Positions 1 to 64,000 of a DNA stretch of 64,000 nt are shown one piece after another. Source of the DNA: a phage. The notes below the pieces were generated by a model. It made no database searches, was not told where the DNA came from, and saw only the letters and a program-made list of their open reading frames with translations. Position numbers and translations under genes: made by a program. The stretch lies in the NCBI GenBank assembly GCA_011911785.1, contig GCA_011911785.1_4084.1; one strand, written 5' to 3'. Numbering within the stretch: the stretch's first letter is position 1; the number at the start of each line of letters is the position of its first letter.

Positions 1-141
1 TGATTTGTCTATCCCGTTGCATTGTACTGTACAGAATGTTAAACGCAAAAAAGATCTTTAATTAGCTTTACTTTATGCAGATACTTTGATATAGTGTCTG
101 CATAGGGGAAAGAAATTAAATTAACTTAAGAGGATAGTATA

Positions 142-411
142 ATGAAAAATATCAGTACTTTAATCGATGCAGGTACGCATGTTCGTCGGTCTATGGTTGC
201 AACCAGTACTACAAAACAAGTACCAAGCGGTTATCTTGTATTTGTACACGATGGAAAACTCCTGGAACGTTCAATCAATTTTGATGTTAAGAACAATTGT
301 CGTTTTATTATCTTTAAGCGTGAACAATATAAAATTGATTTGCCAGCGAAGCCCATTAGCGGGGCGTACAACGTGCAATCATTGTTTGAGCGTCAACCAT
401 ACACCTATTAA
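142..411 (+). CDS. hypothetical protein (89 aa)
   Basis: RBS AAGAGGA 7 nt upstream of ATG; intact ORF. Confidence 0.55.
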   Translation: MKNISTLIDAGTHVRRSMVATSTTKQVPSGYLVFVHDGKLLERSINFDVKNNCRFIIFKREQYKIDLPAKPISGAYNVQSLFERQPYTY

Positions 412-462
412 TCAAAACATCGTTAGCGGTCGATTTAGGCCGCTAATATTGAGGATAATACC

Positions 463-633
463 ATGAACGTTAATCAAGTACTGAATGAAGTTGAAAGCAT
501 CATTAAACCTATGCAGCGTAGCGATGCTATTCCTACACCGGAAGAATGCAGACTATACGAACAATACAGCGTAGAACAAGCCCAGGCGATGGCCCGTATT
601 CGTCCGGTTGCTAGTACTGATAAGGCGGTGTAA
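463..633 (+). CDS. hypothetical small protein (56 aa)
   Basis: below track cutoff; RBS GAGGA upstream of ATG 463; stop TAA 631-633. Confidence 0.4.
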   Translation: MNVNQVLNEVESIIKPMQRSDAIPTPEECRLYEQYSVEQAQAMARIRPVASTDKAV

Positions 634-634
634 T

Positions 635-844
635 ATGCTTACTGTACAGGATAAGATCGACATCTTAAAGGTTAATATGTATGTGATTGATGCCGTACCT
701 GGTAAAGTATTTGCATACGATGATTCTAATCGTAGTCCTTTCTATTGTAGTCATGTAGTTGGATACGTGCCGTTGGCGTATGTTATCGAAAGAGTGGTTG
801 ATGCAGCATACAATCATTTTTTAGAAAATAATACTTGCAATTAG
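635..844 (+). CDS. hypothetical protein (69 aa)
   Basis: track ORF 608-844 trimmed to ATG overlapping upstream stop (TAATATG). Confidence 0.4.
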   Translation: MLTVQDKIDILKVNMYVIDAVPGKVFAYDDSNRSPFYCSHVVGYVPLAYVIERVVDAAYNHFLENNTCN

Positions 845-896
845 TTTTCAGTACTGTATAATTGTTTACATAGAGGGGGGAAATGGTTCTCCCCTG
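835..896 (+). promoter_or_regulatory. sigma70-like promoter (TTGCAA-N16-TATAAT) plus G-rich 5'UTR stem-loop (PeSL-like cassette)
   Basis: TTGCAA 835-840, AGTACTG then TATAAT 857-862, hairpin GGGGGGAAatggTTCTCCCC about 873-895. Confidence 0.55.
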
Positions 897-913
897 ATAC
901 TAGGAGAATCAAA

Positions 914-1066
914 ATGAAACAATACAACGCTCGGTTTGATGTTACTATCGGCAACGGCAAAGGTCAATTTTCTTTCAGTACTCGTCGCAGTTATACAGAA
1001 AACTTCCTGCGTAATTGTGCATTGACCGCCGCACAAATTAAACATTACTTCCAGGCTAAAAAATGA
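914..1066 (+). CDS. hypothetical small protein (50 aa)
   Basis: RBS AGGAGAA upstream; below track cutoff. Confidence 0.45.
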   Translation: MKQYNARFDVTIGNGKGQFSFSTRRSYTENFLRNCALTAAQIKHYFQAKK

Positions 1067-1152
1067 AATCATTGGCTTATTACAGTTCGGCGGTGATCGG
1101 TGCATTGATCGCGGCATTGTTAGTAACCTATCTATTCTTTGTGGTGATTTAA
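1063..1152 (+). CDS. hypothetical 29-aa hydrophobic peptide (single predicted TM helix)
   Basis: ATGA stop/start overlap with previous ORF; MKSLAYYSSAVIGALIAALLVTYLFFVVI. Confidence 0.3.
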   Translation: MKSLAYYSSAVIGALIAALLVTYLFFVVI

Positions 1153-1290
1153 ATGAATCCTAACGGTTTAATTTACAGTGCTCCTAAAACGAAAGCAGAT
1201 AAAGCGAAAGCACGTAAAGCGAAAGTAAAGGAGTACATCAAGCAAGGCATGACGCGAAAAGCAGCAGTACTAAAAGCTAAAAATAAATGA
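1153..1290 (+). CDS. hypothetical Lys-rich small protein (45 aa)
   Basis: ATG directly after upstream stop; KAxKAK repeats. Confidence 0.35.
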   Translation: MNPNGLIYSAPKTKADKAKARKAKVKEYIKQGMTRKAAVLKAKNK

Positions 1291-1297
1291 AAAAAGT

Positions 1298-1375
1298 GGT
1301 TGACTTCGGTCAGCCATTTTGCTATTATATATTCATTGAGAGATAGCTCACTAGCCCACCGGGTGCGGAAGTGTA
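1298..1375 (+). promoter_or_regulatory. repeat copy 1 of 4: intrinsic-terminator hairpin fused to sigma70 promoter (TTGACT-N17-TATTAT) plus conserved leader
   Basis: hairpin TGGTTGAC-ttcg-GTCAGCCA then T-run; -35 inside 5' arm of stem; leader block ...AGCCCACCGGGTGC... Confidence 0.6.
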
Positions 1376-1409
1376 AATAAAATATATCAATCTAATAAGG
1401 AGTACTACA

Positions 1410-1592
1410 ATGTTTAAACCAATCGAACTAGCGGCATCACATATCATCGGTAAACCTGCCGTTATCATACGCCAGGAAGACGTAAACCTATGGATCATCT
1501 ATGTAGACATGAAAGAGATTGAGCGTCACGATGATTTCAAATCAGCGTCAATTGCGTATGATATGGCGTTATGTGAGTATCAAAGAGATTAA
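1410..1592 (+). CDS. hypothetical protein (60 aa)
   Basis: RBS AAGGAG upstream of ATG. Confidence 0.55.
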   Translation: MFKPIELAASHIIGKPAVIIRQEDVNLWIIYVDMKEIERHDDFKSASIAYDMALCEYQRD

Positions 1593-1612
1593 AAGTATTT
1601 TGCAAAAAGTAC

Positions 1613-1671
1613 TTGCATTGTACTTAGAATCAAGTATAATGTTTTACATAGCAAGGGGAAACGGTTTCCCC
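1613..1671 (+). promoter_or_regulatory. sigma70-like promoter (TTGCAT-N16-TATAAT) plus 5'UTR stem-loop (PeSL-like)
   Basis: AAGTAC-TTGCATT-GTACTT inverted repeat around -35; TATAAT 1635-1640; hairpin GGGGAAACggTTTCCCC 1655-1671. Confidence 0.6.
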
Positions 1672-1691
1672 TGGTAATAAGGAAACGAATC

Positions 1692-2033
1692 ATGACTATC
1701 TCAATTGCTCAATCTAACTTTGAAAACGAAATCATCGCCCAGGCACTGCGTTTAAATGATGGTCGGGCCGAAATTAATTACGGTTTCAATTCAGGCGGTT
1801 GTGAAAACTATCAGTACTTTGTAACGGCTGATGGCGGTGTCCTGGGAATCAATACAGTTATTGTAAACATTCAGAAAATTAATTTCAATGATCCAGACGA
1901 TAGCCAGTTTTACATTGTCGGCGTAGACGTGAACTATGAGGATGACTCACTAACTGATGATTGCACTGGTGAGAAGTTAGAAAGTGCATACGGTGAAGAT
2001 GATTATCAGTCCGGTCCAGAAGATTTCGAATAA
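1692..2033 (+). CDS. hypothetical acidic protein (113 aa)
   Basis: RBS AAGGAAA; D/E-rich C-terminal half. Confidence 0.6.
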   Translation: MTISIAQSNFENEIIAQALRLNDGRAEINYGFNSGGCENYQYFVTADGGVLGINTVIVNIQKINFNDPDDSQFYIVGVDVNYEDDSLTDDCTGEKLESAYGEDDYQSGPEDFE

Positions 2034-2047
2034 TATTAAAAAATAGT

Positions 2048-2106
2048 TTGACAATAGATTATAGTACTGTATAATAGTTTACATCAAGGGGAGAATAGTT
2101 CTCCCC
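2048..2106 (+). promoter_or_regulatory. sigma70-like promoter (TTGACA-N16-TATAAT) plus 5'UTR stem-loop (PeSL-like)
   Basis: TTGACA 2048-2053, AGTACTG-TATAAT 2070-2075, hairpin GGGGAGAAtagTTCTCCCC 2088-2106. Confidence 0.65.
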
Positions 2107-2128
2107 ACTAACAGAGAGAGAAAACAAA

Positions 2129-2341
2129 ATGGCTAATATCCGGTCGAAATTGAAAAATGCAAAACAAGTTTTATTTTCAGACCATGAATACTTTAATAAA
2201 GATATTACAGGAGTTACAAGTATCAAGGAAGTAAAAGAAAAAACTGGCGTTTTGTGTGATGTGCGATTGGTTGGAACATTTGGGAATAACGTGCTATATC
2301 GATGCGGTGATTATAACTTTACATTAACCATTATCGATTAA
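2129..2341 (+). CDS. hypothetical protein (70 aa)
   Basis: ORF downstream of promoter cassette; RBS GAGAGAGA. Confidence 0.55.
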   Translation: MANIRSKLKNAKQVLFSDHEYFNKDITGVTSIKEVKEKTGVLCDVRLVGTFGNNVLYRCGDYNFTLTIID

Positions 2342-2360
2342 AAATATTATCACAGTACTA

Positions 2361-2389
2361 TTGACAAAGATTGATAGTACTGGCATAAT
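2361..2389 (+). promoter_or_regulatory. sigma70-like promoter (TTGACA-N17-CATAAT)
   Basis: TTGACA 2361-2366, AGTACTG, CATAAT 2384-2389. Confidence 0.5.
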
Positions 2390-2423
2390 AGATTTTATCA
2401 ACTACACTACTAAGGAATTAAAA

Positions 2424-2603
2424 ATGGCTATCATCGCAAAAACTGAAATCGTTGGTCTGGATTCTATCATCATGACGTTTGAAGATCAAAAAGGGATGTA
2501 TGTAGTTTCCTATGGTGATTATGTTCGGGAGTATGAAACGGTAGACGAAGCCTTTGAAAGTTACATTCGCCAGGTGAATAAAGCATACGACGACTACCGC
2601 TAA
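2424..2603 (+). CDS. hypothetical small protein (59 aa)
   Basis: track ORF 2361-2603 trimmed: its first ATG lies inside the promoter; RBS AAGGAA precedes ATG 2424. Confidence 0.5.
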   Translation: MAIIAKTEIVGLDSIIMTFEDQKGMYVVSYGDYVREYETVDEAFESYIRQVNKAYDDYR

Positions 2604-2630
2604 AATATATTACCAGTACTATTAAAGATA

Positions 2631-2658
2631 TTGACATAGTTTGATAGTACTGTATAAT
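2631..2658 (+). promoter_or_regulatory. sigma70-like promoter (TTGACA-N16-TATAAT)
   Basis: TTGACA 2631-2636, AGTACTG-TATAAT 2653-2658. Confidence 0.55.
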
Positions 2659-2702
2659 AAGTTTTATCAACAGTAGTTAACTTAACCTAAGAGAGAAAGA
2701 AA

Positions 2703-2846
2703 ATGATCGCACTGGATTCATTCATCGAAGCAGTACTGGCAAAAACTGGCGAAGATCTGACCGCAGAACAATACGCAATGATCGAACAATGCCAGCAAGA
2801 CGGTAAATCGGTGAAAGATACTGTTAAGATTATCCGCAAGATGTAA
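2703..2846 (+). CDS. hypothetical small protein (47 aa)
   Basis: RBS AGAGAGAAAG; below track cutoff; followed by intrinsic terminator. Confidence 0.45.
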   Translation: MIALDSFIEAVLAKTGEDLTAEQYAMIEQCQQDGKSVKDTVKIIRKM

Positions 2847-2852
2847 GATTAT

Positions 2853-2883
2853 AGCCCACTGGTTAACGCTGGTGGGCTTTTTA
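2853..2883 (+). terminator. rho-independent terminator
   Basis: stem AGCCCAC/GTGGGCT followed by TTTTT. Confidence 0.65.
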
Positions 2884-2967
2884 GTATATACCTATCCGAT
2901 AGTACTACAAAATAGATTAGCTCGTTAGAATGCGTTTGAGAGCGTTTAAATAAGTACTAAAAAGTAA

Positions 2968-2995
2968 TTGACAGTACTGAAAGATAGTATATAAT
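2968..2995 (+). promoter_or_regulatory. sigma70-like promoter (TTGACA-N16-TATAAT)
   Basis: TTGACA 2968-2973 then AGTACTG; TATAAT 2990-2995. Confidence 0.55.
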
Positions 2996-3024
2996 ATTTT
3001 ATATCTTAACTGAGGATAGAAATC

Positions 3025-3381
3025 ATGGGAATACAACACATCACGCGTACTACTGACAATGGTGAGATCACTGGTTATCAAGTACAGGGAAAAGCGTCAC
3101 AATTGCAGTACTGGTTTGAAAAACGTGGATTGATTGCACCGGATCTTGATTATGACCGTGTAGCGTTTATTGATTCTCTTTATGTTGATTCTGCTAGTCG
3201 GGGTAATGGTGAAGGCACGGAATTGATGAACGCCTTTATTGATGCCGCCGATGATTCAGATTGTATCATTTTAGAATGCGATACGGGAGAAGATAACGCC
3301 TTTAATCTTAAAGAATGGTACGAAGGTTTCGGATTCGAAGTACTGATCGATAGTGAATATCCTATCATGATTTTATCGTAG
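3025..3381 (+). CDS. putative GNAT-family N-acetyltransferase (118 aa)
   Basis: RBS GAGGA; segment VAFIDSLYVDSASRGNGEGTELM resembles GNAT motif A (R-G-x-G-x-G). Confidence 0.5.
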   Translation: MGIQHITRTTDNGEITGYQVQGKASQLQYWFEKRGLIAPDLDYDRVAFIDSLYVDSASRGNGEGTELMNAFIDAADDSDCIILECDTGEDNAFNLKEWYEGFGFEVLIDSEYPIMILS

Positions 3382-3394
3382 TACTAAAAAGTAA

Positions 3395-3451
3395 TTGACA
3401 GTACTGATAGATAGTGTATAATGTTTTACATGAAGGGGAAACATCTTCCCC
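3395..3451 (+). promoter_or_regulatory. sigma70-like promoter plus 5'UTR stem-loop (PeSL-like)
   Basis: TTGACA 3395-3400, TATAAT 3417-3422, hairpin GGGGAAacatcTTCCCC. Confidence 0.6.
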
Positions 3452-3463
3452 TACTAAGAGGAA

Positions 3464-3658
3464 ATGAAAATGGAAAACTTATCAAGTATTTTAGTACAAG
3501 ATGAATACGGCAATCCAGGAAGTGCTATCATTGTTCGGGGTAATAAGGCAACGTTTGTTATTGCTGGTGGACCTGTACAGCGTAGCATTAAAAACAATGC
3601 CGTTACTATTAATAATGTACGCTATCGCTTAGATAAAGAATTGATTCACAAACTGTAA
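3464..3658 (+). CDS. hypothetical protein (64 aa)
   Basis: RBS AAGAGGA upstream. Confidence 0.55.
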   Translation: MKMENLSSILVQDEYGNPGSAIIVRGNKATFVIAGGPVQRSIKNNAVTINNVRYRLDKELIHKL

Positions 3659-3685
3659 TATTAATTTAATAGAGGATAACAATAA

Positions 3686-4009
3686 ATGTACATTCATACT
3701 ACTATCACAAAGGAAGTCCGTTGCCAGTTCGAAAGTATTCCGGGCGTATGTTTCATCACTGGTACGTTTTCCCCTGGTGATCGTGATAATCCAGTACTGT
3801 TACAATTACGCCATCCATCATGGGATAAAGCATTTGATCTACCGTTGAATGAATTCGCAACTACTGCTGAAAAGTACATTAAAAATATTCGCGAGAATGA
3901 TCGACTATTCATTAATGCTTTTAGTGATTCCGCGTTAAGCGAGATCCACGGCGTATTGGTTGCAATCATGGAATCTATGCAGAAAACTAAATTCAAACAA
4001 GGTGAATAA
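3686..4009 (+). CDS. hypothetical protein (107 aa)
   Basis: RBS GAGGA upstream of ATG. Confidence 0.6.
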   Translation: MYIHTTITKEVRCQFESIPGVCFITGTFSPGDRDNPVLLQLRHPSWDKAFDLPLNEFATTAEKYIKNIRENDRLFINAFSDSALSEIHGVLVAIMESMQKTKFKQGE

Positions 4010-4015
4010 AAACTA

Positions 4016-4075
4016 TTGACAATGCAATCCAGTACTGTATAATAAGTTACATGAAGGGGAGAAATGATTCTCCCC
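4016..4075 (+). promoter_or_regulatory. sigma70-like promoter plus 5'UTR stem-loop (PeSL-like)
   Basis: TTGACA 4016-4021, AGTACTG-TATAAT 4038-4043, hairpin GGGGAGAAatgaTTCTCCCC 4056-4075. Confidence 0.65.
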
Positions 4076-4093
4076 AGTACTGAGGAAAGAAAA

Positions 4094-4306
4094 ATGCAAG
4101 GTCAACTAATCGTTCGTAAATGGTCTGATACTAACGAAAAACCGTGGGATGTACAATACATCGCCCCCAATGGTGAATCCAGATATCAACCAGGTGTAAC
4201 GCATAGTACTGAGCAATTCGCCGCCGCACACCGTGAACGCCTGTTACAATCCATGCAGCAAGGCTTCGGTGAAAAATTCATCCAAGATCATTGGCTGAAA
4301 GATTAA
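4094..4306 (+). CDS. hypothetical protein (70 aa)
   Basis: track ORF 4064-4306 trimmed: first ATG is inside the UTR hairpin; RBS GAGGAAAG precedes ATG 4094. Confidence 0.55.
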   Translation: MQGQLIVRKWSDTNEKPWDVQYIAPNGESRYQPGVTHSTEQFAAAHRERLLQSMQQGFGEKFIQDHWLKD

Positions 4307-4314
4307 AAAAGTAC

Positions 4315-4371
4315 TTGTGAAGTACTTAGAATCAAGTATAATGTTTTACATAGAGAGGGGAATAGTTCCCC
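4315..4371 (+). promoter_or_regulatory. sigma70-like promoter (TTGTGA-N16-TATAAT) plus 5'UTR stem-loop (PeSL-like)
   Basis: TATAAT 4337-4342, hairpin GGGGAAtagTTCCCC 4357-4371. Confidence 0.55.
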
Positions 4372-4393
4372 TCCTAACAAAAAGGAAAGTAAC

Positions 4394-4567
4394 ATGATCC
4401 AAGTAGAATTGACAGTACTGAAAGATCTGTTTTATCGGATGGGTACTACTGGCGAATATCCGAAAGGTGATACCGCAAAACTTTACGTATCGCTGGATGT
4501 ATGGCAACGCGAACAATTAGCAACGGCCTGGCGTAAAGGCAAAGCAGATCGCGAGGTGCAAGCATGA
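4394..4567 (+). CDS. hypothetical small protein (57 aa)
   Basis: RBS AAGGAAAG; below track cutoff. Confidence 0.45.
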   Translation: MIQVELTVLKDLFYRMGTTGEYPKGDTAKLYVSLDVWQREQLATAWRKGKADREVQA

Positions 4568-4713
4568 AAGAATACTTATTCGAAGTTACATTTTTGGGGC
4601 AAGGTATGCACCAACTAGTAAGATCCAGCGGTTATAGTCTTAACCAGGCATGGAATAACTTAAAGAAAATGTACCCTAACGCTATCACATATCGCAACCC
4701 AAAAGAAGTTTAA
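4564..4713 (+). CDS. hypothetical small protein (49 aa)
   Basis: ATGA stop/start overlap with previous ORF. Confidence 0.4.
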   Translation: MKEYLFEVTFLGQGMHQLVRSSGYSLNQAWNNLKKMYPNAITYRNPKEV

Positions 4714-4727
4714 AAATAATTGAAAAA

Positions 4728-4806
4728 GGGATTGACTCCGGTCAGTCCCTTTGCTATTATATACGCATAGAAACAAATCAGCCCACAGGGTGCATAAATG
4801 TATCTA
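4728..4806 (+). promoter_or_regulatory. repeat copy 2 of 4: terminator hairpin fused to promoter (TTGACT-N17-TATTAT) plus conserved leader
   Basis: hairpin GGGATTGAC-tccg-GTCAGTCCC then TTT; TATTAT 4755-4760. Confidence 0.65.
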
Positions 4807-4859
4807 TTATATGCTGGTGGACGTATTATCTAGTACTGAAAACTATTATAAAAAAGTAC

Positions 4860-4926
4860 TTGCATTGTACTTAGAATCAAGTATAATGTTTTACATCAGG
4901 ACGGGGAATGAAACAAGTAACCCCGT
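4860..4926 (+). promoter_or_regulatory. sigma70-like promoter (TTGCAT-N16-TATAAT) plus stem-loop
   Basis: TATAAT 4882-4887; hairpin ACGGGG...CCCCGT 4901-4926. Confidence 0.5.
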
Positions 4927-4975
4927 TAAGTAGTCCAGGAGTAAGACATAAGAAAACCTCCCCTGATAAAATAGT

Positions 4976-5003
4976 TTGACAATAGAAAGTAAACGAGTAT
5001 AAT
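4976..5003 (+). promoter_or_regulatory. sigma70-like promoter (TTGACA-N16-TATAAT)
   Basis: TTGACA 4976-4981, TATAAT 4998-5003. Confidence 0.55.
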
Positions 5004-5035
5004 ACTTACATCAACCACTGATAAGGAAACATAAA

Positions 5036-5311
5036 ATGCGGATTCTACTGACAGCTAACGAAATCGAACAAGTACTGACTACTAACCTGCAAGACTGGAA
5101 ACGTGAAGCAGATATCCAGGCGGTTCAATGGCTTAACGATAAGTTAACGCCGGATGACTTAAGCAAGATTGTAGATCCTCAATTCTATGAAGATATTCAC
5201 GACACCGCGTTAAGCGTCGAGGATGTACTTGATAAGCACTACATTGATATTGATTTGCAGGTTTACGGTCGTAAAAACTTTATCACTATTCACGACATTT
5301 ACAATAATTAA
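5036..5311 (+). CDS. hypothetical protein (91 aa)
   Basis: RBS AAGGAAA upstream of ATG. Confidence 0.6.
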   Translation: MRILLTANEIEQVLTTNLQDWKREADIQAVQWLNDKLTPDDLSKIVDPQFYEDIHDTALSVEDVLDKHYIDIDLQVYGRKNFITIHDIYNN

Positions 5312-5314
5312 GTA

Positions 5315-5375
5315 TTGACAAAGTATCTTAGTACTGTATAATAGTTTACATCAAGTGAGGGGAATGGTTCCCCTC
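5315..5375 (+). promoter_or_regulatory. sigma70-like promoter plus 5'UTR stem-loop (PeSL-like)
   Basis: TTGACA 5315-5320, TATAAT 5337-5342, hairpin GAGGGGAAtggTTCCCCTC; near-identical to cassette at 5585. Confidence 0.65.
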
Positions 5376-5398
5376 CTAACTAAAAGAGAGAAATAAAA

Positions 5399-5581
5399 AT
5401 GGCTAAGTGCACTATCTGTAAGAAAGAAATCGTATTAGTTCCAAGTGCCCGTGAACGTGCCGCTCGGTTCGGTGGCAAAGCGTCAGACTATACAAAAATG
5501 TTTACTACCCATGCAGATTGCCAGGTAGCAAAACGTTCACAAGAAAGCGTAGAATTAATGCGTAAACTTTCCAGAAAATAA
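5399..5581 (+). CDS. hypothetical protein (60 aa), possible Zn-ribbon (CxxC...HxxC)
   Basis: RBS AGAGAGA; CTICKK...HADC. Confidence 0.5.
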   Translation: MAKCTICKKEIVLVPSARERAARFGGKASDYTKMFTTHADCQVAKRSQESVELMRKLSRK

Positions 5582-5584
5582 GTA

Positions 5585-5646
5585 TTGACAAAGTATCTTA
5601 GTACTGTATAATAGTTTACATCGAGTGAGGGGAAACGGTTCCCCTC
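5585..5646 (+). promoter_or_regulatory. sigma70-like promoter plus 5'UTR stem-loop (PeSL-like)
   Basis: TTGACA 5585-5590, TATAAT 5607-5612, hairpin GAGGGGAAacggTTCCCCTC. Confidence 0.65.
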
Positions 5647-5669
5647 CTAACAAAGAGAGAGAAATAAAA

Positions 5670-5993
5670 ATGGCTATGATCCTCACCCAGAAAGTAGAAC
5701 TGAAAATTGTAACCTCCTTTGACATTAAAGTTAATCGGTGGACTGATTCACACGGCAATACTTACCACTCTTGCTACGTGTCTGCTTTGATTGGTGATCG
5801 CTGGGAGGATTTAGGACATGAAACCTTTACTTACGGTTACGGCACACAAGGCGAATACACAGGCTTGGAGATCATTAAAGAAACCGTTATAGGTTTCAAC
5901 CCGAAAGAAAAAGTTATTCATCAAATAGAAAAAGAGATCAACAAAGAAATAACAGTTCGATACTACGATGTAAAACGTAAGAAAGACATGTAA
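5670..5993 (+). CDS. hypothetical protein (107 aa)
   Basis: track ORF 5625-5993 trimmed to ATG after RBS GAGAGAGA; upstream part is promoter/hairpin. Confidence 0.55.
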   Translation: MAMILTQKVELKIVTSFDIKVNRWTDSHGNTYHSCYVSALIGDRWEDLGHETFTYGYGTQGEYTGLEIIKETVIGFNPKEKVIHQIEKEINKEITVRYYDVKRKKDM

Positions 5994-6015
5994 TAGAATC
6001 CATTTAAAGTACTAT

Positions 6016-6044
6016 TTGACATTGCCCAGATAGTACTTTATAAT
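6016..6044 (+). promoter_or_regulatory. sigma70-like promoter (TTGACA-N17-TATAAT)
   Basis: TTGACA 6016-6021, TATAAT 6039-6044. Confidence 0.5.
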
Positions 6045-6092
6045 AGACTCTAGCTTGTAGTACTAATTAACTTAACTAATAGGATGTATACC

Positions 6093-6488
6093 ATGATTAC
6101 TAAATTCTACGCTACCCGTGAAGCTGCCCGTATTGTTGCACGCGAGGAAGGAGCAGCATTTAAAGACATGGGCACGACCGCACCGAAAGGCCAACGCTGG
6201 GCCGTACAGTTCAAAGAAATCTCTGATATTGTGCATTCACCTGAGCCAGTACTAACAGCAGCAGAACTAAAACGAGCGGATATGCTGGCGGCAGTACTTA
6301 ACGCACAAGATGAGTTTATCGCTGGTTCTGATATCAAAGTACAGGTAAATGCTAATGCATGGACTCACGCGGATCACCTGGCTAACCTGAAGCGTCCAAG
6401 TGAACTGGTTCGCAACCAAAAAGAGATCCGTCATGATCGTAAGGGTAATCGTGTAACAGTATACAGTAAACGCCGCCAGGTTATCTAA
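6093..6488 (+). CDS. hypothetical protein (131 aa)
   Basis: RBS AGGA then ATG 6093 (track starts 6084); followed by terminator. Confidence 0.6.
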   Translation: MITKFYATREAARIVAREEGAAFKDMGTTAPKGQRWAVQFKEISDIVHSPEPVLTAAELKRADMLAAVLNAQDEFIAGSDIKVQVNANAWTHADHLANLKRPSELVRNQKEIRHDRKGNRVTVYSKRRQVI

Positions 6489-6510
6489 TAACTTGCAGTA
6501 CTAACAACAC

Positions 6511-6536
6511 GGCGGGATCAGTTCCCGCCTTTTTTA
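6511..6536 (+). terminator. rho-independent terminator
   Basis: stem GGCGGGA/TCCCGCC followed by TTTTTT. Confidence 0.7.
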
Positions 6537-6550
6537 TAGGATAAACTAAA

Positions 6551-6805
6551 ATGATTAAGGTTCAACTATCAAAAGATAATATCTTGCGGGTACACTATAA
6601 AGCACCACAGAGAATCATCACAAAGGCCGTACAGCTTGCTAATGAGTTTATTAATGGTAATCTATTGCCCAGGAAGTTAAGCAACGGCAAACTGCGTGTA
6701 ATCGATGTAGACACTAACAACAGAATAGTAATCGAGAATACAGGAAAGATAAACCTATATGAACACCAACAATATAATAAGAAAATAAAACTAATATCAC
6801 GTTGA
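6551..6805 (+). CDS. hypothetical protein (84 aa)
   Basis: RBS AGGA upstream of ATG. Confidence 0.5.
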   Translation: MIKVQLSKDNILRVHYKAPQRIITKAVQLANEFINGNLLPRKLSNGKLRVIDVDTNNRIVIENTGKINLYEHQQYNKKIKLISR

Positions 6806-6830
6806 CAGTACTCAATTGTTTTAGTACTAT
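6802..6830 (+). promoter_or_regulatory. sigma70-like promoter (TTGACA-N17-TACTAT)
   Basis: duplicated cassette, also at 7078. Confidence 0.45.
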
Positions 6831-6858
6831 GTATCTATACCAACACGGGAGAAACAAA

Positions 6859-7077
6859 ATGAAATTATCTAAAATCGAAAAGAAAACTATTGATGAAGCA
6901 GTTAAGCACGGTTATACCTTTCGTAATGATTCACATTTTACCAATTTTCAACAAGGGTATCGTACTATTAAAAAACTTATTGACAAAGGTTTATTAGTTG
7001 AAGTCAATAACGGTAACGGTATCGAGTATCAACCAACACAAGACGCATTATCTTTAAAGAAATATGCAATTATCTAA
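6859..7077 (+). CDS. hypothetical protein (72 aa)
   Basis: track ORF 6802 trimmed to ATG after RBS GGGAGAAA. Confidence 0.5.
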   Translation: MKLSKIEKKTIDEAVKHGYTFRNDSHFTNFQQGYRTIKKLIDKGLLVEVNNGNGIEYQPTQDALSLKKYAII

Positions 7078-7106
7078 TTGACAGTACTCAATTGTTTTAG
7101 TACTAT
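7078..7106 (+). promoter_or_regulatory. sigma70-like promoter (TTGACA-N17-TACTAT)
   Basis: near-identical copy of cassette at 6802. Confidence 0.45.
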
Positions 7107-7142
7107 ATGTACATACCAACACGGAATAACTGGAGAAACAAA

Positions 7143-7370
7143 ATGATTAATATCTTAGAACGCATCAAAGAAACTACTACGCTGGTGGATCTACTCAATG
7201 TACTGACTTTTAAAGTAACTCGGTTTAGTACTCCTGAATTTATCAACCTCATTGATAGTAAAGGTGAATACCGCATCACTATTGAAAATGGTCGTGCTAA
7301 TGTATTCAGTACTAAATCAGGTAAAACCGCAATTCATTCAGTAATTGCAAATAAAACTGTTGCAATCTAA
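7143..7370 (+). CDS. hypothetical protein (75 aa)
   Basis: track ORF 7107 trimmed to ATG after RBS GGAGAAA. Confidence 0.5.
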   Translation: MINILERIKETTTLVDLLNVLTFKVTRFSTPEFINLIDSKGEYRITIENGRANVFSTKSGKTAIHSVIANKTVAI

Positions 7371-7378
7371 TTAGTACT

Positions 7379-7438
7379 AACATATAATAGTCACATCAAG
7401 GCAGGGAATACCTCCCTGCTATCTTAAAGAGTAAATGC
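7379..7438 (+). promoter_or_regulatory. sigma70-like promoter (TTGCAA-N17-TATAAT) plus 5'UTR stem-loop
   Basis: TATAAT 7402-7407; hairpin GCAGGGA...TCCCTGC. Confidence 0.5.
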
Positions 7439-7439
7439 A

Positions 7440-8024
7440 ATGCGTAATTATACTAAATTCATCCGTACACTGGCAGAAATGGAAACTAATAAAGAGATCC
7501 TTACAGCTTGTCGGTTGGCTGGTCTGGAGATCATCGGGGCCGGATCATCCCGTATCGTATTCGCTTTAAATGATCGGTTAGTGATTAAGGTCGCTAATTG
7601 TGACGCTGGCGTAGAACAAAATGAAACAGAATGTAAGGTATGGAATTTTTTAGATTATGACCGCCCTCACCTTAAACAGTACTTTGCTAAGGTGCATATG
7701 CATTTAAGCGATCCTGATAATATGTTTATTGTTATGGATCGTTTGAGTACTGCAAGCAAAGGCAGTGTAAAGCACGTTAACGCTTGCAATGAATTAAAGT
7801 ACAATGTCAAACGTAACACTATTGAACGCCAACACCATTTCGCTGATGCACTACAACACGTTGATGATACCTTATCAACACTAACGATAAGAGATATCAG
7901 AAAGCAGAACATAGGCCAAGATCGCAATGGCCTGATTAAAGTACTTGATTACGGTTTAACCCGCAATATCTGGAATCAGTACTATAAACAACGCGACGTA
8001 AAAGCCGTAACTATAACACGATAA
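7440..8024 (+). CDS. putative protein kinase-like protein (194 aa)
   Basis: Gly-loop IGAGSSRIVF, VIKV lysine, catalytic-loop-like IRDIRKQNI (compare HRDLKPENI), DFG-like LDYG. Confidence 0.5.
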   Translation: MRNYTKFIRTLAEMETNKEILTACRLAGLEIIGAGSSRIVFALNDRLVIKVANCDAGVEQNETECKVWNFLDYDRPHLKQYFAKVHMHLSDPDNMFIVMDRLSTASKGSVKHVNACNELKYNVKRNTIERQHHFADALQHVDDTLSTLTIRDIRKQNIGQDRNGLIKVLDYGLTRNIWNQYYKQRDVKAVTITR

Positions 8025-8038
8025 AAAAGATTAAAAAA

Positions 8039-8120
8039 GGGATTGACTCCAGTCAGTCCCTTTGCTATTATATAGTCATTGAGAGATAACTCACTGACCC
8101 ATAGGGTGCATAAGTGTATC
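8039..8120 (+). promoter_or_regulatory. repeat copy 3 of 4: terminator hairpin fused to promoter plus conserved leader
   Basis: hairpin GGGATTGAC-tcca-GTCAGTCCC then TTT; TATTAT 8066-8071. Confidence 0.65.
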
Positions 8121-8166
8121 TATAATATAAGTATTGTCAGTACTGAAAACTATTTTTAAAAAGTAC

Positions 8167-8229
8167 TTGCATTGTACTTAGATTCAAGTATAATGTTTTA
8201 CATAGAGAGGGGGAAATAGTTCTCCCTCA
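8167..8229 (+). promoter_or_regulatory. sigma70-like promoter (TTGCAT-N16-TATAAT) plus 5'UTR stem-loop (PeSL-like)
   Basis: AAGTAC-TTGCATT-GTACTT; TATAAT 8189-8194; G-rich hairpin. Confidence 0.6.
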
Positions 8230-8248
8230 AAGAATAAGGAATAAAATC

Positions 8249-8470
8249 ATGACTACAATGACTTGCATTTACGCTTCCAATCTTCTGAATGATGCGGCCT
8301 TTAATGTTGATTCAGAATATCAATGTTATCGGGATGAAAATAAAAAAGTTTTTGTAGTTGATAATAATGGTTTCCATATTGAATTACAATCCGGCTTCAC
8401 TGGTGTTGATGGTAAATCAGTATGGGGCGTTCAGGATGATAAAGGCACATATCATTTTAAACGTAATTAA
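8249..8470 (+). CDS. hypothetical protein (73 aa)
   Basis: RBS AAGGAA upstream. Confidence 0.55.
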   Translation: MTTMTCIYASNLLNDAAFNVDSEYQCYRDENKKVFVVDNNGFHIELQSGFTGVDGKSVWGVQDDKGTYHFKRN

Positions 8471-8473
8471 GTA

Positions 8474-8532
8474 TTGACAAAGTATATCAGTACTGTATAA
8501 TAGTTTACATCAAGGGGAGAATAGTTCTCCCC
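8474..8532 (+). promoter_or_regulatory. sigma70-like promoter plus 5'UTR stem-loop (PeSL-like)
   Basis: TTGACA 8474-8479, AGTACTG-TATAAT 8496-8501, hairpin GGGGAGAAtagTTCTCCCC 8514-8532. Confidence 0.65.
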
Positions 8533-8553
8533 GATACTAAAAGGAATAAAATC

Positions 8554-8961
8554 ATGACTACTACTAATCAAGCTCGGTCCATCACCAACGATAAAAATCA
8601 TGCTGCAATGGTCGCTGGTTACATTGAAGCTATGCAATTCAGTACTGTACACAATGAGAACGGCGACTACCTGGAAGATTATGAATTATCAGAGCAAGCC
8701 CATCAAGCGGCAGTGATTGCATGTTCTCGTTTCCTTGAGAAGTTTAGTAATGAAATGGAAGCAGTACAAAAACACCATAATCCTGATTATACTTATAGTC
8801 ATGCAGGTCATGATCTCTTTCTTACCCGCGAAGGTCACGGTACTGGCTTTTGGGATCGTGATATCGGTCACTATGACGATGTATTCACTAAGTACTGCGA
8901 AGAAATCAACGTTTGCGATCCCTATGTAGGCGATGATAATCTAATCTATATGGGCGAATAA
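8554..8961 (+). CDS. hypothetical protein (135 aa)
   Basis: RBS AAGGAA; His/Gly-rich motif HAGHDLFLTREGHGTGFWD. Confidence 0.6.
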   Translation: MTTTNQARSITNDKNHAAMVAGYIEAMQFSTVHNENGDYLEDYELSEQAHQAAVIACSRFLEKFSNEMEAVQKHHNPDYTYSHAGHDLFLTREGHGTGFWDRDIGHYDDVFTKYCEEINVCDPYVGDDNLIYMGE

Positions 8962-8967
8962 AAGTAT

Positions 8968-9026
8968 TTGACAAAGCATATCAGTACTGTATAATAGTTT
9001 ACATCAAGGGGAGAATAGTTCTCCCC
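8968..9026 (+). promoter_or_regulatory. sigma70-like promoter plus 5'UTR stem-loop (PeSL-like)
   Basis: near-identical copy of cassette at 8474; TTGACA 8968-8973, TATAAT 8990-8995. Confidence 0.65.
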
Positions 9027-9048
9027 ACTACTAAAAGGAAACAAAATT

Positions 9049-9321
9049 ATGTCTAGCTACTCCGCTACTATGATCATCAAAGATATGAACGGTAATCCTA
9101 CTTCCGCTGGTGGATCATTTGGAAACATTAACTTAGATGGTCGGTTATCAATGGAATCAGCCATCAATGCAGCGAAAGAAGTTTTTAAGAATGAATGTAC
9201 TGTAAGCAAGCTGGATTATATGGGCTTCGCTATCGAGAAAACTAAACGTTTTGTGGACTACAAAAATCCACTGATGATTGATACTAACCTGAAAGCTAAC
9301 GAAGTGGAATACTTATTATGA
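9049..9321 (+). CDS. hypothetical protein (90 aa)
   Basis: RBS AAGGAAA upstream. Confidence 0.55.
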   Translation: MSSYSATMIIKDMNGNPTSAGGSFGNINLDGRLSMESAINAAKEVFKNECTVSKLDYMGFAIEKTKRFVDYKNPLMIDTNLKANEVEYLL

Positions 9322-9509
9322 CAGTTGATGAAGTTAAAAAAGTACTGGCAGTACTACGCTATCATAATCATTGTAAGGTTAAGAATGATCCTGATTATGT
9401 TGATTCATCCCTGGAGGAAGACACCTTAAACGCGATAAGCCATATGCAAACATTAGCAAAGCGTATGACCGAAAAGAATAGGCCGGACTATATCGGAAAT
9501 AAAATTTAA
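9318..9509 (+). CDS. hypothetical protein (63 aa)
   Basis: ATGA stop/start overlap with previous ORF. Confidence 0.5.
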   Translation: MTVDEVKKVLAVLRYHNHCKVKNDPDYVDSSLEEDTLNAISHMQTLAKRMTEKNRPDYIGNKI

Positions 9510-9516
9510 AAAGTAC

Positions 9517-9578
9517 TTGCATTGTAGTTAGATTAACGTATAATGTTTTATATCGAGAGGGGGAAATGGTTTCCCCTC
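9517..9578 (+). promoter_or_regulatory. sigma70-like promoter (TTGCAT-N16-TATAAT) plus 5'UTR stem-loop
   Basis: TATAAT 9539-9544; hairpin GAGGGGGAAAtggTTTCCCCTC. Confidence 0.6.
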
Positions 9579-9596
9579 AAGTCCAGGAGATACACC

Positions 9597-9863
9597 ATGA
9601 ACACTATCGAAATCACTATCAATGCTCACGTATACGACAACGTAGTACTGCAAACTACTATGACCGCTAACGATACCAGTACTTTGCGGAATACTGTTAT
9701 AAGTGCTGTATGTGCCGCTATCGGTGATGTATCCCTGGAAAACGCAGAACACATCAATAACGGTTTCACTATGTGCAAACGTGATAACGCAAAACATATC
9801 ATCGTAGAAGGTTACGGCGGTGTAGAATATAATCTTTATATGAAAAAAGTACTTGCATCGTAA
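9597..9863 (+). CDS. hypothetical protein (88 aa)
   Basis: track ORF 9543 trimmed to ATG after RBS AGGAGA. Confidence 0.55.
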   Translation: MNTIEITINAHVYDNVVLQTTMTANDTSTLRNTVISAVCAAIGDVSLENAEHINNGFTMCKRDNAKHIIVEGYGGVEYNLYMKKVLAS

Positions 9864-9909
9864 GTAAAACAAAGTATAATGTTTTGCATAGGGGGAGATA
9901 TCCTCCCCC
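9853..9909 (+). promoter_or_regulatory. sigma70-like promoter (TTGCAT-N16-TATAAT) plus 5'UTR stem-loop
   Basis: TATAAT 9875-9880; hairpin GGGGGAGatatCCTCCCCC. Confidence 0.6.
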
Positions 9910-9928
9910 ACTAATAAGGAGTACTACG

Positions 9929-10153
9929 ATGGCTAATCATGATGAACTGATTCGGGAAGTAGCTAACCTGGCGGCAGAAAAGAAATCATTTGATTCTATC
10001 TATAACACCGCTCACCGTGATTCAGTACTGGCATGTAATCAGGATCAAAAAGATGAACTGATCGCAACCTATCATGAAGCGTGGAAGTATTACCGTCAAT
10101 GGGAGAAAGAAGAAAAAGCATCAACCATAAGAGGATTAAATAATCTAGTATAA
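9929..10153 (+). CDS. hypothetical protein (74 aa)
   Basis: track ORF 9884 trimmed to ATG after RBS AAGGAG. Confidence 0.55.
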   Translation: MANHDELIREVANLAAEKKSFDSIYNTAHRDSVLACNQDQKDELIATYHEAWKYYRQWEKEEKASTIRGLNNLV

Positions 10154-10160
10154 CAATAAA

Positions 10161-10189
10161 AGGGGATGATAATATCCCCTTAATAATTT
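10161..10189 (+). terminator. putative intrinsic terminator
   Basis: stem AGGGGAT/ATCCCCT followed by an A/T-rich tract. Confidence 0.45.
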
Positions 10190-10205
10190 CTATAATAGGT
10201 TAACA

Positions 10206-10472
10206 ATGAAAAAGAAAACAACATATCGCTATAATAAAAATTATCAATCCGTTGTATTAGATCACTCTATGCTCCCGCTCGTTGTCCCTGCCGTTGGTGT
10301 AGTCTATCAATCCATATACTGGTCAAGGAAACAACAAAAGTACTTAAAAGGCCCAATAGCACGCTATGAGGGTAATGGTGTATGGTCCGATCCGTTACAT
10401 CCAATCACTACGCGTTATATTGAATATTTTCCTTATTGTGACTACATTGAAATACATCCTAAATTTAATTGA
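10206..10472 (+). CDS. hypothetical protein (88 aa), paralog of 10553-10810
   Basis: shared motif GNGxWxDPxxP...DYIE with the next ORF. Confidence 0.55.
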   Translation: MKKKTTYRYNKNYQSVVLDHSMLPLVVPAVGVVYQSIYWSRKQQKYLKGPIARYEGNGVWSDPLHPITTRYIEYFPYCDYIEIHPKFN

Positions 10473-10477
10473 TAGTA

Positions 10478-10531
10478 TTGACAGTACTAACTGATAGTGT
10501 ATAATGTTTTGCATAGGGGGAATACTCCCCC
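10478..10531 (+). promoter_or_regulatory. sigma70-like promoter plus 5'UTR stem-loop
   Basis: TTGACA 10478-10483, TATAAT 10500-10505, hairpin GGGGG-aatact-CCCCC. Confidence 0.6.
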
Positions 10532-10552
10532 AATATTAAAAGGGGAAACATC

Positions 10553-10810
10553 ATGGAACAATTCACACAATATCGGGTAAATCCTCAAGCTATGGCCTAC
10601 GTAGAAGACCATAAAACGTTACCAGTACTGCAACCAGTTAAAGGCCGTATCTATCGTGGCCTTGCATGGAATACGGCCCAGGATGGATATAAAACCGTTG
10701 CCGTGGGGATGTATTGCGGTAATGGTGAATGGTTTGATCCAAATAATCCGGTAGCTATTGACAGTACTGAAAAAATGAAATGGGCCGACTATATCGAGGA
10801 TATCTCATAA
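10553..10810 (+). CDS. hypothetical protein (85 aa), paralog of 10206-10472
   Basis: RBS AAGGGGAAA; shared motif CGNGEWFDPNNP. Confidence 0.55.
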   Translation: MEQFTQYRVNPQAMAYVEDHKTLPVLQPVKGRIYRGLAWNTAQDGYKTVAVGMYCGNGEWFDPNNPVAIDSTEKMKWADYIEDIS

Positions 10811-10816
10811 AACTAT

Positions 10817-10877
10817 TTGACAGTACTATCATATAGTGTATAATGTTTTACATAGAGCGGGGGAATAGTTCTCCCGC
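10817..10877 (+). promoter_or_regulatory. sigma70-like promoter plus 5'UTR stem-loop
   Basis: TTGACA 10817-10822, TATAAT 10839-10844, hairpin GCGGGGGAAtagTTCTCCCGC. Confidence 0.6.
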
Positions 10878-10899
10878 CAATAGTTTGGAGTAAAACATT

Positions 10900-11100
10900 A
10901 TGTCAATCGCTAACGAAATGATCGCAGTACTGAAAGAAGCTAAAGCCAACCTGATCGACGTAAAGATCCAGGAACTACAATCCGGCTTAATCGGCTGTAC
11001 TTGTACCGCTGGTGGGGCGACAGATTATCGTGAATTCGAATCACTCGAATCGATGGTTCGGTATCTTACAATGATCGTGGAAGATTGGAAGATCATCTAA
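10900..11100 (+). CDS. hypothetical protein (66 aa)
   Basis: RBS GGAG upstream. Confidence 0.55.
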   Translation: MSIANEMIAVLKEAKANLIDVKIQELQSGLIGCTCTAGGATDYREFESLESMVRYLTMIVEDWKII

Positions 11101-11118
11101 CAAAAAAGAATAAAAAAA

Positions 11119-11196
11119 GGGATTGACTCCGGTCAGTCCCTTTGCTATTATATACGCATAGACAAAAACTAGCCCACAGGGTGCATAAGTGTATCC
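11119..11196 (+). promoter_or_regulatory. repeat copy 4 of 4: terminator hairpin fused to promoter plus conserved leader
   Basis: hairpin GGGATTGAC-tccg-GTCAGTCCC then TTT; TATTAT 11146-11151. Confidence 0.65.
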
Positions 11197-11264
11197 AAAA
11201 TATATAGTTAATAACGGTGAGTAACTATCTGCTGGTGGAGTGAAAACTATTAATAAAAAAAGTA

Positions 11265-11293
11265 TTGACAAAGTATATCAGTACTGCAATAAT
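11265..11293 (+). promoter_or_regulatory. sigma70-like promoter (TTGACA-N17-AATAAT)
   Basis: TTGACA 11265-11270, AGTACTG, weaker -10. Confidence 0.45.
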
Positions 11294-11347
11294 GTATCTC
11301 GTAGGGCGGCAATGGTGCGACGGCCCACAAAGTTAGGAGATTCACAA

Positions 11348-11680
11348 ATGAGTACTTCAATCGCCATCGTTAATGCTTTCATCCGTACCAATGTTTCTTC
11401 TGTATTCATCGACGGACTGGATCGGGAAGTAGAATACTCAATCATTATCGCACAGACTGCAAACGGTGCTCGGTATATCCTCAATGATAGCGAAGCAAAT
11501 CACTACTACTACACTAAAGCTACTGGCTTTAAACGCATCGATGCGGACGTAGTATACGCTAAGATGAATAAGCTGGTAGACAAGATTAACGCTAAAGGTA
11601 CTATCGATTTACAGTACTGGACCGAAACCGATCCAGAATATGGATCTCACCGCTACCTGAATCCAGGTATTAAAATGTAA
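11348..11680 (+). CDS. hypothetical protein (110 aa)
   Basis: track ORF 11240 trimmed to ATG after RBS AGGAGA. Confidence 0.55.
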   Translation: MSTSIAIVNAFIRTNVSSVFIDGLDREVEYSIIIAQTANGARYILNDSEANHYYYTKATGFKRIDADVVYAKMNKLVDKINAKGTIDLQYWTETDPEYGSHRYLNPGIKM

Positions 11681-11687
11681 AAAGTAC

Positions 11688-11749
11688 TTGCATAGTACTT
11701 AGTAAAGTGTATAATGTTTTACATAGAGAGGGGGAAATGGTTCTCCCTC
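11688..11749 (+). promoter_or_regulatory. sigma70-like promoter (TTGCAT-N16-TATAAT) plus 5'UTR stem-loop
   Basis: TATAAT 11710-11715; G-rich hairpin 11728-11749. Confidence 0.6.
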
Positions 11750-11769
11750 CTAAATTAAGGAGTACTACC

Positions 11770-12171
11770 ATGACTTTCTCAATCACTTCCTACGCTGACG
11801 TTTTAGTACTGGCTCGGACTTTTGGTAAAGCTGGCATGGAGTATGCTGTAAACAATGGTCACATGCACCCTGAATATTGCCGCATCATTGGAAGCTGTAA
11901 ACGTTGGGCAACTAACAATACGATTGAACTGGAAAACTTCAATGATGGTAACAATGAATATACTGTTGATGCAGTATTTGAAGCCGTTGATCTCGGCGGT
12001 ATCTATAACACTAACCTGAATGATGTGCGTATCGTTCGCACGGGGTTCGGTGCTTATGATGTATCCATCCGTGAAGCTATGGACACGGGATACATTAGTA
12101 AGGACTTGCTCGCTTACATCATGCAGCAGACTAAGGAGCGTAACGAAGCACGCACTATCTTAGGACTGTAA
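11770..12171 (+). CDS. hypothetical protein (133 aa)
   Basis: track ORF 11707 trimmed to ATG after RBS AAGGAG. Confidence 0.6.
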   Translation: MTFSITSYADVLVLARTFGKAGMEYAVNNGHMHPEYCRIIGSCKRWATNNTIELENFNDGNNEYTVDAVFEAVDLGGIYNTNLNDVRIVRTGFGAYDVSIREAMDTGYISKDLLAYIMQQTKERNEARTILGL

Positions 12172-12195
12172 GCATTACACATCACCAAACATCAT

Positions 12196-12215
12196 AGGCC
12201 GCTCTCTAGCGGCCT
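12196..12215 (+). other. GC-rich hairpin (weak terminator candidate, no T-run)
   Basis: stem AGGCCGCT/AGCGGCCT. Confidence 0.3.
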
Positions 12216-12239
12216 TAACTATATCAGGAGTACACACAC

Positions 12240-12449
12240 ATGATCTATACAGTATACAGCGTTCTAGGTACTATTGCAGGCGTACATGATAACGTCGATG
12301 ATGCTATGCGTACAGTACTGCAACAGGTTCCACTAAAGCCTAAGACTATTAAGCAGATGACAGCACGACTAACCAGGGCAAAGGCTGGCGGTGAAGTCTG
12401 GCAGGACTACGCGGATACGCAGATTATCATTGCAGTAAGTAATGATTAA
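12240..12449 (+). CDS. hypothetical protein (69 aa)
   Basis: RBS AGGAG upstream. Confidence 0.55.
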   Translation: MIYTVYSVLGTIAGVHDNVDDAMRTVLQQVPLKPKTIKQMTARLTRAKAGGEVWQDYADTQIIIAVSND

Positions 12450-12492
12450 TGAATTAAATGATTCAGTACTAAAACTATTAGTCAGAAAATAA

Positions 12493-12527
12493 TCGGTGCA
12501 TTTTAAAAATGCATCGTTTTTTATTTT
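12493..12527 (+). terminator. rho-independent terminator
   Basis: palindrome TGCATTTT-A-AAAATGCA followed by TTTTTT. Confidence 0.6.
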
Positions 12528-12684
12528 AACCAGTACACTATAACGTATGAAATAGTTTCGACCTGTGATTATATTCTTAGGCAACTAGGGGCAGGTAATG
12601 CTTAGCTGCGTGTATAGGGGTTCATAGGTGGGACAAAATTGTTTCGTATGCTACAATCATAACAAATAACATAAGGAGAAACCA

Positions 12685-13107
12685 ATGATTAAATTTAAAG
12701 TTGATTATAATTCTAATATACAAATGGATGCAAATGTTCAATTTCCAAAAAACTTACTAAAAATGTCATTCAGTTATCATATACCATCGAATTCTATGTT
12801 GATTGATTGTGTTAATAAGAATGAAGATGTTATGCGTTCAAGTGTTTATTTCATAAGTGATGATTCTGAAATATTTAACATTGAATATTCAGATTATAAA
12901 GGTCAATTTGTTTTAGATACACCCAGTAACCAATATAAATTCAACATTCTTGATGTATCAAATACAGTAATTAGTTCGTTTGATGTGGGTAATTTATCTG
13001 TTCCACATGACAACGGTGTATCTGGGGATTTATATGAAAACACCATGCCATATACTAAACAAGAAAATATGAGTATTAACGATATATGTAATTATTTGAA
13101 AAAATAA
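12685..13107 (+). CDS. hypothetical protein (140 aa)
   Basis: RBS AAGGAGA upstream; AT-rich composition like the downstream arrays. Confidence 0.6.
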   Translation: MIKFKVDYNSNIQMDANVQFPKNLLKMSFSYHIPSNSMLIDCVNKNEDVMRSSVYFISDDSEIFNIEYSDYKGQFVLDTPSNQYKFNILDVSNTVISSFDVGNLSVPHDNGVSGDLYENTMPYTKQENMSINDICNYLKK

Positions 13108-13114
13108 GTTCTAC

Positions 13115-13143
13115 TTGACATCATGCCTCGTATGGGGTATGAT
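13115..13143 (+). promoter_or_regulatory. sigma70-like promoter (TTGACA-N17-TATGAT) heading the small-protein array
   Basis: TTGACA 13115-13120, TATGAT 13138-13143. Confidence 0.55.
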
Positions 13144-13177
13144 GTTTTTTCATATATGAACCTATGGAATTTGCCCT

Positions 13178-13375
13178 ATGCGTATTTTAACCCAAGAAGA
13201 GCATCACGAAAGACTTATCAATAACATGGCTATGATAATGTATAAGTCACATAAACGTGGTAATGCCTATAAACGTGAATTAGTTATGGAACTATTCTTA
13301 GGAACTAACTTACAAAATGAATATGTTAAACTATATGTAAAAGAGTTATGTTTAGAGATAAATGGTAAACTATGA
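13178..13375 (+). CDS. LGTNYQ-family small protein (65 aa)
   Basis: motif FLGTNLQNEYV; first array member. Confidence 0.6.
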   Translation: MRILTQEEHHERLINNMAMIMYKSHKRGNAYKRELVMELFLGTNLQNEYVKLYVKELCLEINGKL

Positions 13376-13572
13376 AAATGCGTACATTAACTCAAGATGA
13401 ATATCATCATATACTACGTAAAAACACGGCAAGGATTTACCAAAGCAATGTGCACTTAGAAAGAGTTGAGTTGTACCTTTTGATTACGATGGGAACAAAC
13501 TATCAGGAAGTGTGGATAACTCACTATTTGGAATCTTTGAAAGCTGACATACGAGCGAGGTGCAAACATTGA
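13372..13572 (+). CDS. LGTNYQ-family small protein (66 aa)
   Basis: motif TMGTNYQEVWI; ATGA overlap. Confidence 0.6.
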   Translation: MKMRTLTQDEYHHILRKNTARIYQSNVHLERVELYLLITMGTNYQEVWITHYLESLKADIRARCKH

Positions 13573-13778
13573 AAATCATAACACAGACACAAGCATTTGG
13601 TCGTATATTGAAATACCTTGATGACATGATAGATATACATAGTGACCTCCCTAAAACTGTAATCGACGCCAAAAGAGCAGAATATCGCATGATGGCTGTA
13701 CTGGACACAAACTTTCAGGAAGAGTATGTCAATGATTGGATTGGATTTTTAATTGAAGATATAAAGAGTAAACTATGA
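13569..13778 (+). CDS. LGTNYQ-family small protein (about 69 aa), probable TTG start
   Basis: motif VLDTNFQEEYV; RBS GAGG 9 nt upstream of TTG overlapping the previous stop (TTGA). Confidence 0.5.
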   Translation: MKIITQTQAFGRILKYLDDMIDIHSDLPKTVIDAKRAEYRMMAVLDTNFQEEYVNDWIGFLIEDIKSKL

Positions 13779-13987
13779 TTATATTAACACCAGAGCAATA
13801 TAGGAAACGTTACAATTCTAAGCAGATTGAAATCTTGCTGATATATGCAGACAGGGATGATGTATACTTATCAAAAGTTATGGAAAAAGAATTACTTATG
13901 GGTGTCTTCTTAGGAACTGACCACCAGAAATCTTATGTCCAAGAGTATCTAATAGCTCTTGAGAAATACATCAGGAGTAAACTATGA
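13775..13987 (+). CDS. LGTNYQ-family small protein (70 aa)
   Basis: motif FLGTDHQKSYV; ATGA overlap. Confidence 0.6.
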   Translation: MIILTPEQYRKRYNSKQIEILLIYADRDDVYLSKVMEKELLMGVFLGTDHQKSYVQEYLIALEKYIRSKL

Positions 13988-14208
13988 ACTGCATTAATAA
14001 CTTTGAATACGAGGCTCGCTCAAGGTGTGCATCTCAAAAAGAGAACCACATTTACTTCACTATGATGTACTTATCTTGGAATGAAATTGAAGAAATGGTT
14101 GCTGAAGTATGGCTGTTTGAATTCATGGGGACGCAGTATCAGAATAGGTTTGTGGGTGAGTATCTTAATGTTCTTATGAAACATATAGAAAGAAAGGGAA
14201 TGAACTAA
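13984..14208 (+). CDS. LGTNYQ-family small protein (74 aa)
   Basis: motif FMGTQYQNRFV; ATGA overlap. Confidence 0.6.
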   Translation: MNCINNFEYEARSRCASQKENHIYFTMMYLSWNEIEEMVAEVWLFEFMGTQYQNRFVGEYLNVLMKHIERKGMN

Positions 14209-14459
14209 TGAAAGTATTATCAAGCACTGAGTATCAATCTGCCCTATTCTCTCTTATCAATACCCTTCGCAAGAACAATGAACTTTATCCTTCCCCTGAG
14301 AATGATGTAGTTAATGGTGACGTGTTTCTACTTAAATTCGTTGGGACTAATAAACAAGTTATCTTCACTGATCGTTATATCAATGCACTAAGAAACCTTG
14401 TAGCGTATAAAACCCGCCAGGCCAAAAGAGAATGGAAGAGACAATGCGATCCAGAATAA
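14208..14459 (+). CDS. LGTNYQ-family small protein (83 aa)
   Basis: motif FVGTNKQVIF; TAATG overlap. Confidence 0.6.
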   Translation: MKVLSSTEYQSALFSLINTLRKNNELYPSPENDVVNGDVFLLKFVGTNKQVIFTDRYINALRNLVAYKTRQAKREWKRQCDPE

Positions 14460-14692
14460 ATCACATCATGTACGTTAAACTATTTCAGAAACTAATCCAC
14501 AAACACTATGATACAGTATCTGATAAACTCACTAATGATATCAGCAGACTTATTCACTGTGAAGCAGAGATGCTTGTACTGATGACGGGAGACGATACAC
14601 AAACAATCGCTAAGGCAATAGAGAACTATCTGGAAGCATATCAACAACATATAAGAACGGAAGTCTGGAGACGAGAGAATGAAAATCCTTAG
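14432..14692 (+). CDS. divergent LGTNYQ-family small protein (86 aa)
   Basis: degenerate motif LMTGDDTQTI; start may be ATG 14444. Confidence 0.5.
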   Translation: MEETMRSRINHIMYVKLFQKLIHKHYDTVSDKLTNDISRLIHCEAEMLVLMTGDDTQTIAKAIENYLEAYQQHIRTEVWRRENENP

Positions 14693-14894
14693 TGGGTATG
14701 AATATTACAGGCTGTTGCGAACTATACAAGCAAAAGTTTCTAGTATTTCTTTAAACAAATCTATTGCACAAGTGGACAAATGTGTTATAATAACTGAAAT
14801 GAAGCTATCTATCTTCATTGGGACAAACTATCAAAGCATCTACACTGACGCATGGTTAGCAAGTCTACGTAACAAGGTGATATCCAGAGAATGA
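14679..14894 (+). CDS. LGTNYQ-family small protein (71 aa)
   Basis: motif FIGTNYQSIY. Confidence 0.6.
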   Translation: MKILSGYEYYRLLRTIQAKVSSISLNKSIAQVDKCVIITEMKLSIFIGTNYQSIYTDAWLASLRNKVISRE

Positions 14895-15109
14895 AAAATT
14901 TACAAGGTTTTGAATATATTAAGCTTCTGCAAACCTGTGAAATCCAAAGAAGAAAGATTCAAAAGGCTAAAAGAATTACCGCAGAACGAAAGTTTACACT
15001 GATAACTGAAGTCTATGTAGAGGCACTCTTAGGCACAAACTATCAACAAACGTATATAGACCTATGGATCGATGCACTCCAGAAAGAGGTTAAAAGTAAA
15101 TGCAAATGA
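14891..15109 (+). CDS. LGTNYQ-family small protein (72 aa)
   Basis: motif LLGTNYQQTY; ATGA overlap. Confidence 0.6.
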   Translation: MKNLQGFEYIKLLQTCEIQRRKIQKAKRITAERKFTLITEVYVEALLGTNYQQTYIDLWIDALQKEVKSKCK

Positions 15110-15324
15110 TTAATTTAAGTAAAGATGAATATTATGTACGTCTTGCAAAAACTTATTCATTACGCAAGGCCATTTATGAAAGTCACATTATTGAACAATC
15201 AAATAAGTGGATTGTAGTAAATGAGATCAAGATGCTTTCAGTCTTAGGAACAAACTATCAAGCGAGTGCTGTACTGAAGGTCATTAATGCACTTCAAAAT
15301 GAGGTCCAAAGTAAATGCAAATGA
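15100..15324 (+). CDS. LGTNYQ-family small protein (74 aa)
   Basis: motif VLGTNYQASA; conserved junction AAATGCAAATGA. Confidence 0.6.
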   Translation: MQMINLSKDEYYVRLAKTYSLRKAIYESHIIEQSNKWIVVNEIKMLSVLGTNYQASAVLKVINALQNEVQSKCK

Positions 15325-15578
15325 TTAATTTAAGTCAAGATGAATATAACGAGCGACTTGCAAAAATCTCACCTAAACGTAATGCAATCTATCACAGCCA
15401 AGAAATTCAACACAGTAAGAAGATGATTATGTTTCGTGAGTTAAAGATGGGTGTCTTCTTAGGAACAAACTATCAAGAGACAGAAGTAAATCGCGTCATA
15501 ACCGAGTTACTCATGGAAATCAGAGGTAAGCTGTACTTTCATCAAATGACCCAACCACTGAGGTGTAATGAGAAATGA
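15315..15578 (+). CDS. LGTNYQ-family small protein (87 aa)
   Basis: motif FLGTNYQETE; same junction as 15100. Confidence 0.6.
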   Translation: MQMINLSQDEYNERLAKISPKRNAIYHSQEIQHSKKMIMFRELKMGVFLGTNYQETEVNRVITELLMEIRGKLYFHQMTQPLRCNEK

Positions 15579-15811
15579 ATAAAATTAATAACATCAACTT
15601 AGCAGAAAGATTTGATAGAATTGGGGAAGCTCTGAGAAGATACGATAAAGCATATGGTCATTTAAGCTTTACCATAGAAACGAGATATGCCCTTGAAGAA
15701 GAGTTTAAAATGCATAGTCTCTTAGGCACACAGTATCAAAATCAATATGTTCAAAATTGGATTGAACTTTTAATCCAAACAATTCATGTGAGGAACATAA
15801 AATGCAAATGA
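15575..15811 (+). CDS. LGTNYQ-family small protein (78 aa)
   Basis: motif LLGTQYQNQY; ATGA overlap. Confidence 0.6.
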   Translation: MNKINNINLAERFDRIGEALRRYDKAYGHLSFTIETRYALEEEFKMHSLLGTQYQNQYVQNWIELLIQTIHVRNIKCK

Positions 15812-16056
15812 TATACTTAACAGACGATGAAATAAAAGAAAGAATAATTAAATCCAGAAAACATACAAATCAACTTCCAAAAGACCCAAATCAAACCCCT
15901 GCTGAAAGGAGTGCAGAAGTATTATATCAACAACTCCTGTACTTTCTTGGGACTGATAGACAGGATTATTATGTTCGATCGATTCTTAGATATCTTAAAA
16001 TGACTATTCAGGAAAAGATACATGACCAAATATATAAAAATCTTAACAGTCAATGA
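15802..16056 (+). CDS. LGTNYQ-family small protein (84 aa)
   Basis: motif FLGTDRQDYY. Confidence 0.6.
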   Translation: MQMIYLTDDEIKERIIKSRKHTNQLPKDPNQTPAERSAEVLYQQLLYFLGTDRQDYYVRSILRYLKMTIQEKIHDQIYKNLNSQ

Positions 16057-16279
16057 ATATCATAAGATTATCATGAAGACTAATATTGAGAATTCTAAAA
16101 AATCAAATACCAAGTACATTCTGGAACACACATTTGAAGAACGACAATTAGCTTTAGTTGAAGCAAAACTTCTTGCACTATTAGGGACTAACTATCAAGA
16201 CGAGTACGTAAGAAAACTAATATACCTTTTAACTAAACATATAAGAAAAAGAAAAGCACATGAAACACTTGACAGATGA
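16022..16279 (+). CDS. LGTNYQ-family small protein (85 aa)
   Basis: motif LLGTNYQDEY. Confidence 0.55.
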   Translation: MTKYIKILTVNEYHKIIMKTNIENSKKSNTKYILEHTFEERQLALVEAKLLALLGTNYQDEYVRKLIYLLTKHIRKRKAHETLDR

Positions 16280-16490
16280 CGAATACGGTGTTATCATCCT
16301 TGATGTTATCAATAAAGAATACCATAGGAAACAACGATACGCTTGTTATGAAGATAAACAGCTTTCTATAGCTGAACAACAATTAGTTCATTTATTAGGA
16401 ACAAACTATCAAGAACAATGCACTGAACGTTACCTGTATCTACTGTCGAGGAAAGCAAAAAGAGATTATGAAAATTTTAAACGAAGGTGA
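16260..16490 (+). CDS. LGTNYQ-family small protein (76 aa)
   Basis: motif LLGTNYQEQC. Confidence 0.6.
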   Translation: MKHLTDDEYGVIILDVINKEYHRKQRYACYEDKQLSIAEQQLVHLLGTNYQEQCTERYLYLLSRKAKRDYENFKRR

Positions 16491-16683
16491 TGAAGTAATA
16501 TTACTTATAGAGAATTCAAGTAAATTCTTAAACATATCACTGTCTGATATAGATGAAGATGACAAAGAAGTACTGAGAGCAGATTTAAGAGTACTGTTAC
16601 ATCTCGGAACAAACCTACAAGAGCAATTCGTTGAGGACTACATCGATGAACTTAAAGAATCAGTACTGAGAAGATGCAAATGA
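16468..16683 (+). CDS. LGTNYQ-family small protein (71 aa)
   Basis: motif HLGTNLQEQF. Confidence 0.6.
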   Translation: MKILNEGDEVILLIENSSKFLNISLSDIDEDDKEVLRADLRVLLHLGTNLQEQFVEDYIDELKESVLRRCK

Positions 16684-16925
16684 AAATCCTTTCACCAAGT
16701 GAATACCACGAACTATTAAGTAGTTTAATTCCAAAGTTACATCGTAGCTGGTCAGCAGAATTATCACAGGATGAAAAAAATATTCTAATAAGTGAAATCT
16801 ATGTTCTAGCTACTATAGGAACTAACTATCAAGAACACATCATCGTGGATTATATTAATACACTTCAAAGGTCTATCCAATGCAAATGCGAATCATTACC
16901 GGAGAAGAATACCGAACAATCATAA
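16674..16925 (+). CDS. LGTNYQ-family small protein (83 aa), C-terminally extended
   Basis: motif TIGTNYQEHI; the usual KCK-stop junction has lost its stop, giving a 13-codon read-through tail. Confidence 0.55.
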   Translation: MQMKILSPSEYHELLSSLIPKLHRSWSAELSQDEKNILISEIYVLATIGTNYQEHIIVDYINTLQRSIQCKCESLPEKNTEQS

Positions 16926-17122
16926 ATGGACTGTTTTTGAAGTTATTTGCCATTAACACATCAAAACTACCAGACACGGATAAAATTATTAAGTTAAATG
17001 AAATCTACGTTCAAGCAACTCTAGGAACTAACTATCAAGAAGCCAATGTTTATAATTACATTAATACACTTAAAAGGGTAATACAATTAAAATGCACAGA
17101 CAGCACATACACAAACCCCTAG
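16880..17122 (+). CDS. LGTNYQ-family small protein (80 aa)
   Basis: motif TLGTNYQEAN. Confidence 0.55.
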   Translation: MQMRIITGEEYRTIINGLFLKLFAINTSKLPDTDKIIKLNEIYVQATLGTNYQEANVYNYINTLKRVIQLKCTDSTYTNP

Positions 17123-17322
17123 GAACAGCAGAATACCTTGAACTAATGGCAGCAAACTTCTCATCCTTTCAGAAACTGATGCAAGAATCAAATAATGATT
17201 TAGAATATCATATCAAAAGTTCAGATTTAAGATTGTTACTCACTCTAGGAACAGACAGTCAGTACCAATTCGTACAGGAGCATATTAGAGCACTTTTAAA
17301 TGGCATCAGGAATAAACTATGA
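17092..17322 (+). CDS. LGTNYQ-family small protein (76 aa)
   Basis: motif TLGTDSQYQF. Confidence 0.55.
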   Translation: MHRQHIHKPLGTAEYLELMAANFSSFQKLMQESNNDLEYHIKSSDLRLLLTLGTDSQYQFVQEHIRALLNGIRNKL

Positions 17323-17534
17323 AGACAATATCTAATCAAGAGTACTTAGAACTATTCAGAAAGAATAATCACAAATTTTTAGTACTTGATACAAGAACTG
17401 ATATAGGGGAACTTGAAAAAAATCTTTTGCGTTCAGAGATGATAGTACTGACACTCTTAGGAACACAGCACCAAGAGAGAACTGTTAATTCACACATAGG
17501 GATTCTTATACAGATAGTACAGGAAAAGATATGA
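17319..17534 (+). CDS. LGTNYQ-family small protein (71 aa)
   Basis: motif LLGTQHQERT; ATGA overlap. Confidence 0.6.
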   Translation: MKTISNQEYLELFRKNNHKFLVLDTRTDIGELEKNLLRSEMIVLTLLGTQHQERTVNSHIGILIQIVQEKI

Positions 17535-17752
17535 GAATCATAACACAACAAGATATTCTTAAGTTCACAAGGGTTCATGCATCTGAATTTGATGCTATAT
17601 TATCAAAAAGTTACAACAACCCTTATACAGAAGATGTACACTACAGTGAATTATGGGTGTATATACTTTTAGATACAAATTATCAAGAGCAAGCAGTACA
17701 GAAGTATTTGACAGCTTTAAGTACTGCTATTGCTAATGGAATAGGTGTTTAA
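17531..17752 (+). CDS. LGTNYQ-family small protein (73 aa)
   Basis: motif LLDTNYQEQA; ATGA overlap. Confidence 0.6.
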   Translation: MRIITQQDILKFTRVHASEFDAILSKSYNNPYTEDVHYSELWVYILLDTNYQEQAVQKYLTALSTAIANGIGV

Positions 17753-17754
17753 AA

Positions 17755-18096
17755 ATGAAAACTAATATTCAACTTAAGGTTTATAAATCATTTGCAAGTA
17801 CATATATCAAATGCAGTCTATGTAAAGATGTAATGGACTACAAAGGTAAGCCATTCACGATTACTTACGATTCTACAAGAGGTTTTTATATATCTTTTGC
17901 TGATTACAAATATAACATGTACGAACACATTGACATTAAAGATTTAAGTACTTTATCTGAAGAAGAATACTTTCAAGAATCATTAGTATGGGATTTAGAG
18001 TTTCCTATGCCATTGGTACATAAGATGATAGTACTAATAAAAGAAACTAAACAGGAGCCTAATAGTGCTTATGAAGAACACATTATTGAGTACTGA
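17755..18096 (+). CDS. FQxS-motif family protein (113 aa)
   Basis: motif EEEYFQESLVWD. Confidence 0.65.
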   Translation: MKTNIQLKVYKSFASTYIKCSLCKDVMDYKGKPFTITYDSTRGFYISFADYKYNMYEHIDIKDLSTLSEEEYFQESLVWDLEFPMPLVHKMIVLIKETKQEPNSAYEEHIIEY

Positions 18097-18099
18097 ACC

Positions 18100-18330
18100 A
18101 TGAAAAGATTATCATTCGAAGAGTACTGCAAGCTTATTAATACTTTACAACCACAAATAAAACAAATAAATTCTCTTCCTATATCCCAAGAAGAACGTGC
18201 AGTACTGAAAGATGAGTTAATTTTAAAATGCACAGTAGGTACTAACTATCAAGCTGATAGTGTTCGTTATCTAATTTGGGGTTTAATGTGCATAATAGAG
18301 AACAAAGCAGTTGACAGTACTCTAATGTAG
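18100..18330 (+). CDS. LGTNYQ-family small protein (76 aa)
   Basis: motif TVGTNYQADS. Confidence 0.6.
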   Translation: MKRLSFEEYCKLINTLQPQIKQINSLPISQEERAVLKDELILKCTVGTNYQADSVRYLIWGLMCIIENKAVDSTLM

Positions 18331-18378
18331 TGCTATAGTACTTGTACTTTTCGAGCGTTCTAATAGAGGGTACAGATT

Positions 18379-18624
18379 ATGTTAAAATTTTTAAATTTTC
18401 TTATCGTCTTGTGTATTGTTCTTGGGATTGCACCGTTTGTATTAGCGTATCTGGATTCAGATGAAATGCACAAGATGAATTGCACAAAGACAGGACAGAG
18501 TAGAAAAGAGACGGTTATGATGCCCGTAACGGTTATTGTGAATAACATGCCGATTACAAACATGGTCCCTACCCTAACGACAACGTACCAGTACTCTTGC
18601 GATGACGGAGAGAGATGGAGATGA
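18379..18624 (+). CDS. hypothetical membrane protein (81 aa)
   Basis: N-terminal hydrophobic helix FLNFLIVLCIVLGIAPFVLAYL; RBS AGAGGG. Confidence 0.45.
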   Translation: MLKFLNFLIVLCIVLGIAPFVLAYLDSDEMHKMNCTKTGQSRKETVMMPVTVIVNNMPITNMVPTLTTTYQYSCDDGERWR

Positions 18625-18958
18625 TGCGATAATGCGTAAGATCAATTGTATAAAAAGAGCGAATACATGTTTCATTGCGTTGACCAATGTACCGGGTGGG
18701 TCTGGTGTTAAGATATTTGAGTACAATAAAGTTGATAATTGTTTCTATTGGGTAGAAGGTATCAAATCATATGAAAATACGATAGCAGTACCGAATCTAG
18801 TTGATATCTCTGAAGAAGAAGAGTTTCAGTACATGTTAGTACACGATGATTCTTTTGGGTTGACATACAAAGAGATGAAGGAAGTACAAAGGCAGATGAT
18901 ATCATGTATGAATATTTCTAAGCATTTCCTTCAAAATATTCATCCAATTTACGTATAA
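18602..18958 (+). CDS. FQxS-motif family protein (118 aa)
   Basis: motif EEEEFQYMLVHD. Confidence 0.6.
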   Translation: MTERDGDDAIMRKINCIKRANTCFIALTNVPGGSGVKIFEYNKVDNCFYWVEGIKSYENTIAVPNLVDISEEEEFQYMLVHDDSFGLTYKEMKEVQRQMISCMNISKHFLQNIHPIYV

Positions 18959-18967
18959 GAGATTAAT

Positions 18968-19303
18968 ATGAAATTCAACATTCATAGAATTAATTCCGGT
19001 TGTATATTTGCTTATACGCATGAGAATTACAAGAAGTACATGAATCATGAAGTACATTATGTTTTTGAGGACGGTAAAGAATATTTTGCTTATTTGAGTC
19101 CCAGGAGTTTAGGTAAGTACGAGTTGCTTCAGGATCTTTCTCTTATGCAGGAAGATGAATTATTTCAGTACAGTCTAATTCATGACCCTTATATGTTTGA
19201 TATAGATATTATGTGCAGTTTACAGAAGAGGATGAAAGAAGTTTGGGATTCGATTAAAAGAGGTGATTGTATAGAATATGATAGTATACAAGAAGATGCC
19301 TAA
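18968..19303 (+). CDS. FQxS-motif family protein (111 aa)
   Basis: motif EDELFQYSLIHD. Confidence 0.65.
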   Translation: MKFNIHRINSGCIFAYTHENYKKYMNHEVHYVFEDGKEYFAYLSPRSLGKYELLQDLSLMQEDELFQYSLIHDPYMFDIDIMCSLQKRMKEVWDSIKRGDCIEYDSIQEDA

Positions 19304-19496
19304 CGGATATGAATTGAAGTACAGACAGTTTATTCGAAATGTAGATTCAGATCCTTTTAATGTTAAAATGGCAGAGTTTGATTTATTATTTTATCTAGGA
19401 ACGAGAGCACAGCCACAATTCGTTGATGCATACATAAGGGCTTTACGAACAGAGATAGTATGCACACCAAAGGAGTCTAAATGTACAAAAATGTAA
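19278..19496 (+). CDS. LGTNYQ-family small protein (72 aa)
   Basis: motif YLGTRAQPQF. Confidence 0.55.
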   Translation: MIVYKKMPNGYELKYRQFIRNVDSDPFNVKMAEFDLLFYLGTRAQPQFVDAYIRALRTEIVCTPKESKCTKM

Positions 19497-19738
19497 ACCA
19501 TCATTTGTACGCATCGAAGTACAGGGATTTTTGTTTACAAGGGGGCGATGAAGATTTTGCTCTGCGATTATCGGAATTTAATATGTTATTTTATCTTGGT
19601 ACATCAGTACAAGAAGAAATGGTACAGAAATTTATCAAGCACCTTGAGCGAAAAATTCATACGCAAATTTTGGTTGTTAAGTTACAGAATGAGATAAATG
19701 AATACAATGCAGAATCTAACAATAGTACAGGATCTTAG
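19481..19738 (+). CDS. LGTNYQ-family small protein (85 aa)
   Basis: motif YLGTSVQEEM. Confidence 0.55.
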   Translation: MYKNVNHHLYASKYRDFCLQGGDEDFALRLSEFNMLFYLGTSVQEEMVQKFIKHLERKIHTQILVVKLQNEINEYNAESNNSTGS

Positions 19739-20099
19739 ACCAGTAATAATGATGTTAAATGCAAGACGAGATTTATGGCACGAAATGCATAACAAGAAGG
19801 ATTCATTTGCACAAATCAATTTAGTCTTTCAGGAGTTAATCCAGAGTGCATTGGGTGTTATCGAACCAAAATACAAAGATGGTATATTCTGTGTAAAGAA
19901 TGCAGTTCGTCCTCATGCAATTCCAAGGAAAATTAAGTTAGCCAGATTAACATTTGACGAGAGGGATTTCTTCAGTTATAATCCCAGTACAGCTTTATAT
20001 TTTATTCCTGATTCAGACAAATATCATCCTATCCATTACGGATGGATTATGTCTTATATAGTAAATGAAACGGAATACCCTATTAAATGGGAAAGATGA
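19698..20099 (+). CDS. hypothetical protein (133 aa), possibly a divergent array member
   Basis: ORF in array context; weak LVFQELIQSAL segment. Confidence 0.5.
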   Translation: MNTMQNLTIVQDLRPVIMMLNARRDLWHEMHNKKDSFAQINLVFQELIQSALGVIEPKYKDGIFCVKNAVRPHAIPRKIKLARLTFDERDFFSYNPSTALYFIPDSDKYHPIHYGWIMSYIVNETEYPIKWER

Positions 20100-20275
20100 T
20101 GATAGATACAAAGACATTAAATGCATTACAGGATTCATTATTAGATAGTATTAAGCTGTATTACAATATGCATTTGAGGGGTGGTATCAATGATTACAAT
20201 TATTATTTGAGTGTAATTATATTTGAGCATCTTTCAGTACAGGATAGAATTTTACACAAGTACAAACATTATTGA
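20087..20275 (+). CDS. hypothetical protein (62 aa)
   Basis: ORF coupled to neighbours. Confidence 0.4.
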   Translation: MGKMMIDTKTLNALQDSLLDSIKLYYNMHLRGGINDYNYYLSVIIFEHLSVQDRILHKYKHY

Positions 20276-20286
20276 GGAAACAAAAT

Positions 20287-20646
20287 ATGTTCAATAAAAT
20301 CATGTTCATTTTAACATTTGTGTTTTTATCATTCACAAACACCGCTCATGCAGCACAGGCAGTACAGGCATCATCGGATGTACCGTTATATGAAACATAC
20401 AAATTTGATTGCAGATTACAGAATAATGAAATAATCAATATCTTTTTACACAATACAGAAGTACCTTATTTGCAGATTGAAGCAACGAAGTACATGTATT
20501 ATGGTACGAATTCGGTACAGGAATTTTTATTTAAACACACAGAACAGGATGTAATTATATCATTGCAGTACGTTGATAGTTCATTGTCTTTAATGCATTT
20601 CAAGAATGCAGAGGGATTAGTTACAGTGCTCAAATGCTATAGGTAA
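20287..20646 (+). CDS. predicted secreted protein with Sec-type signal peptide (119 aa)
   Basis: N-terminus MFNKIMFILTFVFLSFTNTAHA-AQA; RBS GAGGAAA; contains YYGTNSVQEF segment. Confidence 0.55.
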   Translation: MFNKIMFILTFVFLSFTNTAHAAQAVQASSDVPLYETYKFDCRLQNNEIINIFLHNTEVPYLQIEATKYMYYGTNSVQEFLFKHTEQDVIISLQYVDSSLSLMHFKNAEGLVTVLKCYR

Positions 20647-20652
20647 TAATAT

Positions 20653-21168
20653 ATGAATGAAATTGAATTATTAACGCACAAGATTAGTACAATAATGCTT
20701 ATGCTCAAAAATAATCATCCTATACATAAGTACATTGATATAGATGAATTACGCATAGAAGATAGGCATGGTAAATTATCGTTTATGTTTCACAATGCAA
20801 ATAATGCAGGGAATGTTAACGTTTGTTTTGCAGCATTTACCCAAGCCAATCCAGTACAAACATCTCCTGTTGTATACGAAAATAAAGAAGGGTATTTGTG
20901 GGTAAACACAAACGATTATTTCTTTTATGATTTGAAACAAGATGATGAAGTAGAAGAACGAATTGATTTAATTGATATTAGTACAGATTGTAGTGCTGAA
21001 TTATTTCAGAAATCGTTATTATATAGTCCTCGTCAAATGCATTATCTAAAGTTATTCAGTTCATTGTACGCGAATCCTTTAATTAAGGGTTTTAAATTTT
21101 ATATAAAAGTTCCTGACATTCAAGCAGTTTATGATATTTTGATGCAAGGATATAGTTATGAAGTATAG
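20653..21168 (+). CDS. FQxS-motif family protein (171 aa)
   Basis: motif AELFQKSLLYS. Confidence 0.65.
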   Translation: MNEIELLTHKISTIMLMLKNNHPIHKYIDIDELRIEDRHGKLSFMFHNANNAGNVNVCFAAFTQANPVQTSPVVYENKEGYLWVNTNDYFFYDLKQDDEVEERIDLIDISTDCSAELFQKSLLYSPRQMHYLKLFSSLYANPLIKGFKFYIKVPDIQAVYDILMQGYSYEV

Positions 21169-21466
21169 AATGCTCTATACCAAAGATATGATTTATGTTG
21201 AATTAGAAGGCGATGAAGACGGTTGGAATTTGATTTATTCATGTAGTTCAGGTTGGTACATGGCACATTTAAATGATAACGAAGTCACAGATTATTTTGT
21301 AGATTTCAATACATTATCCGACGAAGAATTGTTTCAACAGCAATTAGTGATTGACACAGGTGGATATGATGTGTTATTATTAAAAAAGATACAGAAAGCT
21401 GTTATGAATTTTAATGCACATGTATCCGAATGGGAAAGGAAATATTATGACCTCGAAGTACAATAA
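21158..21466 (+). CDS. FQxS-motif family protein (102 aa)
   Basis: motif DEELFQQQLVID. Confidence 0.65.
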   Translation: MKYRMLYTKDMIYVELEGDEDGWNLIYSCSSGWYMAHLNDNEVTDYFVDFNTLSDEELFQQQLVIDTGGYDVLLLKKIQKAVMNFNAHVSEWERKYYDLEVQ

Positions 21467-21815
21467 TACATTTGATATTAATAAGTTAACAGAATGGTTT
21501 TATAATATTGAAATTGAAGCTATTCCGTATCACAAGTACGAACAACGTGATTTACGTAGTATAGATATTCGTGAGTTGTACGAGTATTATCAGAGTGCAT
21601 TAGAGATGCATAAGATATTTTTGAGTACAGAATACATGACACGTTGTAAGGATGCGTTTGATGAATTCAAGAAGAATGATAATTTAGTACAGAAATATGT
21701 AATAGCAAAGTACATGTACCTTCAGGGAATTACAAGTACAGTGCAATTCAATACAGTTCTTGCTTTAGTTGAGATTATTTTATTATGCAAAAATGTAAAG
21801 TGGAATTTAGTTTAG
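21447..21815 (+). CDS. hypothetical protein (about 122 aa), divergent array member
   Basis: track ORF 21414; segment ELYEYYQSALEMH. Confidence 0.5.
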   Translation: MTSKYNNTFDINKLTEWFYNIEIEAIPYHKYEQRDLRSIDIRELYEYYQSALEMHKIFLSTEYMTRCKDAFDEFKKNDNLVQKYVIAKYMYLQGITSTVQFNTVLALVEIILLCKNVKWNLV

Positions 21816-22282
21816 AGAGTGCTGTGCAGTACGTTAAGTACATTGAAGGTGTATACAATATAATGAAAGCATATGAAGGAAAAGGATATGCTTCAATAAA
21901 TCACAAATATGATTATATTAACAATCAGTTAGAAGAATCAAATTCAGGTAAAGTGCTTTTTAGTTTTTTATATTTTGCTCCTGACAATGTATATCCTGAT
22001 GAAAATGATCTTCGTCTGGAAAGAGATGACCTTTGGTATATGTATCCAGGACGTGATAAGCCAATGGATGATGCTTTGTTGGAAATCAAATACAGTCCAG
22101 AACCCTTGACACCGGAGTTGTGGTTCCAGTACAGTACAATACATGAAGAAATTGATATCTTTTTCTACGCAATATACAAGATGCTTTATGAGAATGGTGT
22201 GCTTAAGAATCATGTATATTTTTATTTCCAGCAAATGAAAAATGTATATGAGTCCTTTTACCCAACCGAGCCTGTATCGTAA
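21785..22282 (+). CDS. FQxS-motif family protein (165 aa)
   Basis: motif ELWFQYSTIHEE. Confidence 0.65.
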   Translation: MQKCKVEFSLESAVQYVKYIEGVYNIMKAYEGKGYASINHKYDYINNQLEESNSGKVLFSFLYFAPDNVYPDENDLRLERDDLWYMYPGRDKPMDDALLEIKYSPEPLTPELWFQYSTIHEEIDIFFYAIYKMLYENGVLKNHVYFYFQQMKNVYESFYPTEPVS

Positions 22283-22308
22283 GATATGGGCTTTTTTTCG
22301 TTTTGGTA

Positions 22309-22338
22309 TTGACACAGTACAGAATCGGTGCTAATATA
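22309..22338 (+). promoter_or_regulatory. sigma70-like promoter (TTGACA-N18-TAATAT)
   Basis: TTGACA 22309-22314, TAATAT 22333-22338; preceded by a T-run. Confidence 0.5.
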
Positions 22339-22362
22339 CCTGAACATTTTTAAGGAGAACCC

Positions 22363-22897
22363 CATGCAAACATCGCAAAAATCGCAAGTACAGAAAGCAA
22401 TGTCATTCAATGAAATTGGTGCATTTAAAGATAAGATTATTGATTGTATTGAATACGCGATTTGTAGTAATATCAAAAGTATAGAGGTATTTAACAAGTC
22501 AAATCGCTCTTACCATATGATGTACATTGCAAACAATAATGGTATCATTCCATTTGTTTCGGATAGTACAATATGGTTCGCTTGCGATGTGAAAAAATAC
22601 ACAATAGGTTCATATGTCTTCGGTAAACATGGTGATCTAATTATTCCTGAGCATTGTATGCAAGAAGAAGAATATTTTCAAAAGCAATGTGTACATGAAC
22701 CATTAGAGATGGTTGCTTTATATATGATACCTTATATCTCTAAATGTGTTCATGAGAATAAAGCTCCGTGGAATCATGAATTTGTATCGTTGAAGTTATT
22801 GTATAATGTTTTAGTACAATATTATGATTACAGACACGAGGGTACAATCAGCGATGTATGGGATTTCGAAAATTTAAGGGTAAAAACATATGAATAA
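22363..22897 (+). CDS. FQxS-motif family protein (178 aa)
   Basis: track ORF 22328 trimmed to ATG after RBS AAGGAGA; motif EEEYFQKQCVHE. Confidence 0.65.
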
Positions 22898-23528
22898 TTT
22901 TCCAAGAAATGCTTCACCGTATGAGGTGATGAAGTTCATGGAGCCTCATGTTCCTTATATGTTTGAAATGCTAAAGAAGTTCAATGCTATTTTCCCTGAG
23001 AATTCAAAATTGGAGATTCCATTTGATTCCGCATCCAGATACAGTGCATCCTGTGGTAAATTAGTTTTAGTTATCGGTAGTGACAGAATAGGTTTCAGGG
23101 AAGTATTTGACACGTCATTAGCATTTGGTATATTCGATAACAACAATAACATCACATACATTGACAAGTACATTTGCGACATAGCAGGTTCCTCTAAGCC
23201 GGATTCCTTTGTGGATTCAGTTGCAGATTATGGTGTTTCAAAAGATGGTAATGTAATAAGTACAAAGACGTTCATATCATTATCGTTAGAAGATGACATA
23301 TGTTACATTGCAGGGCAAGAGTACGAGGGTGTAGAGGAAGTGCTTTTTCAAATGTCCTTAGTACAGAAGGATATGGTGGACCCTACCGAAATCCTGAAGT
23401 TGTGCAAATATGCGAATGAGTACAAGAAATTGATTGAACCTGGGTTTAGTTTCAGTGCACAGAGTCCGCATTTTCAGATAAAAGTATATGAAGATTTCAT
23501 TTTGAAGTTAAAAGAGATTGTGTTATAA
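22890..23528 (+). CDS. FQxS-motif family protein (212 aa)
   Basis: motif EEVLFQMSLVQKD. Confidence 0.65.
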   Translation: MNNFPRNASPYEVMKFMEPHVPYMFEMLKKFNAIFPENSKLEIPFDSASRYSASCGKLVLVIGSDRIGFREVFDTSLAFGIFDNNNNITYIDKYICDIAGSSKPDSFVDSVADYGVSKDGNVISTKTFISLSLEDDICYIAGQEYEGVEEVLFQMSLVQKDMVDPTEILKLCKYANEYKKLIEPGFSFSAQSPHFQIKVYEDFILKLKEIVL

Positions 23529-23580
23529 TACGCAATAACATGCAATAACACACAATACAACAAAGACGGGAGTGATTTAG

Positions 23581-24117
23581 ATGATCCAGCACAAACATTT
23601 TGAGTACGAGTTCGCTGACAATTTAGTAAAAATCGTACAGGCGTTTGAGGCTGGGGATTTTGACCACATCTATCCTAAGCACAAGGAAGGATGGCTTGAG
23701 CCTAAGAGCGATATTGAAAAGTATCCATCTATTGTGTATTACAGGAGAGATACGGTAATGCACGCTGTAGGTGAGAAGATGCAGTTAGAGTATTGTCTTT
23801 TGTTCAATGCTATTACATCGGCTACATCAGCATCTGAAGAGTTCGCTCCAGTGAATTGGATTCGTTATTTGGATATGAGCAAGAGAGAGGAAGAAACCTT
23901 TTTTGGTTTAACAAAGCACGTTGATATTGCAACCTTGAATCCTAACATCCTGAGTCCTGAAGAATATTTTCAGGAGTCCTTAGTACAAGATCCTTATATT
24001 TTACAGGTGCAGCAAGTATATAATGTATTACGTGCTAATGTGAAAACGAATTTCTTTTTAGCTTTAACGTGGTACGATAGGTTAGTAAAAGATCTCAAAG
24101 AGATTAAGGGGGAGTAA
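23581..24117 (+). CDS. FQxS-motif family protein (178 aa)
   Basis: motif PEEYFQESLVQD; RBS GGGAG. Confidence 0.65.
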   Translation: MIQHKHFEYEFADNLVKIVQAFEAGDFDHIYPKHKEGWLEPKSDIEKYPSIVYYRRDTVMHAVGEKMQLEYCLLFNAITSATSASEEFAPVNWIRYLDMSKREEETFFGLTKHVDIATLNPNILSPEEYFQESLVQDPYILQVQQVYNVLRANVKTNFFLALTWYDRLVKDLKEIKGE

Positions 24118-24683
24118 TGCTGGACCTTCAGGACATAGAAAGTACATGCAAAGCGATAGAAGATGATTTAGAATACATCAAGGGGTTGTATTTAATTGTA
24201 GATAGGATTTACAAAAATCCGAATGCGTTTCAGGAAACGTACCAGCATGATAAATTTCGACACGAACCAATCATTACGCTTATGTCGGATTTATCGATTT
24301 ACGAAAGAAAATCCAACAAATCACATAGTGTATTATTTGTGAGTACAGATAGATTTTACAGTACAACATCAATTTGTTCAGATGTATCATGTGCATGGTT
24401 CAGTTCAAATGAATATATAACAGTTAAAAATAATGGCGAAAATGAGAAATTAAAAGTAAGTGAGCTTATTGATTTGATGCCATATAGTCCTGATGTAGTG
24501 TTTCAGTACAGTACATTGCACGATTATAATTCAATACGATATCGTTATTTTGTTAAGCATTATTATGATACCTTCGGGGAGTTAACGGAGAAGTTAACGT
24601 TGAGATTTGACCGTGATATTGATCTCGTTGCAATGCTTCAGTACATACAGTACGTGTTTGATAAGGACGCGGAAAAGGGGTAA
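24117..24683 (+). CDS. FQxS-motif family protein (188 aa)
   Basis: motif DVVFQYSTLHD; TAATG overlap. Confidence 0.65.
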   Translation: MLDLQDIESTCKAIEDDLEYIKGLYLIVDRIYKNPNAFQETYQHDKFRHEPIITLMSDLSIYERKSNKSHSVLFVSTDRFYSTTSICSDVSCAWFSSNEYITVKNNGENEKLKVSELIDLMPYSPDVVFQYSTLHDYNSIRYRYFVKHYYDTFGELTEKLTLRFDRDIDLVAMLQYIQYVFDKDAEKG

Positions 24684-24895
24684 TTTTAAAATGATAAATA
24701 TAGGCTTGTTTTTGGGGGCGTTTTGGGGGGTCAAAAAAATTTTCGCTGAAAAACATGTTAAGGTATATGTTTAATATAAAATTTTATATTGTGTTTTTCA
24801 GAGTACAGTTCATGTTTCCTTAAACAAAAAATACCCCGCCGCCGAACGTGCTCCTTATATTGTAGTTTACCTTATTAATTATAGTAGAGGTTATT

Positions 24896-25252
24896 ATGAG
24901 CAATGATTTTGCTATTCACAGTTTTTTCTACAAAAAGGTTGAGTTCTATTGTAATCTCGTTAAGGGTGATACCAATCATTCGTTGGACCAATATATTAAG
25001 TACACCTCAAATGGATTTTCTTTTATTGATTACGGTCGAGTGGGTGGTGGTGTTAATGAACCTATGCTGGACTATACAGAAATGGATGAGGCTACACTAT
25101 TTCAGGAATCATTAGTGTTCGATAAGAAATATATTTGTACACTAGATGAAGTTATTGGTATTCAGAATATCATGAAAGAACACTCTGCGAAGTGCATGAT
25201 AGAATTAACTCAAGATAAGCACAAGACTGTTCAGTACCATTTCAATCTTTAG
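24896..25252 (+). CDS. FQxS-motif family protein (118 aa)
   Basis: motif EATLFQESLVFD; RBS AGAGG. Confidence 0.65.
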   Translation: MSNDFAIHSFFYKKVEFYCNLVKGDTNHSLDQYIKYTSNGFSFIDYGRVGGGVNEPMLDYTEMDEATLFQESLVFDKKYICTLDEVIGIQNIMKEHSAKCMIELTQDKHKTVQYHFNL

Positions 25253-25263
25253 GGGTCTTAACT

Positions 25264-25608
25264 ATGACATACAATGAATACCGTGAAATAGATCTTCTCC
25301 AGAATACATTATATGAAATTGAAGATTTAATGCACGGATGGACAAGTCTTTCTTTCTTTAATGAAATGTTCGAAGAAATAAAAGTAGTACTACAGAAAAA
25401 ACATAATGGTACTAAAATTAAAATAAAGACTTTCACTGGAGAAGTCTGGTGCGGAGAAATTGTGAAATACATTATAACTCGCAATAACGCATCATTCTGT
25501 TTGAATACTGGTCATTACAGAAATCATTTCAACAATAGCAGTACTCAAGTTATTTCCGAGGAAGAATACAATGAGCACTGTAATAAACTTCTTAAGAGTA
25601 GATTCTAA
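25264..25608 (+). CDS. hypothetical protein (114 aa)
   Basis: ORF in array without the FQ motif. Confidence 0.5.
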   Translation: MTYNEYREIDLLQNTLYEIEDLMHGWTSLSFFNEMFEEIKVVLQKKHNGTKIKIKTFTGEVWCGEIVKYIITRNNASFCLNTGHYRNHFNNSSTQVISEEEYNEHCNKLLKSRF

Positions 25609-25934
25609 TGAATACTAAAATATATGTTTCTTCAAGTACAATGGGAAGTGGTTTTACTTATACGTGCTTTTTTACTACATTGAATAAAACACCTATATTG
25701 ATTATTCGTGATTTCAATGAATGTAATATAGAGTACGTATCCAAAACAGATAAGCTTCCTAATTACATCGAATGCGAATACATGGAGAACTATGAAAGTT
25801 TTATATTTCAGGAATCATTAGTATGGGATAAAGAAATCGATTTCTTTATGTACCTTGCATTACAAAAGTACTACAGAGATAACAAGGACCAAATAGTTCG
25901 TTCTTGCATTTATTCTATTAATCTGGAGTACTGA
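25608..25934 (+). CDS. FQxS-motif family protein (108 aa)
   Basis: motif ESFIFQESLVWD. Confidence 0.65.
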   Translation: MNTKIYVSSSTMGSGFTYTCFFTTLNKTPILIIRDFNECNIEYVSKTDKLPNYIECEYMENYESFIFQESLVWDKEIDFFMYLALQKYYRDNKDQIVRSCIYSINLEY

Positions 25935-26104
25935 TGCTTAAAAAAGAACAAATGGAATCATTAATGAATGCAGTTATTCGTCGTTTTGTTAAAGACATTA
26001 GTCATAAAAACTGTATTACAAATGACAGGTACGGTATAGAATTGTATATAGCTAATATTCACATGGCGTACAGAGAATATATTAAGACACGTCACAGGGG
26101 TTGA
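25934..26104 (+). CDS. hypothetical small protein (56 aa)
   Basis: below track cutoff; coupled start; ends in the duplicated junction CACAGGGGTTGAAATG. Confidence 0.35.
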   Translation: MLKKEQMESLMNAVIRRFVKDISHKNCITNDRYGIELYIANIHMAYREYIKTRHRG

Positions 26105-26105
26105 A

Positions 26106-26588
26106 ATGAGTTTAGAAAGTGCATTGAAAGAAGCAAAGAAGATTCATGAGTACATGAATATGGCAAAAGAAGGTTCAGTTTACGGTATTTTCAAAGACAC
26201 AAGTACTCAATATTATGTCTCTGATAACCTCATTGATAATGACTTCCCAGATACAGAAACGTGCGTACTAGATACCGACCCTAATGATTATGAATGTTTC
26301 ATTGATATGCATAATGAGTACATGGTCTATGTTAATGATGGAGATATTACCATCTACAGTACTGTCCACGATACCGATGACATTATAATTCCGTGTGCAG
26401 TACTGGAAGGTCCGTGGGATAGTGAAGAGTATTACTTCCAACAAAGTACTGTATACAATGAAGAAGAACTTGATTGTATTGTAATTATGTGGTACTTTAA
26501 AAGTATTGGTTCTGAGAACTTCTATTTCGATTACAGATACGTAAAGAAAACTGTAGATAACGGTATTAATAAACTTCACAGGGGTTGA
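26106..26588 (+). CDS. FQxS-motif family protein (160 aa), one of three recent paralogs
   Basis: motif EEYYFQQSTVYN; N-terminus MSLESALKEAKKIHEYM shared with 27033. Confidence 0.7.
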   Translation: MSLESALKEAKKIHEYMNMAKEGSVYGIFKDTSTQYYVSDNLIDNDFPDTETCVLDTDPNDYECFIDMHNEYMVYVNDGDITIYSTVHDTDDIIIPCAVLEGPWDSEEYYFQQSTVYNEEELDCIVIMWYFKSIGSENFYFDYRYVKKTVDNGINKLHRG

Positions 26589-26589
26589 A

Positions 26590-27033
26590 ATGAGTTTAGA
26601 AAGAGCACTAGAACTAGCCAACAAAATACATCACTTCCACGATAACATAAAAAGTGGGTTCTATGGTGATAAAGTAAGTGCATTTGGTAATGAGTATTAT
26701 CTATCAGGTATAAAGACATACTCTGCTGATATTTTACTTATGGGTCATGATAAAGACAATACTATACAGTACTCTTCATGTAGTCAATATACTAGTTTTA
26801 TGGTATATATTCCAGGTACTAAGATTACTTTTGACACATCAAATTCACCTGTTGACTTCGGGGTACTTGATGGCCCGTGGGGTACTGAAGAGTATTACTT
26901 CCAACAGAGTCTCATTTTTAACCAAGAAATGCTTGATTCCTTGGTTGTGTTGTGGTACTTTAAGGAATTGAATTTTGAACCATTCTTTCTTGACTGGGGA
27001 GCATGTGAATATTTAAGTACAGGGGATTTGTAA
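26590..27033 (+). CDS. FQxS-motif family protein (147 aa), recent paralog
   Basis: motif EEYYFQQSLIFN; N-terminus MSLERALELANKIH. Confidence 0.7.
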   Translation: MSLERALELANKIHHFHDNIKSGFYGDKVSAFGNEYYLSGIKTYSADILLMGHDKDNTIQYSSCSQYTSFMVYIPGTKITFDTSNSPVDFGVLDGPWGTEEYYFQQSLIFNQEMLDSLVVLWYFKELNFEPFFLDWGACEYLSTGDL

Positions 27034-27488
27034 TGTCGTTACAAAGTGCATTGAAAGAAGCAAAGAAGATTCATGAGTACATGATTAAGGTCAAAGGTGG
27101 AGAAATTCCAGGTATCTTCAAAATGTCAGAGACTGAATATTGCACGAAGAATATTGAGGATTTTGATGGTTCTGATACATTAGTACTGCAATGTGATGAT
27201 TATGATCATGATAATTGTGGTTATAACCCTTTGTACTACTTTATCAATTACTACCCAGGGTCAGATATAACCGTATACAACCCTGATTATTATGCTAAAG
27301 ATTTGACAATTCCGTTTTCAGTACTGGATGGTCCGTGGGATAGTGAAGAGTATTACTTTCAGCAAAGTACTGTATATACTGAACATGAACTCGATACTCT
27401 GGTCATTATGTGGTACTTTAAAAGTATAGATTCAACATGTTTCTATATGGATTATGAATACATAGAGACACAGAAATATAAGAGGTAA
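27033..27488 (+). CDS. FQxS-motif family protein (151 aa), recent paralog
   Basis: motif EEYYFQQSTVYT; N-terminus MSLQSALKEAKKIHEYM. Confidence 0.7.
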   Translation: MSLQSALKEAKKIHEYMIKVKGGEIPGIFKMSETEYCTKNIEDFDGSDTLVLQCDDYDHDNCGYNPLYYFINYYPGSDITVYNPDYYAKDLTIPFSVLDGPWDSEEYYFQQSTVYTEHELDTLVIMWYFKSIDSTCFYMDYEYIETQKYKR

Positions 27489-27493
27489 TTGTA

Positions 27494-27940
27494 ATGTTTT
27501 TTTATTATTATGAAGTAAATGATAAGTTGGTTCAGGATATTGTACAAATAATCAAGTACTTCAATGATAATCCTAAAGTATTGGGTAGTGAACTTGAATA
27601 CGAGAAAGGTGGGTGTGTATATTTTACTTTCTGCGGTGGGTGCTCTGATGAGCAATCATTTTTCAATTCTTATTCAAATTACATCTCCTATAATGCACTT
27701 GCAGACGAGTTGATTGTGGTACGTGACAGTAGTGATGACCGTACAGTGTATACCAGAGAGACAATACAAAGTGTAGGTAATGAAGAAGGATACTTTCAAT
27801 TGAGTACAGTACTTAATCATGAAGAACTACATGTATTACGTTTGTTTTATCTTATTAGTACTATGAACTTGAAGCACGATCAGGTATACATTGATTTAGA
27901 TTACTTTGAGTACTTACGTAAGATTAGTTCTAAAAAATAA
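27494..27940 (+). CDS. FQxS-motif family protein (148 aa)
   Basis: motif EEGYFQLSTVLN. Confidence 0.65.
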   Translation: MFFYYYEVNDKLVQDIVQIIKYFNDNPKVLGSELEYEKGGCVYFTFCGGCSDEQSFFNSYSNYISYNALADELIVVRDSSDDRTVYTRETIQSVGNEEGYFQLSTVLNHEELHVLRLFYLISTMNLKHDQVYIDLDYFEYLRKISSKK

Positions 27941-27950
27941 GTTCATGCTA

Positions 27951-27978
27951 TTGACAAGAGCCTGTACTGTGTTACAAT
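27951..27978 (+). promoter_or_regulatory. sigma70-like promoter (TTGACA-N16-TACAAT)
   Basis: TTGACA 27951-27956; TACAAT 27973-27978 flanked by inverted repeat CTGTG...CACAG. Confidence 0.5.
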
Positions 27979-28012
27979 GCACAGTAATATTAATTCAAAA
28001 GGTGCACATTAA

Positions 28013-28546
28013 ATGATTATTGATGCTTACAATGCTGAGGAAATGCAGGAATTATCTCGTAAAATCAACATTATAGTTCCTTTGCTTAAGGATTGCAGTA
28101 CTGGTTTGATTCCATCACGAGACATTATTAAAGAAGGATACTACCTACAGGCAGTCTATAAGGGTGGTACATTTCATCGTTGTCGTGTATTACGTGATGG
28201 CCTTCCTGCACTTACACTTATTGGTATTGGTATTGCCGTATGCGGCACGAACCGTTTGTACTTGAATGAAAAAAATCAAATCATGAATTTGTTTTATACA
28301 GGAAAAAGTACTGAATTATATTTTGGTATTCAGAACTGGTGGGATACAGTAAAGAGTAGTACTATTGAAATCCCAAAATACAATTACAACACATTTGAAG
28401 AGCAGATGTTTCAATTGTCATGTACAGATGACATGTACATGATTCTACGTCTCTATATGGAGATGCAAATGAACTTCAGAAGTAATTTATACATTGATAC
28501 TTCAACATTTGAATTCGAAGATGTATTCGTTGATGGTATATTATGA
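28013..28546 (+). CDS. FQxS-motif family protein (177 aa)
   Basis: motif EEQMFQLSCTDD. Confidence 0.65.
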   Translation: MIIDAYNAEEMQELSRKINIIVPLLKDCSTGLIPSRDIIKEGYYLQAVYKGGTFHRCRVLRDGLPALTLIGIGIAVCGTNRLYLNEKNQIMNLFYTGKSTELYFGIQNWWDTVKSSTIEIPKYNYNTFEEQMFQLSCTDDMYMILRLYMEMQMNFRSNLYIDTSTFEFEDVFVDGIL

Positions 28547-28770
28547 AGTATATTCCAAAACACCAGTACTACAGGATGTGTTCTGACATTTACACAAAAT
28601 GGAATACATTTCATCCCCTTTTGAAGAAGAGGCGTCCATATCATGATTACAAGTTGAATCATTTTCTTGGAACTAATTATCAAGAGGTTGTGATGAAAGA
28701 TTACATTTTTAACCTTCAGAAATTAATTCAGAATAAAGTTCAAGGAAAGGGGGAGTCACCGTGGGTATAA
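28543..28770 (+). CDS. LGTNYQ-family small protein (75 aa)
   Basis: motif FLGTNYQEVV; ATGA overlap. Confidence 0.6.
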   Translation: MKYIPKHQYYRMCSDIYTKWNTFHPLLKKRRPYHDYKLNHFLGTNYQEVVMKDYIFNLQKLIQNKVQGKGESPWV

Positions 28771-28967
28771 GACACAGAGACATGCAAGATATTCTTAACC
28801 AATACAGTGCTCAAATGTTCACTGCAATCAGGTCTTCCAATCAAAATGACGTGTCGGAATTACAGTTACTGATGTACATAGGGACACAATACCAGGAGGC
28901 TTCAGTTGAGACGTATATTAAGTACCTATTGGGTATTATAAGGATGAAAAATGGACAATACTTTTGA
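28761..28967 (+). CDS. LGTNYQ-family small protein (68 aa)
   Basis: motif YIGTQYQEAS. Confidence 0.6.
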   Translation: MGIRHRDMQDILNQYSAQMFTAIRSSNQNDVSELQLLMYIGTQYQEASVETYIKYLLGIIRMKNGQYF

Positions 28968-29187
28968 ACAAGCACCAGCATCGGATTTTAGTTATGGGTT
29001 TATTATAGATATATTTTCTGGTACTGAAGAATCGGATATACCTCTTTATATCTTTGCTAATATGCGTTATATTTTTCGTATTGCAGAGGACAGTGACAAA
29101 TCTGATATGTCTTTTATGATTAAAAAAATCATATACTTATCGTGCTATGAATATATGAATGAAATGAGCGAACACTATGACCTATGA
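28951..29187 (+). CDS. hypothetical protein (78 aa)
   Basis: ORF coupled to neighbours. Confidence 0.45.
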   Translation: MDNTFEQAPASDFSYGFIIDIFSGTEESDIPLYIFANMRYIFRIAEDSDKSDMSFMIKKIIYLSCYEYMNEMSEHYDL

Positions 29188-29725
29188 TGAGATAATTTCT
29201 TTTGCAAATAAGTTAAGTACACTAACCAAATTGACGGAAGTAGTACTGCAAGATGAGCGTATACTTTCTAGGAGTGAGCTAATTGTTTCACAACACGATT
29301 ACATGACGTATATGTCTTTCAGATCGTCAGGCCGAACAATTATTAAGTTCGGTTCTGTTCCTGAAACAAATGGAAAATTATCTATGTGCACCCATAACAA
29401 TGGGGAATTGTATGGATTAGTGTACAGAAAAGATTCGACAGTACTGAATACTTTTAATGCAGGTGCGAGTGCAGTTGATGTTACATCATTAAGCGATGTT
29501 GACAAACACATAGATTTACCACACATTGAAATTAATGAAGAAAGTGTTTTTCAGTTAAGTACTTTGTACAATGATATTGAAGTGTTTGGTATTTCTTTAT
29601 GGAATATCCTTCGTTTAAGGGATGATGCTCCTGTATTTGTATATGCAAATTATGAAGACATTGATACTTGTATTGATGAAATGGAGAAATACATTGATCA
29701 ATTTAAACAAAACTTCCACATTTGA
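29177..29725 (+). CDS. FQxS-motif family protein (182 aa)
   Basis: motif EESVFQLSTLYN. Confidence 0.65.
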   Translation: MTYDEIISFANKLSTLTKLTEVVLQDERILSRSELIVSQHDYMTYMSFRSSGRTIIKFGSVPETNGKLSMCTHNNGELYGLVYRKDSTVLNTFNAGASAVDVTSLSDVDKHIDLPHIEINEESVFQLSTLYNDIEVFGISLWNILRLRDDAPVFVYANYEDIDTCIDEMEKYIDQFKQNFHI

Positions 29726-30284
29726 TATTCACGAGAAAGCTAAGCTACTCATCAGTACTGCTGAATATTATTACGATACAGTACTGAGTCAATCACCTTC
29801 TACATTTCGTGATTTAGTTAAATCATTTAATAAAACACAAAAAGACTGTGAGCTTTCATATAATGGTGTGAACTTTATGTATATTAAACCATATATGTCA
29901 AAGCGTGATTTGATTAAATGCAATGATGATTTCAAGATTGATCGTGATTTAAATCGTTTCTTCTACGATGTAAGAAGCAATCTGTATCAACTTACATTAA
30001 ATTCCAGTACTTCTTTCATTATTGGATTGGGTAAGAATTTAGGCACAGGTACTTCATTTTATAATAAAGGTGCAGTACAAGATGTGGATCTCAATCCAAG
30101 TACTGATGTTGCATTCCAACAGGATTTGATTATGAATGTGGATTCAGCATCAGTATACAGTTCTAATGTTCTGTGTAAGGAATTTCAGAATTCCAAAATT
30201 CTTGAGTTATTGTACATTGCGGATTGCAATATACTGTACAAATTTTGTACTCATCTGAAGGAGATTTATGAAAAAAGAAATTAG
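29676..30284 (+). CDS. FQxS-motif family protein (about 202 aa)
   Basis: motif DVAFQQDLIMN; start uncertain, chose ATG 29676 (track 29622). Confidence 0.5.
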   Translation: MKWRNTLINLNKTSTFDIHEKAKLLISTAEYYYDTVLSQSPSTFRDLVKSFNKTQKDCELSYNGVNFMYIKPYMSKRDLIKCNDDFKIDRDLNRFFYDVRSNLYQLTLNSSTSFIIGLGKNLGTGTSFYNKGAVQDVDLNPSTDVAFQQDLIMNVDSASVYSSNVLCKEFQNSKILELLYIADCNILYKFCTHLKEIYEKRN

Positions 30285-30636
30285 AATCCAATTCGGTATG
30301 AGGAAAAAAGAGGTCATTTGTACACTGAATCATGCGGTCGTGGAAAGGTTTGATGCATTACAAAAATTCTCCCATTTTGTTCTTGTACTATATGAAAATG
30401 GGTCTTTTAAAATCTTCACATATGATGATTCAAAAAATTATCGTAATGATTTTGTAAATCTTACAGTACTGTCAGAAGAGGAATTCTTTCAGGAAAGTAC
30501 AGTCTGGGATTTACCAGGAGCACCAATTGAATACGTCCGTGCTACACAGGCAGAAATGATCAAAGCAATGCAGAACTATCCAGAAGATCATATGACTAAG
30601 TTTCCTGAATCTATTCATGTAGAGGTTGAGTACTGA
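30268..30636 (+). CDS. FQxS-motif family protein (122 aa)
   Basis: motif EEEFFQESTVWD. Confidence 0.65.
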   Translation: MKKEIRIQFGMRKKEVICTLNHAVVERFDALQKFSHFVLVLYENGSFKIFTYDDSKNYRNDFVNLTVLSEEEFFQESTVWDLPGAPIEYVRATQAEMIKAMQNYPEDHMTKFPESIHVEVEY

Positions 30637-30974
30637 TGGATTTAGTAAAAGTTACTATAGCCAAACATCAGTACTATGTAATGATTGAGTTAGGTTATAA
30701 CCACAAGAAAGAACATTTTTATTATCTTACATATGAAAAGAATATGTTCAAGATAATCACTAATAATTTAGCACGAGATGTATTTCATATTTTTGATTAC
30801 AGTGATTATAGTGAAGAAGAGTTATTTCAGGAATCATTAGTATGGGAGTACAATAGAATTGTAGATATTGAAAAGTTATTTAAGTATCAACAACTAATGA
30901 AAGATATAATGAATAACTATCCATGTGAACTACAAAGAGAACTGGAATTTATTGTCCAATACAAAGAGGTTTAA
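30636..30974 (+). CDS. FQxS-motif family protein (112 aa)
   Basis: motif EEELFQESLVWE. Confidence 0.65.
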   Translation: MDLVKVTIAKHQYYVMIELGYNHKKEHFYYLTYEKNMFKIITNNLARDVFHIFDYSDYSEEELFQESLVWEYNRIVDIEKLFKYQQLMKDIMNNYPCELQRELEFIVQYKEV

Positions 30975-30976
30975 TT

Positions 30977-31513
30977 ATGTTAGATTATGACAGAATAGAG
31001 AAAGATGATTGGGACGGTACTCACCATTTAAAGGTTGACACTTTTGAACACGCTCGCAGTACTGCTCAAGATCTTATGCAAATCCATGAGTTCATTTGTA
31101 ATAACAGAGAGACTTCTATTTGGACAAAATCTGACAGATTTATTGATTCAAGTTATGATTACTTCAGTATTCGTTCAAATCATCTAGATGATGACGGGTA
31201 CAGTGTTGATATGTTCAATATCAACAAATTTAATGACCCTGAATATGATCCAAAATACAGCGGTGGATTTTTAAGTTATTCCCCTAACTATGACAGAATA
31301 AAGTTCTTTTACGTAGATACTGACATTGTTCTTCCATTTATCGAAGAAGAACTTACCGAAGAACTGTTCTTTCAGATGAGTACTGTTGACGACCCGTACA
31401 TAGTTGGTGTACAATTCATGTTCTCTTGGCTTAAACAGAATAACTTCCCTCCTTTTTATGTTGACCTTACTTTTTACGATTTGATTTGGAATTTTGTTCG
31501 TAATCCATCTTGA
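30977..31513 (+). CDS. FQxS-motif family protein (178 aa)
   Basis: motif EELFFQMSTVDD. Confidence 0.65.
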   Translation: MLDYDRIEKDDWDGTHHLKVDTFEHARSTAQDLMQIHEFICNNRETSIWTKSDRFIDSSYDYFSIRSNHLDDDGYSVDMFNINKFNDPEYDPKYSGGFLSYSPNYDRIKFFYVDTDIVLPFIEEELTEELFFQMSTVDDPYIVGVQFMFSWLKQNNFPPFYVDLTFYDLIWNFVRNPS

Positions 31514-31539
31514 CACCTCCTTCTGTGCATGATATAATC
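31510..31539 (+). promoter_or_regulatory. sigma70-like promoter (TTGACA-N18-TATAAT)
   Basis: TTGACA 31510-31515, TATAAT 31534-31539. Confidence 0.5.
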
Positions 31540-31569
31540 TTTTTCATCTAATACGAAAAGGATCATATC

Positions 31570-32076
31570 ATGCAATTCAATCCTGAACTCTCATACAGTA
31601 ATGCTATAACTTTTGCAGACAATTTAATTCGCATTCATAACTTTTTAAGAGATGTTGAAACTAATTTTGACGTTACATATGTGGACCCCAAAAGTGGAGA
31701 GATGTTTACCGATACAGTACAGGTATCCAGTATTCTGTCATTTCGTATGCATATGTTATACAGCAAAGTTGAAGCACATAATAATGTAAGAATTCTTGGT
31801 TCGTCATTCTTTGGATTCAATGCGAAAGCGAAAGGTACTCTTCGTTTTTATAAAGAATTTTTGGAGTACGAAGATATAGAATATATAGATCTCATTGATA
31901 TCAATGATGAGTGTGAATACTTTCAGTACTGCACAATCTATTCAGAAGATGTGGTTTTTGCATTAACTGCAATATCTGAATTGCATAAAAAATTACCACC
32001 AGATGCCCAATTTTACTTTGACCTTAGTGATTATGATATCATGTTGGATCATATTAATCGTGTAGGAGAATTGTAA
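31570..32076 (+). CDS. FQxS-motif family protein (168 aa)
   Basis: motif ECEYFQYCTIYS; RBS AAAGGA. Confidence 0.65.
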   Translation: MQFNPELSYSNAITFADNLIRIHNFLRDVETNFDVTYVDPKSGEMFTDTVQVSSILSFRMHMLYSKVEAHNNVRILGSSFFGFNAKAKGTLRFYKEFLEYEDIEYIDLIDINDECEYFQYCTIYSEDVVFALTAISELHKKLPPDAQFYFDLSDYDIMLDHINRVGEL

Positions 32077-32579
32077 TGCCTGATATTAGCAAACTTAATT
32101 ACGATGAGATTGAACAGTACGCAAAAGATATCTACGAAATCTATGATGAATTCAAGAACAATACTACAGCATTTGGTTCAATGTATTCTCGAAAAAAGAG
32201 TCTTAACAGGGATAGGAAAAGTTGTTTAACATATACACAGAAATCGGGCGAAATGATGGAAATCTTCTGTGAATCATTTGATGATAGTGAATATAGTGTA
32301 GGCATGAATTACCTATCTTACTCAAAAAAAGGTGAAGTTGTAGTAGATTTACGTCTTGAAAATGGTCGTAATAGAAAGAGTAGTATCAATGAAGAAGATG
32401 TAAAACTAATTTCTGAAGAAGATTACTTTCAGTTAAGTACTACTATGAATATGTTGGTATTGAATGTCATAACACTCTACGGTTTCCTTCGATATAAGCA
32501 TGAAATTGAAACTGACTTCTATTTTGATTTGAATGATTTTGAAGTATGTAAGGGATATCTAAATGGGAAAAGTAGTTGA
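32076..32579 (+). CDS. FQxS-motif family protein (167 aa)
   Basis: motif EEDYFQLSTTMN. Confidence 0.65.
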   Translation: MPDISKLNYDEIEQYAKDIYEIYDEFKNNTTAFGSMYSRKKSLNRDRKSCLTYTQKSGEMMEIFCESFDDSEYSVGMNYLSYSKKGEVVVDLRLENGRNRKSSINEEDVKLISEEDYFQLSTTMNMLVLNVITLYGFLRYKHEIETDFYFDLNDFEVCKGYLNGKSS

Positions 32580-32901
32580 TATTGAGTACATGCACGATGG
32601 TGATGAAATTTTCATTGTCCAAAAAGAATGCAAGGCTGGACATTGGGTTATCTTCTCTGTAGAAGAGGATGAATCCATTGTATCTTTTATTTCTACTAAA
32701 CACAAAGATACGAATTTAGAACTTCTTTACAATTTAAGTGAAGAAGAACTATTTCAAATGAGCACTGCATTTGAATATGATGTATACGAATTATTAGATG
32801 TACAGAATATTTTGTTGGAGTCTCTTCAGAAACTAAAACACAAAGATTTATTTCTGGTTAAATCATTTATGATGCACAAATTTACACTTGAGGTGGATTA
32901 A
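32563..32901 (+). CDS. FQxS-motif family protein (112 aa)
   Basis: motif EEELFQMSTAFE. Confidence 0.65.
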   Translation: MGKVVDIEYMHDGDEIFIVQKECKAGHWVIFSVEEDESIVSFISTKHKDTNLELLYNLSEEELFQMSTAFEYDVYELLDVQNILLESLQKLKHKDLFLVKSFMMHKFTLEVD

Positions 32902-33332
32902 TGTATTTTGAAATTATAAAAGTTAAATCAAAGGCTTTACTTAATACAAGATTTCAAACGTATGGTTGCACTCATAGTGTAATGCTGGATGATAATAACG
33001 AATTGTATTATTCTAAAGTAACACAACCAGTACCGGAGAATAAATTCTATATCTATTCTCACAAAGATAACTCACAATATGACATTGAGAATCTCGCTGT
33101 AATGCCACCTGACGAGCTATTTCAGTACAGCTTAGTATGTCCTTACCGTGGTGATATTGACCTTCTCAAGAAGATTCAGGAGGGTTTAATGGACTTTGTG
33201 CCTAAGTCTAGCCCTGAATATTTTTCAACTAATGTAGAGTTTTTAAAGATCGAAAGAGAAATTCCTGATTATATGCTTAGTGATGATGAGTTCTACGATA
33301 AGCATTTCCCAGGAAAAAAATGGAGAGATTAA
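32901..33332 (+). CDS. FQxS-motif family protein (143 aa)
   Basis: motif PDELFQYSLVCP. Confidence 0.65.
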   Translation: MYFEIIKVKSKALLNTRFQTYGCTHSVMLDDNNELYYSKVTQPVPENKFYIYSHKDNSQYDIENLAVMPPDELFQYSLVCPYRGDIDLLKKIQEGLMDFVPKSSPEYFSTNVEFLKIEREIPDYMLSDDEFYDKHFPGKKWRD

Positions 33333-33802
33333 TGACATTCCAGGAAGATATTGATTTTGCAAAAAAGATTTACAAAATTCATCTTATAATGGAAAGTACT
33401 GAGTTCCAAAATCGTTCATATGTCGATAAGATTAAAAGCTGTGATAAAAGTTCATTTGTCATAAAACTACCTACATTCAAATCCAAAAGAGAGGCCATCT
33501 ACGCTACGATTTATGATGATTCAGAATACAATCTAATGGATTTGTACATGACCTTTACCCCAGGGAATACACTTGTATGTTACTTCCAATGGGAGGAAGA
33601 GACAATTGTACTTGATAATATAGGTTCTTATAAGCCTACTGAAGAGACGCACTTTCAGTTATCTTTGATCTATACAGAAGAAACAGTTCGTGCTATAATG
33701 TTGTATTCATATCTCAATAGTGTAAATGCCAGTGCTTTCTATCTGGATTTAGTACATCTTGAACTTATTGAGGAATTACTTGCAGAGGAACTTTCTCTAT
33801 GA
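33320..33802 (+). CDS. FQxS-motif family protein (160 aa)
   Basis: motif EETHFQLSLIYT. Confidence 0.65.
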   Translation: MERLMTFQEDIDFAKKIYKIHLIMESTEFQNRSYVDKIKSCDKSSFVIKLPTFKSKREAIYATIYDDSEYNLMDLYMTFTPGNTLVCYFQWEEETIVLDNIGSYKPTEETHFQLSLIYTEETVRAIMLYSYLNSVNASAFYLDLVHLELIEELLAEELSL

Positions 33803-34269
33803 TAGAATCCGAAGAGTTAGTACTGGATGGTCACGTTATCCGATACGATTCATATGCGGCGTGTATTGATTTTGCAAAGATTTTGATGAAGATTTATCAT
33901 GCTGGTAATAATGGTAAATTTGACAAAGTGTTTGAAAAATCATTTACTCATAATGCATGGTATTACGCTGGTACTGAAGTTTTAAACATAGGGGAATCAG
34001 TGTGTGATAATGAATCATTCATGAGCTTTGATTACTATTATATTCAGTACCATTCATACCTTGATAAAATTTGTGTTCATGACAGTGATTTTAAAGTATT
34101 ACCTTCATATATTGAAATATGTAATGAAGAGATGTACTTTCAAAACTCATTATTATATACAAGTAATATACTTTTACTATCTGTGATTGTAACATACTTA
34201 AGAAGCGAAGGACTTAATTCCTTTTATATTGATTTGGATTTCTTTAATACATTTTTGGAACATTTATAA
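33799..34269 (+). CDS. FQxS-motif family protein (156 aa)
   Basis: motif EEMYFQNSLLYT. Confidence 0.65.
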   Translation: MIESEELVLDGHVIRYDSYAACIDFAKILMKIYHAGNNGKFDKVFEKSFTHNAWYYAGTEVLNIGESVCDNESFMSFDYYYIQYHSYLDKICVHDSDFKVLPSYIEICNEEMYFQNSLLYTSNILLLSVIVTYLRSEGLNSFYIDLDFFNTFLEHL

Positions 34270-34278
34270 AGGTGCTAT

Positions 34279-34785
34279 ATGTCGAGGAAACTATCAGAAC
34301 TAATAAAGTTCGCAAAGGATTGTCTTGATACAATAACTTATTTGTACGTTAATGAAGTTAATTTGCATAGATATTTCGCTATCCATCACAGTACTGAATC
34401 GTCTTTCAATATTCGTCACGGTGCTCATAGTATATATTTTCATACTAAAGCTGAAGATCGTCTGGCTCATTCTATGTTTGAGAAAGGTAAAACGGACTAT
34501 ATTCTATTTCGTTCAGATGGTTCTGATATAAAATATATCGCTCACCAAAGAGGAAAAGCCCAATTTATTAATCATATACTTCCGTACATTACGGATTTAA
34601 CGGATGAAAATTATTTCCAAAATTCATTAATTTACAATGACTCTGAACTTAAAGCAATGTTTATTCTATCGTACTTTAAAAAATATAGTGAGTTTCAGAG
34701 AATTAGTTTTGAATTTGCTTCAATGAAGCACTTTATTAAACAGGTAAGGATTTTAAAAAATGCTGACAAACGAAACAATAGATAA
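34279..34785 (+). CDS. FQxS-motif family protein (168 aa)
   Basis: motif DENYFQNSLIYN. Confidence 0.65.
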   Translation: MSRKLSELIKFAKDCLDTITYLYVNEVNLHRYFAIHHSTESSFNIRHGAHSIYFHTKAEDRLAHSMFEKGKTDYILFRSDGSDIKYIAHQRGKAQFINHILPYITDLTDENYFQNSLIYNDSELKAMFILSYFKKYSEFQRISFEFASMKHFIKQVRILKNADKRNNR

Positions 34786-35374
34786 AATCAGTCAGATAAG
34801 TTTAGAACTAATTCGTATTCATGAATTTGCATGGCGTCTAACAAATCGTGTTATTTCATTTCATACCAGTACTGAACAAAATTCTACATACAAATTTGAC
34901 CGTGGTGACAAATGGTTTGATTTAATGGATGAAAATTGTAAAGCTATCATCTGCGTAAGAACAGAATTGACCGACCACAACAGAGAAAGAGATTTAGATA
35001 TATATATGCCCGGTTCTTATATTTGTATCTCAAGAAGCGATGGTATTTTTATTAGTTCATCTGGACTTAATTATCTTAATAAAGTCTACATTGATATGGA
35101 TGAAGAAGAAGAATACTATGTCACAACACATGAACCTGAATTTCTGGATATTCCAGATGATGATGTACTCGACGAAACATTGTTTCAGTACTCATTAATT
35201 CACAACGCCTGTGTTATTGATGCTATTAAATTTTGTAAAAATCTATCCCCTAAATTACCATTAACAAAGTATATCAAATTAGAACCTGAAATATTCAAAG
35301 AACAGGACTGGGATGGGTTATTACTTAAATTAAAAAGTATTACTGAAGAAAACATATGTACAATTGGGGATTAA
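34760..35374 (+). CDS. FQxS-motif family protein (204 aa)
   Basis: motif DETLFQYSLIHN. Confidence 0.65.
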   Translation: MLTNETIDKISQISLELIRIHEFAWRLTNRVISFHTSTEQNSTYKFDRGDKWFDLMDENCKAIICVRTELTDHNRERDLDIYMPGSYICISRSDGIFISSSGLNYLNKVYIDMDEEEEYYVTTHEPEFLDIPDDDVLDETLFQYSLIHNACVIDAIKFCKNLSPKLPLTKYIKLEPEIFKEQDWDGLLLKLKSITEENICTIGD

Positions 35375-35378
35375 TTGA

Positions 35379-36011
35379 ATGAGTACAAAAAGAAAACCAA
35401 TTTCAAAGTACGTGTTTCATCGCCTAGAGTATAAGCACTGCATTGCGTATGCACGAGCATTAACAGACATATTACCACGTCTGAAGGATGATAAGTTCCT
35501 TGAATGTTATGACATGCGTTTTCATAACAATGTTCTTGAGTACATAGAATCAGATGATAGTGAGTTGAATGAAGTATGGCTTGATTTCAGTCCTAGTGGT
35601 TTAGATAAAAATAGAGTTGGGAACTTGGGTCTATTTTATACGCACTGCTTGAACTTCGATTTGTCAGATAAAACATTAGTACTGGATAGTAATGAGGTAC
35701 TTAGATTGAACCTCAATGTTATGGATTATTCAGAAGAAGCATTCTTTCAAAATAGTTTAATATATGAACCGAATGATTTATTATATACTATTGTTTTCCC
35801 ATATCTACATGAGCACCTTAAAGGTACTACAGTTCAAAGAGCAGACATTACCTTTAGTTTAGTAAATTTATTCAAGTACAGTGACGTATTCAAAGAAATA
35901 TGTATTGAAGGCGGTTACTTCGATGACCTTGCTGATTTGAATAACATGGCGTTTGAAAATGATAATTATTTTAACGATACCTATATAGGCGGTTCAAGGA
36001 TAATGAAATGA
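35379..36011 (+). CDS. FQxS-motif family protein (210 aa)
   Basis: motif EEAFFQNSLIYE. Confidence 0.65.
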   Translation: MSTKRKPISKYVFHRLEYKHCIAYARALTDILPRLKDDKFLECYDMRFHNNVLEYIESDDSELNEVWLDFSPSGLDKNRVGNLGLFYTHCLNFDLSDKTLVLDSNEVLRLNLNVMDYSEEAFFQNSLIYEPNDLLYTIVFPYLHEHLKGTTVQRADITFSLVNLFKYSDVFKEICIEGGYFDDLADLNNMAFENDNYFNDTYIGGSRIMK

Positions 36012-36559
36012 GTCTACCATTAACAATAAACCCAGTACTAAAAGATCTATCTAAAGTTATTATTAACTTTTTTCCTATTGTACTACAAGATATAAAACCT
36101 ATATCAAATCTTGGTTCATGTTATATTCGACACAGTAATAATAAAAACGGTTCTATAGGTACTTTGTACATTAGTGATAGTTCATTGTTTCTTTTGCACC
36201 CTGAGTTATCAGATGAAGAAATTGCAGATGGTTGTTCGGAGGCACAGAATCGTGTACTCACACGTTATCCATATGTGTACATAAGCAGCATTAAACATAA
36301 AAATCTTGCTAATAACTTTTGCCAATGCAATCACGGTGATAACTTAATAGATTTAAATGTTGACGATGGGGTGCTTTTCCAGTACAGTACTCTATATGAT
36401 CAGTTAACAATGGATATCATCGAGTTGGATAAGCTAGTGCGTGATTACATCCCTGATGGTTTCTATCTTACAATGGATCTTAATGTACTGAATTCTGTAA
36501 TGGAACAAGGCACTCTACCAAACATTCTGAGAGACTTACGAGCATTTAAAAGACCCTGA
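36008..36559 (+). CDS. FQxS-motif family protein (183 aa)
   Basis: motif DGVLFQYSTLYD; followed by terminator. Confidence 0.65.
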   Translation: MSLPLTINPVLKDLSKVIINFFPIVLQDIKPISNLGSCYIRHSNNKNGSIGTLYISDSSLFLLHPELSDEEIADGCSEAQNRVLTRYPYVYISSIKHKNLANNFCQCNHGDNLIDLNVDDGVLFQYSTLYDQLTMDIIELDKLVRDYIPDGFYLTMDLNVLNSVMEQGTLPNILRDLRAFKRP

Positions 36560-36572
36560 TGGGTCTTTTTTC
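36551..36572 (+). terminator. rho-independent terminator
   Basis: stem AGACCC/GGGTCT followed by TTTTTT. Confidence 0.65.
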
Positions 36573-36581
36573 GTTTATAGG

Positions 36582-36610
36582 TTGACATTAGTAATGTAGA
36601 GTGTTAGAAT
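36582..36610 (+). promoter_or_regulatory. sigma70-like promoter (TTGACA-N17-TAGAAT)
   Basis: TTGACA 36582-36587, TAGAAT 36605-36610. Confidence 0.55.
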
Positions 36611-36641
36611 ATTGTAACCTATTTAAAAGAGAGCGTATTTT

Positions 36642-37190
36642 ATGGATAGCATTGTAAATATTATTGAATGCATGATTTATATTTTTAAAAACAGTCCTGA
36701 TAATAAGACTGTTAATTTTGAGTTAGGTGAATTAAATATCAACCCAAAAGAATCTCCATCAGTATATTCTAATATTACATTGTTCATTAGTGGTTTAGGT
36801 TATGTCGTAAAGATCATTAATGCAACACAACGTAGACAAGAATACAAGATGGAAATTCTACGCGGAGATAGTGAAATTCGTCTATATAATGTATCACGCT
36901 ACACTAAGATACTGGTAAAACATTCTTATGAAGATGACGAGAAGTTAGCTGTAGCTAAAATTGATTCAAACACTTTCAAAGAACAAATGTTCATGGCTGC
37001 TATGTCATATGATCAATTAACTTATAATAAGCTAGAAATGGGTTATAAATTACTTAGGTTATTAGAAGATCATTATGAAATTACAATTATGGACAAATTG
37101 CTTACCAAAAGCCAAGAGGAACTAGAGAAAATGCATTTGTTATTAAAAAAATATATTGATGATAATTTAAATTATGGAGAAGTACGTTGA
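36642..37190 (+). CDS. divergent FQxS-family-like protein (182 aa)
   Basis: degenerate motif [12 protein letters not shown]. Confidence 0.55.
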
Positions 37191-38599
37191 AAAGTAATTT
37201 AGAAAATATACGCAAAAAAGCCGATAATTTAGTACTATGTTGTATAGGGGCTTTATTTGCTGTTACTTTAGTTTCCGGTGTTGTTCATGGTAGTTTTATT
37301 ATTGCACTAATCGGTGCAGTTTTATTATTAGTAATGCTAACTCCTTTACTATTTGTTGAAAGTAATGCGTTCACTCGAACGTTGTTAAGTATAAATGTGA
37401 TGTGCTGGAGTGCGTTACTAATACATCTTGGCTTAGGGATGGTGGAATGGCACTTTACAGTTTTTGTCTTTTTAAGTTTATTGATTGTATGGCGTGACTG
37501 GCGTTGTGTATTAGCAGGTTCAGTACTGATTGCTATACATCATTTATTATTTGGATTGTTACAGGGTGCTGGAATTCCAATATTATTCGTGTTTTCTTTT
37601 CACCATATTTCGTTATGGCACATTATAGAGCACGCAATATATGTAGTAGTACAGGCAATAGTTCTGATGTACGTAGCGTACATTATGGAGAAAGATGCAA
37701 ATGAAGCAGATGAAATTCAACGAATTGCAAGATCAGTGAATTCTGAAGACGGCAATATTACTTTAGAAATACAAAATAATCATTTCAACTCCGAATTTGC
37801 ACAGACTTTTAGTAAAACAATATCAGCTATGCGTGAGGCAATTGAACAAGTACAAATTACAGTTCAGTCAATGAAAAGCAACTCCTATCATCTCGAAAGT
37901 AAAAGTAATGATTTAGCTTTCAGAACTGAAACACAAGGACAGGCACTTACTCAAATCGCTGCTGCTATGGAAGAATTAAGTGCTACATCTGCAAATACAT
38001 CTGATAACTCCAATACTGCAAAAAGTATGGTTAAAACTACAAAAGAATCCAGTACTAATGCAATTGAAAGTATCAATAATTGCAAAGAGCAGATGGATAG
38101 AATTAAAGAAGATTCTAATGCTATAGTTGCTATACTCAAAAATATAGAAACTATTGCTTTCCAGACTAATATTCTTTCTTTAAATGCCAGTATTGAAGCT
38201 GCTAAAGCTGGTGAACATGGTCGTGGATTCTCTGTTGTTGCACAGGAAGTTCGTAACTTAGCAATGAAATGTGATGCATGTAGTAAAGAAATTAAAGAAA
38301 TCGTTGATAACTCCGTAAAAAACAACAACCAAGGAATAGAACAAATCAACGAAACTGCAAGTGATATTGATTCTATTGTAAAAAATGTTGATTCACTCTT
38401 GCAGTTCATTGATGATTTAGCTATAATGGCTGAACAACAAAGCATTGCAATCCTTCAGGTTACCGAGAGTGTTAATATGATGGACCGTTCAGTACAGCAA
38501 AATGCGGAGCATGTAAAGGACACAATGATGATGGTAGACAATCAACAGTCTGAAGTACATGCTTTACAAAAAGCCACTTCGATTTTTAACGTGAAATAA
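37187..38599 (+). CDS. methyl-accepting chemotaxis protein (MCP)-like membrane transducer (470 aa)
   Basis: multiple N-terminal TM helices; C-terminal MCP signalling domain with core [35 protein letters not shown]; TTG start with TTGA overlap, RBS GGAGA. Confidence 0.8.
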
Positions 38600-38605
38600 T
38601 TTTAA

Positions 38606-38644
38606 AGCCAGGGTATTGACTCTGGCTTTTTTCTTTGCTATTAT
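38606..38644 (+). promoter_or_regulatory. intrinsic terminator fused to sigma70 promoter (TTGACT-N17-TATTAT)
   Basis: stem AGCCAG/CTGGCT with TTGACT in the loop, then a T-run that serves as spacer to TATTAT. Confidence 0.6.
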
Positions 38645-38672
38645 TTTAATATTATTTAACCGAGGATATCAT

Positions 38673-39227
38673 ATGGACAATTACCTATTAATCTTACAAA
38701 TTTACAACGAACTGGGAAAACTTCTTGAAACGTGTAATTCACAGGGACGTAAATTAAGAATCGGTTTCGATTATGAAATTGAATACACAGGAGAGGGTAT
38801 TGCAACGCAGCAGATGTTCACAGAAGAAAATAAAACTATTCTGTGCGTTTACCCACATGAAGGTGATGAGGAAGACTGTGTTGTTGATTTTTCATATGAC
38901 AGTTCTTGGGCTTTTATTTCACGTAATCCTCGAATGAAAGAGGCAGTGGATTACAAAGAACCATCATATGATCCTATTGCGTTGTTCAGTACTGAGAATT
39001 TAGAAGAACAAAATTTCCAGAGTTCTGTAACTCACGATAAATTAATCACTGATGCACTTACGATTGAAGCTTTAGCACGTAACTATAAATTTGATTTCAA
39101 TCTCAATAATTATTATATGTCATATAGTGCAACAGCATCATTACTCACTGATGATCAATTAGTAGTATTACTCAAGGACTTGAAAAACTACGCACAAACG
39201 AGAAAAGAACATGAAAACACTAATTGA
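38673..39227 (+). CDS. FQxS-motif family protein (184 aa)
   Basis: track ORF 38616 trimmed to ATG after RBS GAGGA; motif EEQNFQSSVTHD. Confidence 0.65.
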   Translation: MDNYLLILQIYNELGKLLETCNSQGRKLRIGFDYEIEYTGEGIATQQMFTEENKTILCVYPHEGDEEDCVVDFSYDSSWAFISRNPRMKEAVDYKEPSYDPIALFSTENLEEQNFQSSVTHDKLITDALTIEALARNYKFDFNLNNYYMSYSATASLLTDDQLVVLLKDLKNYAQTRKEHENTN

Positions 39228-39783
39228 TATTTTTAAAGTACTAGAAGAACTTACTCATAAGTTAGATGAACAAAAAAGAACTGAGAATATTTTTCATTAC
39301 TTCAACAATCCAATGTACCGATTAGTTTTTGATTGCAGTACTTTGTATCGTTATGCTAATATCCAAATACAACACTGCATTCAACATAAAACCAAAAATA
39401 TATGGTCAGTTGATGCTTCTTATGTGGCATCAGGCAGAGAGAGTAAATTTTTGGGTTCAGTTTCTGATTGTAGTCTTACTGTGAATAAACTCAAAGAAAC
39501 TAACGAATTAATCGTCAGAAATTTGTACGATGATTATTATGATGATGAAGAATATCTTCATATTGCACCTGAGCTACAAAATCCAGAAGAGCGAGAAGCA
39601 TATCTTTTCCAGTTGTCGTTGCTCCCAGGTTATGATATGATAGCTAAAGCTGATTTTGTATATCAACTATCAATGCAACTTGGTAGTGGGGAGTGTTCTG
39701 CTTTCAATAATCTATACAATGAAAGTACTGAAACACAAGAAGAATTATTGGAGGAATTAAATGCCTTTCTCAAATCTTTATAA
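39211..39783 (+). CDS. FQxS-motif family protein (190 aa)
   Basis: motif EAYLFQLSLLPGYD. Confidence 0.65.
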   Translation: MKTLIDIFKVLEELTHKLDEQKRTENIFHYFNNPMYRLVFDCSTLYRYANIQIQHCIQHKTKNIWSVDASYVASGRESKFLGSVSDCSLTVNKLKETNELIVRNLYDDYYDDEEYLHIAPELQNPEEREAYLFQLSLLPGYDMIAKADFVYQLSMQLGSGECSAFNNLYNESTETQEELLEELNAFLKSL

Positions 39784-40339
39784 TTACATGTCCGAAGAGT
39801 ATCAATATTACACTAAGATGGTTTTGAAAGTGAATGCTATTCTTAATAGTGATTTATGTAAAACTAAAAAGACATTTAATCTCCCATATATGCGTTTGAC
39901 GATTACTAAAGACCAGGAAGGTATGTATGATCATGCAGTAGTTTCGATGAATGATCTACGTGTCTTTCTGATAATTAAGTACAATAAAGAAGATTTAACC
40001 AACAACGATGGGTACATTAACTACGATTATATTATTGGAGGAAATGCTGAAGTTCCAGGGACAAGTGAATTTGCAGGGATTGTTATTTCAGGTAAAAAAA
40101 TTCCAAAGATTAATCTTAACAGTAGTACTATAGAAGAAGAACTATTCCAGTTAAGTACTATGTACAGTACTAACGAATTGGATTTATTACTTTTCAGTAC
40201 AATCGTCAATCATGAACTGGATAAGAAAGACAAATACTGTCCATTACAACAAATTGTTCATCGTTTTAAACGTAGTGAATTTAAAAGAATTCATGAAGGT
40301 CTGGACAGTCTTATCAACAATACTGGGGAGTTCTCATGA
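39761..40339 (+). CDS. FQxS-motif family protein (192 aa)
   Basis: motif EEELFQLSTMYS. Confidence 0.65.
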   Translation: MPFSNLYNYMSEEYQYYTKMVLKVNAILNSDLCKTKKTFNLPYMRLTITKDQEGMYDHAVVSMNDLRVFLIIKYNKEDLTNNDGYINYDYIIGGNAEVPGTSEFAGIVISGKKIPKINLNSSTIEEELFQLSTMYSTNELDLLLFSTIVNHELDKKDKYCPLQQIVHRFKRSEFKRIHEGLDSLINNTGEFS

Positions 40340-40896
40340 AATATAGTCTTTACAGTAGAGGAAAGTTTCTTGAGAAGTTCATTGAAGATTGTGTAGCTGC
40401 ACTGAGTTTAATTCGTGAAGGTGAATACATTAAAGTCAATCACACTGTACTAAGAGATCTTAATTTTTTTCTGAGTGGTGATTTGAATAATGATATGCAC
40501 TTCACAATAACGTACAACCACAAAGATATCATTGAAATCAATACACAACAACGACACATAAAAGAATACACCCGATTACGCAATACCAAGACAAAGCGTG
40601 TAGTAATTAAAAAAGGTGATGTAGAGTTGATGTGTAAAGATAGTACTGCAATAGATATCAGTACTTACTTCGATAATGAAGAAGATATGGATTGTGATTG
40701 CTTCCAGAAGAGTTTAATTATTGATGATCCGTATGTACTGTACGGTGCAGTACTGGCTCCGTTCTGTCAGAAGAACTTACCAGATGGATGTACGGTTGAA
40801 TTGAACTTGACAGAACTCATGAATGATGATATATTTGAGTACATGAGTACTAACTCCAAGGCAATGATTGAACATATTAAGGCAATCCAATGTTAA
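40336..40896 (+). CDS. FQxS-motif family protein (186 aa)
   Basis: motif DCDCFQKSLIID. Confidence 0.65.
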   Translation: MKYSLYSRGKFLEKFIEDCVAALSLIREGEYIKVNHTVLRDLNFFLSGDLNNDMHFTITYNHKDIIEINTQQRHIKEYTRLRNTKTKRVVIKKGDVELMCKDSTAIDISTYFDNEEDMDCDCFQKSLIIDDPYVLYGAVLAPFCQKNLPDGCTVELNLTELMNDDIFEYMSTNSKAMIEHIKAIQC

Positions 40897-41375
40897 ATCC
40901 AGAAGACGTTATTAAATTTTGTAAAATTCTTGTGAAGTATTCTCATAAATTTGTGCACGAAGTACAGATAATGATTGATGGTATTCCATTTAACTTCGTG
41001 AAAAACAACGACATTATATCTGTGTTCTGTGGCTCATGGACATTTTGTGAACTCAACTGTCAAGAATCTCAAAATGTTATTGTGAAACGAAACATGATCC
41101 TATCAAGGGAAAGTTCAGTATTCATTGAACCAAGTGGTGAAATCATATACGAGAAAAAGAACGGCGACAGAACTTTAGATGATTTTATGGCTGAATTGAG
41201 CCTTGATAATGAGTTTCATAGAAATGCAGTACTGATACATAGTGCTATGGTGCATGAAACTAATTTAAATTCTATATCAATTAATTTCGGTGTTTATTCT
41301 TATTACAAATTTACATTTGATATGATATTTCAAACACTTAACAAACATCCTATATTCTGGAAATGCAATGAATAA
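40890..41375 (+). CDS. hypothetical protein (161 aa), divergent array member
   Basis: ORF coupled to neighbours; motif degenerate. Confidence 0.5.
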   Translation: MLNPEDVIKFCKILVKYSHKFVHEVQIMIDGIPFNFVKNNDIISVFCGSWTFCELNCQESQNVIVKRNMILSRESSVFIEPSGEIIYEKKNGDRTLDDFMAELSLDNEFHRNAVLIHSAMVHETNLNSISINFGVYSYYKFTFDMIFQTLNKHPIFWKCNE

Positions 41376-41826
41376 AGACGATTACGAATTACTGAAAAAG
41401 TTAATCCAGTACTGCCTCAATGAACTGGATAATGGTAAAGCTCGAAAATCAGGTTCATGGTTTGATGTAAGCTATCCATCAGACGGCGATGATATGATGA
41501 CATTATGGTCAAATGAAAGATACATTGATTATAGTGTAATGGATAATACTACTATAGATTATGTCAATGACAATGTATGGTATTTCAATACACAGTTAAT
41601 CATTGATATTAAAAGTATAGATTTAAGTACTGAGATTGATGAAGCAACCATATTTCAATTAAGTACTTTGTATTCTGATGAAGTGATATATCCGTTATTA
41701 CTTCTCCTACAGTTGAGAGCCATTGCAGCGGAACGTGGTTTCACATCCATATCATTTGCTCATGACATTGATGTACGAAGAGCAGAAATTACAAAATTAG
41801 TTGAGGGATATGATGGAACACTTTAG
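41368..41826 (+). CDS. FQxS-motif family protein (152 aa)
   Basis: motif EATIFQLSTLYS. Confidence 0.65.
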   Translation: MNKDDYELLKKLIQYCLNELDNGKARKSGSWFDVSYPSDGDDMMTLWSNERYIDYSVMDNTTIDYVNDNVWYFNTQLIIDIKSIDLSTEIDEATIFQLSTLYSDEVIYPLLLLLQLRAIAAERGFTSISFAHDIDVRRAEITKLVEGYDGTL

Positions 41827-42304
41827 TACTAAAGACTTTGTGGAATTGCATAAAATTCTTGAAGAAAAATATATCAATGAACAATATGGTCGATTCGAAC
41901 TGGCTCCAGATATTATTCTTAAAATACAAAAAGATGGTATGATCCGAGTTGTATTTGAGCAGAAAAGAGGTTTAGACCATGACATTTTCATGCTCTTTGA
42001 TAGCAATAGTCCTATCTATGATGCACCAAGCTTCGATACAAGCACCATTGGTTCACAATCCGCAGTCTTTCATCCAGGAACTACTGTTGTAAAAATCGAT
42101 GGTGTAGATTGCAACATGCGACCTGTATCATTGGATGAAATTGATGAAGTTGAATTTCAGAACAGTACTGTGAATAATTATAGTGCAATGTTCACCTACA
42201 TGTGCTATCTTAACAGTACTTGTTGCAAATTTCTTATGTACACATCGTATGTAAATGAAGATGAAGTACTACACTATGTATTGAAAAAACTAAGAGAATT
42301 ATGA
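41801..42304 (+). CDS. FQxS-motif family protein (167 aa)
   Basis: motif DEVEFQNSTVNN. Confidence 0.65.
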   Translation: MRDMMEHFSTKDFVELHKILEEKYINEQYGRFELAPDIILKIQKDGMIRVVFEQKRGLDHDIFMLFDSNSPIYDAPSFDTSTIGSQSAVFHPGTTVVKIDGVDCNMRPVSLDEIDEVEFQNSTVNNYSAMFTYMCYLNSTCCKFLMYTSYVNEDEVLHYVLKKLREL

Positions 42305-42305
42305 T

Positions 42306-42908
42306 ATGATCATTGACATGCCTATTCTTAATAAAATGCTTAACCCTGTCATTACGTTAGCTAAAAGTATTTCTAATAATGAAAAGTTGCATCTCCCATA
42401 CTCTATGTTAACGTATGCAACTGATTTTTACAGGATTGAAATCTCGGCATGTGAACAACGAATTACACTAGCATTCAAACGCCTTGGTGCTGGACTTGCA
42501 AATGATTTTGATATTTCACTGATACTTCATGGTGAATTAGAAGATAGTAAAATTCTGTCCTATGAAAGAATTCTTCGCAGTACAAATGAAATAAAATTAT
42601 TCAAAACATTTTCACATTATAATGGTTCTGATGTTTCATATTATTTTGATAAGGATTCATTTAAGAATATCAAAAGTGTTGAAGTGAAAGATTTCAGCGA
42701 AGAATGGTATTTTCAAAATACATTAATTCATTCTTTACCTTCATATGAAGAAATGAAGATGAACATTGATCTTTATGAAAAATTAAAATCAGAACTGAAA
42801 TGTAATTTTCTATTATCAATGAACTACAAAAAGATCAGTACTGATGTGGTATTGGAAGATGAACTAATGAAACGAATTTGGTCTGCTATACCAGTTATTA
42901 AGGAATAA
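42306..42908 (+). CDS. FQxS-motif family protein (200 aa)
   Basis: motif EEWYFQNTLIHS. Confidence 0.65.
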   Translation: MIIDMPILNKMLNPVITLAKSISNNEKLHLPYSMLTYATDFYRIEISACEQRITLAFKRLGAGLANDFDISLILHGELEDSKILSYERILRSTNEIKLFKTFSHYNGSDVSYYFDKDSFKNIKSVEVKDFSEEWYFQNTLIHSLPSYEEMKMNIDLYEKLKSELKCNFLLSMNYKKISTDVVLEDELMKRIWSAIPVIKE

Positions 42909-42910
42909 TA

Positions 42911-43450
42911 ATGCACATTGCAACATTATCAAATACTAAAGAATTTGAGCTATGGCCTGAGAAAGTTAACAGCTTAAGACAGCGTTATGTGAATTTCTGC
43001 CGTGGTATCAGGAAAGCCAGTAGAATGTCACATTCACTAAGCATGTCAATTGATGGTTGTGTTATGAATGCAGATAAGAACCGTTTGTACGTTGAATCAT
43101 ACAGTTCGCAAGCTCTGTACATTATGCTTCATGCTGGTACACAAATCCCACAGAATTCGATTGGTTGTTATTCAATTACATGGTCTGGACGAAAGTCTAC
43201 TAAATTATATCCGTGCAAAAGAAACGACCAATCGTTCAGTGTTGATATTAATTACTGTGAGTACACTGAAGAAGAACACTTTCAGCACAGTACTCTTCAT
43301 GATATCATTGAGTACAATGAATGCATCAATGTACTGGATAAATGTTATGATTTAGAACATAATACTGGTATCGTTGTAGTTAATAATTGCTTTTTTGATA
43401 GTGATGTACTTGATACATTAGATTATTTTTTAGAGGGTTACAATGACTAA
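42911..43450 (+). CDS. FQxS-motif family protein (179 aa)
   Basis: motif EEEHFQHSTLHD. Confidence 0.65.
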   Translation: MHIATLSNTKEFELWPEKVNSLRQRYVNFCRGIRKASRMSHSLSMSIDGCVMNADKNRLYVESYSSQALYIMLHAGTQIPQNSIGCYSITWSGRKSTKLYPCKRNDQSFSVDINYCEYTEEEHFQHSTLHDIIEYNECINVLDKCYDLEHNTGIVVVNNCFFDSDVLDTLDYFLEGYND

Positions 43451-44060
43451 CATTAGAACAGAGTATGTTAAGTACGAGAAAGCACTACGTGATTTACTAA
43501 ACATTGCACCGGATTTAATTAGAGCTAAACAAACACTATTTGACAAGTACGGTCCGAAAAGTGAACTCAAGCTATCAAAAAAGGGAAAACCCACACAATA
43601 TACAACGCTGTATAATAGATATAGCGTTGGGATTTGTAATATCTATACAGATGAATTAGTACTGGAATTAACCCAAGACGATGATGAAGAAGCACATGAT
43701 TTATTTCCTGAATTTGAAGAGTGCATGTTTAGTCCAGGTAATCCAGTGTTTTTAACCTTAAATGATGGAAGAAAAACGCTAAAAGAATCGTTCATCACAT
43801 ATGATGCCAAAACTAAAACACTAATGGATATTGAATCTGGGTATAAGACTGATCTGAAATCACTTGAAGATTGTAAGGGTGCATTGTTTCAGATGGGTGT
43901 AATCACAGAGGTTACCACTACACCAGAAGAATTATGGCTTATGGTTTCAGTACTGAATGATTGGTACAAAGTGAAGAGTCTACGAAATATGTTCATTTAT
44001 ATCAAGCCTGATTGCATCAAGAAAGAAACACTAATTAACAATATGGTAATACCTGAATGA
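43443..44060 (+). CDS. FQxS-motif family protein (205 aa)
   Basis: motif KGALFQMGVITE. Confidence 0.6.
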   Translation: MTNIRTEYVKYEKALRDLLNIAPDLIRAKQTLFDKYGPKSELKLSKKGKPTQYTTLYNRYSVGICNIYTDELVLELTQDDDEEAHDLFPEFEECMFSPGNPVFLTLNDGRKTLKESFITYDAKTKTLMDIESGYKTDLKSLEDCKGALFQMGVITEVTTTPEELWLMVSVLNDWYKVKSLRNMFIYIKPDCIKKETLINNMVIPE

Positions 44061-44656
44061 AAAAAGATCCAAATGAAGACTTAATCAATTCTTTAAGTAC
44101 TATCAAAGATTTGTGGTTACGATATCGTGGATTGTATAGTGTTAAAGATACAGAAAATAACATACTCCAAAGTCTTAAAATCACGATTCGAATGCAATTC
44201 AAAAATGGAATGGCAGTTGATGTTGAGATGAACAAAACTGGAGTTTATGTATATGATGGTTCTCGAACTGCAATCTTTATGGCAGAATTCATAGATGAAG
44301 ACTGTAATCTATATTGTTCATACGACATTGAAAGTGGTGATATCGAAATGTTCGCTAATGAACCTATCCTGCTCCGTTTCACTAAATCATGGAATGAAGA
44401 TTACATTATATATCAAAATGGAGGCTTCTTAAATTCCGATGAGGAACCCATCGATAACATAGAAGAAATGGCATTCCAGAGTAGTACTGTTAATGATGAT
44501 GCATTATCTTATCAAGAAATCCTTGACACAGTGAATGGTTATGATAAGATACAGGCTGCAATGAAAGAGAACGGTATCTGTTACCTTACAGTACTGGACA
44601 AACTCTTCTACGATGAACTGTGTTCGTACCTGAACTGTATTCTCACTGAGGATTGA
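44057..44656 (+). CDS. FQxS-motif family protein (199 aa)
   Basis: motif EEMAFQSSTVND. Confidence 0.65.
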   Translation: MKKDPNEDLINSLSTIKDLWLRYRGLYSVKDTENNILQSLKITIRMQFKNGMAVDVEMNKTGVYVYDGSRTAIFMAEFIDEDCNLYCSYDIESGDIEMFANEPILLRFTKSWNEDYIIYQNGGFLNSDEEPIDNIEEMAFQSSTVNDDALSYQEILDTVNGYDKIQAAMKENGICYLTVLDKLFYDELCSYLNCILTED

Positions 44657-45072
44657 TGATGATTCTATACCATGCAAGTACTGTTAAAATTGACAACTTC
44701 TACATTCCTTATGGTGGTTTACATATGGGAGGGAAGCATAGTGCTCTTGAGGCTGCGTTACGCAAGCTGAGAAGCCCACTGAACGTTGTTGATGCTGACA
44801 CGGTGTACTTGCATACCTTAGAAGTTGACGTTGATAACGTGCTTCTGTGTGAGGATATGGGTAGTGATGACGAATGGCGATCACTTATTGAGTATTGTGA
44901 TACTGAAGGTTACGATGCAGTTCAGTACAAGAATGAATACGAGCCGGACAATGTTCCTAGTTATATGATTTGGGATACATCTAAAGTTCGTATTGTTGAA
45001 GTTGATGCTATGCATATGGATGAAGCTGAAATGATTATCGAAGATTTTCTTGATGAATATGAAGGTGTATAA
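44653..45072 (+). CDS. hypothetical protein (139 aa)
   Basis: ORF in array without the FQ motif. Confidence 0.5.
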   Translation: MMMILYHASTVKIDNFYIPYGGLHMGGKHSALEAALRKLRSPLNVVDADTVYLHTLEVDVDNVLLCEDMGSDDEWRSLIEYCDTEGYDAVQYKNEYEPDNVPSYMIWDTSKVRIVEVDAMHMDEAEMIIEDFLDEYEGV

Positions 45073-45596
45073 TGACTGATTCAATGACAGTACTGGTACG
45101 TACTAAGTTACTATTGAAGATTGGTGAGATTTTCACAGATCTTATGCACAATCAAATTGATATTACAGAACTAGATATTAAGCAACCGTGGGAAATTACA
45201 AGGTTCTCGGCGTTCCACCGATTGTCATATAAAGGTGAAACTGTTCTTGATTTTAATCACAAAGCAAAATTCATGGATTATGCCGCGTTGTACCGAAATA
45301 ATTATTCAGGTTGTATAACCAATAACTTCAAAGGAATAAAAGTACAGATTGAATCAATTGAATTTAACGAATTACTATATCCAGAATTTAAGTTAACTGA
45401 AGAATCTATGTTTCAGTACTCACTAATTCTAAAAGATCTAGAAACTCTAGAGTACTACAGAGAGTTAGTAGATATTTTTATGAATGTTCGTCTTTCAAAA
45501 GATATTGTGATATTCTGGTATACAGAGCGTATTACAGAGGAAGTACTTGAAGAATTTCTCGTAAATATGACAGCTATTAAGGAGAATTTATGTTAG
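45072..45596 (+). CDS. FQxS-motif family protein (174 aa)
   Basis: motif EESMFQYSLILKD. Confidence 0.65.
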   Translation: MTDSMTVLVRTKLLLKIGEIFTDLMHNQIDITELDIKQPWEITRFSAFHRLSYKGETVLDFNHKAKFMDYAALYRNNYSGCITNNFKGIKVQIESIEFNELLYPEFKLTEESMFQYSLILKDLETLEYYRELVDIFMNVRLSKDIVIFWYTERITEEVLEEFLVNMTAIKENLC

Positions 45597-46054
45597 ACAT
45601 TTTAGGAAACATTGATACGGTAAACTTTTTTATTCAAGACGCAATTATCAATATCACATCAAAGCCAATCCAAGTTAGAAGTAACTTTTATAGTGGGGAT
45701 GGTTATATGGTTGATATTGTTGAAGTTAAGAAAAATGTTTTCCAAATCAATATTCTCACACAAACGAGAACACAGATTTCTCGTATCATCATCAATAAAG
45801 ATGAAGCCGTCATTCGTTATAATTCAAAATTCATGATGTTCTTTAAAAAGAAAACTGGTATGTTCAGTACTAATCTCTTTGATGAATCATTTTATTCAAC
45901 CGATGTGGAATCTACCTTCTTCACACAAAGTACATTTATCAAATTTGATAGTATTGAGTTCGATTCAAATATCATGTCAGAAACATTACAATGCCTAAAG
46001 GTATTACATAATGAATTTACCAACTTTATCGATAGCCGAAACAAGATTAACTAA
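45590..46054 (+). CDS. divergent FQxS-family-like protein (154 aa)
   Basis: degenerate motif ESTFFTQSTFIKFD. Confidence 0.55.
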   Translation: MLDILGNIDTVNFFIQDAIINITSKPIQVRSNFYSGDGYMVDIVEVKKNVFQINILTQTRTQISRIIINKDEAVIRYNSKFMMFFKKKTGMFSTNLFDESFYSTDVESTFFTQSTFIKFDSIEFDSNIMSETLQCLKVLHNEFTNFIDSRNKIN

Positions 46055-46469
46055 TATAAATGAATTAGTTAATGCTATCTTATCATGCAAATTAAAAATT
46101 GATACCAAATGTAAGTACAATGGTATTAATTTATACAAATTAAAATATTCACGAATACATAATTCAGTAAAATACATTTACGGTACTAGTCAAATCATCT
46201 TTGAAACGGTTACAGTGAACAGTAAATTACTTATTGATGTTTATATCAGTAATAAGATTAAAAATTCACAAAAAGTGTTGACAGTTTCTTCTGATAATGT
46301 TACTATGTTTGATACCAACAATAAGAAGTTAGATATTGATTTAGATGTTATTCTTGATGGTGACTTATTCCAGTACGAGTGTATTGGTCTAAATAATCCA
46401 TTTGATAAATCAGTACTAGTCAATTTAATCAAACATATTAAGGGTATTTTAGATGAAACTAACAACTGA
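46011..46469 (+). CDS. FQxS-motif family protein (152 aa)
   Basis: motif DGDLFQYECIGLN. Confidence 0.6.
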   Translation: MNLPTLSIAETRLTNINELVNAILSCKLKIDTKCKYNGINLYKLKYSRIHNSVKYIYGTSQIIFETVTVNSKLLIDVYISNKIKNSQKVLTVSSDNVTMFDTNNKKLDIDLDVILDGDLFQYECIGLNNPFDKSVLVNLIKHIKGILDETNN

Positions 46470-46953
46470 TATGAAACTTTGCATTTCTTTGATTATGCGT
46501 TCATTCGATGACAAAAGGACAAGTAAAGTTACTATCACCAATGACCATTTACAATGCAGTACACTCAATAGTACTGTAGTTTTCGGATTACATAGCCTCC
46601 GTTTGACGATAGTAAATAATATTGACAATACGGCGATGTGTATTACCCCCTGCCACGTTCAGGATGAACATGGTGTTTATCTTCACCACATGGGGACTTC
46701 GTATTTCATTTTCAATGAAGAAAAGGGAGTACAAAAAGACTTTAACACGTTGTGCGTAGACGGCGGTGAATTGTTCCAGATGGGAACTTTATATCAGTGT
46801 GATTTTACTGATACATCTGAAGTACTTCCATTATTTCTTGATCTCATTAAGAATTTAGGTTCATTTACTGGTCGCTATAACAAATCATTAAAGGCACAGG
46901 CAATTCAAAATATCTCGGAAGCAATAGAATATTACGAAAACGCTGTGTCGTAA
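46453..46953 (+). CDS. FQxS-motif family protein (166 aa)
   Basis: motif GGELFQMGTLYQ. Confidence 0.6.
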   Translation: MKLTTDMKLCISLIMRSFDDKRTSKVTITNDHLQCSTLNSTVVFGLHSLRLTIVNNIDNTAMCITPCHVQDEHGVYLHHMGTSYFIFNEEKGVQKDFNTLCVDGGELFQMGTLYQCDFTDTSEVLPLFLDLIKNLGSFTGRYNKSLKAQAIQNISEAIEYYENAVS

Positions 46954-46993
46954 CACCAGCACATGGATGTGCGATGACGATCAAGGATAGATC

Positions 46994-47467
46994 ATGGAGA
47001 TTAAAACTGTTGAAAACGGAAAGATTGATGACATTTTAGAGTTGGACGCTTTCAAAGTGCATGATATAATGTTTAACGTAAGAGACATTATCCAATGCCT
47101 TTTCTTGTGCAGCAAGTCAATGTATGAACATTTCCATTGCCCACGTACTAATATTTTTATACTAACTATCAGTACTGAAAACTCATTTATAATGGGTATA
47201 CCAATGAATACGAATGAAGAATATATTGATTGTGTTGTTCGTAATGATCCTTCTATCACACCACAGAGTGAAGTGCATAAGAAGAAAAATACATATACTA
47301 TTAAAGACGATAAAATTATGATGTGCGTTACCAAGGGTTTTCTACTTGACAACTTCATAATCAAAGATAGTTATCATGACTTTAAAGTATCTGAGAAGCA
47401 AGTCAACGTAGTTCTATATGCAAGTGATATCGAGAGCCTTACAGTGAAAGATCCAGACCTGGAGTAA
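46994..47467 (+). CDS. hypothetical protein (157 aa)
   Basis: RBS AAGGA; preferred over the overlapping hydrophobic minus-strand ORF. Confidence 0.55.
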   Translation: MEIKTVENGKIDDILELDAFKVHDIMFNVRDIIQCLFLCSKSMYEHFHCPRTNIFILTISTENSFIMGIPMNTNEEYIDCVVRNDPSITPQSEVHKKKNTYTIKDDKIMMCVTKGFLLDNFIIKDSYHDFKVSEKQVNVVLYASDIESLTVKDPDLE

Positions 47468-47469
47468 TT

Positions 47470-47607
47470 ATGGCTAAGAAATCTAAAGTAAACAACTTTG
47501 TTGCAAAGCACTGTAATGAGTTTAATAAGGCTCAAGTGCACGTGGACCGCAAGAAAGCTGCAAAAAATGGAAAAATTAAACACCAGTCGAGATTTTATCT
47601 CGACTAA
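47470..47607 (+). CDS. hypothetical basic small protein (45 aa)
   Basis: below track cutoff; Lys-rich; stop sits inside the terminator stem. Confidence 0.35.
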   Translation: MAKKSKVNNFVAKHCNEFNKAQVHVDRKKAAKNGKIKHQSRFYLD

Positions 47608-47613
47608 TTTTTT
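47585..47613 (+). terminator. rho-independent terminator
   Basis: stem AGTCGAGA/TCTCGACT followed by a T-run. Confidence 0.6.
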
Positions 47614-47629
47614 GTCCGAGGAAATGTAA

Positions 47630-48466
47630 ATGTTCTTAAACTTCAAAGAGTATTCAGTACTTGATCATATCAAGATTCTATCTGAGAATCCTGAAACATT
47701 TGGTGCAGTAAAAACAGCAAATGGAGAATCTTATGATGTTTATAACATTACAGGACATACTGTTTCTGTAAAAAACAATATCCGTCCTTCGACACTAGAT
47801 ATTAATATTCGTAATAATGAAACTTATGAAACTTCACTATCATACGAATATGATTCAGATCTTAAGTCTGAAATATTCAACACACCATCAGTCCATTATT
47901 ACAAGTCAGAAGATACAATTCGTTACCGAGATACCACGATTAATGATATAGTTTTTAATCGTAGAATTAATGCCAGTGGTATAGTTTCAGTTCGTAGTAC
48001 TGATAGATTTGCAAAATATACTGTCGAAAATAATGTACGATCATTTGAAACAACTTTCCGTCTAACACAAGGTACAGAAGAAAGCAACATCACACTCCAA
48101 GAACGTTTGTCATCAGACGGGATTATTATGCGTAGTGTTGCTTTTTTCAGATATAACACCGAAGATGGGCGTCCAGTGATGTGTGATTTGGATATCACTC
48201 GTACAGGTGATAAAACAATCGCCACTATAACCTCTGGATACCGACATTCGTTTACATTAGAACTGGATGTACCTGATGCATCATTACTTGGTATTTTTGA
48301 TCCGCTGGCAGCATTTCAAGCAGAGTTAGTACTGAACCCTAAGCAGTACGAGATTCTTGATATCTTACGTAAAGGCATAGTTAATAAGTTGAAAACTTAC
48401 CAACAGTTAGGTGGTAAGATGAGTATAGTTAATACTATTCTCGAAAATATTGAAAGAGTAAGTTAA
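47630..48466 (+). CDS. hypothetical protein (278 aa)
   Basis: RBS GAGGAAA; long intact ORF. Confidence 0.6.
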   Translation: MFLNFKEYSVLDHIKILSENPETFGAVKTANGESYDVYNITGHTVSVKNNIRPSTLDINIRNNETYETSLSYEYDSDLKSEIFNTPSVHYYKSEDTIRYRDTTINDIVFNRRINASGIVSVRSTDRFAKYTVENNVRSFETTFRLTQGTEESNITLQERLSSDGIIMRSVAFFRYNTEDGRPVMCDLDITRTGDKTIATITSGYRHSFTLELDVPDASLLGIFDPLAAFQAELVLNPKQYEILDILRKGIVNKLKTYQQLGGKMSIVNTILENIERVS

Positions 48467-48486
48467 TACATGGAGATAGATTTAGT

Positions 48487-48789
48487 ATGGATACTAAATT
48501 TGAAATTAAATTCTTGACACAACCATATACTCCTAATACTGGGAAACGTTTTATTCCTGAAGGAGCAGTAGAGGTTGTTCACCCTGATGGTACTAAATTG
48601 TATTTGAATCCATGTTCATATGAGCGTGCTGTTGAAATGCTTATCATGAACTGTAAGCACAATACAAAGACAGAGGACAGTAAGTACATCAGTTATCTAT
48701 ATAGCGAGCACATCCTCGACTTCCAAGACGAGAATATGTTCATCCTTGCAATTCAAGACTTTGAAAATTGGATTGAAAATATTGTCTAA
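48487..48789 (+). CDS. hypothetical protein (100 aa)
   Basis: intact ORF. Confidence 0.5.
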   Translation: MDTKFEIKFLTQPYTPNTGKRFIPEGAVEVVHPDGTKLYLNPCSYERAVEMLIMNCKHNTKTEDSKYISYLYSEHILDFQDENMFILAIQDFENWIENIV

Positions 48790-48796
48790 AATCATC

Positions 48797-48824
48797 TGGA
48801 CATATGACAATTCAATGATATAAT
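48797..48824 (+). promoter_or_regulatory. sigma70-like promoter (TGGACA-N16-TATAAT)
   Basis: TGGACA 48797-48802, TATAAT 48819-48824. Confidence 0.45.
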
Positions 48825-48855
48825 GTTCGCATCTTTTTGATAAACGGAGATAAAG

Positions 48856-49242
48856 ATGAATACAAGTTCTATTCTAAAAGCAATTGGTGGTGTACTTCTC
48901 ATCGAGGTACAAGGTGAACCAAAACTATGTTGTTTAGAAGATATGAAACAAACTAAATTCTTTGGTACTGGTCAGATTTTCAATGCAATTCGCGTTTTGA
49001 ATGATAAAACAGTAGGTGACTACGGTCGTGCATGGCCTAACTATCGCAATGACGAAGGTGAAATCAGTACTGACTGGAAAACAATTGAAGCTGTTCGTCA
49101 GAATTGTGATTCAGATTGGGATTTCATTGTTGAAGTGTGTAATCAACTTCAAGAAGAAGTACCAGAGATTGTTGAACGTAAAGAAGTACTATCACAGCTA
49201 GAGAAGTTCCGTCACGGAACACTACAATACGAAGTACTGTAA
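48856..49242 (+). CDS. hypothetical protein (128 aa)
   Basis: RBS GGAGA upstream. Confidence 0.55.
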   Translation: MNTSSILKAIGGVLLIEVQGEPKLCCLEDMKQTKFFGTGQIFNAIRVLNDKTVGDYGRAWPNYRNDEGEISTDWKTIEAVRQNCDSDWDFIVEVCNQLQEEVPEIVERKEVLSQLEKFRHGTLQYEVL

Positions 49243-49296
49243 TATCTCCGATTATTAAAACAAACTAATTAAACATTATATAAAAAGGAATTTAAA

Positions 49297-49605
49297 ATGG
49301 AAGACAACGGAATGAAATTTGATATGTTTGAAGGTGTACCAGAGTTTGATTTCAACAAGCTTGAAAATGGCGAAGAAGCAGAACTCGTAAGTGTTACCTT
49401 AAAATCGGATACTAAGAAGAAATACTCTTCAGCAGTTCGTGCTCGTTCACAAGAAGAATATGAAACGTTCATTGAAAGTATTCATTATGAAACAATGACT
49501 CGTGCAGATGGAAGTACTTATGAAGTTCGCGTTACAGTACTGAAACCTGAAGTTAATCCTCTTGAGAATTTGAAACCAGTCTACTGCTGGGGAACCTCAA
49601 ACTAA
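49297..49605 (+). CDS. hypothetical protein (102 aa)
   Basis: RBS AAGGAA; followed by terminator. Confidence 0.55.
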   Translation: MEDNGMKFDMFEGVPEFDFNKLENGEEAELVSVTLKSDTKKKYSSAVRARSQEEYETFIESIHYETMTRADGSTYEVRVTVLKPEVNPLENLKPVYCWGTSN

Positions 49606-49620
49606 TACATAATAAAAAAA

Positions 49621-49646
49621 GGTCGGGAATATTCTCGGCCTTTTTG
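49621..49646 (+). terminator. rho-independent terminator (A-run and T-run flank the stem)
   Basis: AAAAAAA-GGTCGGGAATATTCTCGGCC-TTTTT. Confidence 0.65.
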
Positions 49647-49659
49647 TCTATGAGGCACT

Positions 49660-50499
49660 ATGAAATTAAATTTTATTATCAACTTTAATGTTAAAGAAAC
49701 CGATCATTACGCATCAGAAGATGACCGTGTTGCACCAGCTTCGTCTGAATACATCAGAAATGAAAATGTCCATATGCATGAAAATTATTTCGACTTTGGT
49801 AATTTTATTATCTACCGTGGATTTAAGGATGTTGTATTCCGTTCCAGATATGAAGACTTTGAACATGCACTCGTTGATGTACCGGATGAATTAGTATTCC
49901 AGTTCATGTTACTTGGTATTAAAGATTATGACTTTATAGTTTATAACCATTATACTAAGCGTATTATGATTGGTAATGATTCATATGATCTTACTTATTA
50001 TTCCAGTACTGATGAAGATTTAGAAAATATTAAACGCCGTTCTGGTGGTATACGTAATTGTTCATCTTCAAACTCCAGTAGAATGAGTGAAAGGTTTTTT
50101 GATTTCAAAAATAGCAATAATAACGACTGTGAAGACGCGGACAATACTGAACATGTAATGTTTGAAATTGACCACAATAATGGATATAATGACTTCCTTA
50201 ATGTTCTGAAGCCTTATATCAATCATAAATTCATCAAAGATGTAAATCTGGTAGCTCGTGACTTACAGTACAGTGATCGTACTGGTGGTATGCCTGTACC
50301 AATGGATCGTGTATGTACGAACAATACAGTGTTTAATGTACCACGAGAAGATGTTGCATTTGTATTTCTGGCATTTTTGAATTCAGATGCACTATGGGAC
50401 GATAATGAAAGACAATTTAGTTCAAGACATATTGAAATAATTCGTCAAAACACACTACTTCTGTGGAAGAAATTTACTGAAAATACCCAGGACAAATAA
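49660..50499 (+). CDS. hypothetical protein (279 aa) with Asn/Ser-rich linker
   Basis: intact ORF; partial family-like segment DELVFQFMLLG. Confidence 0.55.
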   Translation: MKLNFIINFNVKETDHYASEDDRVAPASSEYIRNENVHMHENYFDFGNFIIYRGFKDVVFRSRYEDFEHALVDVPDELVFQFMLLGIKDYDFIVYNHYTKRIMIGNDSYDLTYYSSTDEDLENIKRRSGGIRNCSSSNSSRMSERFFDFKNSNNNDCEDADNTEHVMFEIDHNNGYNDFLNVLKPYINHKFIKDVNLVARDLQYSDRTGGMPVPMDRVCTNNTVFNVPREDVAFVFLAFLNSDALWDDNERQFSSRHIEIIRQNTLLLWKKFTENTQDK

Positions 50500-50519
50500 A
50501 TTCTTGGTGATATAATGAT

Positions 50520-50552
50520 GAGTGGCAATATATCTTTGTCACTCTTTTTTTT
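50520..50552 (+). terminator. rho-independent terminator
   Basis: 9-bp stem GAGTGGCAA/TTGTCACTC followed by T8. Confidence 0.7.
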
Positions 50553-51191
50553 AATCCTGAAAGGTTCCATATGGAAATGATTAAGAGCCTAATCCACTCG
50601 AAAATGTAGAGGGTAGATGAGTAGTCCTTTCAGTACGAACAGCAGATGAAACCCGTCAGATGTGGGCATATTATGAACCCCTCACGGCAATGCGGCTGTA
50701 TAAAGAACTCCGATAAGCACACAGAGAGTTCCTAGATAGACATATAAGGATCGCACCTTACCAGATTTGCTAAGGGAGATTTCATTAGAAATTGCGGTCA
50801 ACTATTTGTACAAGATAGTTGCGTCCAAAATTTGGTGAAATCAAATACCAGTACTGTTCATATGGTACTCGTATTATGTGTCGGGATGTTTAAGACCGAC
50901 GACCGTTGCTACAAGAACCGCGATAGAGAGAAACAGAGCAACCCGCTTTCGCCTCGTTAAGAGAATTCGTGATATGAAATATGTGAAGACCACCAGCGTC
51001 AAATTTTAATTCTTTCCCCCAGTGGGGGGATGAAATATGCTCTTCCAAACCTCGTCAATATTAATTAAAACCATTTAGTACTATTAGAATTATTCAGAGC
51101 GTAGCGATGAATTAATTCTACTGATGTTGATTGAGTGCTAACGAAATCAACATCGAGTACATTATTTGATGTTTCCTAAAAAGGAATAATA
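50553..51191. other. ORF-free, GC-richer intergenic island (candidate structured RNA or regulatory region)
   Basis: about 640 bp with no ORF of 60 codons or more on either strand; visibly less AT-rich than flanks; contains hairpin CCCCCAGTGGGGGG. Confidence 0.35.
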
Positions 51192-51734
51192 ATGCCTGTA
51201 TTTTCAAAGAACAAAACAACAGAGATCATTTATAAATCAAAAGAATTTGAAGTACTAGAAGAATTTGATAGAGATTCATTTGATGGATATAAAATAGTAA
51301 AAGAAAAAGGAACTATCAATCATATTGTTGAGTACATGGGAGGTGTAGAACTAGCAAAAATCACTTGTAGACCTACAAAAAACCCAGTAATTTTTTCTGT
51401 TCGCTATGGACATTACGGAGAAGAGCGATATAATTCTAATACAGTATCAAGGAAATTCCATGTTGTAGATGGGAAATTAGAAGGGGAATCCAGACAATAT
51501 AGTGTTCTTGGACTTCCTTTGTCAGTGAAGTACTTCCATCAAGGACATGATGTTACTATTGAAATTATGGATTTTATTGGGTTCAATGGTACAGTAGATG
51601 ACTTCAACTTCTATGTATTAGCAGAAGATGAAGCATTCAATATAATGATGAAGTACGGTTCTAGATTTAAATTTTTATATGAGTACAACCTGGACAGTAA
51701 ACTGTTCGATAATATCTTACAGAACTGTCTATAA
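51192..51734 (+). CDS. hypothetical protein (180 aa)
   Basis: RBS AAGGAA upstream. Confidence 0.6.
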   Translation: MPVFSKNKTTEIIYKSKEFEVLEEFDRDSFDGYKIVKEKGTINHIVEYMGGVELAKITCRPTKNPVIFSVRYGHYGEERYNSNTVSRKFHVVDGKLEGESRQYSVLGLPLSVKYFHQGHDVTIEIMDFIGFNGTVDDFNFYVLAEDEAFNIMMKYGSRFKFLYEYNLDSKLFDNILQNCL

Positions 51735-51751
51735 TTAAAGGACTTAATGAT

Positions 51752-52279
51752 ATGGGGAAAAAGGATAATCCCACAAAAAACAAACATTCAGTACACTTCA
51801 GTACTGGAAAAGATAACTGGACTACTCCAAAGGAATTCTTTGAAGATTTGGATGAAGTCTGGGGATTTACACTTGATGCAGCATGTGTTAAAGAAACTGC
51901 ATTATGTGACAAGTTTTTTACACCGGAAGATGATAGTCTTTCACAGGATTGGGGAAACAATATCGTCTGGTTAAACCCCCCTTACAGTGACTTAAAACCT
52001 TGGCTATCTAAGGCAGTTGATGCTTATAATAATGGTGCAACAGTACTGATACTTGTTCCATCACGTACTGATACAATTGCATTTCAGGAATATGCATCTA
52101 AGCTTTGTGACTGTATTTGTTTTATTAAAGGACGTTTAAAATTTGGCATCCCTGAAGAACCAGATAAAAAGACTGATAGTGCTCCATTCCCTAGCTGTTT
52201 AATAGTACTGGATAAGTACTTAACACCAGCTAAAATCAACCATCTTAAATCTATCGGTCAGGTGATGAAGAATATATGA
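51752..52279 (+). CDS. dam: phage Dam-family DNA N6-adenine methyltransferase (175 aa)
   Basis: catalytic NPPY motif (WLNPPYSD) and overall organisation of small phage N6-adenine methyltransferases. Confidence 0.8.
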   Translation: MGKKDNPTKNKHSVHFSTGKDNWTTPKEFFEDLDEVWGFTLDAACVKETALCDKFFTPEDDSLSQDWGNNIVWLNPPYSDLKPWLSKAVDAYNNGATVLILVPSRTDTIAFQEYASKLCDCICFIKGRLKFGIPEEPDKKTDSAPFPSCLIVLDKYLTPAKINHLKSIGQVMKNI

Positions 52280-52815
52280 AAGACACTTGTATAGTAACGT
52301 ATGGACGTATAAATCCAGTGCATTTGGGACATGGGTTAATTTTTGATAAAGCCGTATCGATGAAAGAACAATACAATGCTGATTTAAAAATATACCTTAG
52401 TACTACACAAGATTGTATCAAGAATCCATTACCACCTGAATTGAAAATGTATTACACTGAGGGTTTCTATCCAAGAATTCAACACAACATCAGTACTGAA
52501 GATAATCTTTTTGATATTATGCAGGAATTGAATGGTAAGTACAGTGATGTTCTTTTCATATGTGGTTCAGACAGGATAGAAAACTTTCAAAATGTACTTG
52601 ACAGATACAATGGAAACTTGTATAATTTTCGTAATATAAAAGCAATCCAAGCTGGTATAGACCGAACCGTTAGCAAGTACAGTTCAACTGAAATGCGTTC
52701 TTTTGCTAAGCGTGATGATTTTGAAAGCTTCAGTTCTTATCTACCAGGTGATGATAATGACTTGAAAATAAAACTTTTTAAAGATGTAATAAAATACATG
52801 AGGAAAGAACCATGA
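52276..52815 (+). CDS. putative nucleotidyltransferase (HxGH / ISxT cytidylyl- or adenylyltransferase fold, 179 aa)
   Basis: N-terminal GRINPVHLGH (HxGH motif) and later SKYSSTEMR (ISSTxxR-like); ATGA overlap with dam. Confidence 0.55.
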   Translation: MKDTCIVTYGRINPVHLGHGLIFDKAVSMKEQYNADLKIYLSTTQDCIKNPLPPELKMYYTEGFYPRIQHNISTEDNLFDIMQELNGKYSDVLFICGSDRIENFQNVLDRYNGNLYNFRNIKAIQAGIDRTVSKYSSTEMRSFAKRDDFESFSSYLPGDDNDLKIKLFKDVIKYMRKEP

Positions 52816-53105
52816 CAGTACTCTTCAAAACTAACCCAGTACTATGGGAACAAAATGAAAGTTCAGGATATCGTAATATCCAAGTAGAATACAAAGGTAA
52901 CACTATTGTATCGGTTGTTGCGAACAAAACCCTAGGTGAATGGACATGTCAAGTGGTTCCAATGGGTTATTCATATCGTCTGGATGAAGTTGAATTTCTC
53001 GCTAATCTTTATTCACAAATGCAGTTCATTATGAACTTTCTTTGCACTGATACTGATCTTACACACGATGATGTAATCAACTTACTGGACAATTTACATG
53101 TCTGA
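52812..53105 (+). CDS. hypothetical protein (97 aa)
   Basis: ATGA overlap with previous ORF. Confidence 0.5.
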   Translation: MTVLFKTNPVLWEQNESSGYRNIQVEYKGNTIVSVVANKTLGEWTCQVVPMGYSYRLDEVEFLANLYSQMQFIMNFLCTDTDLTHDDVINLLDNLHV

Positions 53106-53388
53106 AATAAATGATATCACTTCTATCATATTGGATGAGTGTATTTTAGGATCATACGAAACATTTTCAGTACTAGACGGTATAGAACTATGGCACATTA
53201 AATGCCGTGGTATCAATGGCTTCAGTACTGAATGTAAAAAACTCTTGACTTCGTGCAGTACTGAAGGTAAACTGTGTACAGTGAGGTCATCACCGAGTCT
53301 TTCATATACTGGATATATAATTTATCTTGGAAGTGATCATTTATTCTATCTCACCAAGGAGAACTATTTTGACAAATACAAACAGTAA
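53098..53388 (+). CDS. hypothetical protein (96 aa)
   Basis: ORF coupled to previous. Confidence 0.5.
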   Translation: MSEINDITSIILDECILGSYETFSVLDGIELWHIKCRGINGFSTECKKLLTSCSTEGKLCTVRSSPSLSYTGYIIYLGSDHLFYLTKENYFDKYKQ

Positions 53389-53986
53389 TACATATTTTCG
53401 TTACCTACGCCTTGGGCTATCACTTCGTCCAATTCGAGGTAAATGTGATTCTCTTGCTGATTTAGATTATGCATATTCCATTTATGATGATGGTGTACAG
53501 TATGTTCTGGGTGACTTCGGTGAGTTTGAAGAAACCAATGACAGTACTGGTATTATGGACGGCATTGAGAATCTAGATTGCATCGTAAACAGTTCAAGAC
53601 ATGATGTAATCAAAGAAATTCATAAATTTATTGAAACTAACACAGCAAAAACTACATGGTGTTTAGTAGGTACAGATCCACAAATGGCAATTGCTTTTGG
53701 TAATGAAGATGGATATGTAGCACAACTTATCATGGATTTTGCATCTAAAGAGAAATTTGAAGAATTCAAAGCAAAGATGGTTCAATCACTTCTTCAGATG
53801 GGTATCCCTGAAGATAAGATGCCAGAGATTCAAGATATTGAAGAATTTGTCTTAATTCCTTCAGATGAAAAATATGACGTATTATTCAGTACTCTGAACA
53901 TTCCAGGTGTTATCGTTGAAAGCTTTGATGACGATGATGGTGAAATCTACATCGAACTGGATGATGATGACGACGACGATGAATAA
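53369..53986 (+). CDS. hypothetical protein with poly-Asp C-terminus (about 205 aa), probable TTG start
   Basis: RBS AAGGAGA 6 nt upstream of TTG 53369 (track starts 53327); C-terminus DDDDGEIYIELDDDDDDDE. Confidence 0.5.
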   Translation: MTNTNSNTYFRYLRLGLSLRPIRGKCDSLADLDYAYSIYDDGVQYVLGDFGEFEETNDSTGIMDGIENLDCIVNSSRHDVIKEIHKFIETNTAKTTWCLVGTDPQMAIAFGNEDGYVAQLIMDFASKEKFEEFKAKMVQSLLQMGIPEDKMPEIQDIEEFVLIPSDEKYDVLFSTLNIPGVIVESFDDDDGEIYIELDDDDDDDE

Positions 53987-53991
53987 TAATT

Positions 53992-54019
53992 ATGCCCGAC
54001 TTTGTTCGGGCATCTTTTT
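53992..54019 (+). terminator. rho-independent terminator
   Basis: stem GCCCGA/TCGGGC followed by a T-run. Confidence 0.65.
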
Positions 54020-54031
54020 AAGGAAAAGTAA

Positions 54032-54304
54032 ATGGACTATCGAGTACTGAATAGAACATATAAAGCTTTATACAAAACATATATTGAAAGTAAAGTACAT
54101 AATCCTATCATTTATAAAAATCCAGTTTATATTATATGGAATGAATATTTTACAATGATTCAAAATTACTTTTACTCTAACGAAATCTTTATAGATGGTG
54201 AAATGCGTAAGCTAACACGCGTTGATAGTATAGGTGGTGAAATTGTGTTATTCTATACTGATTCTATTATTGGACAACAATCTATAAATTTAGAGATATT
54301 ATAA
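54032..54304 (+). CDS. YIGK-motif ~90-aa paralog family member (90 aa)
   Basis: first of tandem paralogs; RBS AAGGAAAAG. Confidence 0.55.
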   Translation: MDYRVLNRTYKALYKTYIESKVHNPIIYKNPVYIIWNEYFTMIQNYFYSNEIFIDGEMRKLTRVDSIGGEIVLFYTDSIIGQQSINLEIL

Positions 54305-54570
54305 TGAATTATAAGGATTTACATTTCACCTATAAACTAACATTTTATATGTATCGTTACGCTGATAACAACTTAATGGATAATGCATTTTATCATCGTT
54401 TGTGGAGTGATTATATAAAATCTTTACGTGAACATTTTATAGGTACTATAATTCAATACGAAGGTAAAACAGTAAAAATATTTCAAGTTGATAGTTACAA
54501 CGGGGATCTATGCTTCAGGGGTAGAGATTCTAGTGATGGATTACATGAGATTTATATCTATGAATTATAA
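54304..54570 (+). CDS. YIGK-motif family member (88 aa)
   Basis: N-terminus MNYKDLHFTYK; segment REHFIGTIIQYEGK. Confidence 0.6.
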   Translation: MNYKDLHFTYKLTFYMYRYADNNLMDNAFYHRLWSDYIKSLREHFIGTIIQYEGKTVKIFQVDSYNGDLCFRGRDSSDGLHEIYIYEL

Positions 54571-54835
54571 GGATTTACAATTCACGTACAAAATTCTTCA
54601 TGAACAATATGAACGTGGTGAAGGAATATTAACTTACGATGAACGAGATTTTTTTCTTACATTGTGGTGTGAATATTTGGCAATGATTAACGAGATTTTT
54701 GTTGATAAAGAATATATGATTGACGACATGACTGTACGTATTATCAGAATTAAAAGTTATAATGGAAGTCTTGTTGGAATTTACTATAACAATGAAAAGG
54801 CGAAAAGCGGATTTGTTGATTTGGAGTACCTATGA
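54560..54835 (+). CDS. YIGK-motif family member (91 aa)
   Basis: track ORF 54488 trimmed to MNYKDLQFTYK start. Confidence 0.55.
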   Translation: MNYKDLQFTYKILHEQYERGEGILTYDERDFFLTLWCEYLAMINEIFVDKEYMIDDMTVRIIRIKSYNGSLVGIYYNNEKAKSGFVDLEYL

Positions 54836-55095
54836 ACTATCATGATTTACAATTCACATATCAACTTTTATATGATGATATGAATAACGAATTAGGTTTC
54901 TACTATGAAGTACGTAATAAAATATGGTCAAATTATCTATCTGAGATACAACATCATTTTATAGGACTTCCAATACGTAGAAATAATAAAAACTATCGTT
55001 GTACTGATGTAGTAAGTCATAGAGGTAGGTTGCGTTTAGAATTCTACCGCAGAGACGGGGACTTCATTGGTATAAATTTACTGGATTTTAAATGA
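54832..55095 (+). CDS. YIGK-motif family member (87 aa)
   Basis: N-terminus MNYHDLQFTYQ; segment QHHFIGLPIRRNNK; ATGA overlap. Confidence 0.6.
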   Translation: MNYHDLQFTYQLLYDDMNNELGFYYEVRNKIWSNYLSEIQHHFIGLPIRRNNKNYRCTDVVSHRGRLRLEFYRRDGDFIGINLLDFK

Positions 55096-55379
55096 TGAAA
55101 AACAACTTAAAGGAAATACAAGTATTTTATAGCTTCTTATACTTGTCATATGTAACAGATGAGTACTATGAAAGTGTGTATTATTTTTTATGGCAACATT
55201 ACCGTACTATAGTAAGAGATTTATATATAGGAAAATCTATCATATCCAATGGTGAAAAATGTACCTGTACTGATGTTGTTAGTTTTAATGGTTCTTTAAC
55301 ACTGTGTTTCAGATGCGATAATAATAGTGGGTCATTTTCATTAAACGTATATCAGTTAGAAGGAATAAATTTTGAATAA
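55092..55379 (+). CDS. YIGK-motif family member (95 aa)
   Basis: segment RDLYIGKSIISNGEKCTCTDVVS. Confidence 0.6.
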   Translation: MMKNNLKEIQVFYSFLYLSYVTDEYYESVYYFLWQHYRTIVRDLYIGKSIISNGEKCTCTDVVSFNGSLTLCFRCDNNSGSFSLNVYQLEGINFE

Positions 55380-55572
55380 GTGTCCATATTGTAACAGTAC
55401 TCAATTAGCTCGTTTCCGCTTAGATTCAGACTGGGCCACTGGTGCTGGGGATTTCTTTCCCATCAATGATGATGCGGAATACACTGAAGAACAGCACAAA
55501 GATTTTGATAAATCATGGCGACCAGACATTGAGTGCATTTATTGCCTTAATTGTGAGCGTGTACATGACTAA
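55372..55572 (+). CDS. small Zn-ribbon protein (66 aa)
   Basis: CPYC...CIYCLNC paired-Cys motifs. Confidence 0.5.
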   Translation: MNKCPYCNSTQLARFRLDSDWATGAGDFFPINDDAEYTEEQHKDFDKSWRPDIECIYCLNCERVHD

Positions 55573-55828
55573 AGCTGAACTAATAGTTCATACATATAAA
55601 ATGATAGCCAGTACTGAGTTATCCTGTGGTGCAGATAATCCAGTACTGGACTATTTTATAGAATCTTTGAAAGAACATTATATTGGTAAATCACTGATTC
55701 TTAATAATATTAATTTCACTGTAAAGGATGTAGCACCTGGAAAAAACGTACTAATAGTATGTGTTACTTCATCTGATAACCCAGTATACCCAATAACAAT
55801 AATTTTTGAGGTATTAGGTGATTTATGA
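55565..55828 (+). CDS. YIGK-motif family member (87 aa)
   Basis: track ORF 55442 trimmed to ATG overlapping the upstream stop; segment KEHYIGKSLILNNI. Confidence 0.5.
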   Translation: MTKAELIVHTYKMIASTELSCGADNPVLDYFIESLKEHYIGKSLILNNINFTVKDVAPGKNVLIVCVTSSDNPVYPITIIFEVLGDL

Positions 55829-56115
55829 ATATCATTTTAATACAGAAAACATATTCTATATTGGTGAAAGATTATTCCATTACTTTCGATTCACAAGAAA
55901 GTGCTCTACATAACCTATACAAAAACGTAACACAAGAATACAGAAATATGTTTTCTGACTTAGTAGTAGGAAGGTATTTCAGTACTAGAAAATATCCAAA
56001 ACTTCAAGCAGAGGATGTTTCTTTTTATTTCAATGGTCATATTACTATTCATAGTTTAGACCAAAATTCACCAACGTACTTAAACTTTTCATTCGATGAG
56101 GTAACCTTTTTATGA
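55825..56115 (+). CDS. YIGK-family-like protein (96 aa)
   Basis: ATGA overlap; divergent paralog. Confidence 0.5.
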   Translation: MNIILIQKTYSILVKDYSITFDSQESALHNLYKNVTQEYRNMFSDLVVGRYFSTRKYPKLQAEDVSFYFNGHITIHSLDQNSPTYLNFSFDEVTFL

Positions 56116-56294
56116 GAACATTATTTTTTATCTGGAGTCTTTTTTCTCTTGCAGTACTGACAGTTGCAGGTGCTTATTCATTTTCAACAATGAATACATG
56201 GTATATCAATTTACTATTTCCAATTGTCGGTGTAGGTTTAGGATTTACTTTACATAGTGTATGTAAGGATTTCAATGACAAATCAAACAAATGA
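56112..56294 (+). CDS. hypothetical small membrane protein (60 aa, two predicted TM helices)
   Basis: hydrophobic segments LFFIWSLFSLAVLTVAGA and INLLFPIVGVGLGFTL. Confidence 0.45.
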   Translation: MRTLFFIWSLFSLAVLTVAGAYSFSTMNTWYINLLFPIVGVGLGFTLHSVCKDFNDKSNK

Positions 56295-56559
56295 AGTACT
56301 TATTGCTGAAACAATGAAGATGATTTATAGTATTACTACAGCACAGAATATGCCCTATCCCATTAAGTCTTTATTGAGGACCGTGTATCTTGTGACTGTG
56401 CAGGAATACTATAAATCCAAGCACAAAAGCATTATTAGTGTTTATCGTGATTATGAAAGGATTCGTATTTTGTACTGGAACAAGAACCGAGTACGTTCTG
56501 AATGTGACCTTGCGGACTTCAAATTAGAGAATCTTTATTGTTATAAAGCGGGACAGTAG
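56275..56559 (+). CDS. hypothetical protein (about 94 aa)
   Basis: track ORF 56257; start uncertain. Confidence 0.45.
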   Translation: MTNQTNEVLIAETMKMIYSITTAQNMPYPIKSLLRTVYLVTVQEYYKSKHKSIISVYRDYERIRILYWNKNRVRSECDLADFKLENLYCYKAGQ

Positions 56560-56617
56560 TATAAGTAGTGATATAATTGTTGGTATGGAATAATAACTAA
56601 CACAAGGAGCGTGTAGA

Positions 56618-57346
56618 GTGATTGACCGTATCAGATTTGCCAGCGAGTTAGCAAACCAATTAAACATTGCAAATTTCCAAATGCTAACATCCGTAATGGC
56701 AGAACATGCAACTGCATATTCAGTAAGTGGTGTCCAATGCGGACAAGAGAATTTACTAGCTGATGTATACAGTGAAGTGCAAGGTAAACAATATTCAGTC
56801 AAAACATACAAGGATAAGTTTGTTAGTCTGTATATGAACGGCGATATTGAAGAAGAACGTAAGTTTACCGATTTTATTATTGAACGCCGTGTATCAGGTG
56901 TGTCAAACCCGAATGCTGCAAGTGATGTAGTATTTGATGAAGTACTGAAAGATATATACGAAAATGAAGCGAAAAGTAAGAATCATTACAATGTACGTGA
57001 AACTAACACAGTGCTCTTGGGATATGATGAAGACGAATTTTTCTATTATTTCCGTATAACTGAAGTACCTTTTGATTATAAAAAACCACATACCACATGT
57101 GCTCGTGAATTTACTGAAAAGAGTAAAAACTACAAAAAGCACGAAGGCAATCGTTGTAGTGTAAATGGTTATGATGAGAATGGTGTACACATTTATGAAT
57201 GGGTACATCCGAACTGTCAGACTTACACACGTTGCCTTAAAAAGAGATATAATTTAGAAGAACATGAATCTTTCTACTTCAAAGTTAAGAAGCAAGATTA
57301 TAACAGACCAGACGATTCTGAATTACTTGGTATGATTTACTTCTAA
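56618..57346 (+). CDS. hypothetical protein (242 aa), GTG start
   Basis: RBS AAGGAG 8 nt upstream of GTG; Cys/His-containing C-terminal region. Confidence 0.55.
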   Translation: MIDRIRFASELANQLNIANFQMLTSVMAEHATAYSVSGVQCGQENLLADVYSEVQGKQYSVKTYKDKFVSLYMNGDIEEERKFTDFIIERRVSGVSNPNAASDVVFDEVLKDIYENEAKSKNHYNVRETNTVLLGYDEDEFFYYFRITEVPFDYKKPHTTCAREFTEKSKNYKKHEGNRCSVNGYDENGVHIYEWVHPNCQTYTRCLKKRYNLEEHESFYFKVKKQDYNRPDDSELLGMIYF

Positions 57347-57354
57347 GGTAAGTT

Positions 57355-57633
57355 ATGAATTTACAAAGAGATGTGTGGACATATGAATATCTTTTAGAAC
57401 TTTATGGTGATATGTATCTTAAAAATAAACCATACATAGACGATATAAGGGCTATGATAGATGATTTTTCTTCTGAGTTTATTCCACTTTATACTAATAA
57501 AGAAGTTACACATAAATCAATGAATAAATCAGGTATTATTGATGAAATTGATTTTGATACACATGGTGTGTATTTTTATATTATTTTCTCCAATGATACT
57601 GTTGGTATATACACGTATAAAGAATTAAAATAA
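57355..57633 (+). CDS. hypothetical protein (92 aa)
   Basis: ORF followed by terminator. Confidence 0.5.
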   Translation: MNLQRDVWTYEYLLELYGDMYLKNKPYIDDIRAMIDDFSSEFIPLYTNKEVTHKSMNKSGIIDEIDFDTHGVYFYIIFSNDTVGIYTYKELK

Positions 57634-57638
57634 GTACA

Positions 57639-57666
57639 GGCCAGCATGGATTGCTGGTCTTTTTTG
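57639..57666 (+). terminator. rho-independent terminator
   Basis: stem GGCCAGCA/TGCTGGTC followed by TTTTTT. Confidence 0.65.
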
Positions 57667-57676
57667 TAGGTACATT

Positions 57677-57976
57677 ATGGACAAAATACAATTAGTTAGT
57701 AGTACGATAACAATGCTTGCTGATGTTGCCAGATGGAGCAGTGGTGGTTCAGTTAGTACTATGCTCGGTATACTCACGCAATACACCTATACCTGCAATG
57801 CAATGTTATATGGTAAGGAAGTTGAAATTGATGATCCCTATGGAATTCCCATATCATATGACCGAGGTGTAATAAAAAGAGTTACTCTGAGACTAACATA
57901 TCATCCATATTTTGTAGTAGAACTTCCTGATGGAAAATTAAGAGAATATGTTGCTAAAAGGTTAAAACTAAAATGA
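57677..57976 (+). CDS. hypothetical protein (99 aa)
   Basis: intact ORF. Confidence 0.5.
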   Translation: MDKIQLVSSTITMLADVARWSSGGSVSTMLGILTQYTYTCNAMLYGKEVEIDDPYGIPISYDRGVIKRVTLRLTYHPYFVVELPDGKLREYVAKRLKLK

Positions 57977-58551
57977 ATATTGTAGAATTAAGTACTAAGC
58001 TGATTACTATGCGTAACGAGTGGTACAATTGGTATTATAACGGTACTGACATGGATTTTTCAAAATATCCATTTATGGAATCAGGATGTGATTCAAGATA
58101 CCGCTGGTTGAGTAAAGATGATTCTGGTTTACATATTCGAGTTGATGATAGTGGTCAGGGAATTATAAAAGATTTACTTCAAGTTGAAGAACTCGTCCAT
58201 GATGAGTGGTGTGATAATGATCCATACCTAGGAAATATAATTTATGTAACTGAAGATGATTGTATATTCGTCATTCAGCGTCATGGTGATTCTATGTTTT
58301 ATATAGCAGACAGCAGTACACCTGAAGGTGCAGCATCAGATGGTCTTATTCCTAAGATTAATATATTAGATTTTGGCTTACCTGAGCACTTCCAGATGAG
58401 TACTCTATTCGATATTCCACCGTTTGAGTTTTTTGAAGAATTTAAATTGTACTACAGTGAACTTCAAAAATTGAGTACCGAGAGTCGTATTGAAATAACA
58501 GTCAGGTACATGGACGGGGTAAAATTAACCGACACGGGGATAGAATTTTGA
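57973..58551 (+). CDS. FQxS-motif family protein (192 aa), outlying member
   Basis: motif PEHFQMSTLFD; ATGA overlap. Confidence 0.6.
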   Translation: MNIVELSTKLITMRNEWYNWYYNGTDMDFSKYPFMESGCDSRYRWLSKDDSGLHIRVDDSGQGIIKDLLQVEELVHDEWCDNDPYLGNIIYVTEDDCIFVIQRHGDSMFYIADSSTPEGAASDGLIPKINILDFGLPEHFQMSTLFDIPPFEFFEEFKLYYSELQKLSTESRIEITVRYMDGVKLTDTGIEF

Positions 58552-59237
58552 TTAAAGACTTAGACCGAATTTTGTATGTACTAAGGGGTGTAATTACTTT
58601 ACAACCACAGATTAACCGCATGGAGAGAGCCTTTGAATTAAAATCAAGAGAAACTCCATATTCACATATATCAAATGTAGTTGGTTCATTCTGCTCTGAA
58701 GACTCTGCATATGATATATATGTGTGTGAAGTACAGCCCAGTAATGATCTTGGTTTTGCAATCTTCGATAAAAATCAAGTACTGGTCAGTATGTTTCAGT
58801 GTAATAATCCTTTCTGGAAAACATGCCTGTACCCTGATTGGGCTATGCTTGACCCTACGAATAGTAAGATTAAAGTATATGACTCTAAGAATGAAGAAGT
58901 TGTTATTGATTTAGATGAATCAATGACAGAGGAAGAACACTTCCAGCTTATGATGATGCGTGCGATGCCAGACTATGAAGCAATGATTAACACAGTACAA
59001 TACATTAAGGATACGATGAGATCATTGTGTAATCATGAGTTTTGTCATCCAGTATCGTATGAACATTTGGATTTAGATTTCAGTACTATCAAGTTTAAAG
59101 ATAGTGTTATTGAATATATCCAAGAGAACACTAAATTTGATTTTATTAGTACTATGATTAATAATCCTGATACAAATTTCAGACGACAGTACAATGAGTC
59201 TTTATCTAATGGACGTGATACCAGTTGGTGGAAATAA
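58548..59237 (+). CDS. FQxS-family-like protein (229 aa), outlying member
   Basis: motif EEEHFQLMMMRA. Confidence 0.55.
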   Translation: MIKDLDRILYVLRGVITLQPQINRMERAFELKSRETPYSHISNVVGSFCSEDSAYDIYVCEVQPSNDLGFAIFDKNQVLVSMFQCNNPFWKTCLYPDWAMLDPTNSKIKVYDSKNEEVVIDLDESMTEEEHFQLMMMRAMPDYEAMINTVQYIKDTMRSLCNHEFCHPVSYEHLDLDFSTIKFKDSVIEYIQENTKFDFISTMINNPDTNFRRQYNESLSNGRDTSWWK

Positions 59238-59238
59238 T

Positions 59239-59502
59239 ATGAATATCCAAGATAGATTGCAATTGTTGCACACACTTGAAGAAGCTGCTTTTGAACTTGT
59301 TAATAAAATTGCACAAGAACTCCCAAAAGGAACCAACATTCGTGTTCGTGAAATGGATTATTTAACGGGAGAAATTGAAGAAAAAGTTCTAACAGTGATC
59401 AAAGTAACATACTATGAATCAGAGTTATCAATTCAATGTAAGTCAGATAATGGTTACGTTTCCTACTATGGCACAGATGTAGATATAGAGGTAATTAGAT
59501 GA
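59239..59502 (+). CDS. hypothetical protein (87 aa)
   Basis: track ORF 59194 trimmed to ATG just after the upstream stop. Confidence 0.45.
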   Translation: MNIQDRLQLLHTLEEAAFELVNKIAQELPKGTNIRVREMDYLTGEIEEKVLTVIKVTYYESELSIQCKSDNGYVSYYGTDVDIEVIR

Positions 59503-60644
59503 GTAATTTACGAGAAATATACAATGATTTAATGGAACTATGTGAATCTAATGATGCATTTTTCTATATAGATCACACAAGCCCAGGTGGTGGTTTATAC
59601 CGTGTATTCACCTATCGTCTGGCATCTTATACTGATTTCACAAATAAAAATGCACTAGAAACTCGTGGTTCTATGTGGGAAATTGATTCCAACGGAATTA
59701 TGATTCGTTGTGCAGCACGTACAATGAAAAAGTTCTTCAATGCATATGAAAACCCTTACACAATGTTCAGTACTGATACTACCTGTGATGATATTGCGGT
59801 TGTAATGCCTAAGCTAGATGGTTCTATCATCAGCACATTCCGTGATAACGATGGTGAAATCCGTTGTAAATCACACACTTCGTTATCGTCTGACCATGCT
59901 ATTAACAGTACTCGCCTTTTGAACGAGAACCAAAATCTCTATCAATACATTGATGAAGCAGACCGTTTGGGCTATACTGTGAATCTGGAATACACAAGCC
60001 CAGAGTATCGAATTGTGTTACCATATCAGGTGGAACAGTTATTTGTTCTTAACGTTCGTCATCGTATTAGTGGTGAGTTGTTATGCGGTAAAGCACTACG
60101 TGATAAGTTTCCATGCCTTTCACAGTACAGTACTAATATGACAGGTAATGACATTCATCATACATTCCCGATTATGCCTACATTTAAAGAGTCAATCGAT
60201 AAAGTACGTTCTATGCTTGACATTGAAGGTTTTGTGTGTATAATGAAAGATGGTACAATGTGCAAAATCAAAACTGACTGGTATTGCTCTTTGCATTTAA
60301 CAAAAGATTCCATTCTTATTGATTCCCATTTATATGAAGCTGTACTGACTGGTGCAAGTGATGACTTAAAACAATTGTTCAGTACTGATACATATGCAAT
60401 GGATAAGATATTAAGAATGGAACAATTGGTATTTTCGTGCTATAATGCTTTACAAGATGAGGTAGAAAGCTTCGTCCATGCATACAAGCACTTAGAGCGA
60501 AAGGAATTCGCACAAAAGGTTCAGCAAGATTTACCTAATGTATTGAACCGACAAGGCTTGGCCTTTGCGTTGTACAATGGCAAAAGTGTCGATTATAAAG
60601 AGACTTTACTAAAGTACTACAAAGATGTACTAAAGGATTTTTAG
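59499..60644 (+). CDS. rnlA: RNA ligase 1 (T4 Rnl1 / gp63-like), 381 aa
   Basis: colinear similarity to T4 RnlA as recalled (LMELC...FFY start, adenylation KxDG motif VVMPKLDGS, EGFV and K-x-K segments). Confidence 0.85.
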   Translation: MSNLREIYNDLMELCESNDAFFYIDHTSPGGGLYRVFTYRLASYTDFTNKNALETRGSMWEIDSNGIMIRCAARTMKKFFNAYENPYTMFSTDTTCDDIAVVMPKLDGSIISTFRDNDGEIRCKSHTSLSSDHAINSTRLLNENQNLYQYIDEADRLGYTVNLEYTSPEYRIVLPYQVEQLFVLNVRHRISGELLCGKALRDKFPCLSQYSTNMTGNDIHHTFPIMPTFKESIDKVRSMLDIEGFVCIMKDGTMCKIKTDWYCSLHLTKDSILIDSHLYEAVLTGASDDLKQLFSTDTYAMDKILRMEQLVFSCYNALQDEVESFVHAYKHLERKEFAQKVQQDLPNVLNRQGLAFALYNGKSVDYKETLLKYYKDVLKDF

Positions 60645-60673
60645 TACTAACTAGCCCAGCACAAGGAGAAGTG

Positions 60674-60928
60674 ATGGCTAAACCTAAGTATAAAAATGAT
60701 GGTTCCCTTTCTCCTACTGAGTTCAGGAAAATACAACAAGAAATCGATGATTTACAGCACAAACGCTCAATGAAAGGTGTGAAGATTAGTAAGAAGCGAA
60801 TCGAGAATACTTTTGGGTGTAGTAGTACTGAATATAAGAAGAAAAGGAAACCAAAGGATGTTAAGCCGAGAATACATGATGTAACTCGCTATACATCAAA
60901 ACGTGAAAATAAATTCGATCCACTATAA
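60674..60928 (+). CDS. hypothetical basic protein (84 aa)
   Basis: RBS AAGGAGA; Lys/Arg-rich. Confidence 0.5.
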   Translation: MAKPKYKNDGSLSPTEFRKIQQEIDDLQHKRSMKGVKISKKRIENTFGCSSTEYKKKRKPKDVKPRIHDVTRYTSKRENKFDPL

Positions 60929-60937
60929 GGAGTTCAT

Positions 60938-61174
60938 ATGAAAGTTGAAGTTCAGCATAGTATTGTTCAGGATATGTCAGTGGTTAAGTTTCTTTCTCTG
61001 AAAGATTACTTCAGATGTATCAAGTTCCTTGAAGAATCTCAATTACAGTGGACCCCCTTAAAGTACAGTTCATCCAATGACACTGCTAGTATTCGTTGTG
61101 ATGAAGCTGTACTTGTAAAAATCTCCAAGCGATTTGGAGTTGGGAAATACAATGAAAAACAATCATTCAAGTGA
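60938..61174 (+). CDS. hypothetical protein (78 aa)
   Basis: RBS AAGGAG upstream. Confidence 0.5.
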   Translation: MKVEVQHSIVQDMSVVKFLSLKDYFRCIKFLEESQLQWTPLKYSSSNDTASIRCDEAVLVKISKRFGVGKYNEKQSFK

Positions 61175-61406
61175 TTTGTTATATTATAAAGTACTATCAG
61201 AATGTTTGACGGATATATTGTACCGTGAGAGTAATACTCTACGTGAAAAATATATTAACAAAAGAGTACGTTATAAATCATCTTATGATGGGATGAATGT
61301 TTATGGTAAAATCACTAATGTATATGTAGATGATGATTTTACATTGAATATCATTGTCGATAATTGTATTAGTATCTCAATTGATGATATTATTGAGGTA
61401 ATCTAA
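61134..61406 (+). CDS. hypothetical protein (90 aa), possibly related to the YIGK family
   Basis: segment KYINKRVRYKSSYDGMNVYGKI. Confidence 0.45.
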   Translation: MELGNTMKNNHSSDLLYYKVLSECLTDILYRESNTLREKYINKRVRYKSSYDGMNVYGKITNVYVDDDFTLNIIVDNCISISIDDIIEVI

Positions 61407-61717
61407 TGAATAAAGCATTAAAAGAACTTAATAATTTAATGAATGCAGAAATTGAATTAACTAATACTATTTCTGAAATTGTTCATGATATGATTACACA
61501 ATACAAGAAATCACTCATTGGTAAGAAAGTTGAATGCTGGGATTACAACACTAAAACATGGTTCGAAACTATCATTAGTGATGTTAATGTTAAATTTCAT
61601 GTAGTTACTCATCACATTTCTGACGAGTGCTATGTAGAAGTAACTATAGGACACAACACGCGACATGAACGTTTTTCGTGGTACAATCTAAAGAATGTGA
61701 AATTTATTGAGGATTAA
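61406..61717 (+). CDS. hypothetical protein (103 aa), possibly related to the YIGK family
   Basis: segment SLIGKKVECWDYNTKTWFETI. Confidence 0.45.
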   Translation: MNKALKELNNLMNAEIELTNTISEIVHDMITQYKKSLIGKKVECWDYNTKTWFETIISDVNVKFHVVTHHISDECYVEVTIGHNTRHERFSWYNLKNVKFIED

Positions 61718-62650
61718 ATGCCAACTATTACACTAACAGTTGGATTGCCAGGATGTGGTAAAACCACGTGGGCAGTGCAAGAAATTAAAAAAGCAAAGTC
61801 CAAGACTATCAACATCAACCGTGATGATATTCGAGAGTCTATGGCTGGGTCACATGATGCTTATAAATTCACTGATGCGAACGAGAAGTACGTAACTAAT
61901 CAACAGTTCAGTGCAGCAAACGCCGCAGCAGCGAATGGATGGAACATTATTGTGTCCGATACGAACCTGAAACAAGGTTTTCGTGATGAATGGAAACGTT
62001 GGGCTAAAGATAATGGTTATGATTACAAAGAAAAGAACTTCTATGATGATTTTGTGCCTAATGAAGACCGTGGTGCAGATGTTCATGAATTCTTTAAGAT
62101 TAAAGAGTTCGTAAAACTTTGTAAGAAATATAACCTCCAGCGTGAGCGTTCAGTTCAAGATGATATCATTGACACAATGGCAGATACGTACTATTATAGA
62201 AAGGCATTACACATTGGTTACTATGGTAATGCACGTGAAGCTGCTATCATTGTTGATATCGACGGTACTCTTGCTCATAAGTGGGGACGTAACCCGTTTG
62301 ATGAAAGTACTGTCCTTCAGGATACACCAGATGAAGAAGTAATTCTGTCTGTCATTGCTGAGGCTGTTTTCCATAAGCGTAAGGTAATCGTCATGAGTGG
62401 GCGTACTGAAGGGTGTCGTGCTGATACTGAACAGTGGCTTAAGAATTGGGGCATTCCCTACGATGTATTGTTAATGCGAGCTATCGATGATAAACGTCCT
62501 GATGATGTTGTCAAATTCGAGTTGTATATGAATAACGTTGTTAATCATTACGATGTTAAGAAAGTATTTGATGACAGGGCCGCCGTTGTATTCATGTGGC
62601 GTAAGCTACTAGGCTTGAAAGTATTTCAGGTGGAACCTGGACTATTTTGA
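61718..62650 (+). CDS. pseT: polynucleotide 5'-kinase / 3'-phosphatase (T4 Pnk-like), 310 aa
   Basis: N-terminal P-loop GLPGCGKTT and C-terminal HAD-type DxDGT motif (IVDIDGTLA); colinear with T4 PseT as recalled. Confidence 0.85.
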   Translation: MPTITLTVGLPGCGKTTWAVQEIKKAKSKTININRDDIRESMAGSHDAYKFTDANEKYVTNQQFSAANAAAANGWNIIVSDTNLKQGFRDEWKRWAKDNGYDYKEKNFYDDFVPNEDRGADVHEFFKIKEFVKLCKKYNLQRERSVQDDIIDTMADTYYYRKALHIGYYGNAREAAIIVDIDGTLAHKWGRNPFDESTVLQDTPDEEVILSVIAEAVFHKRKVIVMSGRTEGCRADTEQWLKNWGIPYDVLLMRAIDDKRPDDVVKFELYMNNVVNHYDVKKVFDDRAAVVFMWRKLLGLKVFQVEPGLF

Positions 62651-62657
62651 TTATTAC

Positions 62658-62688
62658 AAAGGGATCAGTACTGATCCCTTTTCTTTTA
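62658..62688 (+). terminator. rho-independent terminator
   Basis: perfect palindrome AAAGGGATCAGTACTGATCCCTTT followed by a T-rich tract. Confidence 0.65.
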
Positions 62689-62702
62689 ATTTAGGTGATA
62701 TA

Positions 62703-62963
62703 ATGGATAATAGTTATGATGTACATTTCAAACAATGCCAGTTGGTTTTACACTCCCTAATGGAAGAGTTGCGAATCAAGTACATAGGCAAAATTGCTAC
62801 ATGTTTATCAACTGGAAGACGTGGGCAAATTGTAGAGATTTATTATTCTCCACTTAGTGATGAAATTAAAATAAAAGCTAAAATATTCCTAACTGGATCT
62901 AACGATTTCTTGGGTGAACATATGGTAAAAATTATCTCTGAATTATCTATATCGGATGAATAA
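62703..62963 (+). CDS. YIGK-motif family member (86 aa)
   Basis: segment RIKYIGKIATCLSTGRRG. Confidence 0.55.
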   Translation: MDNSYDVHFKQCQLVLHSLMEELRIKYIGKIATCLSTGRRGQIVEIYYSPLSDEIKIKAKIFLTGSNDFLGEHMVKIISELSISDE

Positions 62964-62965
62964 AC

Positions 62966-63232
62966 ATGAATATTAATATAGATTTCCAATTTGTTAATTC
63001 ACATATTCAAGTACTGAAAAATTTAGTAAAGCAACTATCAGAAAAATATAAAGATACATATGTTAAATGTGTCTATGATACAAGTGACTGGGAACGCATT
63101 ATTAAAATTGATTCAGTATATCTTGATACTAACAATAATATAGTTGTATCTGGCGTTGATATGTATGGGCATAGATACCAATTCACAACGCGAGCAACAA
63201 TAACTACTGTGGATGGATATGAATACGAATGA
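62966..63232 (+). CDS. YIGK-family-like protein (88 aa)
   Basis: tandem paralog. Confidence 0.5.
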   Translation: MNINIDFQFVNSHIQVLKNLVKQLSEKYKDTYVKCVYDTSDWERIIKIDSVYLDTNNNIVVSGVDMYGHRYQFTTRATITTVDGYEYE

Positions 63233-63518
63233 ATTCCAAGCATTATTGAAAACATTATATCTTCTTAAAGAAGAATCTCTTGCAATGTATAATGAAAAAC
63301 AATACAAGTTTGAAGAACAACTCATTCATTTTCATGATGAATATCTTGACTTTTTGAATAAAAAATACTCAAATGTTCAGTGCAAATATCGAGGTAGTGA
63401 TGTTATTATTACCAAAATCGAATCCAGTACTTACGGATATCCATACCTTTGTTGCAAATATATCCCAAGTAATATAACATTTCGCTCAAGAATGTATTCG
63501 AGGTTTATTTTTTCATGA
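63213..63518 (+). CDS. YIGK-family-like protein (101 aa)
   Basis: tandem paralog. Confidence 0.5.
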   Translation: MDMNTNEFQALLKTLYLLKEESLAMYNEKQYKFEEQLIHFHDEYLDFLNKKYSNVQCKYRGSDVIITKIESSTYGYPYLCCKYIPSNITFRSRMYSRFIFS

Positions 63519-63796
63519 ATAATGATTCATTGAAGTTTTTTTATTATCATTATCGTATTTTACGTAGTTTATATTTTTCAGAATCCGATGAAAGATTACT
63601 AACATCATTATCAGTACTGATGGATAATTACGAGAACGAATTATCAAAAGTGGTTTTTGGTGTCAATGTTCTAGATGATACCGATTTAACATGGACAATT
63701 ATTGAAGTGGCGACCTGGAATGGTAATATTTTGTACAGGTGCGAACGAGCAGGTTTTTTATGGGATGCAACATATGACGAGATTAGAATTGTATGA
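63515..63796 (+). CDS. YIGK-family-like protein (93 aa)
   Basis: ATGA overlap; tandem paralog. Confidence 0.5.
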   Translation: MNNDSLKFFYYHYRILRSLYFSESDERLLTSLSVLMDNYENELSKVVFGVNVLDDTDLTWTIIEVATWNGNILYRCERAGFLWDATYDEIRIV

Positions 63797-63803
63797 CAGG
63801 CAA

Positions 63804-64000
63804 GTGAAATTGATAAGAGATACTCGTCGTTTCTTTCATACTCAATTAGTAGACCCATGTTATGATATTTCCGATTTCCTTGAAACCTATCTCCTTGATC
63901 TAACTACACCACTGCTTAAAAAATACGTAGGCACAAAAGCTATATATCTTGGAAGAGAAGTTGAAATTACCAACATATCATATTCTTATGGGGCATACAT
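63804..64000 (+). CDS. YIGK-motif family member, 3'-truncated by window end
   Basis: open frame to window edge; segment KKYVGTKAIYLGREVEI; GTG or TTG start. Confidence 0.4.
   Translation, partial: MKLIRDTRRFFHTQLVDPCYDISDFLETYLLDLTTPLLKKYVGTKAIYLGREVEITNISYSYGAY

Follow-up and report, generated by a model that had tools for sequence, protein, structure and literature searches.

A tandem array of 26 small paralogous genes beside the terminal repeat of an Asteriusvirus jumbo coliphage

Genomic setting of the array

The window, a 64,000-nucleotide stretch of phage DNA analyzed as a whole (GCA_011911785.1, contig GCA_011911785.1_4084.1), contains a family of exactly 26 small ORFs, 21 of them contiguous (13178–17752) and the others starting at 18100, 19278, 19481, 28543, and 28761. 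The members are listed below by coordinates and strand.

13178–13375, +: member 1, 65 aa, shortest of the family; three helices, AF2 pLDDT 96.9
13372–13572, +: member 2, 66 aa; ATGA overlap with member 1
13560–13778, +: member 3; likely start TTG at 13569 (TTGA overlap, giving MKIIT...)
13775–13987, +: member 4, 70 aa
13984–14208, +: member 5, 74 aa
14208–14459, +: member 6, 83 aa
14432–14692, +: member 7, 86 aa, divergent; TGDDTQ replaces GTNYQ
14679–14894, +: member 8, 71 aa
14891–15109, +: member 9, 72 aa
15100–15324, +: member 10; likely start at the second ATG, 15106 (ATGA overlap)
15315–15578, +: member 11, 87 aa; likely start 15321; AF2 pLDDT 94.6, four helices
15575–15811, +: member 12, 78 aa
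15802–16056, +: member 13; likely start 15808
16022–16279, +: member 14, 85 aa; 35-nt overlap with the preceding gene
16260–16490, +: member 15, 76 aa; holds an in-coding promoter-like site, 16269–16297 (11/12)
16468–16683, +: member 16, 71 aa; more acidic than any other member (pI 4.4, net charge -8)
16674–16925, +: member 17; likely start 16680 (ATGA overlap)
16880–17122, +: member 18, 80 aa; 40–46-nt overlap with the preceding gene
17092–17322, +: member 19, 76 aa
17319–17534, +: member 20, 71 aa
17531–17752, +: member 21, 73 aa; end of the contiguous run
18100–18330, +: member 22, 76 aa; a 113-aa ORF outside the family (17755–18096) lies between it and the run
19278–19496, +: member 23, 72 aa
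19481–19738, +: member 24, 85 aa
28543–28770, +: member 25, 75 aa; one of an outlying pair
28761–28967, +: member 26, 68 aa, GTG start; the other half of the outlying pair

Judged from its DNA, the source phage is an Asteriusvirus (121Q/PBECO4-like) jumbo coliphage with E. coli as the host. The array matched solely 34 Asteriusvirus-type records of 310–386 kb, and a T4-like (Straboviridae) genome was rejected on this basis. The genome is not of the T4 type with which the sequence-only reading compared it, and the array adjoins a long terminal repeat, being the first transcription unit past the left repeat of ~21 kb. In fEgEco12, the terminal repeat (DTR) was determined experimentally to be 20,993 bp (PMC13070987), with the first gene of the array beginning at 21,091, ~100 bp beyond it. 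The homology of the window to this repeat stops at about 12518. Other features of the region include the following.

12494–12525, +: terminator-like hairpin and T-run, 3' of the last terminal-repeat-side gene (12240–12449)
12519–13173, +: lineage-specific insertion separating the terminal repeat from the array
13115–13143, +: sigma-70-like, promoter-like site at the head of the array (TTGACA-17-TATGAT, 11/12)
18311–18339, +: promoter-like site (TTGACA-17-TATAGT, 11/12), similar to the cassette that recurs on the terminal-repeat side

The insertion carries a 140-aa ORF (12685–13107) without a known family; at the same site, phage A4 and a metagenome contig have a 272-aa ORF instead, and 121Q and fEgEco12 have about 250 bp only. 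A ParE-like toxin domain and a GNAT acetyltransferase are encoded just upstream of the array. On the terminal-repeat side, a promoter-plus-hairpin cassette is present 15 times, and positions 2000–11300 of the window hold unrelated genes, each with its own promoter.

Packing within the 21-gene run is as tight as had been described from the sequence alone, with no intergenic gap at any of the 20 junctions. At twelve junctions, start and stop overlap by 4 nt (ATGA/TTGA); another reads TAATG, and the remaining seven overlap by 14–46 nt. No convincing intrinsic terminator was found inside the run. The sequence-only reading also placed the whole run under a single promoter. The head site does exist, and a sigma-70-like site lies directly 5' of the first gene in two lineages with unrelated upstream sequences. 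However, a single promoter is plausible for the 21 contiguous genes only, as other 11/12 promoter-like sites in the region occur at 16269 (within coding sequence) and 18311, and the members at 28543 and 28761 lie ~9 kb downstream, behind further promoter-like sites. The candidate promoter at 18311 probably serves the genes from 18379 on. The activity of the head promoter is itself uncertain because the site overlaps a terminator-like hairpin (13-bp stem, 13117–13146) followed by a T-run. Strong sigma-70-like sites number 31 on the plus strand and two on the minus strand, compared to ~2.1 expected per strand.

Family definition and predicted fold

A family HMM searched against the 942 six-frame ORFs of the window separated the 26 members (E ≤ 4e-15) from all others (next ORF, E = 0.46), in agreement with the family size and the ORFs originally proposed. 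Leave-one-out HMMs recovered 25 of the 26 at E ≤ 1e-7. The divergent member 7 had a leave-one-out E-value of 0.2, yet was the top-ranked non-training ORF; in a profile–profile alignment (hhalign, E = 5e-5, probability 67.5%), it matched the family full-length and in register, and all five genomes compared contain its ortholog group. The shared motifs reported earlier were recovered, namely an N-terminal M-K-I-L-(T/S)-x-x-E-Y and a C-terminal L-G-T-N-Y-Q...V..YI..L...I..K, and within the latter the T is invariant and the Q and L are conserved in ≥ 90%. The conserved columns are mostly hydrophobic or at helix starts, and no conserved Cys/His pattern was found among the members. The pI ranges from 4.4 to 9.7, being ≥ 8.5 in 14 of the 26, and position 70 is a conserved K/R. 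With such a range, the family would not be uniformly nucleic-acid-binding.

The family corresponds to phrog_4148 of PHROGs v4 (“unknown function”), which 25 of the 26 members match (best E = 2.8e-27, profile positions 1–73 of 74), and 10 members also match phrog_28039. The phrog_4148 proteins are the same family as the array, with collinear orthologs, although PHROGs records their existence alone, with no name, structure, or function attached, and a published account of how this family is organized or evolved was not found. Members are already annotated as “hypothetical proteins” in 121Q (genes about 319–341), PBECO4, phAPEC6 (e.g., gp470c), fEgEco12 (g057–g084), and others. No similar entry was found in Pfam, NCBIfam, or PADLOC; the PADLOC search gave seven different models with one member each (best E = 3e-4), and a known PADLOC defense protein was rejected as no one model matched consistently across members. 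Similarity to characterized anti-defense or takeover proteins was likewise not found.

The products are soluble helical mini-proteins of about 70 residues. AlphaFold models were confident for members 1 and 11, which share the same predicted core despite a 22-residue difference in length. The predicted fold is a 3–4-helix domain in which an N-terminal strand pairs with the GT(N)YQ turn, rather than the two-helix bundle or helix-turn-helix considered in the sequence-only reading, whose expectation of helical proteins was otherwise correct. The common scaffold in the models combines this strand-to-G-T-turn pairing with a hydrophobic core and an extended C-terminal helix, whereas the segment private to each paralog is predicted to run from the end of helix 1/helix 2 through a loop into the beginning of helix 3. 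Foldseek searches of the PDB yielded no significant match to any solved structure; the weak top rows include HMG boxes. A helix-turn-helix or ribbon-helix-helix identity was rejected on fold and profile similarity.

Conservation and evolution

Across five genomes, the orthologs remain collinear with unbroken frames, share 55–100% identity, and have a dN/dS of about 0.3 at a dS of about 0.4–0.5. The members are thus real, intact genes under purifying selection, predicted to be translated separately, and not frameshifted pieces of one degraded gene. At a similar dS, dN in the array is 3–5 times that of the terminal-repeat-side genes (dN/dS 0.14–0.18). The copy number in the five genomes is 26, 27, 32, at least 23, and about 27, with 27 members found by HMM in the 121Q locus, and for 15 of the 21 contiguous members an ortholog exists in each of the four comparison genomes. 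The family is present in all 36 Asteriusvirus records, and only 2–4 weak copies occur in Klebsiella phage RaK2; it is Asteriusvirus-specific and anciently expanded.

The duplications are ancient because best-paralog identities are just 32–53%, the closest pair being members 10 and 11 (53%). Recent amplification (a “genomic accordion”) was rejected on these identities and on the collinearity of orthologs across the genus, and Tandem Repeats Finder detected no gene-length period in the array. Duplicated genes were used previously as evidence for genome growth, without coordinates or analysis (Hua et al., 2017, mBio, PMC5646251). That duplicated family is probably this array, which is the largest paralog family of its 121Q region, although the copies were described there as “very similar.” In the middle segment, identity is 11% between paralogs versus 72% between orthologs, and therefore each copy retains its own surface on a common scaffold. 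The dN/dS of this segment (0.41) does not differ significantly from that of the scaffold (0.33).

Potential function

The array may encode a repertoire of early proteins that bind specifically to host proteins, a tentative reading to which we give slightly less than an even chance. Its position, the promoter consensus, and a distant relative suggest that host RNA polymerase would transcribe the array early as one mRNA; in the related phage PA5oct (PMC7318152), the terminal-repeat genes are early and on one strand, and host RNA polymerase is needed for infection. Translation may proceed by coupling across the overlapping genes. The conserved motif would then be a folding staple and not an active site, while each paralog, through its private surface, would bind and modulate its own distinct partner, most likely a host protein. 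Such an array could serve as a host-takeover or anti-defense repertoire in which copies are gained and lost among lineages and retained ones are under purifying selection. On the other hand, a dN/dS of ~0.3, with no faster change in the variable segment, is not what an ongoing arms race would leave behind, and the tight coupling of 21 genes could point to co-assembly of their products. No published expression, interaction, or phenotype results for any member in any phage, and no Asteriusvirus transcriptome, were found in the literature searched.

Co-assembly would mean that the paralogs form a hetero-oligomeric intracellular phage structure, such as a replication or organization scaffold, with the conserved face as the interface and translational coupling setting the stoichiometry. 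The gap-free junctions with 12 of 20 ATGA/TTGA overlaps, the long amphipathic C-terminal helix and conserved hydrophobic pattern common to all copies, and the conservation of each copy among orthologs, which fits fixed assembly positions, are in line with this proposal. However, start/stop overlaps are ordinary in phage genomes, and an obligate assembly is hard to reconcile with the array because copy number (26 to 32) and membership vary between close relatives, with 15 of 21 members universal. The family is also missing from the virion proteome of phAPEC6, where nothing is listed between gp347 and gp549, although mass spectrometry readily misses proteins this small; virion proteins, whether structural or internal head proteins, were rejected on the absence of the gp470c family. 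Overall, we regard co-assembly as unlikely, and assign a similarly low likelihood to a set of small nucleic-acid-binding regulators, each with a different site, that tune the temporal program of the phage. The latter would suit small helical proteins with a frequently basic pI, a conserved K/R at position 70, and HMG boxes among the weak structural hits, and expanded putative regulators have a precedent in one jumbo phage, Bacillus phage G, for whose zinc-ribbon expansion of roughly 35 copies such a role was proposed (PMC7824862).

If the array were largely dispensable “stuffing,” it would be a remnant of old tandem duplications that helped to fill an enlarged capsid, kept under weak selection with no specific per-copy function, as the gain and loss of copies between genomes and a dN/dS above that of the terminal-repeat-side genes might suggest. 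This is very unlikely, as a dN/dS of ~0.3 at this dS represents clear purifying selection, the paralog-specific segments are as strongly conserved as the scaffold, all frames are unbroken and in the same order across five genomes and occur throughout the genus, and the models are confidently folded. That the ORFs are artefacts, arising by chance or as frameshifted pieces of one degraded large gene, has only their small size in its favor and is refuted by the HMM separation, the conserved start/stop architecture, and purifying selection, along with single units predicted to fold independently with high confidence.

The invariant face (E8/Y9, E40, G-T-N-Y-Q) may dock all paralogs on one hub while the 26 private surfaces recruit different host targets. 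The hub could be a host machine (protease or RNA polymerase) or a phage modifying enzyme from the adjacent early region. Such a modular adaptor is quite unlikely, but would, if true, represent a programmable, expandable targeting library on a fold unseen among solved structures.

Most jumbo-phage genes are without known function, and the array is among the largest single-family expansions in a coliphage, accounting for ~5% of the genes of a 350-kb genome. The expansion is confined to one genus, ancient, under selection, and located where host-takeover genes lie. Asteriusviruses are among the virulent phages most frequently found to persist in E. coli isolates. If the idea of one scaffold with many private surfaces is true, the array would provide a panel of 26–32 small, well-folded natural binders, the targets of which would map the E. 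coli functions or defenses that these phages must neutralize. Even if the functional proposal is wrong, the family offers a compact fold without a solved relative and a clean system for studying phage paralog divergence.

Comparison with known systems

Arbiol et al. reportedly described, in 2010, T4-type hyperplastic regions with promoter-stem-loop (PeSL) cassettes. The array resembles such regions in its small, putatively early ORFs, in the promoter embedded in a stem-loop at its head, and in the 15 cassettes of the adjacent terminal-repeat side. However, the array genes have no individual cassettes, the head being the only one, and are paralogs instead of shuffled unrelated ORFs. In SPO1, gp37–60 constitute a host-takeover early module within the terminal redundancy. 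Similar to the early modules of SPO1 and PA5oct (PMC7318152), the array lies at the left end on one strand and combines host-type promoters with small uncharacterized proteins. Those modules consist of unrelated genes with their own promoters, as at 2000–11300 of the window, whereas the array is one paralog family with one promoter, just outside the repeat.

Bacillus phage G encodes about 35 zinc-ribbon proteins that arose by lineage-specific expansion (Iyer et al., 2021, PMC7824862). It is likewise a jumbo phage with tens of mini-protein copies of unassigned role, but belongs to another phage group, and its zinc ribbon has no homology to the all-helical domain of the array, which is without a Cys/His pattern. 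The genome ends of large DNA viruses also carry multigene families, including MGF100/110/360 of ASFV and the terminal host-range families of poxviruses. These are unrelated to the array in sequence and fold, and the array belongs to a bacterial virus, encodes much smaller proteins, and forms one coupled operon. The likeness lies in a paralog cluster by the terminal repeat, copy-number variation among isolates, and the individual retention of divergent copies. As a functional analogy only, the array fits a terminal multigene family, beginning ~100 bp past the fEgEco12 repeat and varying between at least 23 and 32 copies in five genomes.

Composition and Organization of the Gene Array

The array is a conserved, selected, and genus-specific operon of diversified mini-proteins located where the terminal repeat of an Asteriusvirus genome meets the unique region. 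All the ORFs that the sequence-only reading had assigned to the family were found where it had placed them, and a MAFFT alignment bore out the common N-terminal M-K-I-L-(T/S)-x-x-E-Y segment and C-terminal L-G-T-N-Y-Q...V..YI..L...I..K motif, in which the T never varies and conservation of the Q and of one L is 90% or higher. The genes concerned, together with a second family interleaved with the tail of the array, are as follows.

13178-17752, + strand: 21 contiguous family genes (members 1-21)
18100, 19278, 19481, 28543, and 28761 (starts), + strand: members 22-26
17755-18096, 18602-18958, 18968-19303, 24896-25252, 30268-30636, 30636-30974, and 32901-33332, + strand: second paralog family

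The whole window has 942 six-frame ORFs of 30 codons or more. Among them, a family HMM trained on the 26 ORFs recovered these at E ≤ 4e-15; the next ORF had E = 0.46, and no further members were found. Because this test is circular, it was repeated by leave-one-out, in which 25 members, each withheld from training, still scored E values from 1e-7 to 1e-21. The exception, 14432-14692, has TGDDTQ instead of GTNYQ and a leave-one-out E of 0.2, yet it was the best non-training ORF. Its hhalign alignment to the rest of the family is full-length and in register (E = 5e-5, probability 67.5%), and each of the five genomes compared has kept its ortholog group. The family consists of 25 robust members and one divergent member.

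The second family comprises 111-143-aa proteins with a D(L/I)S..EE(E).FQ..L(V/I).D motif, and its three interleaved ORFs match phrog_13866 (function unknown). Further tandem paralog families, one of seven proteins of 147-210 aa (26106...35379, in the region 26106-36011) and one of five of 87-115 aa (54032-55379), were also observed; all coding in the 64-kb window is on the + strand, and much of it belongs to multigene families.

As had been proposed from the sequence, the genes abut one another, and the 21 contiguous genes leave no intergenic space. Start and stop codons overlap by 4 nt (ATGA or TTGA) at 12 of the 20 junctions; seven others have longer overlaps of 14-46 nt, and one reads TAATG. 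In genes whose longest ORF starts with MQMKIL..., initiation at the second ATG yields the MKIL start typical of the family and an ATGA overlap, the preceding protein ending in ...CK; for members 14, 15, and 18, the upstream starts were retained where the start-codon heuristic had picked family-inconsistent ones. A Shine-Dalgarno match of at least 4 nt precedes 52% of the genes vs. 23% of random positions in the region. Since the conserved C-terminal codons (e.g., AGG AGT AAA CTA TGA) provide a Shine-Dalgarno-like sequence and the next start codon, the repeat unit is a gene carrying the translation signals of its neighbor, as expected of an array built by unequal crossing-over. Adjacent paralogs share 28.5% protein identity vs. 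24.5% for non-adjacent ones, a value reached in none of 5000 permutations.

Phage Identity and Position Beside the Terminal Repeat

This phage does not belong to the T4 type. A megablast search with 13000-20000 matched only 34 records of 310-386 kb, namely 30 Escherichia and four Salmonella phages, all of the 121Q/PBECO4 group (genus Asteriusvirus). Identity was ~82% for most of them, and phage A4 reached 97.8% over only 54% of the query. The array as a feature of a T4 hyperplastic region is rejected accordingly.

The direct terminal repeat of fEgEco12 is 20,993 bp long and experimentally supported (PMC13070987), and the first family gene of that phage starts at 21,091. Window positions 10-12518 align to fEgEco12 7868-20902 at ~90% identity, followed by a 655-bp segment without an fEgEco12 counterpart and then by the array, whose alignment begins at 13174 with only 71-86%. 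This makes the array the first transcription unit past the left terminal repeat, and its sequence has diverged markedly further than that of the repeat. The junction between them (~12519-13173) is an insertion hot spot: here the 655-bp insert holds a 140-aa ORF that belongs to no known family, the place is taken by a 272-aa ORF in phage A4 and a metagenome contig, and 121Q and fEgEco12 have only ~250 bp. Three genes on the terminal-repeat side have matches to typical host-modifying functions.

3025-3378, + strand: GNAT acetyltransferase (E = 6e-9)
6551-6802, + strand: ParE-like toxin domain (E = 6e-11, above the Pfam cut-off)
7440-8021, + strand: weak protein-kinase-like match (E = 1e-3, below the cut-off)

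Promoters and Predicted Expression

A search of the whole window for sigma-70-like sites (TTGACA-N16-18-TATAAT, at least 11 of 12 positions) found 31 on the + strand and two on the - strand, compared to 2.1 ± 1.4 per strand in shuffled sequences. Of the + strand sites, 15 fall within 2048-11293, including 13 perfect ones (TTGACA-N16/17-TATAAT). They sit in a repeated cassette of ~60 nt (aGTATTGACAaaGTAtatcAGTACTGTATAATaGTTTACATcAAGGGGAGAAtaGTTCTCCCC), made up of the promoter and then a GC-rich hairpin where the transcript is predicted to have its 5' end; this cassette stands before almost every small gene in that interval. No Rfam family was matched in the cassette region or the rest of the window. 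In contrast to the cassettes, the array is preceded by a single 11/12 site (13115-13143), located in the 70-bp gap ahead of gene 1, and is free of gaps from there on.

The array thus appears, by consensus match, to stand behind a host-type promoter. A single promoter, as proposed for the whole run, is credible for the 21 contiguous genes alone. Other 11/12 sites occur at 16269, where the coding sequence of LTDDEY includes TTGACA by chance, and at 18311, beyond member 22. Inside the 21-gene run, no convincing intrinsic terminator was found. The head site overlaps a hairpin with a 13-bp stem followed by a T-run, and so might also serve to terminate transcription of the inserted ORF upstream. 121Q and fEgEco12 have unrelated sequence ahead of gene 1, yet there too a TTGACT-16-TATTAT site and a good ribosome-binding site are present.

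In PA5oct, a related jumbo phage, the strongly transcribed early genes are those of the terminal repeat, nearly all early transcription comes from a single strand, and the infection is sensitive to rifampicin (PMC7318152). From this precedent and the promoter pattern, it is reasonable to infer that the array is expressed early by the host polymerase as a polycistronic mRNA. A literature search found no transcriptome, interaction, or phenotype data on Asteriusvirus early genes.

Age, Selection, and Distribution of the Family

By HMM, the family has 27 copies in the 121Q locus, 32 in fEgEco12, ~27 in Salmonella phage SD-15_S21, and at least 23 in the short A4 locus. Cross-genome best matches are collinear and 55-100% identical, whereas identity to the best paralog in the window reaches only 32-53%, and Tandem Repeats Finder detected no gene-length period in the DNA. 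This combination indicates that the duplications are older than the Asteriusvirus radiation, and a recent 'accordion' amplification is rejected on the same low paralog identity and missing DNA-level period. Fifteen of the 21 contiguous members have orthologs at least 55% identical in all four comparison genomes and the others are lineage-variable; the turnover of copies continues.

The median Nei-Gojobori dN/dS of ortholog pairs is 0.34-0.37 against 121Q, fEgEco12, and SD-15_S21 (dS ~0.4-0.5), which shows purifying selection on the family. The ratio is 0.14-0.18 for terminal-repeat-side genes and ~0.3 for genes to the right of the array, and the dN of the family is 3-5 times that of the terminal-repeat-side genes. 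Such selection, together with collinearity, rules out the reading of the ORFs as frameshifted fragments of one degraded larger gene, one of the outcomes that the sequence-only reading had named as fatal to its claim.

A word-indexed search of 5.8 billion proteins gave 133 matches, and an exhaustive HMM search of 1.84 billion representatives gave only 94 clusters, all of small proteins (nearly all 52-121 aa) and none with E < 1e-30. All clusters that were traced lie on ~350-kb Asteriusvirus contigs, on fragments of the same layout, or in Klebsiella RaK2-type phages. Many of these contigs are labelled 'Escherichia coli', and an identical protein, P0001, is recorded on a 358,987-bp contig annotated as that species. 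Both agree with the report that Asteriusviruses are common in bacterial assemblies and count among the virulent phages met most often in E. coli assemblies (bioRxiv 10.1101/2024.12.31.630880). Megablast found no match to the window in complete RefSeq E. coli genomes.

Multiple copies occur in 36 of 36 Asteriusvirus records of the phage collection, and the only outgroup is the Klebsiella RaK2/K64-1 group. The 16-kb RaK2 locus holds one clear member (ORF362, 121 aa, E = 1e-11), two weak matches, and, upstream of ORF362 at 7710-7868, an unannotated 52-codon ORF (...LLRNLGTPSQEECVQEYINRLI; E = 7e-7) that appears to be a miniature or truncated member missed by annotation. Given the few copies in RaK2, the expansion to ~26-32 copies is specific to Asteriusvirus. 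Two natural variants were also noted. A 111-codon ORF of SD-15_S21 (6158-6493) has two entries in the domain table, which hints at two family-domain matches and possibly at a fusion of two units. The 269-aa protein P0191 of phage UB combines the family domain with a 200-aa extension; neither Pfam nor PHROG profiles matched the extension, the window and the other loci have no homolog of it, and it thus gave no functional lead.

Predicted Structure and the Variable Segment

AlphaFold2 models, run with the 26-sequence alignment, are confident and consist mainly of helices, in line with the initial description of the products as helical mini-proteins. The model of member 11 (87 aa, pLDDT 94.6) has helices at 8-17, 19-26, 33-47, and 54-79, with residue 4 bridged to T51 of the motif, and that of member 1 (65 aa, pLDDT 96.9) has helices at 6-24, 29-39, and 46-64, with residue 2 bridged to T43. 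Both models have the same core, and the length difference is taken up between helix 1 and helix 3. The conserved columns are mostly hydrophobic with i/i+3/i+4/i+7 spacing (L4, Y9, L13, I23, L43, L47, V56, Y59, I60, L63, and I67). In the models, (T/S)5-x-x-E8 falls exactly at the start of helix 1 and would fit a helix capping box, and the G-T-N-Y-Q turn closes the domain onto the N-terminal strand. Accordingly, the conserved motif may serve as a folding staple, and not for catalysis or ligand binding.

Alignment columns 14-39 run from the end of helix 1/helix 2 through the loop into the start of helix 3. Among paralogs they vary in length and are only 11% identical, and so look essentially unrelated. 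Among orthologs they are 72% identical vs. 73-75% for the scaffold (56 ortholog pairs; all paralog pairs), and their dN/dS is 0.41 vs. 0.33 for the scaffold (bootstrap 95% interval of the difference, -0.03 to +0.21). Each paralog therefore keeps its own middle segment. Such a pattern is that of long-standing functional specialization; it is neither that of redundancy nor that of an arms race now under way at these positions. The members span net charges of -8 to +8 and pI values of 4.4 to 9.7; GRAVY is negative in 25 of the 26 members and +0.09 in member 8, and no member seems hydrophobic enough for a membrane protein.

Possible Function

We tentatively favor an early-expressed repertoire of specific protein binders, in which each copy would present a private surface on the common scaffold and bind a different partner. 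The partners would most plausibly be host proteins, bound for takeover or anti-defense, and the lineage-specific gain and loss of copies would reflect differences between hosts.

The family was not detected in virions: the structural proteome of phAPEC6, where its members include gp470c, has no entry between gp347 and gp549, although proteins of this size can easily escape detection. Among other readings, the paralogs might co-assemble into an intracellular phage structure, which we consider unlikely. A set of nucleic-acid-binding regulators seems similarly doubtful. Near-neutral filler left by old duplications is improbable, and it is scarcely conceivable that the ORFs are artefacts. The remaining probability belongs to something not yet imagined.

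Comparison with Known Systems

The family is already present in databases as hypothetical proteins and in PHROGs as phrog_4148 (function unknown), so that its existence is not new. A passage on duplicated genes in Hua et al. probably refers to this array, although the copies are in fact not very similar; the Asteriusvirus genome papers searched (Sharanji, fEgEco12) make no mention of paralogs. Scans of all 26 members with Pfam, NCBIfam, and PADLOC found no family common to more than one member, a PDB sequence-profile search gave nothing at E ≤ 1, and assignment to a characterized protein family is rejected for want of a consistent match. A giant-virus multigene family confined to one lineage, the array is confirmed as real; it is ancient, under selection, and structurally unplaced, and we infer its function. 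It is a worthwhile and tractable experimental target, and on present evidence it overturns nothing.

The functionally nearest systems may be the terminal multigene families of large eukaryotic DNA viruses and the host-takeover modules of large phages, which the array appears to resemble in position, turnover, and probable timing. It shares no common sequence or fold with either, and differs from both in being a single coupled operon of one mini-protein family.

Follow-up and report, generated by a model that had tools for sequence, protein, structure and literature searches.

How do tandem arrays of small phage genes change over time, and what part do the short DNA strings that recur at their gene junctions play in the change? 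The question arises from a 64,000-nucleotide stretch of phage DNA (contig GCA_011911785.1_4084.1; hereafter the window), in which a preliminary description of the letters saw the footprints of very recent duplication and of ongoing unequal recombination or gene conversion, with conserved junctions serving as the homology. The recombination part of that reading is borne out by deletion joints, by a chimera and by mosaic gene ends, whereas the very recent duplication is not. We consider it very likely that old, diverged tandem arrays lose genes and form hybrids by recombination at short conserved gene junctions.

Megablast identifies the window as part of an Asteriusvirus (121Q/PBECO4-like) jumbo coliphage with E. 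coli as its host, and the window shares high nucleotide identity and synteny with recognised members of the genus. The nearest record is Escherichia phage A4 (ON286972), which is about 97.5-99% identical in nucleotide sequence and colinear with the window across ~60.7 kb, with a per-block identity of 91-99.5%; 33 further records match the window at 80-90% identity. All sizeable open reading frames (ORFs) of the window lie on the plus strand, the G+C content is 30-40%, and no tRNA gene was found in the 64 kb. The window is an early-side region of the genome, filled with old tandem arrays of paralogous genes. It holds three families of paralogs, of which families A and B run head to tail on one strand:

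13178-18330, plus strand: array of family A, about 22 head-to-tail genes of ~70 amino acids with an LGTNYQ motif
around 54-56 kb and 62.7-63.8 kb: third family, with proteins of ~90 amino acids

Family A comprises 24 genes in the window, all on the plus strand, as an uninterrupted array plus a few outliers, and its ~70-residue proteins have four helices. Family B, for which an iterated HMM search found at least 37 members between positions 17755 and 45596, again all on the plus strand, encodes proteins of 110-210 residues with the core E-E-x-(Y/L)-F-Q-x-S-(L/T)-V, in which F-Q is invariant. A possible resemblance of the FQ-S core to a 3C/TEV protease site was considered and dropped. Pfam gave no match for ten array proteins, and the PHROGs matches of array proteins are to families of unknown function alone (9317, 12674, 4148 and others). 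The predicted structure models of array proteins are confident; the only matches in structure are to uncharacterised proteins from RaK2-like jumbo phages.

Neighbouring genes of the arrays abut, each start codon overlapping or directly following the stop before it. Among 22 family A junctions, 12 have the ATGA overlap, eight have longer overlaps (13-40 nt) that stem from frame changes or lost upstream stops, one is a single-base overlap and one is spaced by 2 nt; at the end of the list stands a junction with 3 nt between the genes, which comes after an interposed family B gene (17755-18096). From this layout we infer that the arrays would act as long, translationally coupled chains, and the junctions are probably conserved owing to such a gap-free chain of genes. 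Conservation of the first helix (MKILSxxEY; MSLxxALxxAKKIH) and of the C-terminal tails (…SKL, …KCK) would also keep the junction string similar. The layout bears on gene calling as well: where 'MQM' is called as the start, PHROG profile and family consensus alike set in at its second ATG, within the ATGA overlap. This start is probably mis-called, the true one being the second ATG. Upstream of the chain there is a promoter-like sequence:

13115-13143: sigma-70-like site matching 11/12 positions, just upstream of the family A array

Sites matching 11/12 or 12/12 positions are scattered inside 13.2-33 kb (e.g. at 18311, 22309, 27951 and 31510), and this interval has one perfect promoter. The first 13 kb of the window hold 13 perfect TTGACA-16/17-TATAAT promoters and repeated stem-loops, similar to the PeSL cassettes discussed below. 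One indel relative to A4 in this 1-13 kb region is flanked by a 70-nt repeat. At the boundaries of array indels no intergenic cassette of sigma-70 promoter plus stem-loop was found; the junctions there are coding overlaps.

In family A, the preliminary description had listed four copies of a KCK-stop 12-mer, AAATGCAAATGA, overlapping the next start codon. Three copies are exact (15098, 15313 and 15800), while the fourth, at 16672-16683, has one mismatch; it reads AGATGCAAATGA and encodes RCK-stop. When one mismatch is allowed, AAATGCAAATGA has seven matches against 1.33 expected, a number reached by 0/100 shuffles. A longer repeat was also found:

15093-15120, plus strand: 28-nt exact junction repeat, identical to 15308-15335, made up of SKCK-stop plus start codon

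Throughout family A, exact repeats of at least 12 nt occur at the junction and at the LGTNYQ codons, and nowhere else. At two other junctions, near 16880 and 17092, the stop of the upstream gene was said to have been lost, and this loss is real, with the upstream ORFs extended by 40 and 31 nt. The units concerned, which are met again below, are the following:

16674-16925, plus strand: unit Q, with TGC in place of the TGA stop at the Q/R junction
16854-16865, plus strand: A4 Q/R crossover zone ATTAATACACTT, identical to 17060-17071
16880-17122, plus strand: unit R, of which A4 has lost the 5' part and carries the 3' end fused to Q

At the Q/R junction (16877-16888) TGC replaces TGA at 16886-16888, and the R/S junction (17089-17100) reads AAATGCACAGAC. 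Since both stop-less junctions are identical in ELP22, PBECO4, WPEC5 and BF17, they are old.

The three adjacent genes with near-identical N-termini (starts at 26106, 26590 and 27033), which were correctly quoted in the preliminary description, belong to family B and are called g1, g2 and g3 here:

25934-26104, plus strand: small ORF of 56 amino acids, a homologue of which lies directly 5' of the 371-type gene in WPEC3 and fEgEco12
26093-26119, plus strand: 27-mer copy 1, running from the 3' end of ORF 25934-26104 (…HRG-stop) through an SD-like AGGGG into g1, as far as its nt 14
26106-26588, plus strand: g1, family B, 370 type, with a mosaic 5' end
26116-26157, plus strand: 42-nt exact repeat, identical to 27043-27084, within the codons for the N-terminal helix in g1 and in g3
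26577-26603, plus strand: 27-mer copy 2, a deletion scar in which the g1/371 junction is fused to a 372-type gene body
26590-27033, plus strand: g2, family B, 372 type; its first 45 nt are a 121Q-like patch adjoining the deletion joint
27033-27488, plus strand: g3, family B, 373 type

The 27-mer CACAGGGGTTGAAATGAGTTTAGAAAG had been said to recur twice. It does so exactly and has two copies only, which lie at 26093-26119 and 26577-26603 rather than at 26090 and 26575; the chance expectation is zero, and as a maximal repeat it is 28 nt long.

Self-comparison of the arrays showed that nucleotide identity is raised at the junctions over the gene bodies, so that the outcome named in the preliminary description as refuting it did not occur. 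Among g1, g2 and g3, the identity profile is bimodal: it falls from 80-100% at the 5' junction to 20-50% in mid-gene and rises again to 83-97% over the GPW…EEYYFQQS core. Across nine genomes, paralogs are 70% identical over the first 30 nt, 36-44% in the body and 85% at the FQ core. The junction is not the sole conserved spot, the FQ core and the LGTNYQ motif being equally or more conserved. Over the 30 kb that family B occupies, the g1-g3 cluster and one FQESLVWD subfamily alone have exact repeats of at least 20 nt.

These genes are not the product of very recent duplication. Near-identical adjacent copies, the mark of recent duplication or of a gene accordion, occur nowhere in the 64 kb, and the best DNA matches between paralogs are 72-81% identical over 100-200 nt. 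Protein identity among paralogs is 17-50% in family A and 12-51% in family B, the closest array pair being g1 and g3 at 51%, and the whole-gene nucleotide identity of g1, g2 and g3 is 52-64%. Orthologs, on the other hand, correspond one to one across the genus: g2 and g3 have orthologs at 92-99% identity in 8/8 relatives examined, and g1 in 6/8, with WPEC3 and fEgEco12 lacking it. Orthologs are ~90% identical along the whole gene, compared with 36-85% for paralogs, and paralog-derived sequence is found only in short 5' patches; paralogs more alike than orthologs, as in concerted evolution, were not seen. Because the paralogs are diverged, the orthologs are one-to-one and the stop-less junctions are shared, the arrays must be older than the genus.

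One change in the old arrays is seen between g1 and g2. Against the three genes of the window, A4 and 121Q have four, and the extra gene, the 471-bp A4_355 of the 121Q_371 type, is placed between g1 and g2, a position equivalent to that between 26588 and 26590 in the window. The 371-type gene is full-length and single-copy in 34/34 related records; the window alone is without it, and its remnant here is the first 23 nt only, at 26590-26612. In A4 the g1/371 junction reads …cacaggggttgaaATGAGTTTAGAAAGAGCATTAGAG…, while in the window the same junction string runs into the 372-type body, as …ATGAGTTTAGAAAGAGCA and then, across the joint, CTAGAACTAGCC…. The deletion crossover lies within ATGAGTTTAGAAAGAGCA (26590-26607), ~18 nt that are common to the starts of neighbouring paralogs. 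Since the gene is found in 34/34 relatives and 23 nt of it are left in the window, this lineage has deleted exactly one unit (467 bp), and the second 27-mer is the scar. The deletion joint had zero exact matches in IMG/VR viral contigs.

The first 27-mer tells a related story. Its junction stands before the 371-type gene in the other phages. Since the small ORF upstream of it directly precedes the 371-type gene in WPEC3 and fEgEco12, the first 27-mer is an 'x/371' junction re-used before a different gene. The 5' end of g1 is a patchwork of three paralog types, in which nucleotides 1-14 equal the 371-type start (14/14), nucleotides 10-52 equal the WPEC3-type 373 start (43/43) and the remainder is of the 370 type. 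Compared with five orthologs, the first 27 nt of g1 match at 20/27, against ~92% identity for the rest of the gene. The 5' end of g2 is mosaic as well: relative to A4 it has six differences in the first 45 nt and one in the next 396 (99.7% A4-like), and the first 45 nt match 121Q at 43/45. A partner phage with a 121Q-type start, which offers the longer homology (22 of 25 nt), may have been involved in the deletion. Near gene starts the density of differences that separate the window from A4 is 1.5-fold higher (2.56% versus 1.70%), and 12/21 of the densest clusters of differences lie within -30 to +46 of a start.

Copy number and order in related phages, the comparison proposed in the preliminary description, tell of repeated change by whole units. 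Family A has 24 copies in the window, 23 in A4, 25 in 121Q and 29, 29, 31 and 31 in other relatives (23-31 overall), with the order conserved. Copy number changes between close relatives in unit-length steps, the family A indels being 206, 215, 219, 239 and 269 bp long and those of family B 467 and ~513 bp; pairwise comparison of the other genomes gave more unit-length indels, with overlapping homology. In family B, the window is without A4_345, and the place concerned is

22328-22897, plus strand: one family B gene in place of the A4 pair A4_345 and A4_346, with the joint at the ribosome-binding sequence TTTTTAAGGAGAAC

Units Q and R of family A illustrate the formation of hybrids. Both are present in ELP22, PBECO4, WPEC5 and BF17, and 17 records have them side by side; in place of the pair, about 13 records carry one unit only, 195-220 nt long, and the differing lengths of these single units suggest several independent events of the Q/R type. 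The A4 gene A4_331 is an in-register chimera that corresponds to window Q up to ATTAATACACT and to window R after it, a single switch backed by 101/101 informative sites. This joint lies 50 nt inside the gene, off the junction. 121Q is without unit Q; its joint falls inside ATGCAAATG and inside ATGCAAATGCAAATGA, the latter being the motif of the preliminary description with an extra 6 nt. At the same junction A4 has a different 6-nt duplication, AAATGAAAATGA.

Four further clean joints come from three-way alignments in which the switch is at the ATGA junction, three in …AAATG(N)AAATGA… and one at CATGA. Together with the A4_331 chimera and the g1/372 joint of the window, they make up a set of in-register hybrid genes or joints between neighbouring units. 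Six joints were resolved in family A, namely the four clean alignments, the A4 fusion and the 121Q deletion of Q, and 5/6 of them lie within ~20 nt of the start codon, at ATGA junctions. As this start zone is ~18% of a unit, a rough binomial estimate gives P ~0.001, where the events are possibly non-independent. The resolved events are few (six for family A, two or three for family B), and some are perhaps one inherited event. Of nine automatic crossover calls, three poorly supported ones (78/95, 82/110 and 78/109 informative sites) were set aside; the 121Q deletion of Q (78/109) was resolved by eye afterwards and is for this reason among the six counted, and the call with 95/118 sites seemingly duplicates one that has better support. 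Where no outgroup is available, an indel may equally be a gain or a loss, and we infer the direction of such events. The events that can be polarised are deletions or fusions (the loss of the 371-type gene here and the Q/R fusion in A4).

We propose the following explanation. Where genes abut, one short string would be made up of the closing codons of the upstream gene, the context for ribosome binding or re-initiation, and the opening codons of the downstream gene. These junction strings, together with one or two intragenic motifs, would be the longest DNA identity between neighbouring units, and, since they are the longest shared runs, crossovers would land there. Recombination between units that are misaligned but in register, homologous or by short homology, whether these are neighbours or belong to co-infecting relatives, would then tend to resolve at the junctions. 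The outcomes seen are whole genes lost or gained (the 371-type gene and A4_345 here, Q in 121Q), in-frame chimeras such as the Q/R fusion in A4, short converted patches at the 5' ends of genes (g1 and g2), and the 6-nt slippage of the AAATGNAAATGA motif. The length of identity, rather than a dedicated site, would direct the crossovers. It should be noted that clean whole-gene removals are likelier to survive than other events, and such selection could produce the enrichment at junctions without any mechanistic bias.

Could the strings recur purely because of functional constraint, that is, for the stop/start overlap, for re-initiation and for the terminal helices, with no role in recombination? 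The ATGA overlap at 12/22 junctions would be expected under such constraint, and so would the stop-less junctions and the N-terminal 25-40 nt that the 370- and 373-type genes have in common, which are unchanged across genomes that are ~8-15% diverged; the identity of the KCK-stop 12-mer, given the amino acids, is no more than mildly unlikely (an estimated ~0.17 per pair). Constraint as the sole explanation is contradicted, however, by the deletion and insertion joints and the 6-nt slippage, which fall exactly within the strings. Moreover, the 5' 27 nt of g1 differ from the orthologs at 7/27 and match paralogs exactly, and the synonymous-codon identity of g1 and g3 is 13/14 at the N-terminus compared with 12/22 in mid-gene (25/32 in the core). 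We regard pure constraint as improbable. At the other extreme, the junction string, notably AAATGNAAATGA with its 6-nt tandem repeat, might be a selected hotspot of recombination and slippage, and the arrays a cassette system. If so, the arrays would continually yield copy-number variants and in-frame chimeras of fast-evolving proteins, which would possibly interfere with the host or counter its defence, and the junctions would be a coding-sequence analogue of PeSLs; we think this unlikely. Very recent tandem duplication, in which the three genes and the KCK units would be hardly diverged fresh copies, could draw on the exact runs of 27-42 nt and on the standing of g1 and g3 as the closest array pair in protein (51%). 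It is refuted by genus-wide conservation, with one-to-one orthologs at 92-99% across relatives, and it also conflicts with a whole-gene nucleotide identity of just 52-64%, with the lack of near-identical copies in all 64 kb and with polarised events that are losses, so that we give it very little credence.

A further question is which molecules recombined. The joints and patches could have been made by exchange between co-infecting Asteriusviruses, the junctions being where diverged genomes still share identity. The 121Q-like patch of g2 (43/45) within a gene otherwise 99.7% A4-like fits this well, and so do the ORF upstream of g1, which has the context found in WPEC3 and fEgEco12 while g1 itself is of the 121Q/PBECO4 type, and the identity between the window and A4, which ranges by block from 91% to 99.5%. 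Equal exchange, however, keeps the copy number, and the indels and the Q/R chimera need unequal pairing whichever the partner. Exchange between phages is a possible but not the likelier account of the joints and patches. Intragenomic unequal crossover and exchange between co-infecting phages fit the joints alike, and the g2 patch points to exchange. Finally, tandem paralogs are a classic source of collapsed assemblies, and a collapse of repeats might have removed the 371-type gene or created the chimera. Yet the missing gene shares with its neighbours only short stretches of ~70-75% identity, too little for collapse, the joint is a clean one that keeps the frame, between flanks that are 99% A4-like, and the A4 chimera is found in an independent published genome; an assembly artefact is extremely improbable. 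Recombination at short conserved junctions of old arrays is the reading that we prefer.

Recombination at these junctions, as we read it, gives a base-pair-resolution view of the turnover of gene blocks of unknown function in jumbo phages, in which genes are dropped and hybrids made at boundary identities of 4-19 nt on the timescale of strains 1-2% apart. For annotation, it means that many 'different' array genes are chimeras and that starts such as MQM are probably mis-called. It also speaks to dispensability, as this phage lacks a gene which all 34 relatives possess. As for the argument on the enlargement of jumbo genomes by duplication, the ancient array now looks to be undergoing attrition and shuffling, not growth.

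The process is ordinary and known in kind; we propose no new mechanism and document a new instance in fine detail. In unequal crossing-over and birth-and-death evolution, in-register misalignment leads to unit-length gain or loss and to hybrid genes. The difference from classical unequal crossing-over is that a protein identity of 17-50% confines the crossovers here to identities of 4-19 nt, and recombination in the arrays is nearer to short-homology recombination than to classical homologous exchange. Poxviruses reportedly possess gene accordions, described by Elde and colleagues in 2012, whose copy number shifts by recombination between tandem copies. Those accordions amplify identical copies rapidly under acute selection, whereas the arrays here change without identical copies.

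In T4-type phages, PeSLs at gene boundaries are sites of recombination and explain many insertions, deletions and replacements between closely related phages, according to Arbiol et al. 2010 (PMC2839356) and Comeau et al. 2014 (PMC4122927). A PeSL, as presented there, is an intergenic cassette of promoter and stem-loop, whereas the arrays here have a stop/start overlap and the terminal codons of paralogs at the corresponding place. Arrays in this genus have themselves attracted notice: a passage of Hua et al. 2017 (mBio, PMC5646251) sees in them tandem duplication that contributed to the enlargement of jumbo genomes, and a passage of the phAPEC6 paper (PMC7247149) repeats the remark on tandem duplication. 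Both concern the same genus and the same arrays, in a few passing sentences only, and their passages on the arrays do not take up junction anatomy, copy-number comparison, deletion joints or chimeras. Compared with the duplication view put forward in the relevant passage of PMC5646251, the events that can be resolved here are losses, fusions and short patches.

The junction between P and Q, two neighbouring units of family A (the array of ~70-aa tandem paralogs), occurs in three length states among the window, the closest relative A4 and the related Asteriusvirus 121Q. The junction lies at the following positions:

window 16672-16690, P/Q junction
L009 ~7560-7585, P/Q junction
L013 ~6450-6475, P/Q junction

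The window reads AGATGCAAATGA at this junction, A4 reads AGATGTAAATGAAAATGA, which is longer by 6, and 121Q reads AGATGCAAATGCAAATGA, which is also longer by 6 and from which unit Q is deleted. Since one junction has three length states, our results indicate slippage within the internally repetitive motif AAATGN AAATGA. Family A (window 15106-15321 and 25 paralogs) is very confidently predicted to form a four-helix fold of 72 aa (pLDDT 96.8), and its only matches were non-specific helical ones.

Overlapping stop and start codons likewise link the genes, each of ~90 aa, of a third tandem family, which falls in PHROG 32291 and PHROG 21004, both of unknown function:

54032-56115, third tandem family
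57355-57633, third tandem family
62703-63796, third tandem family

In the region of family B (110-210-aa paralogs), the ORF at 23581-24117 is a family B member by PHROG matches and iterated HMM search, so that the 'DNA ligase' annotation of its ortholog A4_348 looks doubtful. The 470-aa ORF at 37187-38599, situated mid-array among the family B genes, is the counterpart of A4_379, whose annotation, 'methyl-accepting chemotaxis protein', is odd for a phage gene.

Two A4 inserts that the window lacks, one of 657 bp (A4_397 and A4_398, a putative HNH endonuclease) and one of 658 bp (A4_405), are likely presence/absence differences of mobile genes. The window sites opposite them are:

47613-47630, site opposite an A4 insert
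51742-51778, site opposite an A4 insert

Upstream of the family A array, window 1-13200 contains thirteen perfect sigma-70 consensus promoters, each intergenic and enclosed by repeated cassettes of 60-200 nt, and a conserved stem-loop, AAAGGGATTGACTCCGGTCAGTCCCTTT, whose stem contains a -35-like TTGACT:

2048, 2631, 2968, 3395, 4016, 4976, 5315, 5585, 6016, 8474, 8968, 10478, 10817, + strand, TTGACA-16/17-TATAAT
1293, 4725, 8036, 11116, stem-loop

A 70-nt repeat flanks one indel between the window and A4 (at window 825-894). Further cassette differences are found at 10147-10537, 3658-4031 and 12673-13113; the window has an additional paralog with its own terminator and promoter (10206-10472), an additional gene (3686-4009), and a 140-aa gene (12685-13107) whose place in A4 is taken by an unrelated 819-bp gene. 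The promoter/stem-loop cassettes of window 1-13200 resemble the PeSL cassettes of T4-type phages, intergenic recombination sites that combine a promoter with a stem-loop.

Follow-up and report, generated by a model that had tools for sequence, protein, structure and literature searches.

What would a bacterial chemoreceptor do in the genome of a virulent phage, and could it act on the behaviour of the cell which that phage infects? The question is raised by a gene for a methyl-accepting chemotaxis protein (MCP) in a 64,000-nt stretch of phage DNA (hereafter the window), which is 98.9% identical to Escherichia phage A4, an Asteriusvirus with a 355.5-kb genome. The gene is labelled A4_379, “methyl-accepting chemotaxis protein”, in the GenBank record of A4, and its annotation thus predates this analysis; we found no paper discussing A4_379, nor any on phage-encoded chemoreceptors.

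Most discussion of phage accessory genes concerns metabolism or defence, and there is little documentation of viruses controlling how bacteria behave. The candidate offered by A4 is one intact gene, in a coliphage that can be cultivated, and its output pathway would be E. coli chemotaxis. Quantitative assays for this pathway already exist (kinase reporters based on FRET, strains devoid of receptors, crosslinking reporters, cell tracking), and they make the proposal developed below directly testable. In its boldest form, and if true, it would amount to virus-directed taxis in biology’s best-understood behavioural circuit.

The receptor gene and its setting in the phage genome

The MCP gene (37187..38599, + strand) encodes 470 aa plus a stop codon. 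As the initial annotation had proposed, it begins at a TTG coupled to the gene upstream: the start codon overlaps the TGA of a 182-aa ORF (36642..37190, +) in the sequence GTTGA, and a Shine-Dalgarno GGAG lies 7 nt 5' of the TTG. The MCP signalling domain that had been recognised in its C-terminal part is recovered by the Pfam MCPsignal model (PF00015) over residues 281-434 at 127.3 bits (cut-off 34.6, E = 7.1e-37), a match far beyond chance. We also looked for an interruption of the reading frame, which the same annotation had named as a sign of sequencing error. The ORF is uninterrupted in A4, in the window, in one Logan contig and in at least four further contigs of ~352-359 kb deposited as E. 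coli assemblies, and is therefore not a sequencing artefact; the flanks of the gene are identical across at least five independent assemblies with an intact ORF. Among three phage variants, dN/dS of the gene is 0.03-0.08, and codon changes in the N-terminal domain are exclusively synonymous (9, against 0 nonsynonymous). The phage gene is a full-length MCP-type transducer, with six transmembrane (TM) helices and a conserved CheA/CheW-interaction tip, and its product is almost certainly a genuine MCP under selection. Its composition is not atypical (34.4% GC, against 34.3% for the window), which argues for an old acquisition, and the nearest bacterial protein is only 39% identical, which argues that the gene is no recent stray fragment.

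The gene and its upstream partner form a two-gene unit with candidate regulatory sites at either end. The paralog gene ahead of the unit is closed by a terminator-like hairpin (36548..36569, +; 9-bp stem with 4 GC pairs, then TTCGTTT), which also delimits the unit on its upstream side, and a sigma70-type promoter-like site (36582..36610, +; TTGACA-17-TAGAAT, with an extended -10 TG and 11/12 consensus matches) lies between this hairpin and the first ORF. A second terminator-like hairpin (38604..38629, +; 11-bp stem) stands 5 nt past the MCP stop codon and contains the -35 element of another sigma70-type promoter-like site (38616..38644, +; TTGACT-17-TATTAT), in agreement with the flanking terminator-promoter element that had been described. 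Such composite elements recur in the window, and on the + strand of the region TTGAC-type promoter matches number 38 where 3.5 are expected, counting consensus matches alone. The further statement that the gene lies inside an array of paralogs holds for its surroundings, since an iterated HMM search recovers 43 related ORFs, which flank the MCP gene on either side from 17.7 to 59.2 kb, but not for its immediate neighbour, as the coupled upstream ORF is not detected by the paralog-family HMM. That ORF is an ORFan of the A4 lineage: it has no Pfam family or recognisable domain, matches only phrog_36809, and that weakly, and has relatives only in A4-like genomes. As in phage “morons”, a putative promoter and terminator flank the two-gene unit, and the gene is missing from closely related phages. 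No Che domain was detected in the 39 other ORFs of the window, tblastn found CheW in no Asteriusvirus, and PADLOC defence models returned only weak coiled-coil matches (DruC 4.5e-5, JetC 2.6e-4), short of assignment to a defence system.

A chemoreceptor had been judged unexpected as phage cargo, and surveys of phage sequences bear this out. None of the 33 other matching Asteriusvirus-type records contains the gene, and a search of 50,697 phage records yielded a single further case of a credible complete phage encoding a full MCP, one jumbo Vibrio phage lineage. Of the 179 IMG/VR contigs with an MCP (best 41% identical), most are short and of doubtful viral origin, and none covers the six-TM (6-TM) domain; BFVD contains no viral structure resembling the phage MCP. 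Several database matches labelled as phage MCPs were rejected as fragments of host DNA or as a transposon on a P1 plasmid, and the MaAM05 record was rejected as a carrier, as it looks bacterial (thiL and ispD are present). The Vibrio protein (QAX96201, from jumbo phage vB_VmeM-Yong XC31), annotated “hypothetical”, is a standard dCache-HAMP-MCP receptor, and its similarity to the A4 protein is confined to the signalling domain (33% over 134 residues). MCP, CheR and CheY are also listed in Nitrosospira phages (bioRxiv 10.64898/2026.05.02.722434). The MCPs of the A4, Vibrio and Nitrosospira phages are alike in being full-length chemoreceptors encoded by large phage genomes in which no CheA accompanies them; our literature search found no functional study of those borne by the Vibrio and Nitrosospira phages.

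A membrane-embedded sensor domain and its bacterial relatives

Residues 1-172 (37187..37702, +) constitute a predicted membrane-embedded sensor for which there is no Pfam model. About six N-terminal TM helices had been anticipated from the sequence, and AlphaFold2 places exactly six, at residues 4-33, 37-56, 61-81, 86-102, 105-127 and 143-184 (N-domain model: pLDDT 90.8, pTM 0.85), with hydropathy unbrokenly high over residues 13-168. Across 40 sequences of the 6-TM receptor family to which this domain belongs, H89, H119, H149, L77, G84, F90, F93 and F122 are invariant, with E87, H118 and Q126 fully or almost fully conserved; in the structural model the three invariant histidines, E87, H118 and Q126 all fall in the periplasm-facing half of TM4-TM6. 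The phage protein retains 22 of the 24 family-conserved positions in the domain, every invariant His among them.

Searches with this domain returned no established sensor fold. None of 13 N-domain sequences matched Pfam, a profile of the domain matched no PDB chain even at E<=10 (cytochrome oxidase subunit I included), and Foldseek against the PDB gave nothing significant. The folds that match the domain best belong to generic 6-TM anchors of signalling proteins, not to proteins binding metal or heme. With no Pfam or PDB match, the known membrane sensor domains (MHYT, MASE domains, 5TMR-LYT and cytochrome-like) were rejected at the sequence level. The hexahelical modules of nucleotide cyclases (mammalian AC9 and AC5, the P. 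aeruginosa diguanylate cyclase ImcA and M. tuberculosis Rv1625c) are 9-13% identical to the domain with nothing significant in Foldseek, and differ from it in their output domain; the conserved His cluster is a feature of the MCP family only. A search with the N-domain by itself recovered 2,527 cluster representatives. Ten homologues were sampled from these, picked for odd lengths, and eight carry an MCP signalling domain, some with an extra GAF or additional HAMP domain, while the remaining two have only HAMP or no Pfam domain; a fusion to a histidine kinase, GGDEF or other output was found in none of the ten. Through the phage gene, a large family of chemoreceptor sensors embedded in the membrane comes into view, with at least 2,500 clusters at 50% identity and no Pfam model.

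A comparable layout occurs in HtrVIII of Halobacterium salinarum, which Brooun et al. reportedly presented as an aerotaxis transducer in 1998. A review describes HtrVIII as having six N-terminal TM segments followed by an MCP signalling domain and as lacking a large extracytoplasmic domain, with a proposed sensing site that is histidine-based and lies in the membrane (PMC13401364). By that account, the likeness of the phage MCP to HtrVIII is one of architecture alone.

Relatives by sequence are found in bacteria. Homologues of ~483 aa in Enterobacter, Pseudocitrobacter, Pantoea and Siccibacter are 37-40% identical to the phage protein at 99% coverage, and the 6-TM receptor family as a whole is found in Enterobacter, Pantoea and Burkholderiales. 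The entire phage protein is collinear with its bacterial counterparts, annotated as methyl-accepting chemotaxis proteins (Enterobacter soli, E. wuhouensis, Pseudocitrobacter, Pantoea, Siccibacter, Cupriavidus and Paraburkholderia), sharing with them the six TM helices, the invariant L77, G84, H89-F90, F93, H119, F122 and H149, a HAMP-like linker and a 36-heptad signalling module, and divergence is even along its length (41% identity in the N-terminal half, 39% in the C-terminal half). In the tree it is a long-branch sister of the enteric clade. It differs from the bacterial members in being AT-rich and without the family’s glycine hinge, and in residing in a virulent jumbo phage whose host species does not have the family. 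The bacterial genes are chromosomal, lying for example downstream of exbBD or adjoining fliA/flhA; a conserved neighbour was sought as a hint to the stimulus, and the contexts vary (exbBD, the fliA/flhA cluster, an MHYT-GGDEF-EAL gene). We found no characterised member of the family in the literature.

None of 5,426 complete E. coli genomes matches the gene beyond the 180-bp tip, and on this survey E. coli lacks the 6-TM receptor family altogether. Derivation by copying a host receptor (Tsr, Tar, Trg, Tap or Aer) was rejected, as identity is ~34% and only residues ~150-470 match. Compared with Tsr, Tar and Aer, the phage MCP has neither a periplasmic four-helix bundle nor a PAS domain, its sensor consisting of the six TM helices, and other residues stand in place of the hinge glycines; what it shares with them is a kinase-control module of the same length and a nearly identical hairpin tip. 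Orthology to a named enteric receptor was likewise rejected: NCBIfam equivalog scores of ~170 bits fall so far below the cut-offs of 900 that the phage MCP is no orthologue of any of them. As judged by sequence comparison, it belongs to the 6-TM receptor family and is not a copy of a host receptor. The whole gene would have been captured from an enterobacterial lineage by an ancestor of the A4-type Asteriusvirus and then kept under purifying selection, and the phage copy is in effect a natural experiment in a host without an endogenous family member.

Linker, adaptation sites and signalling tip

The sensor is followed by a HAMP-like linker (helix, connector, helix) together with the start of the methylation helix (residues 173-245; 37703..37921, +). 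Pfam HAMP is undetected here, but the Tsr HAMP region (219-293) can be aligned with residues 174-245 at a cost of 3 gapped residues, and AlphaFold2 models a helix to residue 184, a short strand at 190-193 and a helix from 203. The kinase-control module (residues 246-470; 37922..38596, +) aligns without gaps to Tsr 294-517, of the 36-heptad class. In the comparison with structures, residues 246-469 pair with 224 residues of Tsr (1qu7) with zero gaps, whereas 248 query residues align to 271 of the 44-heptad Thermotoga receptor TM1143 (2ch7), for which ~23 extra residues would be needed. These alignments place the phage MCP in the 36-heptad (36H) length class, that of the E. coli receptors, and phmmer matches the Tsr structures 6s1k, 3zx6 and 1qu7 at E = 1e-31 to 1e-36.

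A check for methylation sites, which the initial annotation had recommended, yields a sole full-consensus site by the pattern [ASTG][ASTG]xx[EQ][EQ]xx[ASTG][ASTG], the ten residues 258-267 (37958..37987, +), in which E262-E263 are the equivalents of Tsr E310-Q311. Q256 and Q454 occupy two further Tsr methylation-site positions, and of the four main Tsr positions the phage has lost two (T249 in place of Q297, D445 in place of E493). The NWETF pentapeptide with which the high-abundance E. coli receptors (Tsr/Tar type) end, and which tethers CheR/CheB, is absent, the C-terminus reading ...ATSIFNVK, as it is from Aer, Trg and Tap; because this tether is missing, adaptation would rely on neighbouring host receptors.

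The glycine hinge has been replaced completely. The N-helix positions are A292-I293 (38060..38065, +; Tsr G340-G341) and the C-helix position is A391 (38357..38359, +; Tsr G439). Glycine occupies the G340, G341 and G439 positions in 24/24, 17/24 and 21/24 family sequences, respectively, and none of them in the phage; all three are missing in only 2 of the 119 closest bacterial MCPs. A replacement this complete means that the phage protein may be locked in one output state, and the phage-specific loss is a naturally occurring variant in which signal transmission along a receptor could be studied.

The tip is the best-conserved portion of the protein. AlphaFold2 models the hairpin as two helices, 203-340 and 342-464, that meet in a turn at residue 341, and the residues expected to contact CheA, CheW and trimer partners lie at positions 323-358 (38153..38260, +); the 34-residue conserved core singled out earlier is present at residues 326-359. 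Ten of 12 contact positions are identical to Tsr (F373, N376, I377, L380, N381, E385, E391, R394, V398 and E402) and the other two are changed conservatively (V384 to I, R388 to K); Tsr G370, also compared, is T in the phage. The tip is invariant across the 6-TM receptor family.

Possible effects on the infected cell

The phage is without a CheW of its own, and the roles put forward in the initial annotation (manipulation of host chemotaxis, titration of CheA/CheW, membrane sensing) are sensible options for that reason. The explanation that best accounts for the data, to which we give about an even chance in its entirety, is a captured transmembrane chemoreceptor that acts via host arrays and alters the swimming of infected cells; such an effect is suggested by the presence of an intact, well-conserved receptor of a type missing from E. 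coli. Transcription by host RNA polymerase would take place early after infection or while the phage is in a carrier state; the protein would insert in the inner membrane with both termini cytoplasmic and, by forming mixed trimers of dimers together with Tsr and Tar, enter the receptor arrays at the poles of the host cell. The resulting change in CheA kinase output would alter the tumble bias and swimming direction of the infected cell, to the phage’s benefit. Within this scheme, it is probable that the protein works through host CheA/CheW arrays. That it still responds to a stimulus, rather than imposing a fixed bias, is the option we favour, at somewhat less than an even chance; sensing would probably take place at the conserved His/Glu cluster, located in the membrane domain’s outer-leaflet half, with metal, heme/redox state and protons as candidate stimuli, heme binding being pure conjecture here. 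Broth cultures of the host are not lysed by A4 (PMC9355613), and whole A4-like genomes occur as contigs in assemblies of E. coli isolates; both observations count in favour of the receptor having time to act. More tentatively still, a virulent or carrier-state jumbo phage may give E. coli an extra membrane-embedded, His-based sense, perhaps for metal, redox/oxygen state or pH, and so steer infected cells via host chemotaxis, which would be, for example, toward conditions maximising phage yield or toward fresh hosts. In a variant of this reading, the hinge-less receptor would fix the direction of flagellar rotation and thereby exclude competing flagellum-dependent phages.

The loss of the entire hinge, rare among relatives, also fits a protein that enters arrays or soaks up CheA/CheW while locked in one signalling state, jamming the array or acting as a fixed-bias decoy. 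We consider this unlikely, although it is the most serious alternative. It would produce a constitutive change in motility without gradient sensing: chemotaxis could be abolished or a smooth or tumbly bias forced, and infected cells might be held in place or altered in their susceptibility to flagellum-dependent phages. The missing methylation positions and NWETF tether accord with it, as does the concentration of conservation in the CheA/CheW-binding tip, and the near-consensus promoter-like site could yield the high expression that would suit a decoy. A decoy needs no sensor, however, yet the phage protein has kept nearly all of the conserved 6-TM positions and every invariant His, and its variants show no nonsynonymous change in that domain; moreover, each of the hinge replacements (a small residue, an aliphatic residue and Ala) occurs singly in some natural MCPs.

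A role outside chemotaxis is improbable. Here the MCP would be a scaffold for polar or membrane localisation, or a sensor feeding a phage partner such as the coupled upstream ORF. MCPs localise to cell poles, and both the translational coupling to an ORFan and the location inside a large array of phage paralogs would be in keeping with such a role. Against it, the upstream ORF has no recognisable domain, conservation is highest at precisely the residues in contact with CheA, CheW and partner dimers, and no MCP signalling domain is known to have an output besides CheA/CheW-type partners.

That the gene is a functionless passenger, whether decaying captured host DNA or an artefact of assembly or contamination, is strongly disfavoured and very improbable: its confinement to one Asteriusvirus lineage and the frequency of host contamination among database “phage” MCPs would allow for it, but the ORF is intact with the same flanks in independent assemblies, dN/dS is low, the composition is that of the phage, and even the nearest bacterial protein is distant.

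Identity and signalling module of the phage receptor

The open reading frame at 37187–38599 (+ strand) comprises 470 codons. Its TTG start and the TGA that terminates the upstream 182-aa ORF (36642–37190, +) overlap within the sequence GTTGA, and a Shine-Dalgarno motif (GGAG) precedes the start by 7 nt, bearing out the translational coupling proposed in the initial annotation. Its product matches the Pfam signalling domain of methyl-accepting chemotaxis proteins (MCPs; MCPsignal, PF00015) over residues 281–434 at E = 7.1e-37, its 127.3 bits exceeding the gathering score of 34.6, and the conserved core peptide quoted in that annotation lies at residues 326–359. The initial observation is therefore real and was correctly interpreted: the protein is a phage-borne member of the MCP family. 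PHROGs assigns it to a function-unknown family (phrog_8572).

AlphaFold2 (25-sequence alignment, mean pLDDT 85) predicts six N-terminal helices (residues 4–33, 37–56, 61–81, 86–102, 105–127 and 143–184), in line with the roughly six transmembrane (TM) helices expected, together with a hydrophobic loop (128–142) and, after a short connector, two very long antiparallel helices (203–340 and 342–464) that turn at residue 341. By the positive-inside rule, the charge distribution, positive near the N-terminus (K2, R9, K10, K11) and in loops 57–64 and 103–106, would place both termini in the cytoplasm; a periplasmic domain is absent. The best phmmer match among PDB sequences is E. coli Tsr (6s1k, E = 7.5e-36). 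Residues 246–469 align ungapped over 224 positions of 1qu7, a cytoplasmic fragment of Tsr, and residues 174–245 align with Tsr 219–293 (the HAMP region) with three gap residues, whereas a Thermotoga 44-heptad receptor requires ~23 additional residues; the phage MCP thus belongs to the 36-heptad length class, as do the receptors of its host. Because receptors of unequal length sort into separate arrays (PMC6628036), this match in length is a precondition for joining a host array. At the tip, the hairpin end that contacts CheA, CheW and trimer partners, Tsr residues F373, N376, I377, L380, N381, E385, E391, R394, V398 and E402 are identical in the phage protein, and V384 and R388 are replaced by I and K. 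The best-supported reading, which we consider probable, is that the phage would express a receptor of working length with a compatible tip, which would enter host arrays and alter CheA output and, with it, the swimming of the infected cell.

Departures from standard receptors and the sensor domain

The phage MCP differs from standard receptors in several respects. Following up the methylation heptads raised in the initial annotation, we found only one full-consensus site, in which E262-E263 take the place of Tsr E310-Q311; two other Tsr methylation-site positions are held by Q256 and Q454, and Tsr Q297 and E493 are replaced by T249 and D445. The CheR/CheB-tethering pentapeptide NWETF is absent from the C-terminus, which ends ...SIFNVK; E. 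coli Trg, Tap and Aer also lack it, adaptation proceeding via neighbouring receptors or independently of methylation. Of 86 positions with 85% or greater conservation across 24 bacterial homologues, the phage protein deviates at 16, mostly conservatively (R to K, A to S, V to I, L to I, D to E). The most notable departure concerns the glycine hinge (residues identified as such in PMC6606802), the known functional site at which the replacements are non-conservative: A292, I293 and A391 stand where Tsr has G340, G341 and G439. Glycine occupies these positions in 24/24, 17/24 and 21/24 members of the bacterial family, and all three are missing in just 2 of the 119 closest bacterial MCPs. Since other invariant glycines (G84, G345, G347, G383) are retained, the loss seems confined to the hinge, the bending of which has been argued to be necessary for the packing of receptors in arrays (PMC6628036).

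The lost hinge, the fewer methylation sites and the missing tether would all suit a receptor whose output is shifted or locked, an explanation that we regard as rather unlikely. Against it, the sensor domain, the 6-TM N-terminal part, is strictly conserved, which argues for live sensing. Among 40 homologues, L77, G84, H89, F90, F93, H119, F122 and H149 of this domain are invariant, and D13, I79, E87, V92, L96, A112, A116, H118, Q126, V153 and A164 are at least 90% conserved. Given this conservation, the chance that the phage receptor still reads a stimulus falls only a little short of even. Model and topology place all the conserved His, Glu and Gln on TM4, TM5 and TM6, in the halves that face the periplasm, and from this arrangement we propose a possible metal, heme or proton site.

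Modelled by itself (40-sequence alignment), the domain reaches a pLDDT of 90.8 and a pTM of 0.85. A profile search against PDB sequences gave no match at E ≤ 10, and Foldseek returned nothing significant. At the level of fold it resembles hexahelical signalling anchors, the last helix of which likewise enters a cytoplasmic coiled coil, and in ImcA a 6-TM domain makes an intramembrane protein contact (PMC10904736). Among proteins of known phenotype, the nearest precedent in architecture is HtrVIII, an aerotaxis transducer of archaea in which six TM segments precede an MCP domain (PMC13401364). The 6-TM, histidine-cluster domain (residues 1–176; 37187–37714) represents a large family without a Pfam model, found chiefly in Beta- and Gammaproteobacteria: phmmer recovers 2,527 cluster representatives at E ≤ 1e-3 and 459 at E ≤ 1e-10. 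The family is apparently tied to MCPs: an MCP signalling domain was present in eight of ten homologues picked for unusual lengths, in some of them accompanied by an additional GAF or HAMP, and the remaining two had HAMP alone or no Pfam domain.

A tblastn search of A4 (see below) and other Asteriusvirus with an approximate E. coli CheW query (best match 94% identical, in Salmonella DNA) found no CheW, and no Che or flagellar domain occurs in 39 other ORFs of the window, so that the phage receptor would signal solely via the CheA and CheW of its host. We consider it improbable that the protein acts outside chemotaxis.

Occurrence and origin

The window shares 98.9% identity with Escherichia phage A4 (ON286972), an Asteriusvirus of 355,528 bp that was obtained on E. 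coli LF82 from the faeces of farm animals in Cork and whose record labels the counterpart gene, A4_379, 'methyl-accepting chemotaxis protein'. The publication on A4 does not mention A4_379 (PMC9355613); the protein already has its GenBank label but has so far gone unstudied. Full-text literature searches brought up no work devoted to a phage-encoded chemoreceptor, the sole mention being one item of a list in a 2026 preprint about Nitrosospira phages. As anticipated for unexpected phage cargo, tblastn against 50,697 phage records found the full-length protein in A4 only. The 33 other Asteriusvirus-type records matching a 20-kb query do so solely within ~44.65–47.6 kb of the window, and no homologue of either gene flanking the MCP was detected in any other phage.

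A 23.5-kb Logan contig encodes an identical or near-identical protein with the same neighbours, and the exact 470-aa sequence is deposited under E. coli isolate assemblies on contigs of 351–359 kb (e.g. GCA_036253495.1 JAYLON010000004.1, 352,052 bp). With A4 and the window, these make at least five independent assemblies in which the ORF is intact, which removes the concern that it might be interrupted in the true genome. The phage MCP was not found in 5,426 complete RefSeq E. coli genomes or in PLSDB, and the 351–359 kb contigs appear to be whole A4-like jumbo-phage genomes sequenced along with bacterial isolates. Together with the lack of lysis by A4 in broth (PMC9355613), they suggest a carrier state or pseudolysogeny, and hence perhaps long cohabitation with living cells, under which a gene that modifies behaviour would be worthwhile.

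Besides A4, the credible complete-phage MCP is that of the Vibrio jumbo phage vB_VmeM-Yong (three records), a second phage lineage with a full receptor. In XC31 (MK308674, 290 kb), QAX96201 (610 aa; 1187–3019 in the examined stretch), annotated 'hypothetical protein', is a dCache-HAMP-MCP (Pfam MCPsignal 1.3e-39, dCache_1 1.3e-20, HAMP 3.8e-10). The remaining phage-database matches comprise pieces of host DNA, a transposon carried by a P1 plasmid and a bacterial-looking record, Microcystis phage MaAM05 (MW495066, 17276–22683), where a protoglobin-MCP beside thiL and ispD looks like bacterial chromosome. None of 179 MCP-bearing IMG/VR contigs covers the 6-TM domain, and BFVD holds no viral structure similar to the phage MCP.

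The best non-phage matches are ~483-aa bacterial proteins (99% query coverage, 37–40% identity) from Enterobacter soli, E. wuhouensis, E. chuandaensis, Pseudocitrobacter, Pantoea and Siccibacter, followed at ~31% by Cupriavidus, Paraburkholderia and Aquabacterium. These homologues are ordinary chromosomal genes: an Enterobacter-like genome has one downstream of exbB-exbD, a betaproteobacterium has another directly after flhA-flhF-flhG-fliA, and others occupy unrelated contexts. In a neighbour-joining tree the phage MCP is a long-branch sister to the enteric clade. Similar divergence in the membrane (41%) and cytoplasmic (39%) halves points to whole-gene capture rather than domain shuffling, and the phage-like composition of the gene (GC 34.4%, against 34.3% for the window; GC3 25%) indicates that acquisition is old. 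Comparison of the window with A4 and the Logan variant, and of these two with each other, gives a dN/dS of 0.03–0.08, with no nonsynonymous and nine distinct synonymous codon differences in the membrane domain; that the gene is a functionless passenger is very improbable. With the Enterobacter gene as blastn query, none of 5,426 complete E. coli genomes gives more than a 180-bp match at the tip, located in aer and the other receptor genes; the phage thus brings a receptor type that its host species is without.

Expression unit and genomic neighbourhood

A terminator-like hairpin (36548–36569, +) and a near-consensus candidate sigma70-type promoter (TTGACA-17-TAGAAT with TG; 36582–36610, +) precede the upstream ORF, and a terminator-like hairpin with an 11-bp stem (38604–38629, +) lies 5 bases past the MCP stop and overlaps the next candidate promoter (38616–38644, +), the terminator–promoter flank of the initial annotation. 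These sites delimit a two-gene cassette with a moron-like layout. On the + strand of the window (1–64000), TTGAC[AT]-N16-18-TAnnnT is matched 38 times where shuffles predict 3.5, and the minus strand has 5 matches. Many of the + strand matches in the 2–11 kb region share the spacer motif GTACTGTATAAT. Together the matches indicate a dense set of candidate sigma70-type promoters on the + strand, presumably used early, which would fit early transcription by host RNA polymerase. A composite terminator–promoter element, consisting of a hairpin that holds the -35 TTGACT, then TTTGCTATTAT and an extended -10 (e.g. AAAAAGGGA-TTGACTCCGGTCAGTCCCTTTGCTATTAT), recurs at 1300, 4732, 8043, 11123 and 38616 (+), the copy after the MCP gene being a variant. 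A weak terminator-like hairpin in the TM2 coding sequence (37301–37320, +; 8 pairs, 3 GC, then TTTATTATTA) is probably a chance match, since the scan gave 5 such sites against 1.7 expected.

An iterated HMM joins 43 ORFs of ~100–215 aa (17755–59237, +) into one paralog family, comprising phrog_9317, phrog_22855 and phrog_12674 (all function-unknown), most pairs of which are too diverged for BLAST detection. The placement of the MCP gene inside this array holds in that members lie around it (36008–36559 and 38673–39227), but the HMM does not recognise the coupled upstream ORF, which has no Pfam domain, only a weak phrog_36809 match, and no homologue beyond A4-like genomes. Between 28.0 and 44.65 kb the array has no megablast match in other Asteriusvirus. 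Non-paralog ORFs at ~44.6–63.5 kb (+) carry Pfam domains of a PNKP phosphatase, T4-type RNA ligase 1, Dam methyltransferase, AAA_33/Zeta-toxin-like kinase and GNAT acetyltransferase, of which the first two suggest a putative tRNA-repair set downstream of the array.
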